Shown in pieces: positions 1 to 64,000 of a stretch of DNA of 64,000 nt. Positions within the stretch are counted from its first letter, which is position 1; each line of letters opens with the position of its first letter. A program made the position numbers and the translations under genes. This DNA is from Verrucomicrobiota bacterium (GTDB taxonomy: Bacteria > Verrucomicrobiota > Verrucomicrobiia > Opitutales > Seribacteraceae): NCBI GenBank assembly GCA_027622665.1, contig JAQBYT010000002.1, forward strand, positions 288,001-352,000, written 5' to 3'. Below the pieces are notes generated by a model. That model saw only the letters and a list, made by a program, of their open reading frames with translations. It was not told the origin of the DNA and ran no database searches.

Positions 1-158
1 TGAAAAAGGAAGCCTGTTTTACAGTTGCGAAGCAATGTATTGAACTTTTCGATTAGCTTTGATGAAAGTTTTCTTTTTTTGATAAATTCAAAATGCCAAG
101 TCCATTTGCGGGAATTCATTTCTTTGATTTTGACAAATTACGCTCGTAAAAAGCTTTT

Positions 159-1883
159 ATGAATCGCTCGTTCAAGGCTATTTGGTTCGGTGTACTTTGG
201 GCTTTGGTTGTTCAATGCCAAGCCGCTGAGCACCCCAACGTCCTTTTTATCGCGATCGACGATCTCAATGACTGGGTCGGTTGCCTTGGTGGGCATCCCC
301 GGGCCAAGACGCCGAATCTCGATCGTTTGGCCGCCTCCGGGGTTTTGTTTAACAACGCCCACTGTTCGGCGCCAGCTTGCAATCCATCGCGCACCGCGGT
401 ATTTACCGGGATATCGCCGCATCGATCCGGACTCTACCGCAACGGGCAAAAGATGCGTGAAGCCCTGCCCGACGCCGAGTTGTTGCCTAAGACCTTTTCC
501 AAGGCGGGGTACTGGTCGGGTGGTTCGGGCAAGATGCTGCACTACTTCATCGACGCTCGATCCTGGGACGAGTACTTCCCTGCCAAGGAAACCGAAAACC
601 CGTTTCCGGATACTTTGGGCCCTCCTAAACGCCCCGTCAGCCTGCCGCGCGGCGGTCCATGGCAATACTATGAGACCGACTGGGGACCGCTCGATGCCAC
701 CGACGAGGAATACGGCGGCGATTACTCGGTCGCCAAATGGGTTGGTGAGCGCTTGTCCAAGAAACAGGAGAAACCATTCTTTCTGGCCTGCGGCATTTAT
801 CGTCCGCACGAGCCGTGGTTCGTGCCGAAAAAGTATTTCGACGCTTTTCCACTGGACAAGATCCAGTTGCCGCCAGGCTATCGAGCGGATGACCTCGAAG
901 ATCTCCCGAAGGCAGGCAAGGACTTGGCCCGCAATCGATACTTTGCCCATATTCAAGCTCACAAGCAGTGGAAGCAAGGCATCCAAGGCTACCTCGCCTC
1001 GATCTACTTTGCCGACGCCATGCTGGGACGCGTCATCGACGCGCTGGAGAAAGGTCCGCACGCGGACAACACCATCGTGGCCTTGTGGTCTGATCATGGT
1101 TGGCACCTCGGGGAAAAGGAACACTGGCAAAAGTTCACCGCATGGCGGGCATGTTCCCGTGTGCCGTTCATTCTTCGCGTGCCCAAAGACGTTCCGGGTC
1201 TGCCCGCTGGGACTCGTCCCGGCACTTGCTCCAAGCCGGTCAACCTGCTCAGCCTCGCCCCGACCTTGCTCGAGCTGTGCGGTCTGCCGCCACGTGAAGT
1301 CCATGATGGACCAAGCCTTGTTCCCCTCCTTGCTAAACCCAAGGCCGAGTGGCCTCATGTTTCCATTACCCACCTCCATCACCCGGGCAGCTTCGGCCTC
1401 AGCGCCGAGCGCTGGCGATACGTTCATTACGTGGATGGTGGCGAGGAACTCTATGATACCAAGAACGATCCATTCGAATGGAACAACTTGGCGACTGAGT
1501 ATAAGCACCACGCAACTTTGGATCGTTTGCGCTCCCTCGCGCCGAAAACCTTCGCCGAGCCCGTCGAACCCAAGCTCGATTCCTTGCCGGCCCTGCAGTG
1601 GAAACCACTCGCCAAGGGAGCTAAGGCGCCACCTTCTAAACCGGACGGCGGATCTTTCGACGTCGCGTTCGTGAACCGCAGGAAGGGCAAGGTACAACTC
1701 TTGTGGATGGATCAAGCCGGCGGCACCAAGCCCTATGCGGTGATTGCTCCCGGTGGACTCTACCGCCAACGCACTCGCCCCGGAGCAGTCTGGATGATCG
1801 CCGATGCGGAGGGTGGGGCAGGGCGTCCGTTGGGATACTTCGAGGTCGGCGACCGGTCGGCCCGGGCCGTTGTTCAAGAATAG
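159..1883 (+). CDS. Secreted sulfatase (iduronate/choline-sulfatase-like) with C-terminal VHL-beta-like domain
   Basis: Signal peptide; PNVLFIAIDDL, CNPSR (CxPxR), [10 protein letters not shown] motifs; C-terminal FVNRRKGKVQLLWMD..PYAVIAPG..RQRT..GAVW resembles a VHL beta domain. Confidence 0.9.
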   Translation: MNRSFKAIWFGVLWALVVQCQAAEHPNVLFIAIDDLNDWVGCLGGHPRAKTPNLDRLAASGVLFNNAHCSAPACNPSRTAVFTGISPHRSGLYRNGQKMREALPDAELLPKTFSKAGYWSGGSGKMLHYFIDARSWDEYFPAKETENPFPDTLGPPKRPVSLPRGGPWQYYETDWGPLDATDEEYGGDYSVAKWVGERLSKKQEKPFFLACGIYRPHEPWFVPKKYFDAFPLDKIQLPPGYRADDLEDLPKAGKDLARNRYFAHIQAHKQWKQGIQGYLASIYFADAMLGRVIDALEKGPHADNTIVALWSDHGWHLGEKEHWQKFTAWRACSRVPFILRVPKDVPGLPAGTRPGTCSKPVNLLSLAPTLLELCGLPPREVHDGPSLVPLLAKPKAEWPHVSITHLHHPGSFGLSAERWRYVHYVDGGEELYDTKNDPFEWNNLATEYKHHATLDRLRSLAPKTFAEPVEPKLDSLPALQWKPLAKGAKAPPSKPDGGSFDVAFVNRRKGKVQLLWMDQAGGTKPYAVIAPGGLYRQRTRPGAVWMIADAEGGAGRPLGYFEVGDRSARAVVQE

Positions 1884-2016
1884 CTGATGGCGACTTTCTT
1901 TCGCTGACTTTTTTAGAGATGCTCACCCTTTGTTCTACTTGGTGGGTGAGTATGCCGGCTTCGTCAAAAGTGCTTACTTGTGCTTCAAGCTTACAATGGG
2001 TCAATTTGAACTGACC

Positions 2017-2124
2017 GTGAAAAAATCCTTTCTGCTTCCCATCTTGACTTTACAGGCGTGTTTGTTCCATGCCCCTGTCGTTTTGGCCGAGGCACTCCCA
2101 AAGCAGCCCGAAGCACGAGCTTGA
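2017..2124 (+). pseudogene. Orphan signal-peptide fragment (5' remnant of a deleted secreted-protein gene)
   Basis: GTG-KKSFLLPILTLQACLFHAPVVLAEALPKQPEARA*: signal-peptide-like, ends shortly after the cleavage region. Confidence 0.35.
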
Positions 2125-2217
2125 GATCAAGCCCCCGGGCTTCATCAACGCGGACTAAACGTCACACAAGCTACCGGCACTTAGCGACGGTGGCCTCAGT
2201 GGCTTCCTAAAGTAGTC

Positions 2218-3186
2218 TTAGCGACGGTTTTCTCGTCCCTCATGAAGCCGACCGACAACCTCTCGCATTTCGTGCAGGGCGCGTCTCAATTCATCCACTT
2301 CACCGCGCAATTGATTCACTTCGTTGTTTCCGTGATCACGGTTGTTCTCCTGGTGGTCGCGGCGGTTGTGGTCGCCATGAGCGCGTCGCTCCACTTCCTC
2401 GGCAATGTCATGCATACCAGCTGCATGGAGATGTTCGATGGCTACCATTAAGTGCTTTAGCTTATCTTCCATGTGCCGATCGCCTTCGTGGTGTTCCCTG
2501 TCACGCTGCTCGCGCTCGTGTTCGTGATGGTAATGCTCTATTTTCTCCGCGAGTTCGTGTTCCAGACGTTGGGCTTCCTCCCGGCGGTTGTTCTCGCGCA
2601 AGTCATGGATGCGGCGTTTCTGTTCGTCTACCCATCCCTCGAACCTTTTGCCTTCTCCTTCATTGCGTTCGCGATGTTCCACTTGCACCCGATTGTGCCG
2701 TTCTCGCTCTTGGTTGCTGCGGTGGCTCAATTTTTCTTCCACGATGCGTCGCGTTTCCGCCTGCAGTTCCCTAGCTTCCTCGTGTTGGCCCGACTCAGCT
2801 AGTTCGTGAATTTTACGTTCCCTTTGTTTGGCCCAAAGCTGGAGTTCGTCTACTTCACCATGATCCCGTTCCCCTCGCTCGGCGTGCTGGTGCCCGCTAT
2901 GCTCGTTGGTTTCGGAGCGATGCCTCATTTTTTCTGCCATTACTTTACGTGTTTCACTAATCAGGTGGGCCGCTTCTTCGATACGCCCACGCTTTTTCAG
3001 TGACTCGATTTTGTGCTTTTGTTTTTCAAGCCATTCCCGTAGTTCGCCATCAACGTGCTCTCTCTTTTCACGATTTCCGTCTTCACGGTCGCCTTCTCTC
3101 TCGTCTTCTCTCTCGTCTTCCGCTAGAAGGAGAGTGGTGGTTATACCGGCAAGCAGAATACCGATGAATACGTATGCTTTTTTCAT
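2218..3186 (-). CDS. Secreted or membrane-anchored Glu/Arg/His-rich helical repeat protein
   Basis: Hydrophobic N-terminus; three ~40-aa repeats (W...KI..L...G..EEA..L..E....EK); HLMVAIEHLHAAGMHDIAEEV segment. Confidence 0.75.
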   Translation of the reverse strand: MKKAYVFIGILLAGITTTLLLAEDEREDEREGDREDGNREKREHVDGELREWLEKQKHKIESLKKRGRIEEAAHLISETRKVMAEKMRHRSETNEHSGHQHAERGERDHGEVDELQLWAKQRERKIHELAESGQHEEARELQAETRRIVEEKLSHRSNQERERHNRVQVEHRERNEGEGKRFEGWVDEQKRRIHDLRENNRREEAQRLEHELAEKIEHYHHEHEREQRDREHHEGDRHMEDKLKHLMVAIEHLHAAGMHDIAEEVERRAHGDHNRRDHQENNRDHGNNEVNQLRGEVDELRRALHEMREVVGRLHEGRENRR

Positions 3187-3399
3187 GATGATTAGGGTTT
3201 AATGGGAGTGACGGAATATAGAAGAACCACCTGTCGGTCGGGTGCTTACTTAAGGATATGTAGATAAATTCATGATCATCGCAAGACGAATGGGGATGAT
3301 CTGTTACAACTATAATATGAATACGGGATTGGCTTGGGATGAAAACTGATCTTGCTTGTTAATCTATCTCTTTTCCCCAAACATAAACTAATCTTATCC

Positions 3400-4560
3400 A
3401 TGTTTTATAACAAATTCCTGATTGTTTTTTGGTGTCTTTATGTACCGTCTGCTTTTCTTTTAGCTAAGTCGGCCAAAACGACAACCAGTCTACTGGTTGA
3501 GGGCGTTGTTGATTCATTCCTGGGAGAACCCAGGCTGGATCTTACGAAGGTTCACAAAGGCGGGCGCTTCCCCAATGTCGCGATTGCGATGGACGGTACG
3601 GTTCTTGCCGTGTGGAACGGAGTCGTCGTGAAGCGAAGTGAAGACGGAGGCGACACTTGGGGACCTGTGATCTCCGTCGGCAAAGGATTCATGGGCGGAG
3701 GTGTCACGGTGAACGAACGCAACGGCGAGATCTTTGCCTTCGTGGAGAAGCATCCCCCCCCCGCCGATTTGACCGTCTACAAGAGCAAGGACCACGGCAA
3801 GAGTTGGAAACCGTTGGAGGTGGAGATCAAACCAGACAGCAAAGGGAACGCCCCGTCCATGCACATGAACGACCACGGCATCACCTTGCGTCACGGCAAG
3901 CATGCGGGCCGCCTTATCCGGGCCTCTCGCTTTTATGCGGGCAAGAATCATAGCAGCAAGTGGCCCCAGCACTACACCAATGCCATTTACAGCGACGACG
4001 GTGGCAAAACTTGGAACACCAGCACGCCTTTTCCTGCCAATGGAACGGGCGAGGCGACCTTGGCTGAACTTTCTGATGGTCGCGTTTACTATAACACACG
4101 ACGGCATTGGGCGGAGGAGGGAGCCAATCCTCGACGTCGCTGGCACGCATGGAGCGAGGACGGTGGTGTCAATTGGAAGGACTTTTCCATTTGTGAAATC
4201 CTTCCTGACGGGCCACAGAGCACGAACTATGGTTGCATGGGTGGGCTTACGCGCCTCGCGGTCAAGGGAAGAGACATTATGATTTACTGCAATTGCGACA
4301 GTGCGGGTGGTCGTGACTATGGAACGGCTTGGGCCAGTTTCGATGGTGGCAAGACCTGGCCCGTTAAGCGTCTGGTGGAAGCAGGACGTTTCGCTTACTC
4401 ATCCATCACCTCGGGCCGTCCCGGGACGAAGTCCGAAGGACAAATCTATCTCCACTTCGAAAGTTCGGGAGGCTCGACTGTGGCCCGTTTCAACCTTAGC
4501 TGGTTACTCAAGGGCAAAGATACCGGGGACGGCAAACTTCCGGACTGGGTGTCCAAGTAA
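3400..4560 (+). CDS. Sialidase-family (GH33-like, BNR/Asp-box) protein
   Basis: RFP motif and five Asp-boxes (SEDGGDTW, SKDHGKSW, SDDGGKTW, SEDGGVNW, SFDGGKTW); FAYS near C-terminus; ATG at 3400 preferred over 3352. Confidence 0.85.
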   Translation: MFYNKFLIVFWCLYVPSAFLLAKSAKTTTSLLVEGVVDSFLGEPRLDLTKVHKGGRFPNVAIAMDGTVLAVWNGVVVKRSEDGGDTWGPVISVGKGFMGGGVTVNERNGEIFAFVEKHPPPADLTVYKSKDHGKSWKPLEVEIKPDSKGNAPSMHMNDHGITLRHGKHAGRLIRASRFYAGKNHSSKWPQHYTNAIYSDDGGKTWNTSTPFPANGTGEATLAELSDGRVYYNTRRHWAEEGANPRRRWHAWSEDGGVNWKDFSICEILPDGPQSTNYGCMGGLTRLAVKGRDIMIYCNCDSAGGRDYGTAWASFDGGKTWPVKRLVEAGRFAYSSITSGRPGTKSEGQIYLHFESSGGSTVARFNLSWLLKGKDTGDGKLPDWVSK

Positions 4561-4584
4561 TTCTTCCTCCGGTAGGGTGATGAA

Positions 4585-5724
4585 ATGAAGCGTTCTTCTC
4601 ATATGCGCCGGCTGTGGATTCTTTTCTTATGGATATTGTCCATTTCCGATTCCTTGGGAGCAGGCAAGGGTCGCTGGCTTGAGCGGACCGGTTACGGGCT
4701 CATGTTCCATTACGAGGCTTTCCGGAATCACACTCCTCAGTCCTACAACAAGGCGGTCGATTCCTTCAATGTCGTAAGGTTCGCCGACTCGGTTAAAAGT
4801 AGCGGTGCCGGCCACGTTATCTTTGTCGTTGGGCAACACTGGGGAAAATACTGCGCTCCAAACAGTGCATATGAAAAACTGCTGGGGGTTCCAAATGGTG
4901 TGTGGACCTCTAGACGGGATCTTATCATGGAGATCGGCAAGGAGCTTGTGAAGCGTGACGTCCGACTGATCCTCTACATGACCGCTCGCGCACCGATGCG
5001 CCATTACAAGGTGATCAAGTCCATGGGCGATACTTTGCCTAGCATAAACGGCAAGTCCGTCGGGCCGGAAGTGGATCCGATGTCGCATCCTCGTAAGGTA
5101 AAGGGCTTTAGCCGCAGTGAGAATCAAGCTCCCAATTCAACTTTCCTAAAGAACTGGGGCGATGTCTGTGGAGAATGGTCGAAACGCTATGGCAAGCTCG
5201 TTTCCGGTTGGTGGTTCGACGGTTACAAGATGGAAATGAAGGACGCCTACGAGTCCTTGAAGAAAGAATCCTACAATATTGACACTTGGGTAACTGCCGT
5301 TCTTTCAGGCAATCCGGAAGCCGAACTGGCATTTAATGCCGGAGCTCACCCGATCCTTTCTCTCTGTACAAAGGGAAAGTTGTGCCCCCACCAGACCTTT
5401 ACCTCGGGTGAAAATCATGATTTTCATCAGAAGACGAAGAAAGGTAAGGGCAAGGCCCTGACCCCGAAAAACTTTCCCGCTCCGAAAGGGGTTGTCTGGC
5501 ATCTTTTGTTGCCTTTGGCTAAAGGCTGGGGCGCCGGAACCGAGTCAAGATTCCCCATAAGCACCTTAAGGGATCGTGTTGATCTGATTAACTCGGAAGG
5601 CGGAACCGTTACCTTGGATTTGCCAATTGCTTCCAATGGAGCGATTCCCGCCGCTATCCTCCGCACCCTTGGGGAACTGGGGAAGGAAAGCCATAAGCTC
5701 AAGGATGGTGTCAGATCGTATTGA
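4585..5724 (+). CDS. Alpha-L-fucosidase-like (GH29-related) glycoside hydrolase
   Basis: YGLMFHY and GWWFDG motifs, signal peptide. Confidence 0.6.
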   Translation: MKRSSHMRRLWILFLWILSISDSLGAGKGRWLERTGYGLMFHYEAFRNHTPQSYNKAVDSFNVVRFADSVKSSGAGHVIFVVGQHWGKYCAPNSAYEKLLGVPNGVWTSRRDLIMEIGKELVKRDVRLILYMTARAPMRHYKVIKSMGDTLPSINGKSVGPEVDPMSHPRKVKGFSRSENQAPNSTFLKNWGDVCGEWSKRYGKLVSGWWFDGYKMEMKDAYESLKKESYNIDTWVTAVLSGNPEAELAFNAGAHPILSLCTKGKLCPHQTFTSGENHDFHQKTKKGKGKALTPKNFPAPKGVVWHLLLPLAKGWGAGTESRFPISTLRDRVDLINSEGGTVTLDLPIASNGAIPAAILRTLGELGKESHKLKDGVRSY

Positions 5725-5773
5725 CGTCTTTTAGTTAGACCTTTGAAATTGATAATAATTTAATACTTGATAA

Positions 5774-6484
5774 ATGAAGATTCTGATTACCGGAGCGAGT
5801 AAAGGCATCGGTCTTGCCACTTCGAAAATGCTTGCCGAACAAGGTCACTTTGTAGTCGGTCTTGCTCGTACTCAACCTGACGATTTCCCCGGATCGTTTC
5901 ATTCCGTCGACTTATCGGATGAATCTGTTCGAAAAGAGCTTTTTGATGAGCTTGCCGCTGAACATAAGTTCGATGGTCTGTTGAATAACGTAGGGCTTGT
6001 GAATCCCGCTCCTCTGGAGGAAATCACTCTCGATGATTTCGATGGCTGCGTGGACGTCAACCTGCGCTGCTCCCTACAAGCCGCTCAAGCCGTCGTCCCT
6101 CACATGAAGGAACGTGGCAGCGGGCGTATCCTCTTCACCTCCAGCATGGTCGTGGCCGGCGTGCCTTTTCGTAGTAGCTACGCCGCCGCCAAGGCTGGCA
6201 TGGTGAGCTTTACCCGAAGCTGGGCCCTCGAGCTGGCCCCTTTCGGCATAACGGTCAATGCGGTCGCACCGGGTCCCGTCGAGACCGAGCTTTTCAATAC
6301 CAACAATCCTCCGGGCAGCGAGAGCCGGGCCCGCTACATTGAAGGCGTGCCCATGAAACGGGTCGGTTCGGCGGAAGAACTGGCGGCCGCCAACTGCTAC
6401 TTCCTTGTCGGACAGTCCGGGTTCACCACTGGGCAGACCCTGTTCGTCGACGGTGGGTACATGACGGGGAAGTCCTCGCTTTAA
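5774..6484 (+). CDS. Short-chain dehydrogenase/reductase
   Basis: TGASKGIG, NNVG, YAAAK, VNAVAPG motifs. Confidence 0.92.
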   Translation: MKILITGASKGIGLATSKMLAEQGHFVVGLARTQPDDFPGSFHSVDLSDESVRKELFDELAAEHKFDGLLNNVGLVNPAPLEEITLDDFDGCVDVNLRCSLQAAQAVVPHMKERGSGRILFTSSMVVAGVPFRSSYAAAKAGMVSFTRSWALELAPFGITVNAVAPGPVETELFNTNNPPGSESRARYIEGVPMKRVGSAEELAAANCYFLVGQSGFTTGQTLFVDGGYMTGKSSL

Positions 6485-6500
6485 CCTCAACTTCATCCTC

Positions 6501-8057
6501 ATGAGAAACTGTATCCTCTTCCTCCTTTTCCTTAGTTGCTTGGCTCCTGCCTATGCCAAGAAGCCCAACGTTGTGTTCATCTTGGCCGATGACCTCGGGT
6601 GGCGTGACCTAAGCAACGAGGGCTCCACCTATTACGAGAGTCCGCATATCGACCGGATAGCCAAGGATGGCATGAAGTTCACCCGTGGCTATGCCACCTG
6701 CCAGGTCTGCAGCCCATCACGGGCCAGCATACTGACCGGGAAGTATCCCACCAATCACGGTATCACCACCTGGATCGGCGACCGGGCAGGAGAGGCTTGG
6801 CGGGGTACCCAGCGAAACGACAGCCACCTCCCGCCGGAGTACGACCGCAACTTGCGGGCCTCCGAGATCACCTTGGCCGAGGTCATGAAGAAGGCCGGTT
6901 ACAAGACCTTCTTTGCGGGCAAGTGGCACCTCGGGAGCAAGGGCTCCTGGCCCACTGACCACGGCTTCGAGATCAATAAGGGCGGCTGGGACGTCGGCAG
7001 TCCACGCGGCGGTTTCTTTTCCCCGTGGCAAAACCCAAACCTCGAGTCCGGACCCGCAGGCGAGTCGCTCACACTTCGTCTCGGTCGCGAAACCGCCGAC
7101 TTTATCGAGGCTCACAAGGACAAGCCCTTTCTCGCCTACCTTTCCTTTTACACCGTGCACGGTCCTATCCAGACGACTCCCGAGCTGTGGAATAAATATC
7201 GTGATAAGGCGACCGCCGCGGGCTTGGCCAAGGAGCGCTTCCTGTTCGATCGCCGCCTCAGCGTGCGCCAAGTGCAGGACTGCCCGATCTACGCCGGCAT
7301 GATCGAGAGCATGGACGATGCCGTCGGTATGGTGTTGAAGAAGCTCGACCAACTCGGCCTCGCGGACAACACTATCGTGTGCTTCACCTCTGACAACGGG
7401 GGCGTCTCCTCCGGTGATGCCTACTCCACCAGCAACTTGCCTTTGCGCGGCGGCAAGGGGCGCCAATGGGAGGGCGGCATACGCGAACCGTTCTACCTCA
7501 AGGCTCCCGGGGTGACCAAGCCGGGCTCGACCAGCGCGGTGCCGGTCAACGGGATTGACTGGTACCCCACCTTGCTTGAACTGGCCGGCATAAAGGTGCC
7601 CAAGCAGCAACAGGTGGACGGCGTCAGCCTGGTGCCTCTTTTGAAAGGAAAATCGATTCCCGGGCGACCGCTTTACTGGCACTACCCGCACTACGGCAAC
7701 CAGGGTGGTGAACCCTCCTCGATCATCACCGAGGATAACTGGAAACTAATCCACTATCACGAGGATGGCCGCGACGAGTTGTATCACCTAGGGAAGGACG
7801 AGGTGGAGCAAAAGGACCTCGCCGCCGCCGAACTCAAGCGAACAAAGGTCATGCGGGCCAAGCTCGATGCCTGGCTCAAGGCGACCAAGGCGAAGATGCC
7901 GGTCAAGGACAAGAAGGCCGACTTGGCCAAGCGTAAGGCGCGCTTCGAGTCCCTCGCCAAACAGGGTAAGGAAAGGCTCGAGCGCCAGCACGCCAACTTC
8001 CTTAACCCCGACTACCAGCCCAACAAGGACTGGTGGGGTAGCGCCCCCAAGGATTGA
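6501..8057 (+). CDS. Secreted arylsulfatase-family sulfatase
   Basis: PNVVFILADDLG, CSPSR, GKWHLG, SDNGG, EGGIR. Confidence 0.93.
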   Translation: MRNCILFLLFLSCLAPAYAKKPNVVFILADDLGWRDLSNEGSTYYESPHIDRIAKDGMKFTRGYATCQVCSPSRASILTGKYPTNHGITTWIGDRAGEAWRGTQRNDSHLPPEYDRNLRASEITLAEVMKKAGYKTFFAGKWHLGSKGSWPTDHGFEINKGGWDVGSPRGGFFSPWQNPNLESGPAGESLTLRLGRETADFIEAHKDKPFLAYLSFYTVHGPIQTTPELWNKYRDKATAAGLAKERFLFDRRLSVRQVQDCPIYAGMIESMDDAVGMVLKKLDQLGLADNTIVCFTSDNGGVSSGDAYSTSNLPLRGGKGRQWEGGIREPFYLKAPGVTKPGSTSAVPVNGIDWYPTLLELAGIKVPKQQQVDGVSLVPLLKGKSIPGRPLYWHYPHYGNQGGEPSSIITEDNWKLIHYHEDGRDELYHLGKDEVEQKDLAAAELKRTKVMRAKLDAWLKATKAKMPVKDKKADLAKRKARFESLAKQGKERLERQHANFLNPDYQPNKDWWGSAPKD

Positions 8058-8060
8058 TCC

Positions 8061-9458
8061 ATGAAGTTTTCTATCGTTATTCTTAGTTTCGCCTTTCTTC
8101 TTTCCTCTCTTCAAGGGAAGCAGCAACATCCCAATGTATTGCTCCTTTGCATCGATGACCTGCGACCTGAGCTTAAGTGCTTCGGGGCCGACTACGTCCA
8201 GTCGCCGCACATTGACAAACTGGCCTCATTGGGCCGCCCTTTTTATCGGCATTACGTGCAAGCGCCCACCTGCGGGGCATCCCGCTACACTTTGCTAACT
8301 GGTACCTATGGGTCGAGCAGTAACGGGGCGTTTTTTTCGCGATCCAACAACCTCAAGCATCCCAGCTTCCCCGGTTTTTTCAGGAAGCATGGCTATACCA
8401 CGGTATCCGTTGGCAAGGTCTCCCACCACCCCGGGGGCAGGGGAGGCAAGGACTGGGACGAGGACGCCAAGCCCGAAATGCCCGAGTCATGGGATCGTCA
8501 CCTCTTGCCTGCCGGTCCCTGGAGGCACCCGCGTGGCGCCATGCACGGACTGGCCAATGGCGAAATTCGAGGCAACGCCAAGGAAATGGACGTCTATCAG
8601 GCCTTCGACGGTCCTGACACCGCCTATCCCGACGGCCTCATAACCGACGAGGCAATCCGTCAACTCGACGACCTCGGCAAGCAAGCTGCCAAGAAACCGT
8701 TCTTTCTCGCCGTCGGCATCATTCGTCCGCACCTCCCTTTCGGGGCCCCGCTCCGGTACGTCAAACCGTACCTGAAGGCGGAACTACCGCCCACGCCCCA
8801 TCCCCTCAAGCCTTCCGGCAAGACCACTTGGCATGGCTCGGGGGAGTTCATGAAATACAACCGCTGGAAGCGCAACCCGAACACGGATGCCGCCTTTGCT
8901 CTCGAGGTACGCCGCCACTATGCCGGTTGCGTGACCTATGCCGATGCCCTCGTTGGTCGTATCCTTGCCAAGTTGGACCAGCTGAAGCTGCGCGACGACA
9001 CCATAGTCATCCTCTGGGGCGACCATGGTTGGCACCTCGGTGAACACGCTATCTGGGGAAAGCACGCCCTCTTCGAGGAGTCTCTCCGCTCCCCGCTGAT
9101 AATATCCTACAAGGGCATCCCGATGCCGGGCGAAGCCACGCGTTCCGTGGTCGAGACCTTGGACCTGTTTCCCACCGTCTGCGACTTGGCCGGGCTGGAC
9201 AAGCCCAACTTTCTGCAAGGCCAGTCCTTGGTTCCGATTTTGATGAGTCCGAATGCCAAGGGTCACCCCGCCTTCTCCTACAAGGGAGGCGCCCAGACCA
9301 TTCGCACCGACACCCATCGTCTCATCTCCCACAGGGGAGGAGAGCTCGAACTCTACGACCACAGCACCCCCGCAGGCGAGACGAAGAATCTAGCCACCGC
9401 TCAACCCGAGAAGGCGGCTGCCCTACTCAAGCAACTACAAGTCAGATTGGCGAAGTAG
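8061..9458 (+). CDS. Secreted sulfatase (iduronate-2-sulfatase-like, CxAxR variant)
   Basis: [27 protein letters not shown]. Confidence 0.92.
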
Positions 9459-9495
9459 GCTTGGTGCCCAACGACAAAAGCTTAAAACTAAAAGC

Positions 9496-10740
9496 ATGAT
9501 CAACTTCCCAACCTCTTTTCTCCCCTTTTTCATCTTGGGACTTTGGACTTGTTCCGCTGTTTACGCCAAGCCGCTTAAGGTTTACGTCTTATGCGGCCAA
9601 TCCAATATGGAGGGTCATGCCAAGATAAGCACCTTCGAGGCGATGAGGATTGATCCGCTGACCAAGCCCATGCTGAAGGAAATGGTTGATGGACAGGGGG
9701 ATCCCGTAGTTTGCGATCAGGTCTGGATATCCTATTATACTGGTGGGCGTGACAACAAGGGGGAAGGTTTTGGCAAACTGACTGCTGGTTTCGGTTCCCG
9801 AAGAGACCCAGCCCAAGCCAGTGACAATATCGGGCCTGAGTTCACCTTTGGAATCTATATGCAAAAGGGACTGCAGGAACCGGTTCTTATCATCAAGACG
9901 GCATGGGGAGGGAAATCCATGCATACCGACTTTCGCCCGCCTTCCGCGGGTCCTTATCCGTTCAGCGAACAGGAGCTGGAAAACTTGAAAAAGCGGGGAA
10001 AGAACCTGAAGGAAGCAAAGGCTGAAAAAACAGAACAAACGGGGCGCTTCTACCGCCTGATGATCGAACACGTCCGTAAGGTGTTGGGTGACGTGAAGCG
10101 AGTCTACCCGGGCTATGATCCCAGCAAGGGCTACGAGATCGCCGGCTTCGCCTGGTTTCAAGGTTGGAACGATATGGTGGCCAGCGGTACTTACCCGAAC
10201 CGTGGTCAACCCGGTGGTTACGATGCCTACAGTGAATGCTTGGCTCATTTCATTCGCGACGTGAGAAAGGACCTCAAGGCTCCGGAAATGAAGTTCGTCA
10301 TTGGCGTCATGGGCGTGGGGGGGCCTTTGGATAAGTATGACAGTCCCCGTTACGTTCCCATTCACGGATCCTTTCGTGAAGCCATGGTCGCACCGGCATC
10401 GCTGCCTGAATTCAAGGGCAATGTTATGGCTGTTCCGACGGCCCCTTTCTGGGATTCACGACTTCAGGAAATCGAGGACAATCAGGGCAAGGTCAAGCAG
10501 ATGGCGGGTTTTCTCAAAAGCAAGCACAAGGACCATTCGAACAAAGATGGGGCGATGGACTCCAAAGCCCAAAAGGCCTATCTTGAGAAGTATCGCAAGG
10601 AGTTGATTTCGGCGGAAGATGAGACCTATGACAAGATTGCCCGATCGAATGCGGCCTATCATTATTTTGGAAGCGCCAAGACCATCGCCCGGATCGGCAA
10701 GGCCTTTGCTGAGGCCATAATTCAAATGAGGAAGAAGTGA
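9496..10740 (+). CDS. Sialate O-acetylesterase/SASA (DUF303) SGNH esterase
   Basis: GQSNM, GPEFTFG, KTAWGG, WFQG, YHY motifs. Confidence 0.82.
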   Translation: MINFPTSFLPFFILGLWTCSAVYAKPLKVYVLCGQSNMEGHAKISTFEAMRIDPLTKPMLKEMVDGQGDPVVCDQVWISYYTGGRDNKGEGFGKLTAGFGSRRDPAQASDNIGPEFTFGIYMQKGLQEPVLIIKTAWGGKSMHTDFRPPSAGPYPFSEQELENLKKRGKNLKEAKAEKTEQTGRFYRLMIEHVRKVLGDVKRVYPGYDPSKGYEIAGFAWFQGWNDMVASGTYPNRGQPGGYDAYSECLAHFIRDVRKDLKAPEMKFVIGVMGVGGPLDKYDSPRYVPIHGSFREAMVAPASLPEFKGNVMAVPTAPFWDSRLQEIEDNQGKVKQMAGFLKSKHKDHSNKDGAMDSKAQKAYLEKYRKELISAEDETYDKIARSNAAYHYFGSAKTIARIGKAFAEAIIQMRKK

Positions 10741-10833
10741 GACGAGATGAGACCGTAAGCCGGCAAGCACGCCGTCATGCGTTTTGAATGCCGGACTGGT
10801 GAAAGAAGAGAAACCGACTACCTAAGCTGCCTC

Positions 10834-12408
10834 ATGCCAACTCTCCGTTTCCTACTTGGCCTGCAATTGGTTTTCTTCTCGGCTTTTCTGTATGCCGAGA
10901 AGCGGCCGAACATACTGCTCGTCATGGTCGACGACATGGGTTGGTCCGACCTCGGTTGCTACGGCGGCGAGATCGATACGCCCAACGTCGACTCACTGGC
11001 AGCCGGTGGGCTGCGTTTCACGCGGTTTTACAACAACTCCGTCTGCGGCCCCACTCGGGCTTCCTTGCTTACCGGGCTCTACTGCCAGCAAACCGGGCAC
11101 CGAGGTAACCACTGGAACCAACCGAAGGATTTTTCGAAATGCGTACTCATTCCCGAGTTGCTACAGGATGGTGGCTACCACACCGCCATGGTCGGCAAGT
11201 GGCAAGGGCGCGACCTCGCGGTGAAGCGTGGATTCAACCGTTTCTTCGGACCCAACTGCCAAGGCATGATCAGCTATTGGCATCCCGTCGTGAGCAACGA
11301 TTTCTACCTCGACGACAAGCCGTGGAAATTCACCGACGATTTTTTCATGACCGATGCCTTCAACGACCATGCGGTTACCTTTTTGAAAGAAGCCGTCACC
11401 GGCACAAAGCCTTTCTTTCTCTACGTCGGCTACGTTGCCCCGCACTGGCCCTTGCACGCCCGCGAGAAAACCATCGCACGCTACCGCGAGCGCTATCGCA
11501 AAAAAGGCTGGAACGGCTGGCGGGCCACCCGCCTCGAGCGCCAGCAACAGATGGGTCTATTGCCGGATGGCGCCAAGCCCGCCCCCTATCCTGGAAACGT
11601 TCCGGACTGGGAGAAGGACAAGCACAAGGACTGGCAGGCCGAGCGCATGGCGGTGTACGCCGCCCAAATCGCCAACGTCGACCGCGGGGTTGGGCGCATG
11701 CTTGAGGTGTTGAAGAAATCCGGACAGCTCGACGACACTCTCATCCTCTTTCTCTCAGACAATGGAGCCGCTCCCAATGGCGGGTTCGGGCCAAGCAACA
11801 GTGGTTTTGGATTCAGTTCCACTTCCCCAAAAAACAATTGGCGGAGGGACAAGGCCACCATTCGGCCCGGCAGTGGTCCGAAAGTCATGCCCGGTCCGCA
11901 CGATACTTTTTCCGGGTACGGATTGGCCTGGGCCCTCACCAGCAACACGCCCTTGCGCAGTACCAAGTTATCGTCCTATGAGGGCGGCATCCGTACCCCG
12001 CTCATCGCCCATTGGCCCAAGGTCATTAAGAAAGTAAACGGTCTCACTCGCCAACCCGGCCACGTCATCGACGTCATGGCCACCTGCCTCGACCTGGCCG
12101 AGCTAAAATATCCCACCAAGTTCCAGAACCGTCGCCCCCTTCCCATGGAGGGCAAAAGCCTTGTCCCCACCCTGCGGGGTGAGAAGCGAGCCGGTCACGA
12201 GACCTTGGCTTGGGCGAATCCTCGCGGCCGTGCTCTGATCATGGCCGACTGGAAAATCGTTCGCCCCGGCAACAAGCTGCCGTGGGAACTCTATGATCTC
12301 TCATCCGATCCTGGCGAAACCGCCAACCTCGCCAAGCGTCACCCTAACCGCGTCGAGGACATGGCCGATCGCTATGAAACTTGGCGGGAACGAGTCGGCG
12401 CCCGCTAA
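10834..12408 (+). CDS. Secreted arylsulfatase
   Basis: PNILLVMVDDMG, CGPTR, APHWPLHA, SDNG, YEGGIRTP; ATG at 10834 gives a signal peptide. Confidence 0.92.
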   Translation: MPTLRFLLGLQLVFFSAFLYAEKRPNILLVMVDDMGWSDLGCYGGEIDTPNVDSLAAGGLRFTRFYNNSVCGPTRASLLTGLYCQQTGHRGNHWNQPKDFSKCVLIPELLQDGGYHTAMVGKWQGRDLAVKRGFNRFFGPNCQGMISYWHPVVSNDFYLDDKPWKFTDDFFMTDAFNDHAVTFLKEAVTGTKPFFLYVGYVAPHWPLHAREKTIARYRERYRKKGWNGWRATRLERQQQMGLLPDGAKPAPYPGNVPDWEKDKHKDWQAERMAVYAAQIANVDRGVGRMLEVLKKSGQLDDTLILFLSDNGAAPNGGFGPSNSGFGFSSTSPKNNWRRDKATIRPGSGPKVMPGPHDTFSGYGLAWALTSNTPLRSTKLSSYEGGIRTPLIAHWPKVIKKVNGLTRQPGHVIDVMATCLDLAELKYPTKFQNRRPLPMEGKSLVPTLRGEKRAGHETLAWANPRGRALIMADWKIVRPGNKLPWELYDLSSDPGETANLAKRHPNRVEDMADRYETWRERVGAR

Positions 12409-12421
12409 ATCCTGCCTGTTT

Positions 12422-13828
12422 ATGAAAATTGTTTATCCCTCCCTCGCATTTTTCCTGATTACCTTAATCTCAAGCGCCAAATTCTTCATCGTCAAAGACG
12501 GTTAGGCTCTCGCTGAGATTGTGTTGGCTGAGGACGCCCCGCGCTCGACCCGCTTTGCGGCACGGGACTTGCAGACCTACATCGAAAAGATGACCGGAGC
12601 GAAGCTGGCGGTGCTGAGCTCGCCCAGCGGGAAGGGGTTGGTGAAACTGTTCGTCGGCGAAAGCGAGGGCACGAGGTCACTCAATCTCTCGACCAAGGGG
12701 CTGGAGCACGGAGCCTACCAGCTGGTTTCCGGTTCGGACTGGCTGGCTTTTCTGGGCGATGACACTGATTTTGTCCCCAAGGAGCCGTGGGCGAAGAACA
12801 ACGGTGATCGCGTTACAGGCAAGGACCAGCGGGAATGGGAGCAGGCCTCGGGCACCTCCTTCGGCGTACCCAACGGCGGCATGTACAAGAACCGCGAACG
12901 CATGCCTGCTGACCTCTCCCGCGAGCAGGACGAACGGTACTGGAATTTCGATGAGCGTGGCTCCTTCAATGCCGTGTGCGGCTTTCTTAAGCAACTGGGC
13001 GTTCGCTGGTACCTACCGGGCGAACTGGGTGAGGTGGTGCCCAAGCGCGACGTCATCGCCCTGCCGAAACTGGATACGATCGTCAAACCGGATTTTCCCT
13101 TACGGCAATTCAGCGTTCGCTTCGGCACGGCCAGTGCCCCCACCACCATGTGGATGATGCGGTTGGGCACGCGCAACCCCTACGGCCTGATGATCGCCCA
13201 TGGAATGCACACCATGACCCACAACGAGCACACCTTGAAGAACCACCCCGACTGGTTCGCCCTCTACGGCGGCAAGCGCGCCATCAAGCGCGGTGAACGC
13301 CTCAATCACCTCTGTTACTCCAACCCCGAACTCTTCAAGGCCACCGTGCAATGGGCCCGAGCACAGGTTCTAAACAAGAATGGTCCCGCCGCCGAGGCCG
13401 ACCTGCAGACCGCTCTCGCCGTCACTTCCGACAAGCGGCTCCGTTCCAGTATTATCGCTAACCTCGGGCACAACCGCGAAACCAATCTCAAGGACGAGGC
13501 CAGTGCCCTCATTGCCTACCGCCAAAACTTCATTGGCAAGGAACGTATTGGAGGGGCAGACGAATTTCGCTCGGTCCAGCAGGCTGCCCGCATCCTCTCC
13601 CGACAAGGCAAACACGACGATGCCCTGCAGACACTCGCCCACATCGATCTCGATAAAACCAACGGTTCATGGCTCGCCACCACCCTTGCGTTCAAGGGAG
13701 ACCTTCTGGTCGCAGCCAAGCGTCCCGATGAAGCCCGGGTCTCGTACCGTAAGGCCTTGGCCGAAGCCAGCCTGCCGGCTTCAGTCCGCAAGGTGGTTAA
13801 TATATCCTTGGCTGAATTGATTAAGTAA
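12422..13828 (+). pseudogene. DUF4838-family protein, disrupted (in-frame TAG at 12503-12505 and probable internal deletion near 13366 joining it to a TPR-like C-terminus)
   Basis: MKIVYPSLAFFLITLISSAKFFIVKDG*ALAEIVLAEDAP is one frame; LGVRWYLPGELGEVVP and HPDWFAL..G.R...LCYSNP then switch abruptly to TPR-like helices. Confidence 0.7.
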
Positions 13829-13887
13829 TTCCAGAACCTCTCCCTAGGGATATTGACAGGAGAGCTCTACGGACCAAGTTTGAACGC

Positions 13888-15246
13888 ATGAGCAATGTGA
13901 TGCGATTCGGAGCTGCGGGAGACGGTAAGGCTGATGATGGGGAGGCGATCCGTCATGCGGTGGAAGAGGGCGATGGAGTCTTGCATTTTCCGCCCGGGAC
14001 TTATCGCATTACTTCCCCGATCGAAATCACTCTGTCGGAAAGCGGTCCCTTGGGGATTGATGGTACGGGCGGCACGGCGCGTGTGCTGATGGCAGGCAAG
14101 GGCCCGGCCTTTCGTTTGATCGGGGCGCATCGAGGCACGGGTGATCCTGGTAGTCGGAACGGCAATGTCGCGACTCATCAGCGGATGCCGACGATAAAAA
14201 ACATTGAGGTGGAAGGCGCCCATCCGGAGGCTGACGGCTTTGAACTGATCCAGACCATGCAGTCGGTATTCGAGGGCGTGATGGTTACGCGGTGTCGGCA
14301 TGGAATCCATCTTGTCGATCGGAATCGGAACGTTCTCATCAGTCATTGCCATGTGTATTTTAACACCGGTGTGGGCATTTTTCTCGATGGCGTGAACTTG
14401 CACCAGATCAACATCGCCGGAAGTCACGTCGGTTACAATCGATTGGGTGGTATTCGGGTTGAGCGTTCGGAGGTGCGTAACCTCCAGATCACCGGTAATG
14501 ACATCGAGTACAATAACCATCGATCACACAAGACCGCACCGGAACCGACTGCCGAAATCTACATCGATACTACCGCCGAAGGTTCCAGCGTAAACGAGGT
14601 GACCATTGCCTCGAACACCATCCAAGCCACTGGTTCGCCAGGGGGCGCTAATATTCGCATAAAGGAAAAACCTGATGTATCGAGGCCTCCCGGGCTCTTT
14701 GCGATAAGTGGCAATGTCATTGGCAGTCAGGAAAATAACGTGCACCTCACCGGGTGCTACGGTGTAGCGCTCAGCGGCAATACCATCTATTCGTGCGAAA
14801 GCCGCAACCTACTGATCGAGGACTCGCGTCTTATCAACATAAGCGGAAACTCCTTTCGCCGCCACACTCCGAGGTATGGCACCGGTGTGCGTTTTGTAGA
14901 TTCCTCGGACATCACTTTCACCGGCTGTGGCATTCACGATGAAACCGAAACCGGTCAGTCCGGTATCACGGCGTTGTTGGAGTTGGAAAAGTGCGAGCGT
15001 ATCAACGTCACCGGAAGCCAGTTCATTAATGGCGCCATCGGCGTTGCCGCCTCGGACTGCTCTCACGTGACCTTGACCGGCAATACCCTGCACGATATTC
15101 GCGAAAAACCAATTGCTCAGCATGCCATCCGCTTTACCGGCAAAGGTGCGGGCAACTTGGCCACCGGAAACACCATCGGTACCACCCGGGGCAAGTCCAT
15201 TCACGGTGACCTGACATCCAATGGCAACCTGTCAATCGATCAATGA
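13888..15246 (+). CDS. Right-handed parallel beta-helix protein (pectate-lyase-3-like N-terminus)
   Basis: FGAAGDGKADD..AI, FPPGTYRI and repeated ITGN/ISGN strands. Confidence 0.85.
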   Translation: MSNVMRFGAAGDGKADDGEAIRHAVEEGDGVLHFPPGTYRITSPIEITLSESGPLGIDGTGGTARVLMAGKGPAFRLIGAHRGTGDPGSRNGNVATHQRMPTIKNIEVEGAHPEADGFELIQTMQSVFEGVMVTRCRHGIHLVDRNRNVLISHCHVYFNTGVGIFLDGVNLHQINIAGSHVGYNRLGGIRVERSEVRNLQITGNDIEYNNHRSHKTAPEPTAEIYIDTTAEGSSVNEVTIASNTIQATGSPGGANIRIKEKPDVSRPPGLFAISGNVIGSQENNVHLTGCYGVALSGNTIYSCESRNLLIEDSRLINISGNSFRRHTPRYGTGVRFVDSSDITFTGCGIHDETETGQSGITALLELEKCERINVTGSQFINGAIGVAASDCSHVTLTGNTLHDIREKPIAQHAIRFTGKGAGNLATGNTIGTTRGKSIHGDLTSNGNLSIDQ

Positions 15247-15336
15247 TCATGATTGTTTCTTGAGGTTCAGACGGATGGGTGGACCGATGAATGTTTCCTT
15301 CCTCAACTTTTATAACTGATCATCCAGGACAAGAAT

Positions 15337-16410
15337 ATGCGCAACTTCACTTTTTTACTGGCCATGGCGATTACGGCTTTGGCCCAAAATGAAACGCAGT
15401 GGCGTGATGTCACGGAGTGGGGCGTCGAGGGTCGGGGTTGGGCGGATCAGGAGCGCAAGCGTTGGTTCGATCGTTTTCCGACCAAGGCGGAGGGCAAGGT
15501 AACTCAGGCGGTCTGGAACCTCAGTCGCCACAGCGCCGGCATGATGGTCCGATTCAAGACGAATGCCACCGCAATCCATGCGAAATGGAAGCTCTTGTCC
15601 GCACGCTTGGGCATGCCGCACATGCCGCCCAGCGGGGTGAGCGGACTGGATCTGTATGCCCGTGACGCCAAAGGCCGATGGCGCTGGGCAGCGGCCACCA
15701 AGCCCAATAAACAGGAAATGCAGACCACGCTGCTTTCCGGGATAGCGCCCGGCATGCGCGAGTACGCCCTGTATCTCCCGCTCTACAACGGCACCGAGTC
15801 ACTGGAGATCGGGTTGCCCGGAGGTGCCAAGTTCGAGAGCCTTGCTCCACGGAAGGCGAAGCCACTGGTGTTTTACGGTACCTCCATCACGCATGGAGCC
15901 TGCGCTTCGCGCCCGGGCTTGGCTCATCCGGCCATCCTGGGTCGGCGGTTCGAGATGCCGGTCATCAATATTGGCTTCTCCGGCAATGGTCGCATGCACA
16001 AGGAAGTGGGAGACCTCATGGCCGAACTGGATGCGGCTTGCTACGTCATCGACTGTTTGCCCAACATGAACGCAACCACCGTCACCGAACGTTGCGTGCC
16101 CTTGGTCAAGCAACTGCGCAAAGCACATCCCAAAACGCCCATTCTTCTGGTGGAAGACCGAAGTTTCGCCAATGCTTGGCTTATTCCGGCCAAGGCGAAA
16201 TTTCACGATGAAAACCGGGCCGCACTCCGCAAGGCGTATGAGCAATTAAAAGCCGCCGGCATGAAGCAACTCCATTATCTTAGTGGCGATCTTCTCCTGG
16301 GCGATGACGCCGAAGGCACCACCGATGGTTCGCACCCGAACGACCTCGGGTTTCTACGACAAGCCGATGCCATCGAACCCGTGCTGCGCCGAGCTCTGGG
16401 TGTGAAGTAA
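15337..16410 (+). CDS. SGNH/GDSL hydrolase with N-terminal GxDLY domain
   Basis: SGLDLY, YGTSIT, GFSGNG, DGSHP. Confidence 0.88.
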   Translation: MRNFTFLLAMAITALAQNETQWRDVTEWGVEGRGWADQERKRWFDRFPTKAEGKVTQAVWNLSRHSAGMMVRFKTNATAIHAKWKLLSARLGMPHMPPSGVSGLDLYARDAKGRWRWAAATKPNKQEMQTTLLSGIAPGMREYALYLPLYNGTESLEIGLPGGAKFESLAPRKAKPLVFYGTSITHGACASRPGLAHPAILGRRFEMPVINIGFSGNGRMHKEVGDLMAELDAACYVIDCLPNMNATTVTERCVPLVKQLRKAHPKTPILLVEDRSFANAWLIPAKAKFHDENRAALRKAYEQLKAAGMKQLHYLSGDLLLGDDAEGTTDGSHPNDLGFLRQADAIEPVLRRALGVK

Positions 16411-16486
16411 GCTCTGGTTATCGTTTGGAAATTGTCAAACGAGGTCGAATCTTCTATTTGGTAAGCATTAACCAATTCTTTCTACC

Positions 16487-19400
16487 ATGCGATTTTTCAT
16501 CTTCCTTGTTATTTCCTTTAACCTACCTTTCTTGGGTATTCAAGCTGTTGGCGAACCAATTGCCGTGTCCGAGGCGGACATGCCGGCCCTGAATAATAAG
16601 CAGACTCCTTTTCGCGGAGTCATCAAGCACGATGGTTACGTTGGTCATACTTGGGTGAGTTATCCTCATGTCGAGAATCCCGCCAGCCTCGGGATCGATC
16701 CTCAGGGGCGACTATTCGTAGCAGAGGCAAATCGATTTTGGTTCGGAGTGCCCGATCTTCGTGGAGCCCAGCAAATGACGAGGGGCGATTTCAGATCGGT
16801 TACAGTGGAGGATCGGCAAAAATTGTACGACGAGCATATCTCTCTCCATGGACCCGGGCCCAAGGATAAGGACGCGGCTTGGTATACTAAGGTGCCGGAC
16901 CGTATCATACGGTTAGCGGATCGCGACGGCAATGGGGCGGCCGACCATCGCAATTTGTTCTCCGATCATTTCAAGGGTTCTCTAGATGGCATCGGATTCT
17001 CAGTTTTGGCGGAAAATGATGGAGTCTACTTTACTTGTATTCCTGCTGTCTGGAAAATGACCGACGCCAACGACGATGGTGTTGCAGATACTCACGAGCG
17101 GATAGCGGAGGGTTTTGGAGTGCGGGTTTCCTTTATCGGACATGACCTGCATGGTGTTATTCGCGGACTGGATGGTCGGCTCTATTTCTCGGTGGGAGAT
17201 CGCGGCTATCACGTTACGACCAAGGAAGGGAAGGTGTATCCCGGTTCGGGTCGAGGAGCTGTCTTTCGTTGCGAGTCCGATGGATCCGGTTTTGAGGTAT
17301 ATGCGAAAGGATTGAGGAATCCTCAGGAGTTGGCATTCGATGATCACGGCAACCTCTTCACCTTCGACAACACTGGGGATATCGGCGATCGGGCCCGCAT
17401 TGTCTACTTATTGGAGAACACTGATTCCGGTTGGGACATGTCTCACCAGTCTGCCCATCACTATCGCCAGATTTTGGACTGGGGTGAATTTCATCCTGCC
17501 AAGTCGATGTGGGTTGCGGAACAGATGTTTCAACCCTATCGCAAGGATCAACCGCAGTGGGTGTATCCGCCTGTCGGTCACGTCGCAAACGGACCTTCCG
17601 GAGTTACTTGGTTGACCGGTGACTCGGTCCCCGAGGATTTGCGCGGTCAGTTTCTCCTGACAGATTATCGCGGTTCTCCGAGCGGCTCAAATACATTGGC
17701 GGTAAAAGTAGAACCTAAAGGAGCAGGTTTTAGCTTCAAGGGTTCTCAAGAAATCATTCGTGGCATAGCGGCCTCCGATGTTGAGCTCGGTTACGACGGA
17801 TGCCTTTATTTCGCGGACTACGGGGGTGGTTGGAGTGTTAACAAAAATGGTTCCATACAGGTGCTCGAACCAAAGGATCCCGCCTTGCTCAAGGCAGGTT
17901 CCGCTGTGGCCGAGTTATTTGCCAAGGGCTTGACCGGTCGTCCCCTTGCCGAATTGAGAGACTTGCTGAGCCATCCTGATCAACGGGTTCGCAAATTGTC
18001 GCAGTTCGAATTGGTCAAGCGTGGAGCCAAGGGCAAGGCTGCTCTTGAGGAAATGGCAAAGTCAGTGGATGGTTCTTTGTTCTCTCGCTTGCATGCGGTC
18101 TGGGGTTTGGGGCAACTGGGGCGACAAGGGCAAGGTTCCGATCATACTTTGCTCGATCTCTTGGCCGATGCCGATGCCGAGATTCGCACCAATGCGGTCC
18201 GAGTTGTCGGCGACCTTCGAATGGATGGATCCCGTGACGCTCTGCTCAAGTTGCTTGGCGATGATTCCAAGCGCGTCCGATCTTTGGCTGCAATCGCATT
18301 GGGTCGTGTTTGCAAGCGGGGAGATGCCGAAGCAATAGCGGCGCTTTATGGCGTCGCTTCCCAAAATGTTTCTGATTTCGACGTCGTTTTGCGACACTCC
18401 TGCCTCTCTGCCCTCGACTGGGTGGGGACTGTCGAAAGCGCCGCTAAGAAATCCGCCTCTCCCTTGGTCGAGGAACGTTTACTGGCCGTTCTCTTTCTGC
18501 GTCGGCAGGAAAGCCCCAAGTTGGCGGAATTTTTGAGTGATGCCGATCAGGCGGTTCGCATCGAAGCTATCCGGGCGATTTATGATACCAATGTGCTTGA
18601 TACTTGGGTGGGTAATCGTCTGGCATCTCTATCTGCAGCTGGTTTGCCGGAAACCGTGCAACGTCGAATTGTGGCGGCAAATTACCGAAAGGGAAAAGCC
18701 AAACACGCCAAGCGGATGGTTACCTTGGCCGGCGATGCAAAACTTCATAAGTCGGTTAGACAGTCTGCTCTTCAGGGTTTGCGAATGTGGGAAGCCTCCA
18801 TCGATACCGATCCGGTACTGGGCCACTATCGTCCCCAGGTTGTAAAGGAGCGCAGCAAGAAGCAACTTGGTGTCGATCTTACCGGTGCGCTTCGTCAATT
18901 CATTTCTCGCAAGCAGGATTCTGCCTCTCGTACTTTTTCCAATTCCCTGACGGCTTTGGCCACCAAACTAGCGAACGAGGTTGGGGTATCTCTGGATGTC
19001 GCTACCTTGCGAAGTCAGGTCGTGGATGGAGAAGTGTCTGCCGATGTGCGAGTCGCCACTCTCGGTAGCTTGGCTCAGGCCGGTCAAGCGTCCGATGATG
19101 CCCTAATTCTCAATCTGATTGAGGATGGTGACGCCTCCGTTCGAGCTGCCGCTTTGCATCATGCCTTCGATCGCAAACTGGATGGTGTCGCCGAACTGGG
19201 TTTAGTTGCCGTCAAGGAGGGGCCTATCTCGGCGGCCCGCAGTGGTATAGCCGGTTTGGCAAAACTGGATCCCGTAGCCTTGACGGGTATCTGGTCCGCT
19301 CGAGACAAGAGTTTGCGCCGTGAGCTTTGGCTCGACGCCTATTTGGCTCTTGCCGGGGCACGGGACTCCCAAGTCGGCAAGGCGGTCGCATCCTTTGCCG

Positions 19401-19897
19401 CGAAAGACCCACTCAACGTTTTTTCTCTTAGTGAAGTGGGTGGCGACCCCCTCGCCGGTGAACAAGTATTTCGTAATCAGGGAGCTTGTCTACAGTGCCA
19501 CAAAATAGGATCCGAGGGGGGAGTTCAGGGTCCAGACCTGACCACTGTTTCCGAACGCCTGAAATCGGCGGAATTACTCCAGTCCGTGATTACTCCAGGA
19601 GCTGTCATCGCCGAAGGTTATGGTCTTTCCAGTATTGCTCTTCGTGACGGAACTGCTCTTGTCGGCCGTCTTGCAAAGCAGACTGAAACGGATGTTCAGC
19701 TTGTCGCCTTGGACGGAAAGATATCGAACTTGAAGCGGGCCGAGATTGCCTCGATCTCTCCCCCCGTTTCCCCCATGCCGCCGCTTGGGATGACGCTGCC
19801 GCCTAGAGATTTGCGCGACCTCATAGCCTTTCTTGCCTCACGAACTGCTGCGAACAATGCCAAGCGCAATGAGACCAAGCACGGCGAGGGTGAATAA
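16487..19897 (+). CDS. PVC-type heme-binding CxxCH protein (beta-propeller dehydrogenase-like + HEAT repeats + cytochrome c)
   Basis: GLRNPQELAFDDHGNLF propeller, HEAT repeats, CLQCH, GPDL, SPMP. Confidence 0.88.
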   Translation: MRFFIFLVISFNLPFLGIQAVGEPIAVSEADMPALNNKQTPFRGVIKHDGYVGHTWVSYPHVENPASLGIDPQGRLFVAEANRFWFGVPDLRGAQQMTRGDFRSVTVEDRQKLYDEHISLHGPGPKDKDAAWYTKVPDRIIRLADRDGNGAADHRNLFSDHFKGSLDGIGFSVLAENDGVYFTCIPAVWKMTDANDDGVADTHERIAEGFGVRVSFIGHDLHGVIRGLDGRLYFSVGDRGYHVTTKEGKVYPGSGRGAVFRCESDGSGFEVYAKGLRNPQELAFDDHGNLFTFDNTGDIGDRARIVYLLENTDSGWDMSHQSAHHYRQILDWGEFHPAKSMWVAEQMFQPYRKDQPQWVYPPVGHVANGPSGVTWLTGDSVPEDLRGQFLLTDYRGSPSGSNTLAVKVEPKGAGFSFKGSQEIIRGIAASDVELGYDGCLYFADYGGGWSVNKNGSIQVLEPKDPALLKAGSAVAELFAKGLTGRPLAELRDLLSHPDQRVRKLSQFELVKRGAKGKAALEEMAKSVDGSLFSRLHAVWGLGQLGRQGQGSDHTLLDLLADADAEIRTNAVRVVGDLRMDGSRDALLKLLGDDSKRVRSLAAIALGRVCKRGDAEAIAALYGVASQNVSDFDVVLRHSCLSALDWVGTVESAAKKSASPLVEERLLAVLFLRRQESPKLAEFLSDADQAVRIEAIRAIYDTNVLDTWVGNRLASLSAAGLPETVQRRIVAANYRKGKAKHAKRMVTLAGDAKLHKSVRQSALQGLRMWEASIDTDPVLGHYRPQVVKERSKKQLGVDLTGALRQFISRKQDSASRTFSNSLTALATKLANEVGVSLDVATLRSQVVDGEVSADVRVATLGSLAQAGQASDDALILNLIEDGDASVRAAALHHAFDRKLDGVAELGLVAVKEGPISAARSGIAGLAKLDPVALTGIWSARDKSLRRELWLDAYLALAGARDSQVGKAVASFAAKDPLNVFSLSEVGGDPLAGEQVFRNQGACLQCHKIGSEGGVQGPDLTTVSERLKSAELLQSVITPGAVIAEGYGLSSIALRDGTALVGRLAKQTETDVQLVALDGKISNLKRAEIASISPPVSPMPPLGMTLPPRDLRDLIAFLASRTAANNAKRNETKHGEGE

Positions 19898-19906
19898 CAT
19901 GGTCAC

Positions 19907-21889
19907 ATGAATTCCATGTCTCTAGGATCGACCTCAAGAATTCTGGTTATCGCCTTTACTTCGCTAACTGTTCTTTTCGCTCAAGGTCTCGCTCTTCCAT
20001 CAAAATTCATCCAACCGGATCCCAAGGGCTTCCCCGAGCTCTTTGCTTTTACGGATACTTGCAACAGTTACCTTCTTCGTGACGGCGACGCCGCCTTGTT
20101 GATCGACTTGGGCGATGGTGGAGTCCTTGATCATCTGGATACTCTCGGCGTGAAGCATATCGAGTGGGTATTGTTCACCCATCACCATCGCGAGCAATGC
20201 CAAGGCATAGGAAAGGTCGATCGCAAGGTGACTCACGTGGCGGTTCCCGAGGGGGAGCGTGAGCTCTTTGAGAATCCGATCTCCTTTCGCAAATGGTTTC
20301 CCAAGCTAAACGACAAGTATTCCGTCTACGGGGCCAGTTACGCTCGACCACCCAGCCAACCTATCACCGTCGACAAGACATTGAAGGACGTCGAAACCTT
20401 TGCTTGGCGAGATTACCGAATCGAGTGCCTGTCAACCCCCGGGCATTCACCCGCCGGCATGACTTACCTGTTGCGTCGGAAGGGTGGGGCGATTGTCTTT
20501 ACGGGAGGCGTCATGCATGACGGGTCGAAGATGACCACTTGGTATGACTCCGAATGGGACTACGGTTTCGCCAAGGGTGTGGATGCTGTCCTTGGCTCTG
20601 TCGACAAACTTATCGAAAAGAAACCCGTTCTCGCCTTGCCCTCGCATGGACCCGCAATCCGTAATGCCACGGCTCAACTGAAAACCTACAGGGAAAAACT
20701 GACTACCTTTCGAGCGAGCTATATCCGCGGCTATGCGGTCCACAAGATGACCCCCAAGCAGAGTGATCCCATCTCGAAACCGACCGCCTTCCCCTTGATG
20801 AGCCGGGTTACTCCGCACCTTTACAAGCTGAACCCGGAGACCTTGGGCAAAAACTTCGCTATCATCATATCGGATAACGGGCGCGGTCTCGTACTCGACT
20901 GCGGGCTTTTCCCCGAGGTTTTGCTGCACCGATTGATCCAAGGCATGAAGAAGCACTTCGGGTTGAAACAGATCGATGCTCTCTGGATTTCGCACATGCA
21001 CGGTGACCACTTCCTGCTGGGCCCCGTCCTGCGGGAAAAGTACGGGGCCAAGACCTGGACATTGGACAGCATCGCCGACAAATGTGAGAACCCGCGCCGT
21101 TATGATTACGCCGCCCTCGTCTCGGCTTATGGTTCGGGTTACGTCGGCTCTTTTATTGACGGAATGAAGATCGACAAGCCTTTCCGCGATGGGGAGTCCG
21201 TGGACTGGGAGGGATACAAGGTGCAGATCGACTGGATGCCCGGACAGACCGAGTTCGGGTGTTGCCTGTGGTTGGAAATAGATGGAAAACGAATTGCCTT
21301 CACCGGGGACAATCTTTTTGCGGATTCTTCAAACGTTAAGCAGAACGGTCACGAGGCTGTGGTGGCCCGCAACAGTTCCATTCTCGAGGAAGGTTACTTG
21401 CTCGGAAGTCGATATCTTCGCGACTTGAAGCCCGACCTCGTGATGGGGGCGCACTCCTACGTCATGCCGAATCCCGCCGGTTTGCTTGATCGCTACCATG
21501 CGTGGTCCAAGGAAATTATTCGACTCTACAAGGATCTCTTGCCTGAGAAAGACTACGAATACCTCTACGACCCCTATTGGGTCTCGGCTTATCCCTATCG
21601 AGTCGATTTCACCAAGGAAACCACCCAAACCGTCGAGATCACGTTACGCAACTTTCGTTCCACGCCCCAGCTCCATCGTGTCGAGCTAAAGCTTCCGCCG
21701 GGCGTCAAGGCGGAACCTGCCGTTCTGGAGTCCTCCGTCGAGGCGGAGAGTCGTCGCAGTTTTCCCGTGCAGTTAACCATCGACCGTAAGGCCGTTTCGC
21801 CCGGTATCCAGATGATACCTTTTGACATTACGCTTGATGGTAAACGTCACGGTGAGCTTTTCGATTTCATTATCCGAACCGGCGAATAG
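19907..21889 (+). CDS. Tandem MBL-fold metallo-hydrolase
   Basis: Two MBL modules: THHHREQ/TPGHS/PSHG and SHMHGDH/PGQT/FTGD. Confidence 0.8.
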
Positions 21890-22055
21890 GTATTCTCTGG
21901 AGTTTTCTGCAGTTGATTATGGTGCTACCTACTATCGGAATTTGGGGTTTCCGTCTACTTGACGCTTGTTCATCAAAACTGTTAGCTAGCTTTGGATCTA
22001 TGCCGTTCCCTTCAATCACTAGTTTTCCTCACTCAAACTCAACCTAGAACCTGTT

Positions 22056-22781
22056 GTGACCTCCGATGCCTCCAATCGATTAATTGCCGCTACGGTCGAC
22101 CTCAAGGATCAGGTGAATGAGCTCAACTTTGGTTCGCCGACCGAGTATGTTTACAATCCATTGGATTATGCTTGGCCCGCCCATGAACAGTATTTGCGAA
22201 TGGCCACCGCCACCCCGACGAAGGTTGTGTTTCTGGGCATGAATCCCGGCCCTTTTGGAATGGTTCAGACTGGGGTTCCCTTTGGCGAAGTCGCGGCTGT
22301 TAAGGGCTGGATCGGAATCAATGCGCCGATTGGCAAACCGCCCCGAGAGCATCCCAAGCGACCTGTTGAAGGCTTGGCTTGTTCCCGAAGCGAGGTGAGT
22401 GGTCGCCGCTTGTGGGGTCTCTTCGCCGACCGTTTTGGCTCGGCGCCTGCCTTCTTCGAGGATCACCTTGTGGCGAACTTTTGCCCTCTGGCTTTCATGG
22501 AGGAGGGAGGGCGTAACCGGACTCCTGACAAACTGCCCGCCTCCGAAGCAAAACCACTATTGGCAGCCTGCGACCAGTACTTGTTTGAAACAGTAAGAAT
22601 TCTTCGACCAGATTGGTTGGTCGCCGTAGGAGGATTTGCCGAGGCTCGAGCTATTTCTGCCTTGGCGGGTTTGGAGGTAAGGATTGGTAAGGTGCTGCAT
22701 CCAAGCCCCGCTAGTCCTGCCGCAAATCGAGGTTGGGCCGAACAAGCTACCCATCAACTAGAAAACCAGGGGATTTGGTGA
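22056..22781 (+). CDS. smug1: SMUG1-type (family 3) uracil-DNA glycosylase
   Basis: FLGMNPGPFGMVQTGVPFG, SEVSG, NRTPD, LHPSP motifs. Confidence 0.92.
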   Translation: MTSDASNRLIAATVDLKDQVNELNFGSPTEYVYNPLDYAWPAHEQYLRMATATPTKVVFLGMNPGPFGMVQTGVPFGEVAAVKGWIGINAPIGKPPREHPKRPVEGLACSRSEVSGRRLWGLFADRFGSAPAFFEDHLVANFCPLAFMEEGGRNRTPDKLPASEAKPLLAACDQYLFETVRILRPDWLVAVGGFAEARAISALAGLEVRIGKVLHPSPASPAANRGWAEQATHQLENQGIW

Positions 22782-22814
22782 ATGAATCCTAATCTTTTAT
22801 GAATCCATGACTTT

Positions 22815-23253
22815 CTGTCCAAAACCTATGAATTTCCTATCGTTCATGAAGGCCCCGTACTTTCGTCAACCTCGGTGAATGGAAAGAAATTCGTTCTTCA
22901 TTTTCAATCAACTGGTTCCGGCTTGATTGGCGCCCGAAAGGGAAAGCTCGATGCCTTTGCACTTGCCGGAAAGCACCGCGTCTGGCACCGGGCTGAAGCG
23001 AGTATGGAGAAGGAGGTGATCGGTTCTTTCGTTCATCAAGGTCCAAAAGCCTGTGGCAGCCCGTTACGCTTGGGCTATGAACCTTTCTAAAAGAAACCTC
23101 CTTTACAAAAAAGAAGGGTTTCCTGCTTCCCCTTTCCGGAACGACGATTGGCCCATCTTCGATCCCAAGCCAGACCTAATCGATGTGGCCAAGCCTGAAA
23201 AGCCAAAGGGGTATCAATCCAAGGACTGGACCCGCCCCTATATGCTCGAGTGA
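22815..23253 (+). pseudogene. C-terminal remnant of a sialate O-acetylesterase gene (frameshifted)
   Basis: HEGPVL..FALAGKHRVWHRAEA, then in another frame [30 protein letters not shown], which is the typical sialate O-acetylesterase C-terminus. Confidence 0.75.
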
Positions 23254-23437
23254 GTCTTCCACTCGAATCCTCATGAAGAAACGTTTTCATCAGATTGTTT
23301 CCTTCTTCTTCTGGTCTTCTTCTCTCCATACGGTAGGCCGTTCAAATGGGGTCAAGTTCAGGGAATTATGGATCGGGGGAATCCATTGATTCACTTTTGC
23401 TTCGATTTCGAGACTGTAATCCTTCACATTCGATTCG

Positions 23438-25180
23438 ATGGAAAAAAAAGACATTGTCGGTGTACTCGAGCAAATCGGTACCATGATGGAGATCAAGGGG
23501 GAAAACCCTTTCAAGGTGCGGGCCTATTTTTCGGGTGCGAGAACCTTGCAGACATTGGAGGAGGATCTGGCTCAAGTAATCGAGGAAGGCCGGTTGAGTG
23601 CAGTCCCCGGCATCGGCAAGGCTTTGACCGAGAAAATCCAGACCTTATACGCGACCGGCGAACTTGAGTTTTATGACAAGCTGGTCGCCTCAGTTCCATC
23701 CGGCTTGCTCGATCTGCTCGAAATTCCCGGCCTTGGAGGAAAGAAAATCAAGGTTTTGCACGAGCAACTGGGCATCGACTCGATCGAGTCCCTGACGGAG
23801 GCCTGCAACGAGGGCAGGGTCGCCGAGCTCAAGGGGTTCGGTGAAAAGACCCAGGAAAAGATTCTCTCCGGGATCAAGAATCGGGAAGCCTACGCTGCCC
23901 GCCATCTTTGGTGGAAGGCAAGGGAGGTAGCGGACCGAATCCTGTCCGGTTTGCAGGACCTGCCTCAAGTTGAGCGGGTCGAGGCCGCCGGCAGCCTCCG
24001 CCGTGGAATGGAAACGGTGGGCGACCTTGACTTCTTGGTCGCCTCCTCCGAACCGGGTCCGGTCATGGACTGGTTTACGAGCATGGATGGAATCGCGGAG
24101 GTTACGGCCCATGGAGACACCAAGTCGAGCGTGCGCTTTGATGACGGTATGCAGGCGGACCTGCGGGTCGTCCCGGGCGAGCAATTCTTTTTCGCCCTGC
24201 ATCACTTTACGGGTTCCAAGGACCACAACGTTCGGATGCGCCAGAAGGCCCTTTCCCTTGGGTTAAGTCTGAGCGAATGGGGCCTTCGACCGGAAGAGGA
24301 AAAAGATTCTTCCCGCAAGGCGGGCCCGATCGCGGCCCATTCCGAGGAGGATATCTTCGAGGCCCTTGGGCTGCAGTACGTCCCGCCTGCTCTCAGGGAA
24401 GGATTGGGTGAAGTCGAGGTGGCGGAGAAAAACGAGCTTCCCGAATTGCTTGAGCTTTCAGATCTCAAGGGTTGCTTCCATAACCACACCACTGCCTCTG
24501 ATGGCCGAAACACTTTGGGGGAGATGGCCGGCGAGGCGGATGCTCGGGGCTGGGAATACCTCGGCATAGCCGATCATTCTAAGTCCAGCTTTCAAGCCAA
24601 CGGGCTGGACGAGGACCGTCTGGCCAAGCAAGTCACGGCTATCCGTGAACTCAATGAGAGCGGACGGTTCCGATGCCATGTTTTTGCCGGTTCCGAAGTT
24701 GACGTACTCTCGGGTGGCAAACTCGATTTCGAGGATTCCGTACTCGAGTCCCTCGATTACGTCGTGGCTTCCGTCCATGCCGGCCTGACTCAGGACGAGG
24801 AGACCATGACCGCTCGGATCATCAAGGCACTCGAGCATCCCTCGGTCACTATGTTTGGTCACCTCAGTACTCGCCTGCTTCTGAGGCGGGAACCCAGTCG
24901 GATGAATATACCGAAAATTATCGATGCGGCTATCGCCAACGGCAAGATTTTGGAACTGAATGCCAACCCCATGCGCCTCGACTTGGACTGGAGGCACTGG
25001 AGGCGGGCTGCGGAGAAGGGGCTGCTTTGCTGCATCAACCCGGATGCCCACGCCACCCATCACTTCGACTACCAGCTTGCCGGTGTCCATGCCGCCCGCA
25101 AGGGATGGTTGACCGCCGATGAAGTGCTTAATACCCGTACCCTGAACGAGATCAAGGAGTACCTCGCCGGCACGGGCTGA
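23438..25180 (+). CDS. polX: DNA polymerase X with PHP domain
   Basis: ENPFKVRAY, HhH motifs, AGSLRR..ETVGDLD (intact DxD), HFTGSKDHN; PHP motifs HNH, DHS, GSEVD, SVH, INPDAH. Confidence 0.95.
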   Translation: MEKKDIVGVLEQIGTMMEIKGENPFKVRAYFSGARTLQTLEEDLAQVIEEGRLSAVPGIGKALTEKIQTLYATGELEFYDKLVASVPSGLLDLLEIPGLGGKKIKVLHEQLGIDSIESLTEACNEGRVAELKGFGEKTQEKILSGIKNREAYAARHLWWKAREVADRILSGLQDLPQVERVEAAGSLRRGMETVGDLDFLVASSEPGPVMDWFTSMDGIAEVTAHGDTKSSVRFDDGMQADLRVVPGEQFFFALHHFTGSKDHNVRMRQKALSLGLSLSEWGLRPEEEKDSSRKAGPIAAHSEEDIFEALGLQYVPPALREGLGEVEVAEKNELPELLELSDLKGCFHNHTTASDGRNTLGEMAGEADARGWEYLGIADHSKSSFQANGLDEDRLAKQVTAIRELNESGRFRCHVFAGSEVDVLSGGKLDFEDSVLESLDYVVASVHAGLTQDEETMTARIIKALEHPSVTMFGHLSTRLLLRREPSRMNIPKIIDAAIANGKILELNANPMRLDLDWRHWRRAAEKGLLCCINPDAHATHHFDYQLAGVHAARKGWLTADEVLNTRTLNEIKEYLAGTG

Positions 25181-25198
25181 GCTTCTCTCTTCCTCCCC

Positions 25199-25372
25199 AT
25201 GCATTTTCTCTTGGGAGCCCTTATGTCTTTACCGGTAGGGCTTTTCGGTAAACCCAACTTCATGATCTTTCTTGCCGACGATTTGGGCTACGGGGACGTC
25301 GGTTATCAGGGCGGAAACGTACCGAACCCGAATATTGATTCGATCGCCAAGGAAGGTGTGATCTTTACCTAG
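25199..25372 (+). pseudogene. 5' remnant of a sulfatase gene (57 codons)
   Basis: [57 protein letters not shown]; stops before the CxPxR motif. Confidence 0.85.
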
Positions 25373-25629
25373 CAGACCTTCGGGTTCTGGGAAAAGATAG
25401 GTCCTTTTCGTGTATCCAAGGAAGTGGAGCCCGGGATTCCCCTGACCTTGGGGAAAACATGGCACGAGGTGAAACGTGTGCGAGTGTGGTCCGCCAAACC
25501 GAACCCGGAATGGGAGCAGTTCAAAGGGGAAGCCCTTTATGTCTAAAGTTCACGATTATCGGAACACCATATGTCCCTAGTCCTTGCTATTGTCTGATGG
25601 GAGTGCGCTTTTTCTCCATCATTCTTTCT

Positions 25630-26823
25630 TCATTTGCCGTTGAATGCGGGTATTAGTTTTTGTGGGAGTGATCGGAGCATGGTTCCCATCCCTTTGTTGT
25701 GTGCTGTGGCGACGATGACTAGGTTTAATTCGGGGAACATGAAAATGAATTGACCACCGGCTCCGCGCCCTTGCTTGCATTGGTAAGTTTTGCCGTCGAC
25801 CTCGAATTCCTCCACCCACCAAAAGTATCCATAGTAGGCATTCCCGTAGCTGAGCTTGATCGGGTGGGTGGCTTTTTTGACGAATGCCTCGGGCAAGTGC
25901 TGCTTCCCCTTCCACTTTCCATCGTTAAGAACAAGGAGGCCCATCTTGATCATGTCGCGGGAGAGGAAACTTGATCCGGCCGCCGATTGGGGCAGGCCAC
26001 TTACGTCCTCCTGCCAATGGTAATTCGTAATTTGCATAGGCTTGAGCAGTTCATCCCTAATGAAATCCTTCGCTGATCCTGGGACAACGCTCTCAATTAC
26101 TTGCATGGTGAGGACGGGATCGGCGGCTTGGTATTTGAATTCGCGGGGGTAGGGTGAAATGGGTTCACTAAACTGCAAGTAGGCTCGAGCTTGACCTTGC
26201 CCCTTGAGCAAGCTGGGGGTTCTCATGAGTTGACGGATCTTCTCCTTGGGCAACCGGACCCCCGAGCACATATGCATTGCTTCGTGCAAAGTGACCTGCT
26301 CGGCACCGTCGGCAAGCTTGGAGGGATCAACCTTCTTGAGAAAGGAAACGACAGGTTTGTCCAAGTCCTGCATAGTGAGGTAACCGAGTTGGATGGCCCG
26401 ACCTAGGGCAAAAGCTGTGTAGGACTTCGTGATCGACATTTGATAGTGTGGATAATTCGCCCGTCCCCGTCGGAAGTAAGCTTCGAAGATCAATTTATCT
26501 TTGTGGGCGATGAGCAGGCTGTCGGTCTTGCCGGTCTTGGGATCGTTAGACGCTTGGGCCAGTTCGCGAGCATAGGCGAGAACCAGTTTCCTGTTTCCGC
26601 CGTCTTTCCCGAGCACCCCTACGGGCAATTGATCCTTCTTGTCGCCCGGGGCAGGATCGATGAAGGATTTTTTAAGGTAGGTAAGGTTCTTTTCCCGTTC
26701 GTAGGAGACGTCCTTGGCATTGAGGTCGGTGACCTCGGGAGCGAGTCCGGTACTCGGTTTTGCGTTTGTCGCAAAAAGGGGCAGGCATGCGAGGAGGAAA
26801 CAGGTGAGGTTCTTGGATTTCAT
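25630..26823 (-). CDS. Serine hydrolase, beta-lactamase/class C-like family
   Basis: SITK (SxxK), FKYQ, YGYFWW, GAGGQFI. Confidence 0.85.
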   Translation of the reverse strand: MKSKNLTCFLLACLPLFATNAKPSTGLAPEVTDLNAKDVSYEREKNLTYLKKSFIDPAPGDKKDQLPVGVLGKDGGNRKLVLAYARELAQASNDPKTGKTDSLLIAHKDKLIFEAYFRRGRANYPHYQMSITKSYTAFALGRAIQLGYLTMQDLDKPVVSFLKKVDPSKLADGAEQVTLHEAMHMCSGVRLPKEKIRQLMRTPSLLKGQGQARAYLQFSEPISPYPREFKYQAADPVLTMQVIESVVPGSAKDFIRDELLKPMQITNYHWQEDVSGLPQSAAGSSFLSRDMIKMGLLVLNDGKWKGKQHLPEAFVKKATHPIKLSYGNAYYGYFWWVEEFEVDGKTYQCKQGRGAGGQFIFMFPELNLVIVATAHNKGMGTMLRSLPQKLIPAFNGK

Positions 26824-26958
26824 GTTTGTCGATAATGGAGTGACTCATCTTGGGTACTGCCTGCAAGTCGGATCAACCCGCATGGGACGTGAAATTAATG
26901 ACTATTCAAACTCCTATGACATTGACAAGATTAAGGATTACGAAAGGAATCATATATT

Positions 26959-27792
26959 ATGATAAAAAAATCTACCTTTGTTGTGCCTTTCCTTGTGTCC
27001 GGATTAATGGCTTTTGGGGCCAAGGCTAAAGAACCCGAAGTCCGCAAGGAAATGCGCGGGAAAACGGAGTACATGTTCATCGATGGGATCAAGGTTCATG
27101 AGACCGACCCGAAGAAACAACCCCAGCCCAAGGTGGTCGAACCCAAGCCATATGACGCAAAGGCCGCCAAGGCTCCCGAGGGTGCTATCGTACTTTTCGA
27201 TGGGACCGAGAACACTCTCAAAAATTGGCAGGCAGGTAATGGTGGGCCGACCAAGTGGAAACTCGTGGATGGAGCACTCGAATCCGTTCGAGGGGGTGGC
27301 TACCTCCAGAGTAAGGGACAATTTGGTTCCTGTCGCCTACACGTTGAGTTCGCCACTCCCAAGGTGGCCAAGGGCAATGGCCAAGGCCGTGGAAACAGTG
27401 GCGTCTTTCTCATGGGGCAGTACGAAATTCAAGTTCTTGATTCCTACAAAAACATAACCTACCCGGACGGACAGTGCGGCGCCCTCTACGGACGGGCCAA
27501 ACCCCTCGTCAATGCATCGCGTGGGCCTGGCGAATGGCAGACCTACGACGTCACCTTCAATCGTCCGATCTTCAACGAAAAGGGCGAGGTTACCAAAAAG
27601 GCGAAATTTCACGTCGTTCACAACGGTCACGTCATCCATGATAATCTCGAGTTGACTGGTGGAACTGGTTGGCGCGGGTCTCACTCAATTTCGGAATACA
27701 AGAAGCACGGGGACAAAGGCCCGCTGAAGATGCAGGACCATGGGAATCCGGTCCGCTTCCGAAATGTCTGGGTGGTCGAGCTGAAGGACTGA
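26959..27792 (+). CDS. DUF1080 (3-keto-disaccharide hydrolase) domain protein
   Basis: LFDG, LHVEF, GNSGVF, YEIQVLD, LKMQDHG.PVRFRN. Confidence 0.9.
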   Translation: MIKKSTFVVPFLVSGLMAFGAKAKEPEVRKEMRGKTEYMFIDGIKVHETDPKKQPQPKVVEPKPYDAKAAKAPEGAIVLFDGTENTLKNWQAGNGGPTKWKLVDGALESVRGGGYLQSKGQFGSCRLHVEFATPKVAKGNGQGRGNSGVFLMGQYEIQVLDSYKNITYPDGQCGALYGRAKPLVNASRGPGEWQTYDVTFNRPIFNEKGEVTKKAKFHVVHNGHVIHDNLELTGGTGWRGSHSISEYKKHGDKGPLKMQDHGNPVRFRNVWVVELKD

Positions 27793-27861
27793 TTTACATC
27801 GCGGAAGATTTGCTTTCTTGGTTCCTCTCTCTTTCATTTCGGTCTGGCACAACCCCTGGTC

Positions 27862-28044
27862 GGGCGACTCGGTCCTTTTGCGAGACACCACCGGCAAGGT
27901 TCTGCCATACCCAACAGCAATGTCGCAAAGATCGACGTAAGCCCCGTCTCCCTCATGCCGCCCGGGTTGACCGCGTCCCTCCGCCGCGACGAAATGATCG
28001 ACCTCCTGAAGTATCTCACTTCTCTGGGCATGAAACATCCCTGA
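27862..28044 (+). pseudogene. C-terminal remnant of a PVC-type heme-binding protein
   Basis: DSVLLRDTTGK /frameshift/ IPNSNVAKIDVSPVSLMPPGLTASLRRDEMIDLLKYLTSL resembles the SLMP.GL...L...E..DL tail of the 36122 protein. Confidence 0.7.
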
Positions 28045-28087
28045 AACATCCCGCTAACATTTAGGTACTTCCATCCAGGAATTACCA

Positions 28088-28756
28088 ATGGAATGGAAAA
28101 CTCACGTTGTCGTGTTGTTCCTGCTTGCCGCTGTTCCATCGTGGGGAAAGCAGGCAGTCACTCCGTTGCACAAGGACGTTTCCTATGGTGACCACAAGGC
28201 TCAAGCGGTCGACGTTTACCTGCCGAAGTCCGACAAGCCGACTCCGGCGATGATCCACATCCACGGTGGTGGCTGGCGAGGTGGGTCGAAGCTGCATGTG
28301 CCGGCTTTTCTTAAACGGGCCGTGGCGGAAGGGTGGTTGGCGGTGGTGCCGGTTGAATATCGGTTTACGCATGTGGCCACTCACCCGGCCCAAACGAATG
28401 ATTGCCTGCGAGCGGTGCAGTTCGTCAGGTCAAAGGCCAAGGAATGGAACATCGATCCGACCCGCCTTGGGGCAACGGGTGGTTCTGCCGGCGGGCACCT
28501 TACGATGTTCGTTGCCTCGCATGACGGCCTCGCTGATTCCGATTCCGACGAACCGGTCGCCAGGCAATCGTCCCGCATCCAATGCGCTGTCCCGTTCGCC
28601 GGGCCGTCCGATTGGTCTTTGCTCTCCACGATCAAGCACGACCACCCGGCTTATCGCCAGTTAATAGGCTACGAACCGGGCACTCCTCCGGGCGACATGA
28701 AGGAAGCAATAAAGAAGAAAGTCTCGCCGAGAAGGCCTTCGCCTTGGATCGCTTGA
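28088..28756 (+). pseudogene. Alpha/beta hydrolase (BD-FAE/Aes-like), C-terminally truncated
   Basis: HGGGW, GGSAGG; stops after VSP, before the expected catalytic Asp/His region. Confidence 0.72.
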
Positions 28757-28821
28757 AAGGGGTCAATCCCCGGGTAGCCACCCTCCGAGACCTCGAGCAA
28801 ATTCTGAGCGACGCCTTTTGA
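28723..28821 (+). pseudogene. C-terminal remnant resembling an iron-containing alcohol dehydrogenase
   Basis: LAEKAFALDRLKGVNPRVATLRDLEQILSDAF* matches the NPR...DL..IL..A tail of Fe-ADHs. Confidence 0.55.
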
Positions 28822-28946
28822 GCTGAACTACCCCGCTGGAAACCTGAATGACATCAAAAAGTAATTACCAATGAATTGGGAAGCTTCACAATACCCTCCT
28901 TCTACGACTTTTCATTTTTGGCCCAACGTTTCATTTGCATTTCTTT

Positions 28947-30341
28947 TCAGCGTTTGAGTTCTACCCGGGTGTAGGGACTGGAAAGGTAGGTTTTGTAGGG
29001 TATTCCTTTGTGGCGCAGGGTTTTTAGGTGGTTGGTGAAGAAATCAATCCGGGAGGCTTCGGGGTCGATTTTGATCTTCACCGACCAGTGGTTTCCTTCG
29101 CGTTTCATTTCCATCGACTGGTCATCCGGAATCATCTCGCTCAAATAACTTGGGCTACCGTCGGGCGCCCGATCGAAGATCCACCATATGCGTCCGTTTT
29201 CCTCTTCGGAGGCGGCGGGAAAAGAGGTCATTACCTTAATGAATTTTCCTTCCTTGGTATAGTTTACTTCAGGAGGCGTGAGAAGAGAGCCTTTCATTTC
29301 ATCGGCAAAGAAATGGCTGAGCAAGAAGGCGGACTTGTTCTGTTGATCGCGTTCGGTCATCGGATGCCCTCTTTTGCCATGTCCTGAGTTTGCCCCAAGG
29401 TACACCGGGATCGTCGGGTGGTTGGCACCTCCCCAAGCCATGTCGAAGGCCACCATGTCATGGGTGCCGGGATGAAACAGCATCTTGACTCCTCGCTTCC
29501 TTAGTTGTTCGAGGTTGCGGGAAATGAAGACCTGATCGGAAATATCCCGAGAAAATTTCTGCAGTTCTTTCCATTTCCCCCCGGCATCGAGGACGCGTTC
29601 GTTGAAATTAGGCCCAAAATGACCGCCGGAGAAACCCCCGCGCCTTCCCGGTTGTGATCGTAATTCCTTCCATGCTTCATCTTCGCAAAGACGCAGAGGC
29701 GAAGCCCAGATGGGGGAGACCGTGGCGTGCACTGCAGTCATTCGCTGATCGTGGAGGATCGCCATCGATGGAGACGCGCCGTTCTTTGATCCACCGGTTG
29801 CTGCGACTTTACCCTTTTCGAAATGATCCGTTTCGGCGTAAGCGGTGGTGATGGCCCGCATCAAGGTGGCGGGCCAGGCCCAGTATTGAATTTTGAATCT
29901 GGGGTTGAGGGTTTCGGCGAACTTTTTTTCCGCGGCTTGGGCCATTTCCCGTTGTCCATAAGATCCGGGTTCCTGAACCACGGTGGTGACCAGTCCGATT
30001 CCGCCCTTGAGGAATTCACGGTCGATCGGGTTGGGCCTGACGTCCTTTTGCAGTCGGGAAGGGACACTGCCACCAGTGAGATGGAAACCTTTTGCTTTGC
30101 GTTTTGCGGGCACAACCATGCGGACCGGAACCCGGTATTCCTGCCCGGGCCAGAGGTCACCGACATTGATCGTGACCAGCTTCTGACGGGTTTCGATGAG
30201 GCCATCAACCTTGTGCCAGTCTTGCAGTACCTTGATCTTAAGCGTGCTTGGGTCTTGGATCTCATCCATATCGAAGACCTTCATTCCAAAGGCTGGGGTT
30301 GAAAGAAAAAGAAGGAGAAAGCTGAGTGTTTGTGGTTTCAT
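28947..30341 (-). CDS. Secreted protein, possible alpha/beta-hydrolase (PqaA-like)
   Basis: Signal peptide; GGSKNG nucleophile-elbow-like motif, GTHD, SGH. Confidence 0.55.
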   Translation of the reverse strand: MKPQTLSFLLLFLSTPAFGMKVFDMDEIQDPSTLKIKVLQDWHKVDGLIETRQKLVTINVGDLWPGQEYRVPVRMVVPAKRKAKGFHLTGGSVPSRLQKDVRPNPIDREFLKGGIGLVTTVVQEPGSYGQREMAQAAEKKFAETLNPRFKIQYWAWPATLMRAITTAYAETDHFEKGKVAATGGSKNGASPSMAILHDQRMTAVHATVSPIWASPLRLCEDEAWKELRSQPGRRGGFSGGHFGPNFNERVLDAGGKWKELQKFSRDISDQVFISRNLEQLRKRGVKMLFHPGTHDMVAFDMAWGGANHPTIPVYLGANSGHGKRGHPMTERDQQNKSAFLLSHFFADEMKGSLLTPPEVNYTKEGKFIKVMTSFPAASEEENGRIWWIFDRAPDGSPSYLSEMIPDDQSMEMKREGNHWSVKIKIDPEASRIDFFTNHLKTLRHKGIPYKTYLSSPYTRVELKR

Positions 30342-30373
30342 GAGATTGATTTTATTTTTTGTTTTTTCGATAC

Positions 30374-30530
30374 TTAACCAAGGTGGGGCATGCCTGCCGA
30401 GTTGGAAAGCAAGGGCTTGGGGTTTTCTACAAAAGCGGCAGGTCGGACGTCTCGTTTGATTTCTTCGACATGGGCATCGAGTTCGACTTTCAATTCCTTT
30501 ACTCTTTCCGGGTATTGATCGGCGAGGTCT
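30374..30530 (-). pseudogene. C-terminal remnant of an arylsulfatase-like gene
   Basis: Minus strand reads DLADQYPERVKELKVELDAHVEEIKRDVRPAAFVENPKPLL...*, typical of a sulfatase tail; no start. Confidence 0.6.
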
Positions 30531-30716
30531 GGACGTTTGTAAATATGGAAATCAGAGAAAGGGTTAAGGCATGCTGAGGAAGGAGGGCTTTAGTGTGATA
30601 GTGATGCTGCTGCGAAGGATTGAATGAATTGTCAGTATGCTTTAGCAATGGATAATGGCTCGATTGACCTGCGTTTTGTATCGTAGCGTGAGTGATCTTT
30701 TCTCATAACATGCGGG

Positions 30717-31532
30717 ATGAAAACTCTTCCCGTTTGGATTCTCTTTGTTTGCCTCATTAGCCCCTCGGCTCGTTCATTCGCCGACGAGGGAGTCGGGCAC
30801 CACCATCCCAAAGGTGAACGACTCAAGGTTTTGTCTTTTTCGGGTACCGGTTGGTATCGTCATCCGGAAACCGCGGCCATCAATCGCTGGCTGGTCTTGC
30901 TTGGCGACAAGAAAGGGTTCGACGTCGACGTGTCCGAGGACGGCAAGGATTTGCGCCCGAAACAGATCTCACGCTACCAGGTGATCATCCTCAACAACGC
31001 CAACGAATTGTTCACTATATTGTCTGAGGATGAAAGGAAGTCGGTCGAGGACTGGTACGCCGGCGGCAAGGGCATTGTCGCCCTGCACGCTGCTCTCGTG
31101 CACCAGCAGGACTGGAAATGGTTGAGTGATTTGGGTGGCTGCGACTTCGATAGTGACTCCGAATACTTGAAGGCCAAGGTTGTGGTCGATCCTGCCGCCA
31201 AGGAGCATCCCACTGTCCAAGGCCATGGGGACTCCTTCTGGTACGCCGCGGACTGGACCAATCACACCCGGACGGTGACCGGCCTCCCCGGCTTTAAGGT
31301 TTTGCTGCGGGTGGACGAATCAACCTACGACCCAGTCCGCGACTTTTTTAAAAAGCGCGGCGGCAAGGCTATGGGGAAGGATCACCCCGTGGCTTGGATT
31401 ACGGAGAACGGTGGAGGTCGCTTTTTCTACACAGAGCTTGGCCATGACGTTGCTAGCCTAGACACCCCGTTCGGTCGCCGGCACGTGACCGAGGCCGTTC
31501 GCTGGGCCGCGGATCACAAGGATAAGAAGTAG
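30717..31532 (+). CDS. ThuA-like domain protein
   Basis: GWYRH, GKGIVALH, MGKDHPVAW, GGRFFYTELGH. Confidence 0.88.
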   Translation: MKTLPVWILFVCLISPSARSFADEGVGHHHPKGERLKVLSFSGTGWYRHPETAAINRWLVLLGDKKGFDVDVSEDGKDLRPKQISRYQVIILNNANELFTILSEDERKSVEDWYAGGKGIVALHAALVHQQDWKWLSDLGGCDFDSDSEYLKAKVVVDPAAKEHPTVQGHGDSFWYAADWTNHTRTVTGLPGFKVLLRVDESTYDPVRDFFKKRGGKAMGKDHPVAWITENGGGRFFYTELGHDVASLDTPFGRRHVTEAVRWAADHKDKK

Positions 31533-31639
31533 GATTACATAGTGGGGAAACTCATCTGTCATTACGGTTATCGATTTTGTCTTTTTGCATGATTAGATTT
31601 CTTTTGCTCCATTCTCCGAATTTCTTTTCTTTTTGCTGC

Positions 31640-33046
31640 ATGAAAGCCTTCACCTACCTTTTCACCTTTCTCGTCCTTTCTCTGTCTGTCTCGGCCAAGA
31701 CCAATGTCATACTCGTCATGGCCGACGACCAAGGTTGGGGACAGACCGGATATTATAATCACCCCGTCCTCAAGACGCCTAATTTGGATGCCATGGCGTC
31801 GAACGGCCTTCGTTTCGATCGTTTCTATGCGGGCGGTCCCGTCTGCTCGCCCACCCGAGCCACCGTACTCACTGGGCGCACGCACGATCGGACAGGAGTG
31901 TTTGACCACGGTTATGCCCTTCGCGACCAAGAGAAGACCATTGCCCAAGCCATGAAGAAAGCAGGCTATGCCACCGGCCACTTCGGCAAGTGGCATCTCA
32001 ACGGGTTGCGGGGCCCCGGCGTACCTATCCTCGGCGACGACTCACACGCTCCCGGCGCCTTCGGTTTCGACACGTGGCTTTCCGTGACCAATTTCTTCGA
32101 CCTGAATCCTGTTATGAGCAGACAAGGTGTGTTCGAGGACTTCAAGGGCGACTCTTCCGAAATCATCGTGGGCGAGGCTCTCAAGTTTATTACCAAGAAA
32201 GCTAAGGCCAAGGAGCCTTTTTTCACTGTTATCTGGTACGGCACCCCGCATAGCCCGTGGATGGCCGAGGAGGTCGACCAAAAGCCCTTCACCGCACTTA
32301 CGGAAAAGGCCCGTGAACACTACGGGGAACTGGTCGCCATGGATCGCAGTATAGGCACTCTGCGTAAGGGTTTGCGTGACCTTGGTATCGAGACAGGCAC
32401 CCTCGTTTGGTTTACCAGCGACAACGGCGGCCTTCCCGGTTTCAAGCCTAGCACGACTGGAGGTTTACGTGGCTTCAAAAGCTCGATGTACGAGGGCGGT
32501 CTTCGGGTTCCGGCGATCATTGAATGGCCTTCGGGTATTCCCAAGCCTCGCATTACGAAGCATCCGGCAGGAGCCGTTGATATTTTTCCGACCATTGCGG
32601 GTATCGTAGGTTTGCCGGAGTCCTCGATGCTGCAACCGCAGGATGGTTTGAGCTTAGTACCTTTGCTTGAAAAAGAAATTGGGCCTCGCAAAAAACCTCT
32701 GATTTTCCGCAGTCGCGCCCGGATCGCAATCATCGACAACGACTGGAAGCTGCTTTCGATGCCCAAGGGGAAAACCCGCAGGCTTGAGCTTTACAATCTC
32801 GTCGAGGACACTGCCGAGTCATCTGACCTCTTTGGAGAAAAGCCGGAGGTGACCAGGTCTCTTCGTCAAAAACTGGCTCAGGCTCGCTCATCCATCGATG
32901 CCAGTGTGGCGGGAAAGGATTACCCGAGCAACAAAGTGAATCCTCAACCCCCACGCATTTTCTGGACCGAGGTGGATGCCTACAAGCCCTACTTCAAGGA
33001 CTGGAAGAATCGTCCCGAATACGAGTCCCGCCTCAAGCGATTCTAG
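31640..33046 (+). CDS. Secreted sulfatase
   Basis: NVILVMADDQG, CSPTR, GKWHL, SDNGG, YEGGLRVP; ATG at 31640. Confidence 0.93.
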   Translation: MKAFTYLFTFLVLSLSVSAKTNVILVMADDQGWGQTGYYNHPVLKTPNLDAMASNGLRFDRFYAGGPVCSPTRATVLTGRTHDRTGVFDHGYALRDQEKTIAQAMKKAGYATGHFGKWHLNGLRGPGVPILGDDSHAPGAFGFDTWLSVTNFFDLNPVMSRQGVFEDFKGDSSEIIVGEALKFITKKAKAKEPFFTVIWYGTPHSPWMAEEVDQKPFTALTEKAREHYGELVAMDRSIGTLRKGLRDLGIETGTLVWFTSDNGGLPGFKPSTTGGLRGFKSSMYEGGLRVPAIIEWPSGIPKPRITKHPAGAVDIFPTIAGIVGLPESSMLQPQDGLSLVPLLEKEIGPRKKPLIFRSRARIAIIDNDWKLLSMPKGKTRRLELYNLVEDTAESSDLFGEKPEVTRSLRQKLAQARSSIDASVAGKDYPSNKVNPQPPRIFWTEVDAYKPYFKDWKNRPEYESRLKRF

Positions 33047-33092
33047 CTAACTAATTTAAACCCTATTTCGCCTTATTTTTAGTACATCTGCA

Positions 33093-33197
33093 ATGAATCG
33101 AACCGTAGTCGCCTTATTTCTTTTAGGAGTTCCCGCAAAGGGTGCTTTCGCTCAGGATTCGCAGACGTTGAAGCCTTCTACTCTCAGATTACCCTAG
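33093..33197 (+). pseudogene. Orphan signal-peptide fragment
   Basis: MNRTVVALFLLGVPAKGAFAQDSQTLKPSTLRLP*: AFA-Q cleavage-like site followed by an early stop. Confidence 0.4.
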
Positions 33198-33264
33198 TAT
33201 ATGTTGGCACATTCGGCCTTGTCTTCTCTTGTCGGTAGAAAAAATCGGGCTAAGTTTGTCTTTT

Positions 33265-34143
33265 ATGCATGGTTTCATTAGATTCGTTTTTTCGGGTATT
33301 TCCCTGCTGTTTCTATGTCCAGTTGCTAACTCGGCTAAGGAAACCGATAAGCCGCATGCGGTATTAGTGGTCGGAACTCTCCATTACTCTCCCGAACTTA
33401 GTTTGCCTGTCTTCGCGAAGGAACTGGAACGCTTCGGTTTCCGAACTACGGTGGTAATGGGGGAGGGCAATCCCGAGAAAAAAACCGAGAATGTTCTTCC
33501 GGGGATCGATGTGCTGGCGGATGCTGATTTAGCGATTTTCTTCATGCGTTTCCTGAAGCTTCCCGACAAGGAGTGGAAGCCAATCGAGGACTACCTTAAG
33601 TCGGGAAAGCCGGTCATCGGCTTGCGCACGGCTAACCATTCTTTCAAGTATTCCAAGGATCATCCACGCTACGAGTGGAACGATGGTTTCGGTCGTCGTG
33701 CGCTCGGCACGCCCTATATTGTGCATCAGGCCGGCACTACGGACATCAAGGTGAATCTCAAGTACGCTGGGCACCCGATCATGACCAATGTGAAAAAGTC
33801 CGAATGGGTTTCTCCGGGAACCTTGTATCTGGCACGCTTGGAAAAAGGGTGCCTTCCACTCGCGTCAGTTAGTGGCAAGGGGCGCGCTCGATTGCTGAAA
33901 AAGAGTTTCGGCGAAATTCGAGTGAAGGAATTTGAGACGGCAGAAGTGGCTTGGGCTTGGAACAACGAGTGGGGCGGAAAGGTGTTCGGCACATCCCTCG
34001 GTCATCCGGGCGACTTCGCGGAAGAGTCATTCAATCGCATGCTAGTCAATGCCTGTCACTGGGCAGTCGAAAGACCTCTGCCCGGGGCGGATGCACATAT
34101 CACCACCTGGAAGATCGAGCGGGCCGACAAAAAGAAAAAATAA
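33265..34143 (+). CDS. ThuA-like domain protein
   Basis: SGKPVIGLRTANH, VAWAW, GKVFGTSLGHPGDF. Confidence 0.82.
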   Translation: MHGFIRFVFSGISLLFLCPVANSAKETDKPHAVLVVGTLHYSPELSLPVFAKELERFGFRTTVVMGEGNPEKKTENVLPGIDVLADADLAIFFMRFLKLPDKEWKPIEDYLKSGKPVIGLRTANHSFKYSKDHPRYEWNDGFGRRALGTPYIVHQAGTTDIKVNLKYAGHPIMTNVKKSEWVSPGTLYLARLEKGCLPLASVSGKGRARLLKKSFGEIRVKEFETAEVAWAWNNEWGGKVFGTSLGHPGDFAEESFNRMLVNACHWAVERPLPGADAHITTWKIERADKKKK

Positions 34144-34167
34144 AGTCCGTCGGATGCCGGCAAGGAA

Positions 34168-34791
34168 TCACTTTTCTTCAGAATAGGCCTTAATCCAGTC
34201 AACCTGCAGTTCGAATGGCCCATCCTTCTTATCGTAGATCATCAAGGTCACGCTGCGGATCTTTTCCTTCTTCAGCGGATAGCGATCCTTTGGCAGCCGC
34301 ATGCCGCGCCAACTCGCCGACATCGAGGAAAAGGGGATTTTCGCAACCTGCCAGCCCTTGGCGTCTTTGTCGGTTTCGAGGTCCATCCGGTAGGAGGCTG
34401 AGCTCCGTTCCATACGCACGCCGCACTTGAATGTGCGTCCGTCTCCCTTGAACCTTATGATGAACCCGTCCTTGTCTTCCAGTTCGAAGTCCATGGGTTT
34501 GGTCCGGATCGATGAGAAGCCCCCGCCATCGGTGTTGGTCGAGCCCGAGAAAACCAATTTATCTTTCTTGAACGAAAAGCCTCCTTTTGAGCGCCCCCCC
34601 ATAACATTGTCGTTCACCGTGATCCACCTCTCGCCTGGTTTTTTCTCCGAAAAATCGAAGAGCGTGTCGCCATCGGGGGGCTCTTTCCCCTTATTCTTTT
34701 TCTTAGCTCCTTCTGCTTCCGAAACGAAAGGCAGGGGCATCGCTCCGATCAACAAACCGCCCAAGGCGATGGTGAATAATTTTGTTTTCAT
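34168..34791 (-). CDS. CIA30-family protein
   Basis: W..VNDNVMGGRS, GGFSSIR, GDGRTF, DKKDGPFEL. Confidence 0.9.
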   Translation of the reverse strand: MKTKLFTIALGGLLIGAMPLPFVSEAEGAKKKNKGKEPPDGDTLFDFSEKKPGERWITVNDNVMGGRSKGGFSFKKDKLVFSGSTNTDGGGFSSIRTKPMDFELEDKDGFIIRFKGDGRTFKCGVRMERSSASYRMDLETDKDAKGWQVAKIPFSSMSASWRGMRLPKDRYPLKKEKIRSVTLMIYDKKDGPFELQVDWIKAYSEEK

Positions 34792-34901
34792 TGGGAGAAT
34801 CTAGCTTTCGAGATCCTTTGGTCAAGGCTACGCCGCAACTCTTTAACATAATCTGCTTTCCGACTTCCTGTTCTCCCATTATTTCATACAGTTTCCTCTC
34901 C

Positions 34902-36125
34902 ATGCCCTCTTTACGACAACTGCTCCTGTTGATTCTGACTCTCTTCTGGGTAACCTCCGCCTCCGCCGAGTCGCCGGTCCGTCCGGGTGACCGCGTAGCC
35001 ATCGTCGGCAATACCTACGCCGACCAGTTGCGCATCCACGGCTACTTGGAAACGCTTCTTCTTCAGCGTTCCGTGGACAAGCCGGTTTCGGTTCGCAACC
35101 TAGGGTGGGGCGGGGACCTCATCCACCTTCGCGATCGGCCTACCAATTTCCCTAGCGAGGCATCCACGCTCGAGTCCCACAAGACGGACGTCATCGTAAT
35201 ATGCTTCGGTATGGGCGAGTCCTTTGCCGGGAAGGCGGGGCTGAGCGATTTCCGTAGCCACGTCAAGCGCTTCATCGCCGCTCACAAAGGAAAGAAGTAC
35301 AACGGAGACTCTCCCGTACGCATCGTCCTCGTGTCACCCATTGCCCACGAGGACCACGGTGAGCTTTCACCTAACCGCAAGAAGCGCAACCAAGACCTCG
35401 CCGCCTACGTCCAGGCCATGTACGAAGTCGCGAACGCCGAGAAGATCCCCTTCGTCGATCTCTACGCCCCCACGCTCTACCTCATGGACGACAAGGCCTC
35501 CCCAAAGCTGACCGAGCAGGGCATCCACTTGAATGCCTACGGTTACTGGGCGACCGGTCGCATGGTGGCCGACAAGCTCATGCCCGGTCAGCCTGCCTGG
35601 TGGCTCACTGTGGACGCCAAGTCGCGCAAGGCAACTGCCCGCGGAGCCAAGCTCTCGGCGGTCAAGCAACAGGGCAGGGGACTCCGTTTCACCGTGCAGG
35701 AAATTTCGCCGCCCGGTCTCTCTCCACCGGTCGAGGGCGGGATCCACGACAACCTTGCCCCGACTCGCGACACCTTGGTCGTGTCCAATCTCGCCCCCGG
35801 TCAATATTTGCTCACCGTAGACGGAGAACCCGTCGCCGAGGGAAGCCACCAACAATGGGCCGAGGGCATTGCCGTCGATGCTTCGCCCGCTCACAAGTCC
35901 GCCGAGGCCTACCGCCAACAGGTCAACGACAAGAACCAGCAGTTTACCTATTCATGGAAGGCCCTCAACCAAGTGCACATTGTGGGCGAGCGCAGAAGTT
36001 CAGCCAGCGGTAAATCTCTTCCCGAGGAAGTCATCGCCTTCGGCAAATTGGCTGAGCAACGTGACCTGGCCCTTCAGGCCGGCATCGAACTGAAGACCCG
36101 CGAATGGCGCATCCAACCCCAATGA
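34902..36125 (+). CDS. SGNH/GDSL-fold protein (GNT variant), coupled to the downstream heme protein
   Basis: VGNTY, RNLGWGGD, FGMGE, GIHLNAYGY; ATGA overlap with the next gene. Confidence 0.8.
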   Translation: MPSLRQLLLLILTLFWVTSASAESPVRPGDRVAIVGNTYADQLRIHGYLETLLLQRSVDKPVSVRNLGWGGDLIHLRDRPTNFPSEASTLESHKTDVIVICFGMGESFAGKAGLSDFRSHVKRFIAAHKGKKYNGDSPVRIVLVSPIAHEDHGELSPNRKKRNQDLAAYVQAMYEVANAEKIPFVDLYAPTLYLMDDKASPKLTEQGIHLNAYGYWATGRMVADKLMPGQPAWWLTVDAKSRKATARGAKLSAVKQQGRGLRFTVQEISPPGLSPPVEGGIHDNLAPTRDTLVVSNLAPGQYLLTVDGEPVAEGSHQQWAEGIAVDASPAHKSAEAYRQQVNDKNQQFTYSWKALNQVHIVGERRSSASGKSLPEEVIAFGKLAEQRDLALQAGIELKTREWRIQPQ

Positions 36126-39100
36126 CTTTCATGAAACACAGCTTCATTCTCCTCGCTTATTTTCTGGTCGGGGTTACCGCCGCATTCGGGCAAAGCAACC
36201 CCGACGGCATCAGCAAGCGCAACCTCGCCAACGCAGACCTCGCCCTCATGGACAACCATGACCCCGAGGTGGAGAAGGCCAACTTCAAGTTGCTTCCGGG
36301 TTATGAGGTGAACCTCTTCGCCCAGGAGCCCATGCTGGCGAATCCGATACACATGACCTGGGATGCCCGTGGACGCCTTTGGGTGGCCTGTTCCTGGGCC
36401 TATCCGCAGTTGAAGCCGGGCGAGGTGGCCGACGACAAGATCATCATACTCGAAGATACCGACGGCGACGGCAAGGCCGACAAGTCCACCGTTTTCGCCG
36501 ACGGTCTTTACATGCCCACGGGTATCGAACTGGCCAACGGCGGATGCTACGTCGCTCAAACTCCGGACGTGTTCTTCCTCAAGGATACCGACGGCGACGA
36601 CGTCGCCGACGTCAAGGAGCTGCCCTTGACCGGTTTTGGCATCGAGGACTCGCACCACAGCATAAGCGCTTGGCGACGTGGTCCCGGCGGCTGGATCTAT
36701 TTTCAGGAAGGCATCTTCTTGCACTCCCAAGTGGAGACCCTCTACGGGGTCGTCCGCAACTACAATGGGGGCGTCTATCAGTACAACCCGCGCACTCGCG
36801 ATCTCCGCATCTTCGCCCGCATCGGGGTAGGCAACCCATGGGGCCACGTCTTCGACCGCTGGGGGCAATCCTTCTTCATCGATAATCCCCGCGTCAGCTA
36901 TCTTTCGCCCGCCACCGGCAACAGTGGGCAGCGCGTCCGCATGGCGAACTTGATCAGCACCGAGAAGCAGTGCGGAGGAGACCTCGCGACCGGCACCCAT
37001 TTTCCGGACGAGATTCGCGGACAGTTGCTCACTTGTCGCTTCAAGAGTCGGGCCATCATTCGCTACGAGTTCATGGAAAAGGGCTCCGGGTTCACCGCCA
37101 ACGTGCTGCCTCCGCTAATCTCCTCCAGTCACCCGAATTTTCGACCCGTCGACTGCAAGATCGGTCCCGATGGCGCCCTCTACGTTGCCGACTGGTACAA
37201 CCCCATCATTAACCACGCCAAGCACAACTTTCGCGACCCGCGCCGCGACAAGGACCATGGGCGCGTCTGGCGCATCACCGCCAAGGATCGTCCACTTGTC
37301 AAGAAACCGAAACTGGTCGACGCCACCATTGCCCAAGTGGTCGACCATCTTAAGAGCCCCGAGCAATGGACCCGCCATCAGGCCCGCAACGTATTGGCCG
37401 AGCGTGATCGAGATGCAGTGGCCAAGGAAATCGCCAACTGGGTGAACAAGCTCGATCCAAAGGATCCGGAACACGACCATCACCTCGTCGAGGCCATGTG
37501 GGCTTGTCAAAACGTCGAGCGTCCCAGCGAAGACATCTTACTGCGGGTGCTGTCGGCCAAGGACGGTCATGCCCGCTCCGCCGGGGCCCGCGTCATTCGG
37601 TACTGGCATCAGAAACTCGCCGATCCCGTCGCCCTCCTCGCCAAGGCCGCCGCCGATCCCTTCCCCCGCACCCGCATGGAAGCCATCCTCTCGGCTGGCT
37701 ACGTGCCGAAAGCCGAAGCTTTCAGTGCCGCCCTCGTCGCTCTCGACCATCCCCGCGACGTGGCCATCGACATTGCCCTCCCGCAAACCGTTAATGCCCT
37801 TGAGAGCTTGTGGCGTCCGCTCCTCGAGGCAAACAAGCTGAAGTTCGACAAGGATTCCCACCGCGACTTCGCCGAACGCGAGGCCGGCATCGGCTTCGAA
37901 AAACGTCTCGGCGAGTATTTAAAGAAGAAATCCCCCGGACTAGATGAGACTCGCTCCATCATCGACCGACTCGTTTCCGACGCGAACCTCAAGCAGGCTC
38001 GCATGGTGGTCGACGCCGTGTCCCGCAAAAAGCCCGATGCCGACCCTCGCGTTATGGTCGTCATGCTGGAAGGTCTCGCGAAGATCGGACGCAAGGGTGA
38101 TTTCTCCCTTGGTCAAAGGATTCATTCACTGAAGAAACTCCTGAACCATCCTGATGACGGGGTTGCCGCTGCCACCGCAACCAACCTCGGTGCTTGGCAA
38201 CTCAAGGGAGCCGATCCTGACCTCCTGAAGATTTTGGGTGACTCCACCCGCGCCGACTCCGTACGTCGGGCCGCTTCCGTCTCCTTGGGCCAACTGCTCG
38301 GCTCCAATGCCGCCGAAACACTTCGCAAACTCGCTTTCGAGGGCAATTCCGCCGACCGCTACTTCGCCGTATTCGGACTCGCCGAAAGTGATATGCTTCT
38401 TGCTGCCAAGGCCACTGCCGAACTCCTTGTTCTTGATCCAGGTCAATCCGACCCGGTTGCCCTCGTCCAAGTTTTCACTCGCCGCAACAAAGGAGCCGAC
38501 TTCCTGATCGAGGCCCTCGATCGAAAGAAGCCACACCTCAAGGCCATTGATCGCCTTTCCGACTACCATCGACGCACCGGTCAATTGCCCCGTGCCCTAG
38601 CCCAAATCTTCCAAGCACCCGTCCCGCGATCCCTATCCGCTCTTCTCATCAAGGAGAATCGAAAAGAACTCACTGCCGCGGTGGACAAGGACGGGGATTC
38701 CGTACGTGGCGAAAATATCTTTCGGCGCAAGGAACTCGCCTGCTTCAGTTGCCACGCCATCGGCCCCATCGGATCCCACATCGGTCCCAACTTGGTGGCG
38801 GTGGGTGCGGCCGCCCAGACGGACTATATGGTCGAGGCCATACTGGAGCCGAACAAAGCGATAGCTCAGCACTACGAAAACAAACTGATCCAGCTTGCCG
38901 ACGGCAGGATCCACATGGGATCCATTACCTATAAAAGCGATAAGGAAGTCGTCATTCGTGATTCCGCCCAAGGCGGCAAGGAAGTAAAGCTTCCCATGAG
39001 CGAAGTCCGTAAAATGAGACCCATGCCTTCCCTGATGCCGGCCGGCCTTGCCGACCAGTTGAAGACTCGCGGTGAATTTCTCGACCTCACTAAGTTCATT

Positions 39101-39526
39101 TCCCTCCTCGGCCGCCCCGGTCCCTATGCCAACGACGAAAGCCCCGTCATCCGAAAATGGAAGGTAGCCCCCGGCAGCGACAAGCCACCCGCTTCCGACA
39201 CCCTATGGTCAACCGCCTACAGCATGGTCGATGGTGTTTTGCCTCACGAAGACCTCGGTCCCGGCGAAATCATCTACGCCCAAGGCGCCGTCGACGTCCG
39301 GGTGGCCGGCCCCGTGAAGCTACAATTGAACAGCCCCAAGGGACTGAAGCTATGGATAGACGACCGCCCCTTCAACGATCTCGCCGCAGTCATCGACTTA
39401 ACCGCTGGTCGACATACCCTAACCTTCGCCATCCAACGCAACAAACGTTCGGCATCGGGCCTTCGAGCCGAACTTTCCACCCCACCCGGCTCTCCCGCCA
39501 AGTACCAACTCGAAGGCGGGCTGTGA
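36122..39526 (+). CDS. PVC-type heme-binding CxxCH protein
   Basis: NPIHMTWDARGRLWV, DTDGDGKAD, FRPVD..GPDGALYVADW, HEAT repeats, CFSCH, SLMP. Confidence 0.9.
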   Translation: MTFMKHSFILLAYFLVGVTAAFGQSNPDGISKRNLANADLALMDNHDPEVEKANFKLLPGYEVNLFAQEPMLANPIHMTWDARGRLWVACSWAYPQLKPGEVADDKIIILEDTDGDGKADKSTVFADGLYMPTGIELANGGCYVAQTPDVFFLKDTDGDDVADVKELPLTGFGIEDSHHSISAWRRGPGGWIYFQEGIFLHSQVETLYGVVRNYNGGVYQYNPRTRDLRIFARIGVGNPWGHVFDRWGQSFFIDNPRVSYLSPATGNSGQRVRMANLISTEKQCGGDLATGTHFPDEIRGQLLTCRFKSRAIIRYEFMEKGSGFTANVLPPLISSSHPNFRPVDCKIGPDGALYVADWYNPIINHAKHNFRDPRRDKDHGRVWRITAKDRPLVKKPKLVDATIAQVVDHLKSPEQWTRHQARNVLAERDRDAVAKEIANWVNKLDPKDPEHDHHLVEAMWACQNVERPSEDILLRVLSAKDGHARSAGARVIRYWHQKLADPVALLAKAAADPFPRTRMEAILSAGYVPKAEAFSAALVALDHPRDVAIDIALPQTVNALESLWRPLLEANKLKFDKDSHRDFAEREAGIGFEKRLGEYLKKKSPGLDETRSIIDRLVSDANLKQARMVVDAVSRKKPDADPRVMVVMLEGLAKIGRKGDFSLGQRIHSLKKLLNHPDDGVAAATATNLGAWQLKGADPDLLKILGDSTRADSVRRAASVSLGQLLGSNAAETLRKLAFEGNSADRYFAVFGLAESDMLLAAKATAELLVLDPGQSDPVALVQVFTRRNKGADFLIEALDRKKPHLKAIDRLSDYHRRTGQLPRALAQIFQAPVPRSLSALLIKENRKELTAAVDKDGDSVRGENIFRRKELACFSCHAIGPIGSHIGPNLVAVGAAAQTDYMVEAILEPNKAIAQHYENKLIQLADGRIHMGSITYKSDKEVVIRDSAQGGKEVKLPMSEVRKMRPMPSLMPAGLADQLKTRGEFLDLTKFISLLGRPGPYANDESPVIRKWKVAPGSDKPPASDTLWSTAYSMVDGVLPHEDLGPGEIIYAQGAVDVRVAGPVKLQLNSPKGLKLWIDDRPFNDLAAVIDLTAGRHTLTFAIQRNKRSASGLRAELSTPPGSPAKYQLEGGL

Positions 39527-39633
39527 GGGCAGGGGAAGATAGCTTTCTCTAGAACTGGTGTGGTGGTCGCACCTCGGGCGGTAATCGTCGCGAACACTTG
39601 CCTTTCTGCCGGGTTGTCTTTTCAAGTGCTGTA

Positions 39634-40338
39634 ATGAAGTCGATCGTCGTGCATTCAGGTGGAATGGACTCCACCGTCCTGCTGTACAAGCTGGCGGCCG
39701 ATGGGGATGAATTGAAGACTCTCTCGATCAACTACGGTCAGCGCCATGCCAAGGAAATCGATTATGCCCGTACCCTTTCCGAAGGACTAGGGGTGGAGCA
39801 TCGGGTGGCCGACTTGCGGTCACTCACCGAACTTCTGGGCGGGAGCGCTCTCACATCTTCCGAGATCGAAGTCCCCGAGGGCCATTACGCGGAGGACAAC
39901 ATGAAGGCCACCGTGGTTCCCAACCGCAACATGATCCTTCTTTCCGTTGCCGCCGGCTGGGCAATATCGTCGGAGTTCGATCGGGTGGCCTATGCCGCCC
40001 ATTCCGGGGATCACGCTATTTATCCCGATTGCCGGACAGAGTTTGCCGACGCCCTCGATTCCGCCATTCGCCTCGCCGATTGGCGAGAGGTCTCCCTTTA
40101 TCGTCCCTTCGTCGATCTCACCAAGTCCGACGTCGTATCTCTCGGGGCGAAGCTGAACGTTCCCTTCGAAAACACTTGGTCCTGCTACAAGGGGCTCGAG
40201 CTTCATTGCGGTCTTTGCGGTACCTGCGTCGAGAGAAGAGAGGCCTTTCACCTAGCAGAGGTTAGTGATCTCACCGCTTACGCTCCTGAGGCTCCTTCCG
40301 TTGAGGAAATGGTGGCCGCAGACTGGAAACTCACATAG
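39634..40338 (+). CDS. queC: 7-cyano-7-deazaguanine synthase
   Basis: SGGMDS, YGQRH..E, VPNRN, YPDCR, TWSCY, CGLCGTC. Confidence 0.95.
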
Positions 40339-40407
40339 CCCCTCCGCTTGGTGATTTGGGTTTAACTTTTCTTTCCCAACCCTTAGGCTGTCATTTTTTC
40401 TCCGGCC

Positions 40408-40956
40408 ATGCTCACTTGCTCCAAGATCTACCGAGACATCCCGCTCTCCCATCGCCAACCCCGTCACCCCGGGCGTTGCTCACGCATCCACGGGCACAGT
40501 TGGACCATCACCATTACTTTTGCCGGCGACGAACTCGACGAAAACGGCTTTATCGTAGACTTCGGGGAACTTCACTACCTCTCCGACTGGATCGACGAAA
40601 ACCTCGACCATGCCACGGTACTCGCTTCCGACGATCCTCGCCTCGACGAGCTACAAGCCCTCGCCGCTTCCGGCCTCCTGAAGATCCATCTCGTCGACAG
40701 CGCCTCATGCGAGGGGATCGCACGCCATCTATTCGATGTCTTCTCCGCCATGGTTAGTGAAAACACCGAAGGACGAGTGCACATCGTTTCCGTCGAACTT
40801 CACGAGGACTCCCGCAATTCCGCCCTCTATCGCCCCGACCCCACTCAGCAGTCCTCCACGGAAACTGTTTCCGAGAAAGCCTTGGCTCGTCTGAGCAAGG
40901 GTCACGATCTCGGTGGCGAACAACCTCTCGGTCGCGACGAAGCACATGCCCGATGA
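40408..40956 (+). CDS. queD: 6-carboxy-5,6,7,8-tetrahydropterin synthase
   Basis: HR..CSRIHGHSW, VDFG, LDH, SCEGIA, ELHED. Confidence 0.9.
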   Translation: MLTCSKIYRDIPLSHRQPRHPGRCSRIHGHSWTITITFAGDELDENGFIVDFGELHYLSDWIDENLDHATVLASDDPRLDELQALAASGLLKIHLVDSASCEGIARHLFDVFSAMVSENTEGRVHIVSVELHEDSRNSALYRPDPTQQSSTETVSEKALARLSKGHDLGGEQPLGRDEAHAR

Positions 40957-40990
40957 CAGTTGTTCCGCCGAAACAACGTTTCCGAACCGG

Positions 40991-41692
40991 ATGACAACCC
41001 TTCCCGTAAACGAGCGCTTTCACACTTGGCAGGGTGAGGGCTGCCACCTCGGCAAGTCCGCCTACTTCATACGGCTTCAAGGCTGCCCCGTGAAATGCCC
41101 GTGGTGCGACTCCGCCGGTACCTGGCATCCCGATCACCTTCCCGAAGAGGTCGAGAAGGCCGAGCCCGAAGCTCTCGCCGAGGCCGCCTTCGCTTCCGGT
41201 TGCGAGATCGTCGTCCTCACCGGCGGCGAACCCGCCGTGCACGATCTCCACGAGCTCACTTACGCCCTCGGCATTCGTTCCCTCCCCGTCCATCTGGAGA
41301 CCTGCGGCGCTTTTCCCATTCGCGGCGCCTTCGACTGGATCACTCTTTCCCCCAAGTGGGACGCTCTTCCTCTCGACGAAAACCTAGCTGAGGCTCACGA
41401 GCTGAAGATCATCGTGGAGGACGAAACCTCCATCGAGAAATGGGTGGCCGAACTGGAAGGTCGCCACCAAATCGAAAACGTTTGGCTCCACCCTGAGTGG
41501 TCCCTCCTTAACGACGAATCCCGCAAGCCTCAAGGCGAAGCCGTCCTCGCGATCATCTCCGAATGGGTCAAGGAGCATGGATCCCCCTACCGTGCCGGTT
41601 ACCAATTGCACAAAGTCTACGACGTCGACCGCCTCGACCCTGCATCCCGCCCCCTCGTCCCACTCGGGGGCGACCCCGAACGGGGTATTTGA
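40991..41692 (+). CDS. queE: 7-carboxy-7-deazaguanine synthase (radical SAM)
   Basis: QGEG, IRLQGCPVKCPWCDS (CX3CX2C), TGGEP, LET.G, TLSPK, QLHK. Confidence 0.92.
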   Translation: MTTLPVNERFHTWQGEGCHLGKSAYFIRLQGCPVKCPWCDSAGTWHPDHLPEEVEKAEPEALAEAAFASGCEIVVLTGGEPAVHDLHELTYALGIRSLPVHLETCGAFPIRGAFDWITLSPKWDALPLDENLAEAHELKIIVEDETSIEKWVAELEGRHQIENVWLHPEWSLLNDESRKPQGEAVLAIISEWVKEHGSPYRAGYQLHKVYDVDRLDPASRPLVPLGGDPERGI

Positions 41693-41815
41693 GCAGGTGT
41701 TTTATGTGTCCGACTTCGATGCTGCTCCAAGGAAATCGGAAGATTTTCAACTGCCGATCAAAATCGTTGCTTTTTCTTTAATGTTTTTCGATCATCTTTT
41801 TGTTTAGGCTGAACC

Positions 41816-44293
41816 ATGGACACTCGTCATCTTATTCGTTCTCTCCTCTTTTCCGCACTCGCGACCTGTATTGCTCAGGCCGCCGACTTTCATGCCCCCG
41901 CTCCCTTTGTCAAGATCATGGAGCGCGCCTTTACCAAGAGCTGGACTCCGCAAGCCGTCTCCGCCATCGAGAACCGTTCCCACATCTTGCTACTCGACGC
42001 CGAAACTAAACAGCTTTGCCTCACCGTGACCAGTGGCAACCTGGAAGGGTTTGAAGTGTCCGCCGTTAGTTCGCTTAACGACGGCACCGGTACTTACGGC
42101 AAGATCTTGCGTTCCATGTTTCAATTGCAGGATCTGAATATTGAAAATCAAGCCACCATGTCCTTGAGCGGTACCTATACCATTCGACCCGAACTGAAGA
42201 TCTATTATGGCATAGATGCCAATGCATCCGCCGGTACTTCCACGGCACAGTCGCTTCTGATCAATCGCATCAAGGGCGTCGACCTGTCGGACTATTCCAA
42301 TCCCGGTCACTTGGTTTTTACCTTCAGCGGTTCCCCAAGCTCTGCCAAGATTCAGGCCTCCACTCGATATGTGTACGACTCCTCCTCAAAAGCCTTGGTC
42401 CAAGATTCATCTTGGTCGGCAAATCATTGGATTCGGATGGATGCCGACGGCGTGCGTCTGGTTACTACGGAATCCGAGGCCACCGGCTTCTTTTTTGCCT
42501 CCGCTTACGATCTACTTGATTTTGCGAACCAGACCGGTGAATCCTTCAACCCCGCCGGTATCGACTGGCAAACCAATTCCTTTGCCGCTTGGCCGGAAAA
42601 CCCGGGCACCGGAGAGATCGAGGTCAACTCGATCTCCGAAAGCCAACTCAATGGGCCCGATGGGCTCGCCTACAAAGACATCGATGCCAACTACCGCGAA
42701 CAATTTGGTTCCGGCGCGGAAGCCACCGCGATCGCATCTGCATACCTCGACCAAATCGAAGCGGCCTTGGCCAATGCGGGGGAATCCCTTCGTTATCCCA
42801 AGGAGCTCTATCTTGCCGTCCGGGAAAATATGCTTTCCCACACTTTCGCCGCCGTCGATGAAGTAAACGCAGAGCTCGGAGAGTCCACCATCCCCTACGT
42901 CTACTTCACCAATGCTCAAGACTCCTCGGGAGTCTATCACCCCTTCATGGTGGTGGGCACGCGCAACGGAACGGGAGGTCCGAATTTCCTCATCGACGTC
43001 GCCCGCCCTCCCGGGGATGGAATCTCCGGAGGCTATGAAGACCAGACCGTTACCCGTAACGCCGTCCTGACCAGCGCCCTCTATCGAATTCCGCTCAAGG
43101 ACTATGGTGTCGTGGACACCCTCCTCGACAACGACCTGAGTTCCTACAACTCGCTTGCCCAAGACGCCGGGGTCTCCACTGCGGAATACGACGTTTACAA
43201 CTACGCGTCTTATTCGGCCAGCGGTGTCGCCGTAGACGGCGTCAAAATCTACCCCTCTTACAACAACACCCTGGTCTTCGCGCCCGTCAATGCCGAGATC
43301 ACCTCCACCGGAGTCCACGTCGGGCGCGGCATGGGGCTCCATTACCACGCCGATGGGCATGGCTATAATGGAAGTGGCGTCAACCTATACAACCTCGAGG
43401 ACTACGAGGGGCGCTCTCATCCTCCCGTCATCGGGTTCGCCATGGATGGTATGGCTATCTATGGGAAATACGAAAGCGGCCATTCCTCCATGGATGGATA
43501 TGGAGATGCCCTAGACGACTTCGGCAGTCACGACCACGACGATTATGGCCGCCACTACCACACCTTCTCCAAGCAAGTGAGCAGTGAATCGAAAGGGCAA
43601 ACCACTTCCTTTACCCAGCATTTTTACATGGTCGGCGCCTATCGCGGCAAAATCAATGAAATCCCCGACTTTCAGAATGGAGGAACCAACCAGCTGAAGG
43701 ACGCCACGCTGGGCAAGTACGTCGGTGTGGACGGATCTTACGTCACCACCACCTTTGATATTTCAGGTTCCACCCTCGCCACCTACCTTGTGACCGTATC
43801 CGAAACCGTCGGTGGATCAGTCGCAGGGGGTGGTTCACACGAGTCCGGAACCACGATCACCCTAACCCCCACTGCGGACAGCGGGTACGCTTTCAGCGGA
43901 TGGGGTGGGGATGCCGCAGGATCAAGCAACCCGCTCACTCTCACCGTGGACGGCAACCTCACAATATCCGCCGGTTTTGCGGCCAACGATCTCTGGTCGG
44001 CTGCAAGTTCCCTTGGGAATGGGTGGTATTCCTTGTCCGGCTTATTCGGGACTTATTATGCGAGCAACGCAACCTGGATTTATCATCAGGGAATGGGGTG
44101 GCTCTATCCGGCCAACGAAGGCCAGACTTCCGTTTGGTTCTACATGTCCGGTCGCGGCTGGCTTTATATGGAAACGGAACAATTTCCCTATCTTTACGAT
44201 CACAACGCAGGGGACTGGGTCTACTACGCCGAGATAAACGATCAACCAAGTCTATACGAATACGCCAACCAGGCATGGGTTCTCATTGAGTGA
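41816..44293 (+). CDS. Secreted YHYH-domain protein with InlB B-repeat-like domain and Trp-rich C-terminal domain
   Basis: GVAVDGVKIY, GLHYHAD, HPPVIGFAMDG.AIYG, LDDFG.H, RHYH; GYAFSGWGGD..GSSNPL repeat; WIYH..MGWLY tail. Confidence 0.75.
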   Translation: MDTRHLIRSLLFSALATCIAQAADFHAPAPFVKIMERAFTKSWTPQAVSAIENRSHILLLDAETKQLCLTVTSGNLEGFEVSAVSSLNDGTGTYGKILRSMFQLQDLNIENQATMSLSGTYTIRPELKIYYGIDANASAGTSTAQSLLINRIKGVDLSDYSNPGHLVFTFSGSPSSAKIQASTRYVYDSSSKALVQDSSWSANHWIRMDADGVRLVTTESEATGFFFASAYDLLDFANQTGESFNPAGIDWQTNSFAAWPENPGTGEIEVNSISESQLNGPDGLAYKDIDANYREQFGSGAEATAIASAYLDQIEAALANAGESLRYPKELYLAVRENMLSHTFAAVDEVNAELGESTIPYVYFTNAQDSSGVYHPFMVVGTRNGTGGPNFLIDVARPPGDGISGGYEDQTVTRNAVLTSALYRIPLKDYGVVDTLLDNDLSSYNSLAQDAGVSTAEYDVYNYASYSASGVAVDGVKIYPSYNNTLVFAPVNAEITSTGVHVGRGMGLHYHADGHGYNGSGVNLYNLEDYEGRSHPPVIGFAMDGMAIYGKYESGHSSMDGYGDALDDFGSHDHDDYGRHYHTFSKQVSSESKGQTTSFTQHFYMVGAYRGKINEIPDFQNGGTNQLKDATLGKYVGVDGSYVTTTFDISGSTLATYLVTVSETVGGSVAGGGSHESGTTITLTPTADSGYAFSGWGGDAAGSSNPLTLTVDGNLTISAGFAANDLWSAASSLGNGWYSLSGLFGTYYASNATWIYHQGMGWLYPANEGQTSVWFYMSGRGWLYMETEQFPYLYDHNAGDWVYYAEINDQPSLYEYANQAWVLIE

Positions 44294-44560
44294 CCTGAGC
44301 AAATCTCTTCTTTACCGGTTTTGCTAATCGAGCGACCAAGGTTTCTACCCCTTTGAATAATGAGAGCTAGATGGGCGTAATCGTAAACTTAGGATAGAGA
44401 CCCGCTATTATTAGGCAAACATGGGTCAACTCGTTCCTGATTTACTTCCCGCTAGACATCTTTTCCCATTCATTTCTCCCGAGTTTTTGCAATTTACGAA
44501 AAATAGGATTTAATAGATAATTCCTAAATGATCATTAGCATGCCCGTCTTATAAGATATC

Positions 44561-44887
44561 TTGTCCATTCTGGTTTTCGCTTCCATCATTTTTGTTTGGG
44601 GTGTTCGATACAATAACATCAAGGATGAGTTTAAGCATTTTAACCTTCCCACCTGGGTCAGGGATATGGTCGGGATTTTTAAATTCAGCTTCGCGATCAT
44701 GCTCTTCAACGATAATCCGGAAGTGGTTCGAATCGGTGCTTTGGGAATTGCAGTTCTTATGATTGCCGCCTTGTTCACCCACATCCGATTGAAGAGCGCT
44801 CAACCCAAGATGCTTCCTTCCTTTTTTCTATTGTGCACCTGCTTGGCTATTGCCTACATGAGCGCCCAACTGCATCTCGCCGGCTGA
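44561..44887 (+). CDS. DoxX-family membrane protein (TTG start, or ATG 44540 with an in-frame TAA at 44552)
   Basis: Hydrophobic helices, EF..FNLP.W, MIAALFTHIR. Confidence 0.7.
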   Translation: MSILVFASIIFVWGVRYNNIKDEFKHFNLPTWVRDMVGIFKFSFAIMLFNDNPEVVRIGALGIAVLMIAALFTHIRLKSAQPKMLPSFFLLCTCLAIAYMSAQLHLAG

Positions 44888-44894
44888 ACCCTCC

Positions 44895-45254
44895 ATGTCC
44901 TACCTGCAAGTATCACTTCAGGTTTTACTTTTCCTAACCTTTGCCCTCGGTGGAGCTTATCGCTTTTTTCAACCTATCGACAAGCTTGCCAAACGAATGC
45001 TCTGGGTCACCTATTTCAATCCCCGAATCGTTCGTTCAATTGCCTTGGTTGAAGTAATCTGCGGAATCGGCATCATTATTCCCTTGTTTCTACCCGATTC
45101 TTCCTTTGCCTTCATTTTATATTCCGGTTGCCTTCTCATGGCCACAATGATCGGAGCTGTCGTCACCCATGCTTGTATCGGGGACTACAAACAAATATTA
45201 GGAAACCTCTTACTCTTCGGCATGCTCTATCTAGTTACTTTCCCGGTCATTTGA
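44895..45254 (+). CDS. DoxX-family membrane protein
   Basis: EVICGIG..P, MIGAVVTH, four hydrophobic helices. Confidence 0.75.
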   Translation: MSYLQVSLQVLLFLTFALGGAYRFFQPIDKLAKRMLWVTYFNPRIVRSIALVEVICGIGIIIPLFLPDSSFAFILYSGCLLMATMIGAVVTHACIGDYKQILGNLLLFGMLYLVTFPVI

Positions 45255-45261
45255 AAATCCA

Positions 45262-45319
45262 ACCTCGAAGAACTTTGGTATGAGTTGAATCGGCATCCGG
45301 TTCATGCGTTTGCGGATTG
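45262..45319 (+). repeat. Direct repeat A1: copy of the GIY-YIG gene 5' end (46452-46509)
   Basis: 58 bp, 4 mismatches by manual alignment. Confidence 0.92.
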
Positions 45320-45438
45320 TCTGCAATTGTTTGGACGAAGTTTTGGTGAAGCTGTCCTGAATTCTCTTTGCCTTGAAGCTTGTTGGATAATGAAAAGGAT
45401 ACGATTGATACGTCTTGTAAACCGTTAAGTAACACTTT

Positions 45439-46434
45439 ATGGTTTGGTCTATGAAAATATCTCGTTTGAGAGAAAAGAAGGAGCTGCTTGATAGCTATAG
45501 ACCCTTGCCCGCCGTCCTCGTTAAAAATCTGGAGGATTGGTTCCGGGTGGAGCTCACCTACACAAGCAACGCGATCGAGGGTAATACGCTCACCCGCAGG
45601 GAAACGGCCCTAGTTGTTGAAAAAGGTCTTACGGTTGGAGGGAAAACTCTAGTCGAACACTTGGAGGCAACGAACCATGCCCATGCCTTGGATTGGGTTC
45701 GTCAACAAGCATCTCGTTCCGCTCGGAAACTCACGGAGAAAGATGTCTTGAGCATTCACGAAATCATTCTGAAAGGGATTGATTCTGCAAATACCGGATT
45801 TTATAGAAGCGTTCCCGTTCGAATTTCCGGCTCCACCGTGGTTCTTCCCAATCCTCGAAAAGTTCCTGATTTAATGGAAGCATTCGTGACCTGGTTGAAG
45901 CAAGGACCGGATCTACATCCCGTGGAATTGGCTGCCGAAGCTCACTACCGTCTCGACACCATTCACCCCTTTGCGGACGGCAATGGAAGAACCGCCCGAT
46001 TACTGATGAATTTAATTCTGTTAATGACGGGATATCCCACCGCAATCATCCGAAAACTTGACCGTGAGGCGTACCTGGGCGCTCTGGAAAAAGCCCAGCT
46101 TGGTGGATCCCAAGACGATTACCTGCAACTCATCTATAAAGCCGTTAACCGCTCGTTGGACATCTATCTTCGGGCTGCTCGGGGGGAAGATGCCGAAGGC
46201 GAAGTCGACGACTCCCTGCTCAAGATCGGCGAACTGGCCAAACGCACGGGAGAGAACAATTCGACCATCCGTTATTGGACGAAAGAAGGCTTGCTTGAAG
46301 TCGCGGAAGTTACGGAAAGCGGTTATCAATTGTATTCTCCTGAAATGATCAAACGCGTGGAACAGATCTACTTCCTCAAAAAGGAAAGACTCACCTTGCA
46401 GGAAATAAAAGAGAGAATTTCTCAAACGGAATAG
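45439..46434 (+). CDS. Fic-family protein with C-terminal MerR-type HTH
   Basis: HPFADGNGRTAR catalytic motif; TSNAIEGN N-terminal autoinhibitory motif; KIGELAKRTGE..STIRYW...GLL MerR HTH. Confidence 0.92.
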   Translation: MVWSMKISRLREKKELLDSYRPLPAVLVKNLEDWFRVELTYTSNAIEGNTLTRRETALVVEKGLTVGGKTLVEHLEATNHAHALDWVRQQASRSARKLTEKDVLSIHEIILKGIDSANTGFYRSVPVRISGSTVVLPNPRKVPDLMEAFVTWLKQGPDLHPVELAAEAHYRLDTIHPFADGNGRTARLLMNLILLMTGYPTAIIRKLDREAYLGALEKAQLGGSQDDYLQLIYKAVNRSLDIYLRAARGEDAEGEVDDSLLKIGELAKRTGENNSTIRYWTKEGLLEVAEVTESGYQLYSPEMIKRVEQIYFLKKERLTLQEIKERISQTE

Positions 46435-46444
46435 CGTGCTCCCA

Positions 46445-46882
46445 ATGCCTGACCTCGAAGAACTTTGGTATGACTTGAATCGGCAGTCGGTTCATGCCTT
46501 TGCGGATTGGCCGAATCGGGAGATCCCGAAGGGGAAGCCCGGGGTGTATTTGATTTATCAGGGGGTTCGTTTGATTTACGTCGGGAAGGCGAAAAAGAAT
46601 TTACTTGGACGATTGACCCAGCATGCGCGTGGCCACCGCAGTGGTGATCAATTTTGCGTTTACCTTGGAGATCGTTTGGTCATGCCCAAGCTTGGGATCG
46701 ATCAAATGAAAGACCTCTTTTCGGGCGAGCTTTCGCTCGACCATGAAATCAAAAAGTTCGTCCGTTCCCAATTGTCCTACCGCTACCTAATCGTCAAAGA
46801 CGACCCAACCGCCCGCACCCTCGAAGCCCATGGTCTCCAAGTCGCCAAAGGGCAGGGGGCGGAGTTGTTGAATGCCAATTGA
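46445..46882 (+). CDS. Stand-alone GIY-YIG nuclease
   Basis: GVYLIY...IYVGKA..L.GRL.QH, late conserved E (RTLEA). Confidence 0.85.
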   Translation: MPDLEELWYDLNRQSVHAFADWPNREIPKGKPGVYLIYQGVRLIYVGKAKKNLLGRLTQHARGHRSGDQFCVYLGDRLVMPKLGIDQMKDLFSGELSLDHEIKKFVRSQLSYRYLIVKDDPTARTLEAHGLQVAKGQGAELLNAN

Positions 46883-47062
46883 TGTGCCCGACTCGAAATC
46901 GGTGACATTCTTTTAAAACCCCCTTTAATTAACCCTAAATGGTTCTTTGTTTTTGCTCAAATTTCACTAAAAGGGTTCACGAAAGGGTCACGTCTTTCTA
47001 CTAGCAACAAATTATTCTTTTGATAGGCAAATAGTTGATAGTTTGTATCAGGTCGGCGTCCG

Positions 47063-47485
47063 TTGACTGAGGAGTCTTTCTGCAGCAACGGCTGGTTTTT
47101 CGGTGACGAAATAGCCTTGTTGAGAAAATACACCTCACGGCTGTTCGAGGATCTGGACGAAAAAATCGAGGCGGGATTCTCTCGCATCTTCGAGGAGTGG
47201 GAACGGAACGACCTCAGGGTGATGAACTATCGGGAGCGGAAACTGGACGACAAGGAGGCTCACGATCTGGTCATCAAAAGCATGGACGCCGCGGCTATTC
47301 CGCCTTCGGCAATTCCCCGTGTGCTTCAGGAATTTCGATCGCCCTGGCATCAGGAATTCGTTCCAAGGAACGCATGGAGCCTCTACAACGCGTTTACGGA
47401 GGTCATGAAGAGCTTGCCTCACCTCCTGCCCGAAAGGACCAGGGCCCTCACCCGTTGTTTCGACATGGAGTTGGAGATCGCATGA
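47063..47485 (+). pseudogene. DUF932/DUF945-like mobile-element protein, probably 5'-truncated
   Basis: P.HQEFVPRNAWSLYNAFTE motif; TTG start in an AT-rich unrelated segment. Confidence 0.6.
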
Positions 47486-47712
47486 ACCAATGCGCGGGTA
47501 ACGCAGGAGGGGAACAACGGGTTGACCTGAGGAGAAACCCTCCGCTGATCATGAACGCCAAGGAAGTCGCGACCTATCTAGGCGTATCGCCTCGAAAAGT
47601 ACGTGGTGACGCAGCGGCGGGTCTCATGCCATGCGTCAAGCTGGGCGGACGAGTCTTGTTCAGACTGAAAGACGTTAACGCTCGCCTCGACAGATTAACA
47701 AACGACGACTGA
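47482..47712 (+). CDS. Excisionase-like (HTH_17) DNA-binding protein
   Basis: MNAKEVATYLGVSPRKV....G.MPCVKLGGRVLFR; ATGA overlap with the upstream gene. Confidence 0.8.
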   Translation: MNQCAGNAGGEQRVDLRRNPPLIMNAKEVATYLGVSPRKVRGDAAAGLMPCVKLGGRVLFRLKDVNARLDRLTNDD

Positions 47713-47728
47713 GTCGCCACATACCACA

Positions 47729-47758
47729 AAAAGCCTACTCCTTTGCGGGTGGGCTTTT
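47729..47758. terminator. Probable bidirectional intrinsic terminator
   Basis: AAAAGCCTACTC-CTTTGC-GGGTGGGCTTTT stem with A/T tails between convergent units. Confidence 0.65.
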
Positions 47759-48038
47759 CTTAGGTGTCGGATGGAAGGGCCGTACTGGCAGGATAAACGA
47801 AGCCCATCGAGCACTTTGCAGATGGCGAAAGCCCTGACAACGAGGACTTCGTGAGGTCTTGAAATTCGAGTCGGTCGTCGTATCCGCTCGGGTCAAGCCT
47901 TCGGATCTCTGCAAATCAGAAAGAAGAAGATTCGAGTATCAACTGCCACTTTGAAAATCACTGCCTCAAAGGGCTAGGGCATGTGGAAGACCAGCAAAGA
48001 CTATCCAGTCATTTCATTTGGAAATACAGATTTGATGA

Positions 48039-51000
48039 TCACGCCGCTTTGCTCAACAGATCGAAGATGACCCTGGCGAATTTGGCGGCGCGGTCGGGGT
48101 TGGAGAGGAGTTGGTCTTTTTGGTTTTGATGGACGTCGCTGCTGTCGATAATGGCGTCGTCCAAGGCTTTTTCGAAGTCGCCCAGCATGGCTTGCTCGGC
48201 GCTGTTGTTGGCGATCTGATCCATGATGCTCTGGTTCTCGCTGAGCTTGTCGCGGATCGTGTAAGCATAGTTGACGAGATCCTTTTCGGAGAGTTGATCG
48301 GTGATGAAAAGCTCGTTGAGACGGTCGATAATTAGGGAGAGGCGTTCTTCTTTTTTATCCTTCGCCCTAGCGCTGCCTGCTGCCTCCCCGCCTTTGAGGC
48401 CGTAGTCGCCTTGCTCTTCTTCCATTACCAAATCCTGCTGCTTGAGCTTACTGAGACGGTAGTGGCTCATCTCGACGTTGCTAAGGTCAATGGGGTCATC
48501 GTCCTCGAAGCTTTCGCGGAGCATCGGGCGGAGGTTGCGGGCGTAAAGGCTGAGCTTCTCTAAGTCCTTGTCGTCATAGTCCACGATCTGGGACATAAAC
48601 TCGTAGAAGCGCACGAAGGTGCCGAGATCCTTCTTGAAGATGTCGAGCCCGTCCTTAACCTGCTTGGCCTCCTTGAAGCGTTTCTCGGCATTGGCAATCA
48701 GCACGGCATCGCCGGTCTTTTTAGTGCGCTCAAATTCGTCCCGCCCTTGCTTGAAGAGCTTCACTGCTACACTGTAACGCACCTGCCAGCGTTCGACGGC
48801 TGGCTTACAGATATTGGCGAGGGCTGCGGGGCTCTTACTTTTGACGAAGAACGCATCGGCAAATTGCTCCACTTCCTTCCATGTGAAAATACCGACTGCA
48901 CGTAACTTTTCGAAGAGATCGAATACGAGATCGGGATCGGATACGTCTTCCAGCTTTGCGGTTTTGTAATACGGCAGAAACGATTCGAGGATGTCCTCGG
49001 GATCATTGAAGAAGTCCAAGACGAAGGTGCCCGTCTCGGCTTTGCCGGGATAAGTGCGATTGAGGCGAGACAAGGTCTGCACGCACTCCACGCCGCCGAG
49101 CTTCTTATCCACATACATCGCGCAAAGCTTGGGCTGGTCGAAGCCGGTTTGAAACTTATTGGCCGCGATCATCACCTGATAGTCCTCCGAATCGAAGGCC
49201 TTGCGCATATCGCGCTTCTTCAAGTTCGGGTTCATGTTGTGCTCGGTGAATTTCTCACCCAACAGCCCTTCGGACTGCGGGTCTTTGGCGTTGAACGTGA
49301 CCTCGCCTGAAAAGGCCACCATGCCGTAAAGCTTATTGTAGCCCTGCTCCTTGATGTATTTATCAAAGCCGAGCTTATAGCGCACCGCCTCCTTGCGGGA
49401 GCTGGTAACCACCATCGCTTTGGCGTGTCCACCGAGGAGGCCCATCACGTTGTCGCGGAAATGCTCAATGATGACCTGCACCTTTTGAGCGATGTTGTAG
49501 TCATGCAGGCGCACCCATTGGTTGAGCTTCACCTTGGCCTTCTTGCTCTCCACCTCGGAATCCGAGGCCTGCACCTTTAGCGCTAAGTTGTAAGCCACCT
49601 TGTAATTGGTGTAGTTCTTCAGCACATCGAGAATAAAGCCCTCTTCGATCGCCTGACGCATGCTATATACGTGAAAGGCTTCGGGAAGGTTCTTCTTCGA
49701 CGGCGCTTCGTCCGGCTTCGGCAAACGACCAAACAACTCCAGCGTCTTGGGCTTAGGTGTGGCGGTAAAGGCAAAGTAGCTCAGGTTTTTCGATACGCGG
49801 CGCGACGATACCATGGCATCTAGAATATCGTCTGACGAGAGTTCTTCATCTTCGTCACGCGCTTCCACCATGAGAACTTCTTTGAGCTGGCGGGCAGTGG
49901 CTCCGGTTTGCGAGGAGTGAGCTTCGTCGGCGATGATCGCGTAGTTGCGCTCTTTCAGGCTCACGCTGTTCTCGATCGCTTTGAGCACGAAGGGAAAGGT
50001 CTGGATAGTGACGATGATGATCGGAGTGGACTCTTCGAGCGCCTTAGCCAACTTCTCCGACTTCGAGCCATCGCCCTCGTCGCGATTGATTTTTCCGACG
50101 ATGCCATCGACGTGCTCGAACTGTGAAATCGTATCTTGTAGTTGACTATCCAATACTGTGCGATCCGTCACCACGATCACCGAGTGAAACTGCTTATCGC
50201 CCGCATCGTCATAGAGCGATGAGAGCTGATGCGCCGTCCATGCGATAGAGTTGGACTTACCCGAGCCGGCGCTGTGTTGTACCAGATACTTTGAGCCGGG
50301 GCCTTCCTCGCGAGCGGCGTCTATCAATTGATTGACCACGTCCCACTGATGGTAGCGTGGGAAGATCATCGTCTCCTTCTTATATTTGCGACCTTCCCAG
50401 TTCTCCTTCTCCTCGATCTGCAAGTGGACGTAGCGAGCCAGGATGTTAAAAAGATTCTTCGGCAGCAGCACCTCGTTCCATAGATAGTCGGTGGCGTATT
50501 GATTAACATCCTTCGGCACGTCATTGCCCGAGCCGCCGTCCAGTGTGCCTTTGTTAAATGGGAGGAAGTAAGTGTTTTGCCCTTCGAGCTGAGTGGTCAT
50601 ATAGACCTCGTATTGGCTGACGGCGAAGTGCACGAGCGCTCCGCGTTTGAAGGTGAGGAGAGGCTCGGGCTTCTTCGCCACGGGGTCCACCGGGGGTCGG
50701 GTGAGCTTATACTGCTTGATGGCATTCTGCACCGCCTGCTTGAACTCCGATTTCAGTTCCAGCGTCGCCACCGGCAGGCCGTTGACGAACAGCACCAAGT
50801 CGATGCGCCAGTTCTTCGCCTTCACGCCCGTCTCTTTCAAATGCTCCTCCGTCGCCCATGGGCTATACACCAACTCAGGCACAACCCGCAGGCGGTTCAT
50901 TTGATACATTCGCAGCGTGTCGGGATTCAGGTCGTGCTCCGGCTCGAACTGACAGAGCTTGAAACGCGCGCCACGGTCTTTAATCGTATGACGCAACACA

Positions 51001-51287
51001 CCCAAGGTGCCGAAAGTGCGTAGCGTGCCGTCAGCGGCATTCGGATCGACCTTGTTGAGCTGCGTCGCCACCCGCTCTAAAAACTTCGCGTCCGTGTTGC
51101 TCGGGTAGAGCTTGGTGAACTTCTCCCACTCCTTCGGTTGCGTGTCTTGCACGAAGCCGAGCACGTCCTCTTCATACAGCGCCAACTCACGGTTGTAGCC
51201 ATCGGGCGTGCCGAGCAACCAGCCATTCGCGACCAACTGGTCGATCATATCATTCTGAAAGGTGAGTTCGTTGGCTTTGTCGGTCAT
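48039..51287 (-). CDS. hsdR: Type I restriction endonuclease subunit R
   Basis: IDLVLFVNGLPVATLELKS nuclease motif, QHSAGSGKS, DEAH, FTATP, TGFDQP, QTLSRLNR. Confidence 0.95.
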   Translation of the reverse strand: MTDKANELTFQNDMIDQLVANGWLLGTPDGYNRELALYEEDVLGFVQDTQPKEWEKFTKLYPSNTDAKFLERVATQLNKVDPNAADGTLRTFGTLGVLRHTIKDRGARFKLCQFEPEHDLNPDTLRMYQMNRLRVVPELVYSPWATEEHLKETGVKAKNWRIDLVLFVNGLPVATLELKSEFKQAVQNAIKQYKLTRPPVDPVAKKPEPLLTFKRGALVHFAVSQYEVYMTTQLEGQNTYFLPFNKGTLDGGSGNDVPKDVNQYATDYLWNEVLLPKNLFNILARYVHLQIEEKENWEGRKYKKETMIFPRYHQWDVVNQLIDAAREEGPGSKYLVQHSAGSGKSNSIAWTAHQLSSLYDDAGDKQFHSVIVVTDRTVLDSQLQDTISQFEHVDGIVGKINRDEGDGSKSEKLAKALEESTPIIIVTIQTFPFVLKAIENSVSLKERNYAIIADEAHSSQTGATARQLKEVLMVEARDEDEELSSDDILDAMVSSRRVSKNLSYFAFTATPKPKTLELFGRLPKPDEAPSKKNLPEAFHVYSMRQAIEEGFILDVLKNYTNYKVAYNLALKVQASDSEVESKKAKVKLNQWVRLHDYNIAQKVQVIIEHFRDNVMGLLGGHAKAMVVTSSRKEAVRYKLGFDKYIKEQGYNKLYGMVAFSGEVTFNAKDPQSEGLLGEKFTEHNMNPNLKKRDMRKAFDSEDYQVMIAANKFQTGFDQPKLCAMYVDKKLGGVECVQTLSRLNRTYPGKAETGTFVLDFFNDPEDILESFLPYYKTAKLEDVSDPDLVFDLFEKLRAVGIFTWKEVEQFADAFFVKSKSPAALANICKPAVERWQVRYSVAVKLFKQGRDEFERTKKTGDAVLIANAEKRFKEAKQVKDGLDIFKKDLGTFVRFYEFMSQIVDYDDKDLEKLSLYARNLRPMLRESFEDDDPIDLSNVEMSHYRLSKLKQQDLVMEEEQGDYGLKGGEAAGSARAKDKKEERLSLIIDRLNELFITDQLSEKDLVNYAYTIRDKLSENQSIMDQIANNSAEQAMLGDFEKALDDAIIDSSDVHQNQKDQLLSNPDRAAKFARVIFDLLSKAA

Positions 51288-51289
51288 GC

Positions 51290-53221
51290 TTAAATGTGCT
51301 CTTCAGCTTTAAGTGCTGCCGTAATGTAGCGCTGCTTGGGATGCGTTTTTATATTGGGGTGTTCTGCTAGCAGTTTCTGCTCTCCAAGCATGACGCGGAT
51401 GAAATTCTTACGCAAAGTATCTGGATCTCGCTTCAGCAACTCCGCCAGCTCAGCCAGCGATAAATAGCGACCTTGGCACAATTGTAGGATTGTGCTCTCA
51501 ACCAAGATCTTTGTCGCACGCTGCGCACTCGCAACTGGTTCCGCAATTGAGCGCAAAGCTTCGATATGCTCCTGAAGCACCTCACTATGCCCAGAGCTCG
51601 GCTCCTTAGACCCAGAGCTCGGCTCCTTATGCCCAGAGCTCTCCCTTTTCGCTTCCGCTTGATCACCAAAGACATTCAGCCCGAAAACCTCCTTAGCCCC
51701 AGAGTTCTCGATGGGATGCGCTCCGGGTAAAAAGTAAAAGGTTCCGACCCCATTGCCCTCACTTTGCAGATACTGCTTTGCCACTAAACCATGCAAGCTG
51801 TTAGTTAAGTCGCTGGGGTGCTCCTTGGTCAGCTCAGTCAGGCGCGTATGGCTAATGCAGCCTTCGGCATGCGCAGTGACTAAGGCAATGCGTTCAGGTT
51901 GAGACAAGGCGTCAAACGACTCACCAATCCGGTCCTGAAGATACTCGATGGATGCTTCAGGCATCAGGCTGACCATGCGCAGGGCTAAAATCGTCTGGTC
52001 CGTCTCGATACGCTCCTCAATGTCGGGCACACGCCAATGCTGCCCTGCCCAATTTTTATAGATCTTAGGGAAGCCGAAGCCTGATTGTTCGCCTAGGCCG
52101 ATGAGTTGAAACATCTTTTGCAGGTTTCGATTGCGACAGTCACTCGTGCCCCCGCGAATCGCCTCTTTTAAGGGCACACGCAGAGTTCCAGGATTGCGAA
52201 AGCCAAATAAGTCAGGCCGTTTCACAATAAGAATCGAACAATTACTCGTATAGTCGGCATGAATCAACGTGTTCACCAGCGCCTCGCGCAACGCTTCATG
52301 CACGGGTGTATCTTCGATGCGTTGATCTCCCTTTAGGGCAAACGGAACTTTTAGATCGCTCGTCAGTTTCGCATACACGCTACGGTAAAAGTCATAGAGG
52401 TTGCCCGACCATGAGAAGTCAGTCGTTAAGCGGTCAATCCAGCGAGCCTCCTTAACCGCTCGCGGGCGCTCCTGATAGTCCACCACGTAACGCGGGATCG
52501 CATCCAGTATCGAACGCAATTTTCCGAACATCAGCAGCCCCGCAATGGTCAGTCCCGACTTCCCGGTTTGGCGGTCAGTCGCATAGCCGCCGAGCTGTTC
52601 GAGATATTCCACCGCATCCAAGTTATTTAAGACATGGGCAGGCTGACGGTTTGCGAAGTTCTGGCGGTAAATACGCAGCGTCTCCATATCGACATCCGAG
52701 ATGCTAAAGCCCTCTAAGATCGTGCTATCCTGAGTGTCACGCACACGCTCGCCCAACATTTTCTCCACGACCTCACGCGGGCAGCGATAATCACCCTCAT
52801 TATTTCTTCGGTAAGTGCCAATCAGCGGATTCTTGCCGAGATGAACCGGGCGCGCCTTGCGGTCGGCTCGCGGCACTGTGACCAATACCATAGTAAACTC
52901 ATCAATCTTCAGGCGCTTAATCGACTTATCCGACAGCAAGTTCACACTCACAATTTGTGGATTATTCGCCTGATCGAATAGCGTCTGAATCACCTTCTCA
53001 TGTTCAGGAACGCCGACAAATTCAGGCCCATCGGTGGTCTCTTTGATGCCCATTGCGATAATCCCTCCCTCTGTGTTCGCCATTGCAGAGTAACTCTCCC
53101 AAAACGATTGTGGCAGCTTGCCTTTGCCATCGCGGCCATGCGCCGTCTTCAATTCTAAATCAACCTGCTCGTTCAAGTTCTTTAGGTCAAAGAAATCGTC
53201 TTCTAAGTTTAGGTCTACCAT
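51290..53221 (-). CDS. Schlafen/AlbA_2 domain + RecG-C-like HATPase + wHTH protein
   Basis: LELK, SAMANTEGG, ALREALVN.LIHADY, RNPG, RNRNL, EQSGFGF. Confidence 0.85.
   Translation of the reverse strand: MVDLNLEDDFFDLKNLNEQVDLELKTAHGRDGKGKLPQSFWESYSAMANTEGGIIAMGIKETTDGPEFVGVPEHEKVIQTLFDQANNPQIVSVNLLSDKSIKRLKIDEFTMVLVTVPRADRKARPVHLGKNPLIGTYRRNNEGDYRCPREVVEKMLGERVRDTQDSTILEGFSISDVDMETLRIYRQNFANRQPAHVLNNLDAVEYLEQLGGYATDRQTGKSGLTIAGLLMFGKLRSILDAIPRYVVDYQERPRAVKEARWIDRLTTDFSWSGNLYDFYRSVYAKLTSDLKVPFALKGDQRIEDTPVHEALREALVNTLIHADYTSNCSILIVKRPDLFGFRNPGTLRVPLKEAIRGGTSDCRNRNLQKMFQLIGLGEQSGFGFPKIYKNWAGQHWRVPDIEERIETDQTILALRMVSLMPEASIEYLQDRIGESFDALSQPERIALVTAHAEGCISHTRLTELTKEHPSDLTNSLHGLVAKQYLQSEGNGVGTFYFLPGAHPIENSGAKEVFGLNVFGDQAEAKRESSGHKEPSSGSKEPSSGHSEVLQEHIEALRSIAEPVASAQRATKILVESTILQLCQGRYLSLAELAELLKRDPDTLRKNFIRVMLGEQKLLAEHPNIKTHPKQRYITAALKAEEHI
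51587..51641. repeat. In-frame 21-bp tandem repeat (~2.6 copies)
   Basis: (atg/aga)cccagagctcggctcctt units encoding SSG(H/S)KEP. Confidence 0.9.
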
Positions 53222-53249
53222 GATTCTAATGTGATTTGAGGATTGAAAG

Positions 53250-54173
53250 CTATGAAGCCTCGTAGGCACGTTCCAATAACGGCAAGGCTCGTTTCAAGTC
53301 ATCCTGAGTGCGTAGGACGATCTCCAAGTCACCCGTGCCCCAATGGCCGATGTTGCGCACGTCGCGGGTGAAGCCTTCTTCTAGTGTCACGGTGTCGGGG
53401 TTGACCTTCACGTATAGAAACAGCTTTCCGGCGTTCGGTCGGACTTCCACTGTGACGAAATTCTTCAGACGCTTAAAAGCCGCATAGAGTTTTAACTTCT
53501 TGAACTGAACGTCGTCCCCAAAGCCGAGACAAGTGGCCTTCACCGCCTCGAAGAGATCAAGTAGTTGCTCATCAGCGAGTGCCAGTTGCTCCTCGATGGT
53601 TTTGTCCCCCGACTTCGCTTTACCTTTGATTACCGAGCCCGATGTTTTCTCCTCCCAGTCGGAACTGGCTTGAACCGCATTAACAAGTTCCAGTAGGAGA
53701 AACTCATCGTCGAAGCGCAGATAACGGAGCAGCTCGATGTTACGGTTAATCTGCTTCACGGCGTGCCCGTCGTATTTCGTGAAATCACCTGCCAAACAGA
53801 GCAGACGCGGACTGGACCATTCGATGGAGTCCGCGACTTTCTGTCCAAGGCTTTTCAAAACCAGCAACTCAAACTCCCCACGGTGGTCGAGTAGCCAGTC
53901 TAAGTAGAACAGGCCCTGATTGATCACATTCTCATTACTCGCCCGCTTATACTCAATAATACAGGGGCAGCCATTTTCATCAATTCCCAGCGTGTCGATC
54001 CGGCCACCGTGCGTTTTCCCAGTGGAATACTCACTCGCCAGAAAACGGATACCAAGAAATGTTTCCAAGTGCTGCTCGATCAGCAATTGAAGTGATTTTT
54101 CTAAGGCGACCGACTTGCCCTCTAGCAGGCTCACATCGTTCCCGTCTGAGCGAAATAATTTAATGTCACTCAT
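53250..54173 (-). CDS. NucS/DUF91-like PD-(D/E)xK endonuclease with C-terminal DUF5655
   Basis: GRIDTLGIDE, IIEYK, NQGLFY; C-terminal RDVRNIGHWGTGDLE. Confidence 0.85.
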   Translation of the reverse strand: MSDIKLFRSDGNDVSLLEGKSVALEKSLQLLIEQHLETFLGIRFLASEYSTGKTHGGRIDTLGIDENGCPCIIEYKRASNENVINQGLFYLDWLLDHRGEFELLVLKSLGQKVADSIEWSSPRLLCLAGDFTKYDGHAVKQINRNIELLRYLRFDDEFLLLELVNAVQASSDWEEKTSGSVIKGKAKSGDKTIEEQLALADEQLLDLFEAVKATCLGFGDDVQFKKLKLYAAFKRLKNFVTVEVRPNAGKLFLYVKVNPDTVTLEEGFTRDVRNIGHWGTGDLEIVLRTQDDLKRALPLLERAYEAS

Positions 54174-54183
54174 AAATTGCCCT

Positions 54184-55278
54184 TTATTTCTTCCATGCAA
54201 ATTTAGTGCGCAGTCGAGCCGCCGGCTCGGCGTATGCGATCTGCTTTTCACGCAGTAAACGACCGCTGACGATACCGGGGTGAATGCCGACGCTCTCTGC
54301 GAAGTCACGTACTGCAGGAGAAGTGAAACGCGGTGTCTTTGTCACGAAGCTTTCAAACTCCGCAGATGGGATCAGCAATTCACCTGCGAAGCGATTTGCT
54401 TCCTCCTCGCGTGCGGCATCCGCATTATCCGCCTTCTCACCTTCGAGGAAGATACTCTTCTTGCGCTGCTGTAATACGTGCTTCGCCTCATGAAAGAAGG
54501 TGAACCAAAAGTTGTCGTTCGTTTTAAATAGCAATGACTGCTGGATCATTGGGCGCTTTTGGAACCAACGCATGACGCCTGACACCCCTAAGCCCGGTAA
54601 TTCAGGCACGAGCTGATAAATGACGCCCGCACTTGCGCACAGCGCCTGCATCTTGGGATAGAACTCCGTCACGGAATCGGTGGTAAAGGTGCGCATTTCG
54701 ACCAGCGCCTCTTGAAAGCGCTTGGCATCGAACTCGGCGGTCTCTGTCTGATTGGCTCTCAACTCACCCTGACGCAACCAACTGGCAATACCTGCCAACT
54801 TCACATCCACATGGGGCGACTTGCGATACGACAGCTCTAAGTGCATCTCGGCGTAGCAACTTTGCCACTGCTGCGGCGTCGCCACACCGAAGTAGCGCAG
54901 CAAGTGCATGGCTTTTTCTTCAGCTTTACTGGCTGCTTCGATAAAACCATGCTTCACCATCGACGGATACGGGAATGTGCGTGCCCAGTCGGCATATTCA
55001 GCCAACTGCTTGGCCTCTTCTTGACGAGCCAAGTGCTCGCGGTAATTCGCCTCCATATTCAACCAGAAGCGCGCAGGCACCCGTAGCACCTTCTCCAAGG
55101 CAAGTGCGGTCTTATGTGTTATCGGCTGAGTGCCGTTGATAATCAGATTGATCGTCTTCTTATCGAGGCCAATACGCTCCGCCAGCTCCACTTGCGACAT
55201 GCCCAAGCCTTCAAGGCTGTCCAGCAGCGTCTCACCTGGAGCGGTGGCGAAGTCTTCGATCTGTGTATTAGTTGCCAT
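54184..55278 (-). CDS. higA: HigA-type Xre antitoxin fused to ImmA/IrrE (DUF955) metallopeptidase
   Basis: PGETL...MSQVELAER HTH, FWLNME; FHEAKH (HExxH) and EEEANRFA. Confidence 0.85.
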   Translation of the reverse strand: MATNTQIEDFATAPGETLLDSLEGLGMSQVELAERIGLDKKTINLIINGTQPITHKTALALEKVLRVPARFWLNMEANYREHLARQEEAKQLAEYADWARTFPYPSMVKHGFIEAASKAEEKAMHLLRYFGVATPQQWQSCYAEMHLELSYRKSPHVDVKLAGIASWLRQGELRANQTETAEFDAKRFQEALVEMRTFTTDSVTEFYPKMQALCASAGVIYQLVPELPGLGVSGVMRWFQKRPMIQQSLLFKTNDNFWFTFFHEAKHVLQQRKKSIFLEGEKADNADAAREEEANRFAGELLIPSAEFESFVTKTPRFTSPAVRDFAESVGIHPGIVSGRLLREKQIAYAEPAARLRTKFAWKK

Positions 55279-55621
55279 GGTAATCGGTGATTTCGGTAAT
55301 TTCTACTATTGTGATCGCATTCCAGTCCCAGCCGCCATCGGCCTTGCGCGGTTCGGGGTCGTCCATCGGGATAAAAATCAAGCGATGATTGCCGCTCAGG
55401 TTCGCTGCGAACTGTCCTTTAAGGTTGCCAGTGAGTTCATGAATGCCCGCTTGGGGGAGATAACGAAGGTCTTCGAGGCAAGTGGCCGCTAAGAGTTCGG
55501 AGATGCGCTTTTCAAAATTCTTTGCCCGAACGGTACCCAGCTCCTTCTGACGCGTCGCAGCTTTGCTCGCGATCTGCTGAAGCTTATTCGTTCGATATGT
55601 GATTTTCATTAAATTATTCAA
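55268..55621 (-). CDS. higB: HigB/RelE-like toxin (plasmid-maintenance killer type)
   Basis: HELTGNLKGQFA..L...RLIF, EITDYH; overlaps higA and precedes it. Confidence 0.8.
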   Translation of the reverse strand: MNNLMKITYRTNKLQQIASKAATRQKELGTVRAKNFEKRISELLAATCLEDLRYLPQAGIHELTGNLKGQFAANLSGNHRLIFIPMDDPEPRKADGGWDWNAITIVEITEITDYHGN

Positions 55622-55693
55622 TATACCTAAAATGTAAACAACTTTATTTCATCAAGCATCCGCAAGGCAATTTCACCCTTCAAGTTTCACACT

Positions 55694-57036
55694 TCACTCT
55701 TCTGTGCCTCCGGCACATGCAGGCTCCCAGTCACGCACGTCGATCTTGCCCGTCACGGCGGCGGAAATTAGGGCGGTGCGGCGTTCTTGCATTAGTTCGA
55801 TGGCCGATTCAGCCTTGGAAATTAATAATAAAAAGTGGTCAACGATTGTGAAAATATGATCAACGATTTGCCTTTGCTCTTCATGTGGAGGAACAACCAA
55901 TTTCGTTTTCACAAGGTCAGAAACCTTAACATTATCAATAGTGCTCGATTTATTGGTAGCACTAATCGCCTCCTTGAATACTTCCGAAGACAGTAAAAAC
56001 ATGAAGAATTTCGGATCAACATCTAGTTGGCACCTAAATCCAACTACATTCTGAGCTATAAAAAAATCAGGTTCTGGTGGAACCAAGCACGTCTTCCCAA
56101 AGGTTGCCCCTACTGTTACGAATAAAACGTCATTTTCTTTTACATCAGACCGAACAAATTGCTCATAAGATCCCTGAGTGATAAACTTGCTGTAACTCTT
56201 AGAAGTATAAAAGCCATCACCAGCAACCTGACTAACCTCACACATCGGAATTCCACTATCCGTTACGGGGGGGGTTCTGCCTCTATTATCAACAGTGTGA
56301 GCTATCAAATAATTCAAGGATTTACGGCTCCAATGTTCCGGCACTAGACCGAGCCACTCGACGCCGGAGTCCTTCATTCGGGCATCGGGGTTGAGGCCCT
56401 TGGTCACGGCATGGCTAATCACGGCCTGCCGTTTTTCTTTGAGCAGCGCAATCAACGCCTGCTGCTTCTCAATCAAGGCATCGATCTTCCCCGTCTCATG
56501 GTCGAGGAAGCGCGCGATCTGCTTTTGTTCGGGGAGGGTTGGTAGTGCTAATGGTAAACTAGAAAATTCATTATACCTAAATTCGGTAGAGCGTTCACGA
56601 ATGCCTTTTGCAAGCGAAGTGATGTAGTCAGTTACGGCCAACTGGCGAACCAAGTAGCCATAGTATCGCATGTATATTTCAGACTCATCATGTGCAATGC
56701 AAACAGAGCAAACAGGGGAGCACTTTCCATCAGAATCACTGATGCCAATAGCTCCCGCAAAGCCATCCATAGCGTGAACTAGAAGATCACCCTGACGAAC
56801 TCCTTGGTATCCGATTTCTTTTACCGCATTTGTAAACCCCTCAACTCTGCGTTTAAAACGTAAAGTCACTTCACCATCTCTAAAGGCAGTTACGATTCCA
56901 TCTGAAACTAAAGGAGGCCGTTGAACTCGCTTGAACAAATACTTTGCTTTGCGCAAACACCACGCTTTAGGCATGTCACCTAACCACGCCACTCCCGAAT
57001 CCTTATACTCAGGATACGCTTTATATCGCCCAGCCA

Positions 57037-57037
<1 letters not shown>
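55694..57037 (-). CDS. hsdS: Type I R-M specificity subunit
   Basis: Repeated KDSGV.WLG..P..W, PTLPEQ/PPHEEQ, ISHAVTKG/ISAAVTGK; two AT-richer TRDs. Confidence 0.95.
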
Positions 57038-59346
<2,309 letters not shown>

Positions 59347-59531
59347 GGAGTTGTAGGAGGGAGATCGTTATGGACTGCTTTAGGATTATGGAGGGAAGAC
59401 TAATTAATGAGGTTTTTCAAAAACTTGGATAGTTTGTTTAGTTCAACCCGCAAAGAAGAAAAGTAAAAGACAGGTGCCAAGAGCCAAGACGTCACTCTTC
59501 ACGTCGTCGCTGATGTTTCTTTCTGTTGCCC

Positions 59532-59566
59532 CAAACAGTATGTACGAAATCCGTACATACTGTTTG
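59532..59566. promoter_or_regulatory. Perfect 15-bp inverted repeat (candidate operator or recombination site) upstream of hsdM
   Basis: CAAACAGTATGTACG-AAATC-CGTACATACTGTTTG. Confidence 0.55.
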
Positions 59567-59708
59567 ATATGTTTGTGATATAGGTTGTAACCGCTGAATA
59601 GATGGCGATAGCACCCACTATCCCACAACCGCCAAAACCGCCTGCTTCAACTCGTCACTTAGATCACCCCATCTTTCGACGATCTGCGACACCATGCGAC
59701 GATGAAAA

Positions 59709-59977
59709 CGCCCTCTGCGCGCGTAGTAGCAGAGTGCGCTAGACCCCGAGACCTACATGGTTCGCCTGCTCGCCAAGGGCGCTAACCCTCTAACCACAAG
59801 GGCTAGAGGCCTAGCAAAGGAGGCGAGCGCACTCGCGCAGTGCGTCTATTTCGTAAACTTGCTGTGGTGTCCAGCGATCAAAGGGATGATCGTGGCACTG
59901 AGCGCAGTCCTGCTCCGGATTAAGTCGAAAAATCGACTTCCGGTGGCAGGCTTTTCGGGTCTCAAGTGATACCCGAA
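59709..59977. other. Cluster of stem-loops (candidate structured ncRNA or single-strand DNA origin)
   Basis: At least six hairpins, e.g. GCTCGCC..GGCGAGC, CGCACT/AGTGCG, CGATCA/TGATCG, AAGTCGA-AAAA-TCGACTT, TTCGGGT/ACCCGAA. Confidence 0.45.
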
Positions 59978-60086
59978 TGGTTAGTCTCTCAAGCTTTACT
60001 TCTGGACTTCCACCTTGATCGAATCCCAGTCGGCGAAGTTGCTGTCGATCCCGACTATGCGGACGTTCTGGGTGCCGGATGTGGCG
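59973..60086 (-). repeat. Direct repeat C1: 3' half of the small gene at 61276-61437
   Basis: ~114 bp, about 10 differences versus 61254-61366; last 36 bp identical. Confidence 0.93.
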
Positions 60087-60131
60087 AATTTACGTTGAAA
60101 TTAATAAATCGTCGTGCGATGGTATATTGAA

Positions 60132-60674
60132 ATGAAAAGTTTGTCCAAACAGGAGGTTCTTGCATCCTTGGCGAGACTGGGGGAATTGGCGGAGGAACGC
60201 GAAATCGCCTTGGATCTTTGCGTGTATGGTGGATGTGCGATGATGCTTGCCTTTGATCGACGAGCGATCACTCGAGACGTCGATGCCGTGTTTCACCCGA
60301 CCGAAAAGGTTATCCCCCTTATCAAGCAAGTGGCGTCCGAGCAGGGGTTGCCTGAGGACTGGTTGAATGACGACGTCCGCCAATTTCTCGCGACCAAGGA
60401 ATCACTTCGCGAACTGCCGATCGATTTGCCGGGAGTGCGACTGACGGCGCCAACGGCGGGGTACCTTTTGGCGATGAAGGCCTTGGCTTGCCGAAGAGCC
60501 TTGCCCGGGTACAAGGGCGACGAGGAGGACCTTCGCTTTTTGATTCGGAAATTGGAAATATCCTCGATCAAGGATATCCAGAAACATATCGACAAATACT
60601 ATCCGGATGATGCACCGAACGAATCGGGCAGGGCTTTGTTGAACCAGATAATCGAGGAGGAGAGCAAGGGATGA
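60132..60674 (+). CDS. Nucleotidyltransferase (DUF6036/AbiEii-like), putative toxin
   Basis: VYGG.AM...R..TRDVDAV (GG..DxD), WLNDD, LLAMKALA.R, D.EDL. Confidence 0.8.
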   Translation: MKSLSKQEVLASLARLGELAEEREIALDLCVYGGCAMMLAFDRRAITRDVDAVFHPTEKVIPLIKQVASEQGLPEDWLNDDVRQFLATKESLRELPIDLPGVRLTAPTAGYLLAMKALACRRALPGYKGDEEDLRFLIRKLEISSIKDIQKHIDKYYPDDAPNESGRALLNQIIEEESKG

Positions 60675-61198
60675 GCTCGAGAGTGGAGAGACCGCAAACT
60701 ATGCTGCAAGTGGCCGAGCAATCCGAAAGCCTTGAGGAATTCGGCTTTTTGCTTCGGGATTGGATACACTTCCTGACACGCGGAGACGTGAGCAATCGGC
60801 CGGCCTTTGTCAGGGCTATTGCCGAGGAACCGACCATTCTGGCGAAGAAGTTCGAACAGGGGGAGGTGGCGGATGCTTATTTGGCCGCTTATGCGGAGTG
60901 GATCGCCGACCGTGTGCGGGTGGAACGCCCTGCATGGGTCTTGGGTAAGAACCGTGTGCTGCAGGAGCCGTGGTTTGCAGATGAGGCCCGAGCCTCCTTG
61001 CTTGTATTGGCTCCTGCTTCGTTTCGCCAACGCGGAGTGTATACGGTGCCCGAGGAAGTGGCGCCCTTGCGCCGGGGGCGTCCCCGAGTGAGCGAAGACC
61101 GGAAGCGAGCGAAGGCGCGAGCGCGGGATCGTCGTTACCGAGAAAACATTCGGACGAAGCTGAGGAAGTTGAAAGAACTCGAAAGCAGGCTTGCCTAA
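60671..61198 (+). CDS. Partner of the nucleotidyltransferase (putative antitoxin) with C-terminal AT-hook-like/basic tail
   Basis: ATGA overlap; DAYLAAYAE..P.W...EPWF...P.SFR.RG motif; RRGRPR and a Lys/Arg-rich helix. Confidence 0.7.
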   Translation: MSSRVERPQTMLQVAEQSESLEEFGFLLRDWIHFLTRGDVSNRPAFVRAIAEEPTILAKKFEQGEVADAYLAAYAEWIADRVRVERPAWVLGKNRVLQEPWFADEARASLLVLAPASFRQRGVYTVPEEVAPLRRGRPRVSEDRKRAKARARDRRYRENIRTKLRKLKELESRLA

Positions 61199-61275
61199 GA
61201 TATTCCGTTCTCGACGCTCTGAGAACTTACTGCCTCTTGGCGTTTGGGGATAACCGAATGGTTAGTCTCCCGTCT

Positions 61276-61437
61276 TTACTTTTGGACTTGCACCTTGATG
61301 GGATCCCAGTCGGAGAAGTTGCTGTCGATGCCGACTATGCGGACGTTCTGGGTGCCGGATGTGGCGCCGATGGCGAGGAGGAGGGTGGTGGCGAGAAGGA
61401 ATCCGATGAGGAGGCTCTTGAAGTCTATGGTTTTCAT
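61276..61437 (-). CDS. Small 53-aa membrane or secreted protein (not in ORF track)
   Basis: MKTIDFKSLLIGFLLATTLLLAIGATSGTQNVRIVGIDSNFSDWDPIKVQVQK*; the duplicate copy keeps the same frame and stop. Confidence 0.7.
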   Translation of the reverse strand: MKTIDFKSLLIGFLLATTLLLAIGATSGTQNVRIVGIDSNFSDWDPIKVQVQK

Positions 61438-61488
61438 GCCTGCACTATCGCCGCCTAACCAGGAGCGGTCAAGTGGTTCGATTTCCGA

Positions 61489-62838
61489 CTAGAGCAATGC
61501 TTTGATCGGCTTTCCGGCAAAGAGAGGAAGGGGGCGACCGAGCTGGTCGTGGATCATGGTGCTTTCGGGCAATCCCATTGCGGAGTAAGCTGTGGCGAGA
61601 ACGTCGCCGGGAGTGCAGCCGTCGTTCTTGGGGTAGGCGGCGTGTCCATCGGATTCTCCGTGGATTCGGCCGCCTTTGACCCCGCCTCCGGCCATGAGGA
61701 CGCTGTAGCATTGAGGCCAATGGTCCCTGTGGTCGTTTGTCGGTGAACGGCCCATCTCGCCCATCCAGATGACGAGGGTGGTATCGAGTAAGCCGCGTTC
61801 GCGGAGGTCGATCAATAGGGAGGAGAGGGCGGAGTCGGTCTCCGGTAAATTCTTTTTTAGGGTGCCGTAGTTGTTGCTGTGTGTATCCCAACGGTCGTTG
61901 TTGATCCCGATGTTGTCGTTGATCATGACCGTTCGTACGCCGGATTCGACGAGGCGGCGGGCAAGAAGGTAACTCTGTCCGTATCGATTGCGTCCGTATC
62001 GGTCGCGTGATCGGTCGGGTTCGAGGTTCAGGTCGAAGGCTTGCTTGGCCTTGTCGGAACTAAGTAGGTGGTAGGCCTGCTCGTGAAAGGCGTTCAACGT
62101 TTTGGACTGGATCGACTCTCCCAGTTTGGCCAAGCGTTCCTCCAGGGAGGTTCTGAGCGACATCCGACCGTGTAAACGATTCATGTTGATGGAATCGTTT
62201 AGGGTAAGGTTTTTGATTTTGAATTCTTTTTGGGAAGGATCGCCTTCCACTAAAAAGGGGTCGTGAGATCCTCCGATGAAGCCCGCATGCTGCCCGGGTT
62301 GGATATTGCCAACGTCGTAGCACAGCTGTGGGGCAAGTACGTATGAGGGCAAGGTCTCCGGGGCGGGTCTGAACTGGCTCAATACCGAACCCAAGGCCGG
62401 ATGGTGCGAAGGGGTGGGGGTGATGTTGAGCGTGGATTTCGGTGGCTTGTGTCCGGTTAGGGCCCAGTAGGTTGCGGAGGGGTGCAGACCATCCGTATGC
62501 GATACGGTTCGGATTAGGGAAAAGTCTTTCGCCTGCTTGGCCAATTTCGGAAGCAACTCACAAATCTCCATGCCGGGAACTGCCGTCCGGATGGGGCGGA
62601 AAACCCCTCGGATATCAGCCGGCGCATCGGGCTTTAGGTCGAAGGTGTCCAACTGGCTGGGGCCTCCGCTGCAGAAAATAAGGATGCAGGATTTTTCCCG
62701 TTTGGGCGGGGCCTTGTCCGCAGCTTCAGCTTGCAGGATTTGCGGGAGCGTTAAACCGAGAGATCCGAAAGCCCCGACTTGTATGAAACGTCGGCGGCTC
62801 AATCGATCGGGTTGCAATGGATCTGATATGCTGAACAT
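61489..62838 (-). CDS. DUF1501 domain protein (Tat-like signal)
   Basis: SRRRF, GGPSQLDTFDLKP, LLARRLVESGV, WDTH, GEMGRSP, RDHW. Confidence 0.92.
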   Translation of the reverse strand: MFSISDPLQPDRLSRRRFIQVGAFGSLGLTLPQILQAEAADKAPPKREKSCILIFCSGGPSQLDTFDLKPDAPADIRGVFRPIRTAVPGMEICELLPKLAKQAKDFSLIRTVSHTDGLHPSATYWALTGHKPPKSTLNITPTPSHHPALGSVLSQFRPAPETLPSYVLAPQLCYDVGNIQPGQHAGFIGGSHDPFLVEGDPSQKEFKIKNLTLNDSINMNRLHGRMSLRTSLEERLAKLGESIQSKTLNAFHEQAYHLLSSDKAKQAFDLNLEPDRSRDRYGRNRYGQSYLLARRLVESGVRTVMINDNIGINNDRWDTHSNNYGTLKKNLPETDSALSSLLIDLRERGLLDTTLVIWMGEMGRSPTNDHRDHWPQCYSVLMAGGGVKGGRIHGESDGHAAYPKNDGCTPGDVLATAYSAMGLPESTMIHDQLGRPLPLFAGKPIKALL

Positions 62839-63003
62839 CGCTTGTCATCTAGTTGCGAGAGGTGACTATAGTCAAACTTCAAGCAGTACCTGAAGAACTT
62901 TTTATCTAGAAGGGTTTGGCTTTGGGAAGGTCCATAGTGCGAGGTGTTCCCGATCCTTTACGAGGATGCCGCTTTTGAGTAGTTCGGGCGGGGGCTAGGT
63001 TGA

Positions 63004-63214
63004 CGTCTGCCTTGGTGATGGATTGGTTATGCCCAAGCTTGGTGCCGACTGAATTAAAGATGTCTTTTCGGGCGAGCTTTTACTCGACCATGAAATGAAA
63101 AGTCCGTCCGTTCCGAATGGTCCTACCGTTACTTCCTCGTCAAAGACGACTCGACTGCCCGCGCTCTCGAAATCTACGGTCTTCAAATCGTCAAGGGGAA
63201 GGGGGTTGTTGCAT
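63004..63214 (+). pseudogene. Degenerate copy of the GIY-YIG gene 3' half (46657-46873)
   Basis: Co-linear by eye (roughly 80% identity), same orientation, with an in-frame TGA and a 1-bp deletion. Confidence 0.85.
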
Positions 63215-63297
63215 TCGGTTTAATGCTCATATTGGGCTTTTGAAGTTAGAATAAATAGGTATGGATAAATTATTAATCTCTGTTAATAGAGTCTGGA

Positions 63298-64000
63298 ATG
63301 GTGGGTGAAAGTATAAAGTTTATAGATCTTTTTGCGGGAATTGGTGGGTTTCATCTAGCATTGCATAACTTAGGAGCCGAGTGCGTTTTCGCTTCCGAGT
63401 GGGACAAGCATGCTCGCGTGACCTACGAACATAATTTTAAGCAAAAATCTCCTGAACTATTCAAAAAGGGAAATTTTGTTGGAGACATCACGGAAATCGA
63501 AAAAAAGAACATTCCGGACTTTGATGTTCTTACTGCGGGCTTCCCATGCCAGCCTTTTAGCCAAGCAGGGTTCAAGAAGGGTTTTGTAGATACAAGGGGT
63601 ACGCTTTTCTTCGACATTGCAGAGATTATTAAAATAAAAAAGCCCAAGGCCTTTTTTTTGGAGAATGTCAGGCATATATATAAGCATGATGAAGGAAGGA
63701 CTTTTTCCACGATCAAAAAGACCTTGACCCGGGATCTCGGGTATTCCTTCCAGGAATTCATAGTTAAAGCTTCCGACCATGGGCTTCCCCAGCACAGGCC
63801 AAGGCTTTTCATGATTGGCTTTCGAGATAAAACTCTCTCCATCGATACACCAGAGAAGCAAGATCTGCTTTTTAAGATGTCGGACGTCATGAAGGGTGAA
63901 GTGGATCGAGACGTAGGATACACTTTACGAGTCGGTGGACGAGCTTCGGGTATCAATGATCGCAGGAATTGGGATTGTTACAGAGTGGATGGCAAGGTTA
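63298..64000 (+). CDS. C5 DNA cytosine methyltransferase, runs off the window end (not in ORF track)
   Basis: MVGESIKFIDLFAGIGG (motif I), GDI, AGFPCQPFS (IV), RGTLF, LENV (VI), PQHRPR (VIII). Confidence 0.93.
   Translation, partial: MVGESIKFIDLFAGIGGFHLALHNLGAECVFASEWDKHARVTYEHNFKQKSPELFKKGNFVGDITEIEKKNIPDFDVLTAGFPCQPFSQAGFKKGFVDTRGTLFFDIAEIIKIKKPKAFFLENVRHIYKHDEGRTFSTIKKTLTRDLGYSFQEFIVKASDHGLPQHRPRLFMIGFRDKTLSIDTPEKQDLLFKMSDVMKGEVDRDVGYTLRVGGRASGINDRRNWDCYRVDGKV

Follow-up and report, generated by a model that had tools for sequence, protein, structure and literature searches.

Nobusato and co-workers are said to have described, in 2000, the insertion of R-M units with long target duplication. 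According to Furuta et al. (2010), such insertions leave direct repeats that are long (>30 bp), variable, unique in the genome and often placed over a start or stop codon, the target gene surviving; a relative shows the empty site, no mobility gene is present, and the hosts are mostly competent species. The insert is shorter than 20 kb and holds R and M genes, an orphan M or a type IV system being also accepted (PMC2853133). Homology-facilitated illegitimate recombination has been proposed for the T6SS effector-immunity arrays and the orphan 3' ends of Rhs genes in V. cholerae, where one dedicated locus is the anchor and the resident effector is deleted (PMC5361080). For HGT hotspots lacking an integrase, turnover has been attributed to recombination at flanking core genes, with a double crossover that leaves no duplicated ends (PMC5635113). 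How integrase-free hotspots gain defence genes, rather than just swapping them, is an open question in the field. In the laboratory, homology-facilitated illegitimate recombination usually deletes and does not duplicate; in Campbell-type insertion-duplication a non-replicating circle inserts and duplicates its target; and 40-70 nt at 85-95% identity are short for RecA.

The window analysed here, a stretch of 64,000 nucleotides on contig C65 of the genome of a marine bacterium of the Opitutales (Verrucomicrobiota), holds defence and toxin-antitoxin genes bracketed by displaced ends of neighbouring genes, an arrangement shared by its relatives. These probable scars of host recombination with foreign DNA resemble the insertion with long target duplication set out in PMC2853133; the footprint itself is known from other bacteria, and the surprise is moderate. 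The new part is the family-wide, nested stacking of such events, and no paper on the pattern in Opitutales was found in a search of openly accessible articles.

Results

Repeated gene ends in the island slot

Self-BLAST of the window gives exactly three strong direct repeats, already pointed out in the earlier note and real, being recovered above the top self-matches of 32-50 bits in 10 order-3 Markov windows. Repeat A (45262-45319/46452-46509, + strand; 54/58, 93%, 87.8 bits) spans nt 8-65 of a GIY-YIG gene, and repeat B (46657-46859/63004-63205, +; 80%, 183 bits) nt 213-415 of the same gene, the ends 46873 and 63214 given previously including a gapped tail. Repeat C (59968-60086/61249-61366, -; 91%, 162 bits) corresponds to nt 72-162 of a 53-aa gene plus ~25 nt past its stop. 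A fourth pair, D (62926-63001/65205-65280, -; 83%), has its second copy just beyond the window, the displaced copy comprising the final 79 nt of a PQQ-repeat gene that stands intact at 65202-66452 in window numbering. The repeats measure 58, 203, 119 and 76 bp (A to D), and each occurs twice in the genome (three short copies for D).

The left flank of the slot is a queE-like radical SAM gene (40913..41692, +). Two DoxX-family genes (44561..45254, +), in the same order in the relatives G004 and G006, precede the displaced GIY-YIG 5' fragment of A; an overlap of the fragment's start codon with the DoxX stop was considered and dropped, as G004 and G006 differ there. The cargo of A is a Fic-MerR gene (45439..46434, +), and the intact 145-aa GIY-YIG gene (46445..46882, +) contains the right copy of A and the left copy of B. 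Beyond it, a 5'-truncated DUF932 remnant (47079..47485, +; aa 108-243 of a 243-aa relative) marks the point at which, on the left, the clipped tail of an integrative element begins, followed by an HTH_17/excisionase-family gene (47494..47712, +), the type I R-M operon (48039..59346, -; hsdR, AlbA/ATPase, DUF5655, HigA-like, HigB-like, hsdS and hsdM) and a conserved element-end motif (59615..59703), which in the window is cut at 59703. The remnant of a cytochrome-motif gene (59750..59910, -), which we take to be DUF1549-like and which has a paralogue on contig C59, adjoins the displaced 3' half of the 53-aa gene; the two-gene cargo of C (60132..61198, +) and the intact 53-aa gene (61276..61437, -), containing the other C copy, come next. 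This small ORF is kept at 65-96% in 9/9 relative loci examined. A DUF1501 gene (61489..62838, -), the displaced PQQ-repeat gene end and the displaced GIY-YIG 3' half, with a frameshift and a stop, lead to a C5 DNA methyltransferase (63298..64000, running on to 64158, +) located 3' of the B fragment. An intact GIY-YIG gene followed by a C5 methyltransferase, the same order, is seen in G083.

The inserts of A, C and D measure 1.1-2.2 kb; that of D contains the orphan C5 methyltransferase, those of A and C neither R nor M genes, and the span of B holds the excisionase and DUF932 remnants without an integrase. As to the cargo labels of the earlier note, Fic-MerR and type I hsdR/S/M were borne out; the "nucleotidyltransferase" label is backed by a DUF6036 match found only through a 69% identical homologue of the 180-aa protein of the C cargo, a DUF6036-like putative nucleotidyltransferase, its 175-aa partner standing without assignment. 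Neither protein has a match in Pfam, PADLOC or NCBIfam, and an Rfam scan of 38000-64000 gave nothing at E up to 0.5.

The B/D joint and the type I R-M operon

The right copy of B abuts D at a non-homologous joint (63001/63004, 2 nt apart), and the two pairs interleave; because of this, B and D have the look of a single splice between two island alleles. The proposal that B bounds a mobile unit of 16 kb with the R-M operon on board is thus probably wrong, as B interleaves with D and the operon belongs to a separate element tail. The divergences reported before hold as values, but their listing did not follow the sequence A, B, C (A 93%, B 80%, C 91%). B at 80% and D at 83% fit one event, not separate steps. 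The two parents of the joint agree at 9/14 nt, a level reached in 0.28% of registers with a window length picked after looking. Neither predicted parent allele was found whole in 8 same-genus genomes, where contigs end.

In 4/10 relative loci the element-end motif runs ~100 bp on to a copy of the tmRNA 3' end; the type I R-M operon lies within what is left, after clipping, of the tail of an integrative element that targets tmRNA. It is likely that the operon came earlier in such an element and then reached its present place with neither integrase nor att site. The integrase of this element family in the present genome is truncated and frameshifted. The hsdS gene is exchanged within populations.

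Empty sites and changing cargo in relatives

Gene ends do serve as reusable landing pads, as had been suggested, given the relatives' empty sites and the differing cargo between the same ends at GIY-YIG, rapA, arfB and brnA, so that the two comparisons proposed in the earlier note both turned out in its favour; their description as small accessory genes was too narrow, core genes being used as well, and rapA, arfB, the PQQ-repeat gene and a dipeptidase-like gene being among the anchors. Besides GIY-YIG, the anchors include these four and brnA. The lone intact GIY-YIG gene directly follows queE in L099 (empty site for the GIY-YIG 5' end), arfB adjoins rapA in G083 (empty site for arfB), and the 53-aa gene adjoins the PQQ gene in G002 (empty site for D); no same-locus empty site for C or B was found among the relatives examined. 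Cargo is missing from the empty-site relatives. Four different cargoes lie between GIY-YIG 5' copies: the Fic-MerR of the window, an HNH protein (L134, in which the 5' fragment stands directly after queE), a 323-aa nuclease-like protein (L110, L120 and L126) and a GYF_2 protein with NERD (L115). The C cargo recurs in L155 and L156 flanked by copies of the brnA 3' end (96-100%), nested in an arfB 3' duplication. Brackets surround it in 4 of 15 close loci and are absent from 11, 3 of which have nearly no flank; some direct bracket is present in 14 of 41 distant loci, many being paralogues or REP-like repeats. On contig C61, a 114-bp repeat pair is 99% identical.

Joints and allele affinities

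Since the rapA query had matches in 0/9 genomes of the window's genus and in 14/75 family relatives, all rapA data given here are those of sister genera. There, the distance between the start of a fragment and the stop is 38, 62-66, 100, 130-139, 153, 170-171 or 183 nt. Fragments nearly always retain the gene end (to within ~25 nt of start or stop). The GIY-YIG 5' joints lie at nt 62, 65, 66 and 53 (P ~0.01-0.07 for the cluster) and the 3' joints at nt 208 and 213. No 5-mer occurs in more than 6/17 joints, the null mode being 5-6. Microhomologies of 3-7 nt are present at the L156 and L161 joints, and little microhomology at the brnA/arfB and G041/G043 joints. In L161 a 4.6-kb sbcD-sbcC-like duplication survives as three pieces; L156 carries a 477+198-bp duplication remnant, and G006/G002 a joined one. 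In L156, L161 and G006 deletions have thus brought together what is left of longer duplications, as remodelling predicts.

Regarding allele affinity, with margins that are small and taken as best of many, the rapA fragment of G082 is 95% identical to the L136 allele vs 87% to its own partner, and the L134 fragment matches the queE-linked L099 allele at 58/62 positions vs 56/62 for its own partner. In the pairs of the window itself, such a sign of a foreign allele is weak or absent: fragment C shares 93% with its own gene and 89% with the G006/G002 genes, fragment D is at 83% vs 82%, and fragment B ties at 163/202 each. A derivation of both copies from recipient DNA is opposed by G082 and L134 and compatible with C, D and C61. 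Six close rapA alleles share 93-94% identity until the final 120 nt before the stop, where three of the four 30-nt bins drop to 76-87%; in a distant pair the end is not more variable than the rest. A relative-rate count for rapA against the family consensus gave 48 vs 104 sites, one locus being counted twice. Differences by codon position in A-D number 22/10/30 (28 synonymous, 34 not), without clear third-position excess, which fits plain duplication and decay.

Discussion

Relation to described systems

What is observed directly are the repeats and their nesting, the sites found empty, the turnover of cargo and the variation of the joints. Like insertion with long target duplication, the pairs described here show variable, genome-unique repeats of >30 bp, empty sites in relatives (GIY-YIG 5' end, D, arfB) and, for A, C and D, inserts <20 kb without mobility genes. 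They differ in that most cargo is not R-M (Fic-MerR, the nucleotidyltransferase pair, HNH, TA pairs), that nested and stacked events recur family-wide at shared anchors, and that the two copies in several relatives look like different alleles rather than like duplicated recipient DNA. The locus thus works like that system without being a strict R-M member, as A and C lack R and M genes and the type I operon is another unit. With homology-facilitated illegitimate recombination it would have in common a single homologous anchor, a second end closed without homology, and successive additions leaving displaced gene ends that are alleles of different strains; unlike in V. cholerae, an arbitrary gene can act as the anchor, and a part of it ends up duplicated. 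Restoration of the gene by the incoming end, and foreign patches only within the rapA repeat span, recall a Campbell-type insertion, although no circle was seen among the contig joints listed. The islands without integrase, the more diverse flanking core gene (rapA end) and hsdS exchange also recall the hotspots described in PMC5635113, whose double crossover leaves no duplicated ends, whereas the scars here record an additive step. An intact gene with a displaced 3' end is, finally, what tyrosine-integrase islands leave at tRNA, tmRNA or protein-gene 3' ends; a tmRNA-type element probably gave the R-M block here, yet pairs A-D lack a fixed core and an adjacent integrase.

Mechanism and alternatives

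Each pair is likely the trace of a splice between two variants of one island slot, and on balance we favour host recombination as its cause. Incoming DNA would bring the end of a neighbouring gene in a short and diverged version, which would pair with the resident copy by the cell's own recombination, the other end being closed by a non-homologous joint; one intact gene, a stranded fragment of 40-200 nt and new genes between them would result. A dedicated recombinase would not be needed, any gene end facing the slot might serve as anchor, and a gained gene could become the next one. B and D would be two sides of one joint, the arrival of a 2.2-kb methyltransferase block being more likely than that of a 16-kb block. 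The donor may be circular, entering by a single crossover, or linear, with an anchor at one end and an illegitimate joint at the other; the newcomer may lie on either side. Of the RecA single crossover of circles proposed previously, host recombination is retained as the best mechanism, and excised circles were not seen among contigs: no skip joints for A-D are among those listed for 8 runs. A back-joint in X16 (61214/60060) was rejected as an excision circle because it matches the G002/G006 remnant junction, and depth differences among island parts (X15, X16) were set aside, contig depth not being the share of cells. Both comEC and dprA are present in the genome, which is no proof of competence as they also occur in 10-11/14 control genomes.

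A tandem duplication within one lineage, followed by deletion and allelic exchange of one copy, is an unlikely origin; PMC3457768 gives it as an alternative route. The duplication remnants of L161, L156 and G006/G002, the 3-7-nt microhomologies at several joints and the proximity of the C and D fragments to their own genes agree with it; but it brings no new genes, while relatives with an empty site lack the cargo, the near-constant retention of gene ends is not what random erosion would produce by preference, and the G082 fragment comes from another allele lineage. Rather less probable is a strict insertion with long target duplication, in which break repair copies recipient DNA only and the incoming DNA has no homology (the break being perhaps made by a restriction enzyme). 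Repeat lengths, the start/stop-codon position and R-M-rich islands agree with it as described in PMC2853133, as does the C61 pair; the codon-position counts are compatible with it. Against it, the intact copy of A has the gene's first 7 nt, homologue-like, which the fragment lacks, and the L134 repeat begins exactly at the ATG, so that the start of the gene was already present on the right-hand DNA; most cargoes, moreover, are not R-M systems.

A site-specific integrase encoded elsewhere, using gene ends as att sites and stacking cassettes, seems very improbable and is largely refuted for rapA. Tyrosine recombinases are present on five other contigs, an integrative-element tail sits inside the island and the GIY-YIG joints cluster, all of which speaks for this explanation; no tyrosine or serine recombinase was found on the window's contig, however, nor any serine recombinase in the genome (93.5% complete), the element family present targets tmRNA with its broken integrase, and at least seven unrelated anchors and eight rapA joint positions share no core. 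With joints 38-183 nt from the rapA stop and no shared motif, an integrase in trans, as suggested earlier, is unlikely. That the repeats are two-strain assembly chimeras is the least credible reading and is already refuted for A, B/D and C: the assembly is of metagenome type, unitigs break in the identical core of C and no single listed read contig covers both C copies, yet single contigs from different studies cross A in 3/4 runs and the B/D joint, at the right end of B, in 6/8, and A is also found in G004, G006 and L098 and C in G006.

This family preserves an unusually full record: shared anchors bear dozens of joints, and there are empty sites, events nested in one another and young cases with near-identical repeats. 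That fullness makes the gain of defence genes testable by population genomics (donor copy, tract length), and the scars give natural substrates for a transformation assay. A dedicated, integrase-free capture of gene ends (40-190 nt) by which marine Opitutales would build their defence islands, with preferred joints, gained genes as the next entries and the small GIY-YIG nuclease of these hotspots cutting a recombination intermediate, is an improbable extension. The joints in the GIY-YIG gene fall at nt 62-66 in 3/4 events and at nt 208-213 in 2/2.

Displaced Gene Ends in the Window

When the window, which belongs to contig C65 of a 4.5-Mb source genome (93.5% complete), was compared with itself, exactly three strong direct repeats were recovered, shuffled windows scoring far lower, and these are the pairs claimed by the earlier note: A (45262–45319/46452–46509, 93%), B (46657–46859/63004–63205, 80%) and C (59968–60086/61249–61366, 91%). 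Repeats A and B correspond to nt 8–65 and nt 213–415 of one 145-aa GIY-YIG gene, and repeat C to the 3′-terminal 91 nt of a 53-aa gene together with ~25 nt beyond. A encloses a Fic-MerR gene, C a two-gene cassette (60132–61198). In a fourth pair, D (62926–63001/65205–65280, 83%), the window holds a copy of the final 79 nt from a PQQ-repeat gene that lies just outside. The 53-aa ORF is kept in 9/9 relative loci; its protein (61276–61437) has a hydrophobic N-terminal half and is conserved in the family, without a family match. Two weak direct repeats (769–809/8692–8732 and 1065–1115/8994–9044; 44 and 39 bits) fall inside the shuffled range.

The read comparison covered 8 of the 23 listed runs, every one as contigs. 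Both A copies lay on a single contig in three of the four runs compared at A, and the joint at 63001/63004 did so in six of the eight, every run from another study; pair A was found again in two relatives (G004 and G006) and one metagenome contig, and pair C in G006. Assembly chimeras of two strains, the artefact contemplated by the earlier note, are ruled out by these spanning contigs from independent studies and by the recurrence in relatives, and the repeat-pair pattern is real. No joint skipping A, B, C or D was among those listed for the eight runs, whose contigs drop rare variants and are broken by the identical core of C.

Reuse of Gene Ends Across the Family

GIY-YIG homologues occur in 14 of 76 genomes and at 50 metagenome loci; one site is empty (L099), and four different cargoes are flanked by 5′ fragments of the gene. 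The rapA 3′ end is repeated behind changing cargo in sister genera, its fragments starting 38, 62–66, 100, 130–139, 153, 170–171 and 183 nt from the stop. At loci L155 and L156 the brnA 3′ end encloses the C cargo, the whole lying within a duplicated arfB 3′ end, for which G083 provides the empty site; in 11 of 15 close loci this cargo has no bracket. A genome-wide scan gave 47 low-copy pairs in direct and 2 in inverted orientation, the direct ones being mostly internal repeats or paralogues, with several further gene-end pairs among them. The youngest case seen (G000:C61:164610–165359, source genome) is a dipeptidase-like gene whose 3′ end is duplicated (114 bp, 99% identical) around a two-gene cassette that we take, from its motifs, to resemble hicA-hicB. 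The proposal that gene ends serve as reusable landing pads is thus borne out by empty sites and by changing cargo between the same ends, while its restriction to small accessory genes is not, since rapA, arfB, PQQ-repeat and dipeptidase-like genes serve too.

Several arrangements accompany this pattern. The 60132–61198 cassette is present in 56 loci, mostly in Opitutales; its window proteins had no match in Pfam, PADLOC or NCBIfam, and it is an uncharacterised toxin-antitoxin or defence candidate. Two gene-end pairs elsewhere on C65 (108869–116856, 139 bp, 78%; 368249–369625, 60 bp, 82%) enclose non-defence cargo. In G004 (L006:1926–2085) both GIY-YIG copies flanking Fic-MerR are 5′ fragments, the second breaking near nt 80, possibly through a further insertion; the contig comes to an end. 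Locus L082 of G043 (10691–15852), with a GIY-YIG 3′ half upstream of its own 5′ part, a rapA fragment, a GmrSD gene and a repeated spacer around a Fic gene, represents several stacked events.

Mechanism of Insertion

A site-specific integrase requires a fixed core. Among 17 joints no 5-mer was common beyond chance, and because the joints also vary and the anchors are unrelated, the integrase acting in trans that the earlier note had entertained is disfavoured. Tyrosine recombinases are absent from C65, occurring only on five other contigs of the source genome, and no serine recombinases were found in that genome at its 93.5% completeness. On the other side, GIY-YIG joints cluster (nt 62, 65, 66, 53; nt 208, 213), with P ~0.01–0.07 depending on how sharply the ends are read, which is a hint only. 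The note's other suggestion, host recombination, is kept as the best reading, and we consider it moderately probable: incoming DNA, circular or linear, carrying a diverged gene end would recombine through the host machinery, the other side being closed by a non-homologous joint. This judgement weighs evidence for two alleles against counter-evidence. Fragments resemble foreign alleles in G082, where the rapA fragment is 95% identical to the L136 allele vs 87% to its own partner, and in L134, whose GIY-YIG fragment has the empty-site allele, not its partner, as the closer match; for GIY-YIG 5′ fragments a foreign allele is equally close or closer in 5/6, by small margins. The final 120 nt of six close rapA alleles diverge more than the remainder, which a distant pair does not repeat, and in pair A the first 7 nt of the gene are present in the intact copy and absent from the fragment. 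However, C and D fragments are nearest to their own genes, codon-position counts are compatible with plain decay, and eroded longer duplications occur in L156, L161 and G006. comEC and dprA are present in the source genome, but are common genes.

The footprint itself is of a known kind. PMC2853133 describes insertion with long target duplication, in which long variable repeats, often across a start or stop codon, occur without mobility genes, mostly in competent species. The present footprint agrees on the repeats, codon overlap and absent mobility genes; R and M cargo is required there, which A and C lack, so the process operates in the manner of that class but is not itself an R-M member. 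In PMC5361080, successive anchored insertions are proposed as the origin of displaced gene ends in Vibrio T6SS arrays, and PMC5635113 describes integrase-free hotspots with recombining flanks.

Pair D, Pair B and the R-M Operon

The displaced D copy stops 2 nt ahead of the displaced B copy, and B and D are interleaved, not nested. At their joint the parent genes agree at 9/14 nt, reached by 0.28% of registers (the window length was picked after looking). The 53-aa gene directly adjoins the PQQ gene in G002 and the next gene instead in G006, and an intact GIY-YIG gene is followed by a C5 methyltransferase in G083. The simplest account, we infer, is that B and D would derive from one splice of two slot alleles, the left one GIY...53aa-DUF1501-PQQ and the right one GIY-methyltransferase-X-PQQ; neither was found whole in eight same-genus genomes. 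The newcomer is more likely the 2.2-kb methyltransferase block, given that the 53aa-PQQ linkage is common to relatives. A third PQQ gene-end copy (33 nt) just outside the window (~64360–64400; L001 4360–4400), between the methyltransferase and the next gene, marks an older nested event.

The view of B as a ~16-kb mobile unit carrying the type I R-M operon is probably wrong, as B interleaves with D and the operon likely had another vehicle. It is flanked by a 5′-truncated DUF932 gene and an excisionase-family gene (47079–47712) and by a conserved end motif (59615–59703); 47079–59703 is the clipped tail, cut on both sides without a repeat, of an integrative element family that targets tmRNA and comprises DUF932, an excisionase, a cargo slot and this end motif. 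The same backbone carries different cargo in relatives and on contig C35. Four of 10 relative loci have the end motif extended by ~100 bp, up to a tmRNA 3′-end copy. In G001 a 94% identical hsdM occupies the corresponding position beside the end motif. In G052 the tmRNA is adjoined by DUF932, DUF5131, a helicase-type gene and an integrase-like ORF, the last judged by visual comparison with the G006 integrase, which Pfam confirms; a related integrase at the source genome's own tmRNA (G000:C64:2802–4048) is truncated and frameshifted. Full members in relatives, with integrase, DUF5131 and primase or helicase genes, look like small satellite-type elements. Between compared runs, hsdS and parts of hsdM (55750–57000) vary, hsdR and the genes between being near-identical, which reflects exchange of the specificity subunit within the population.
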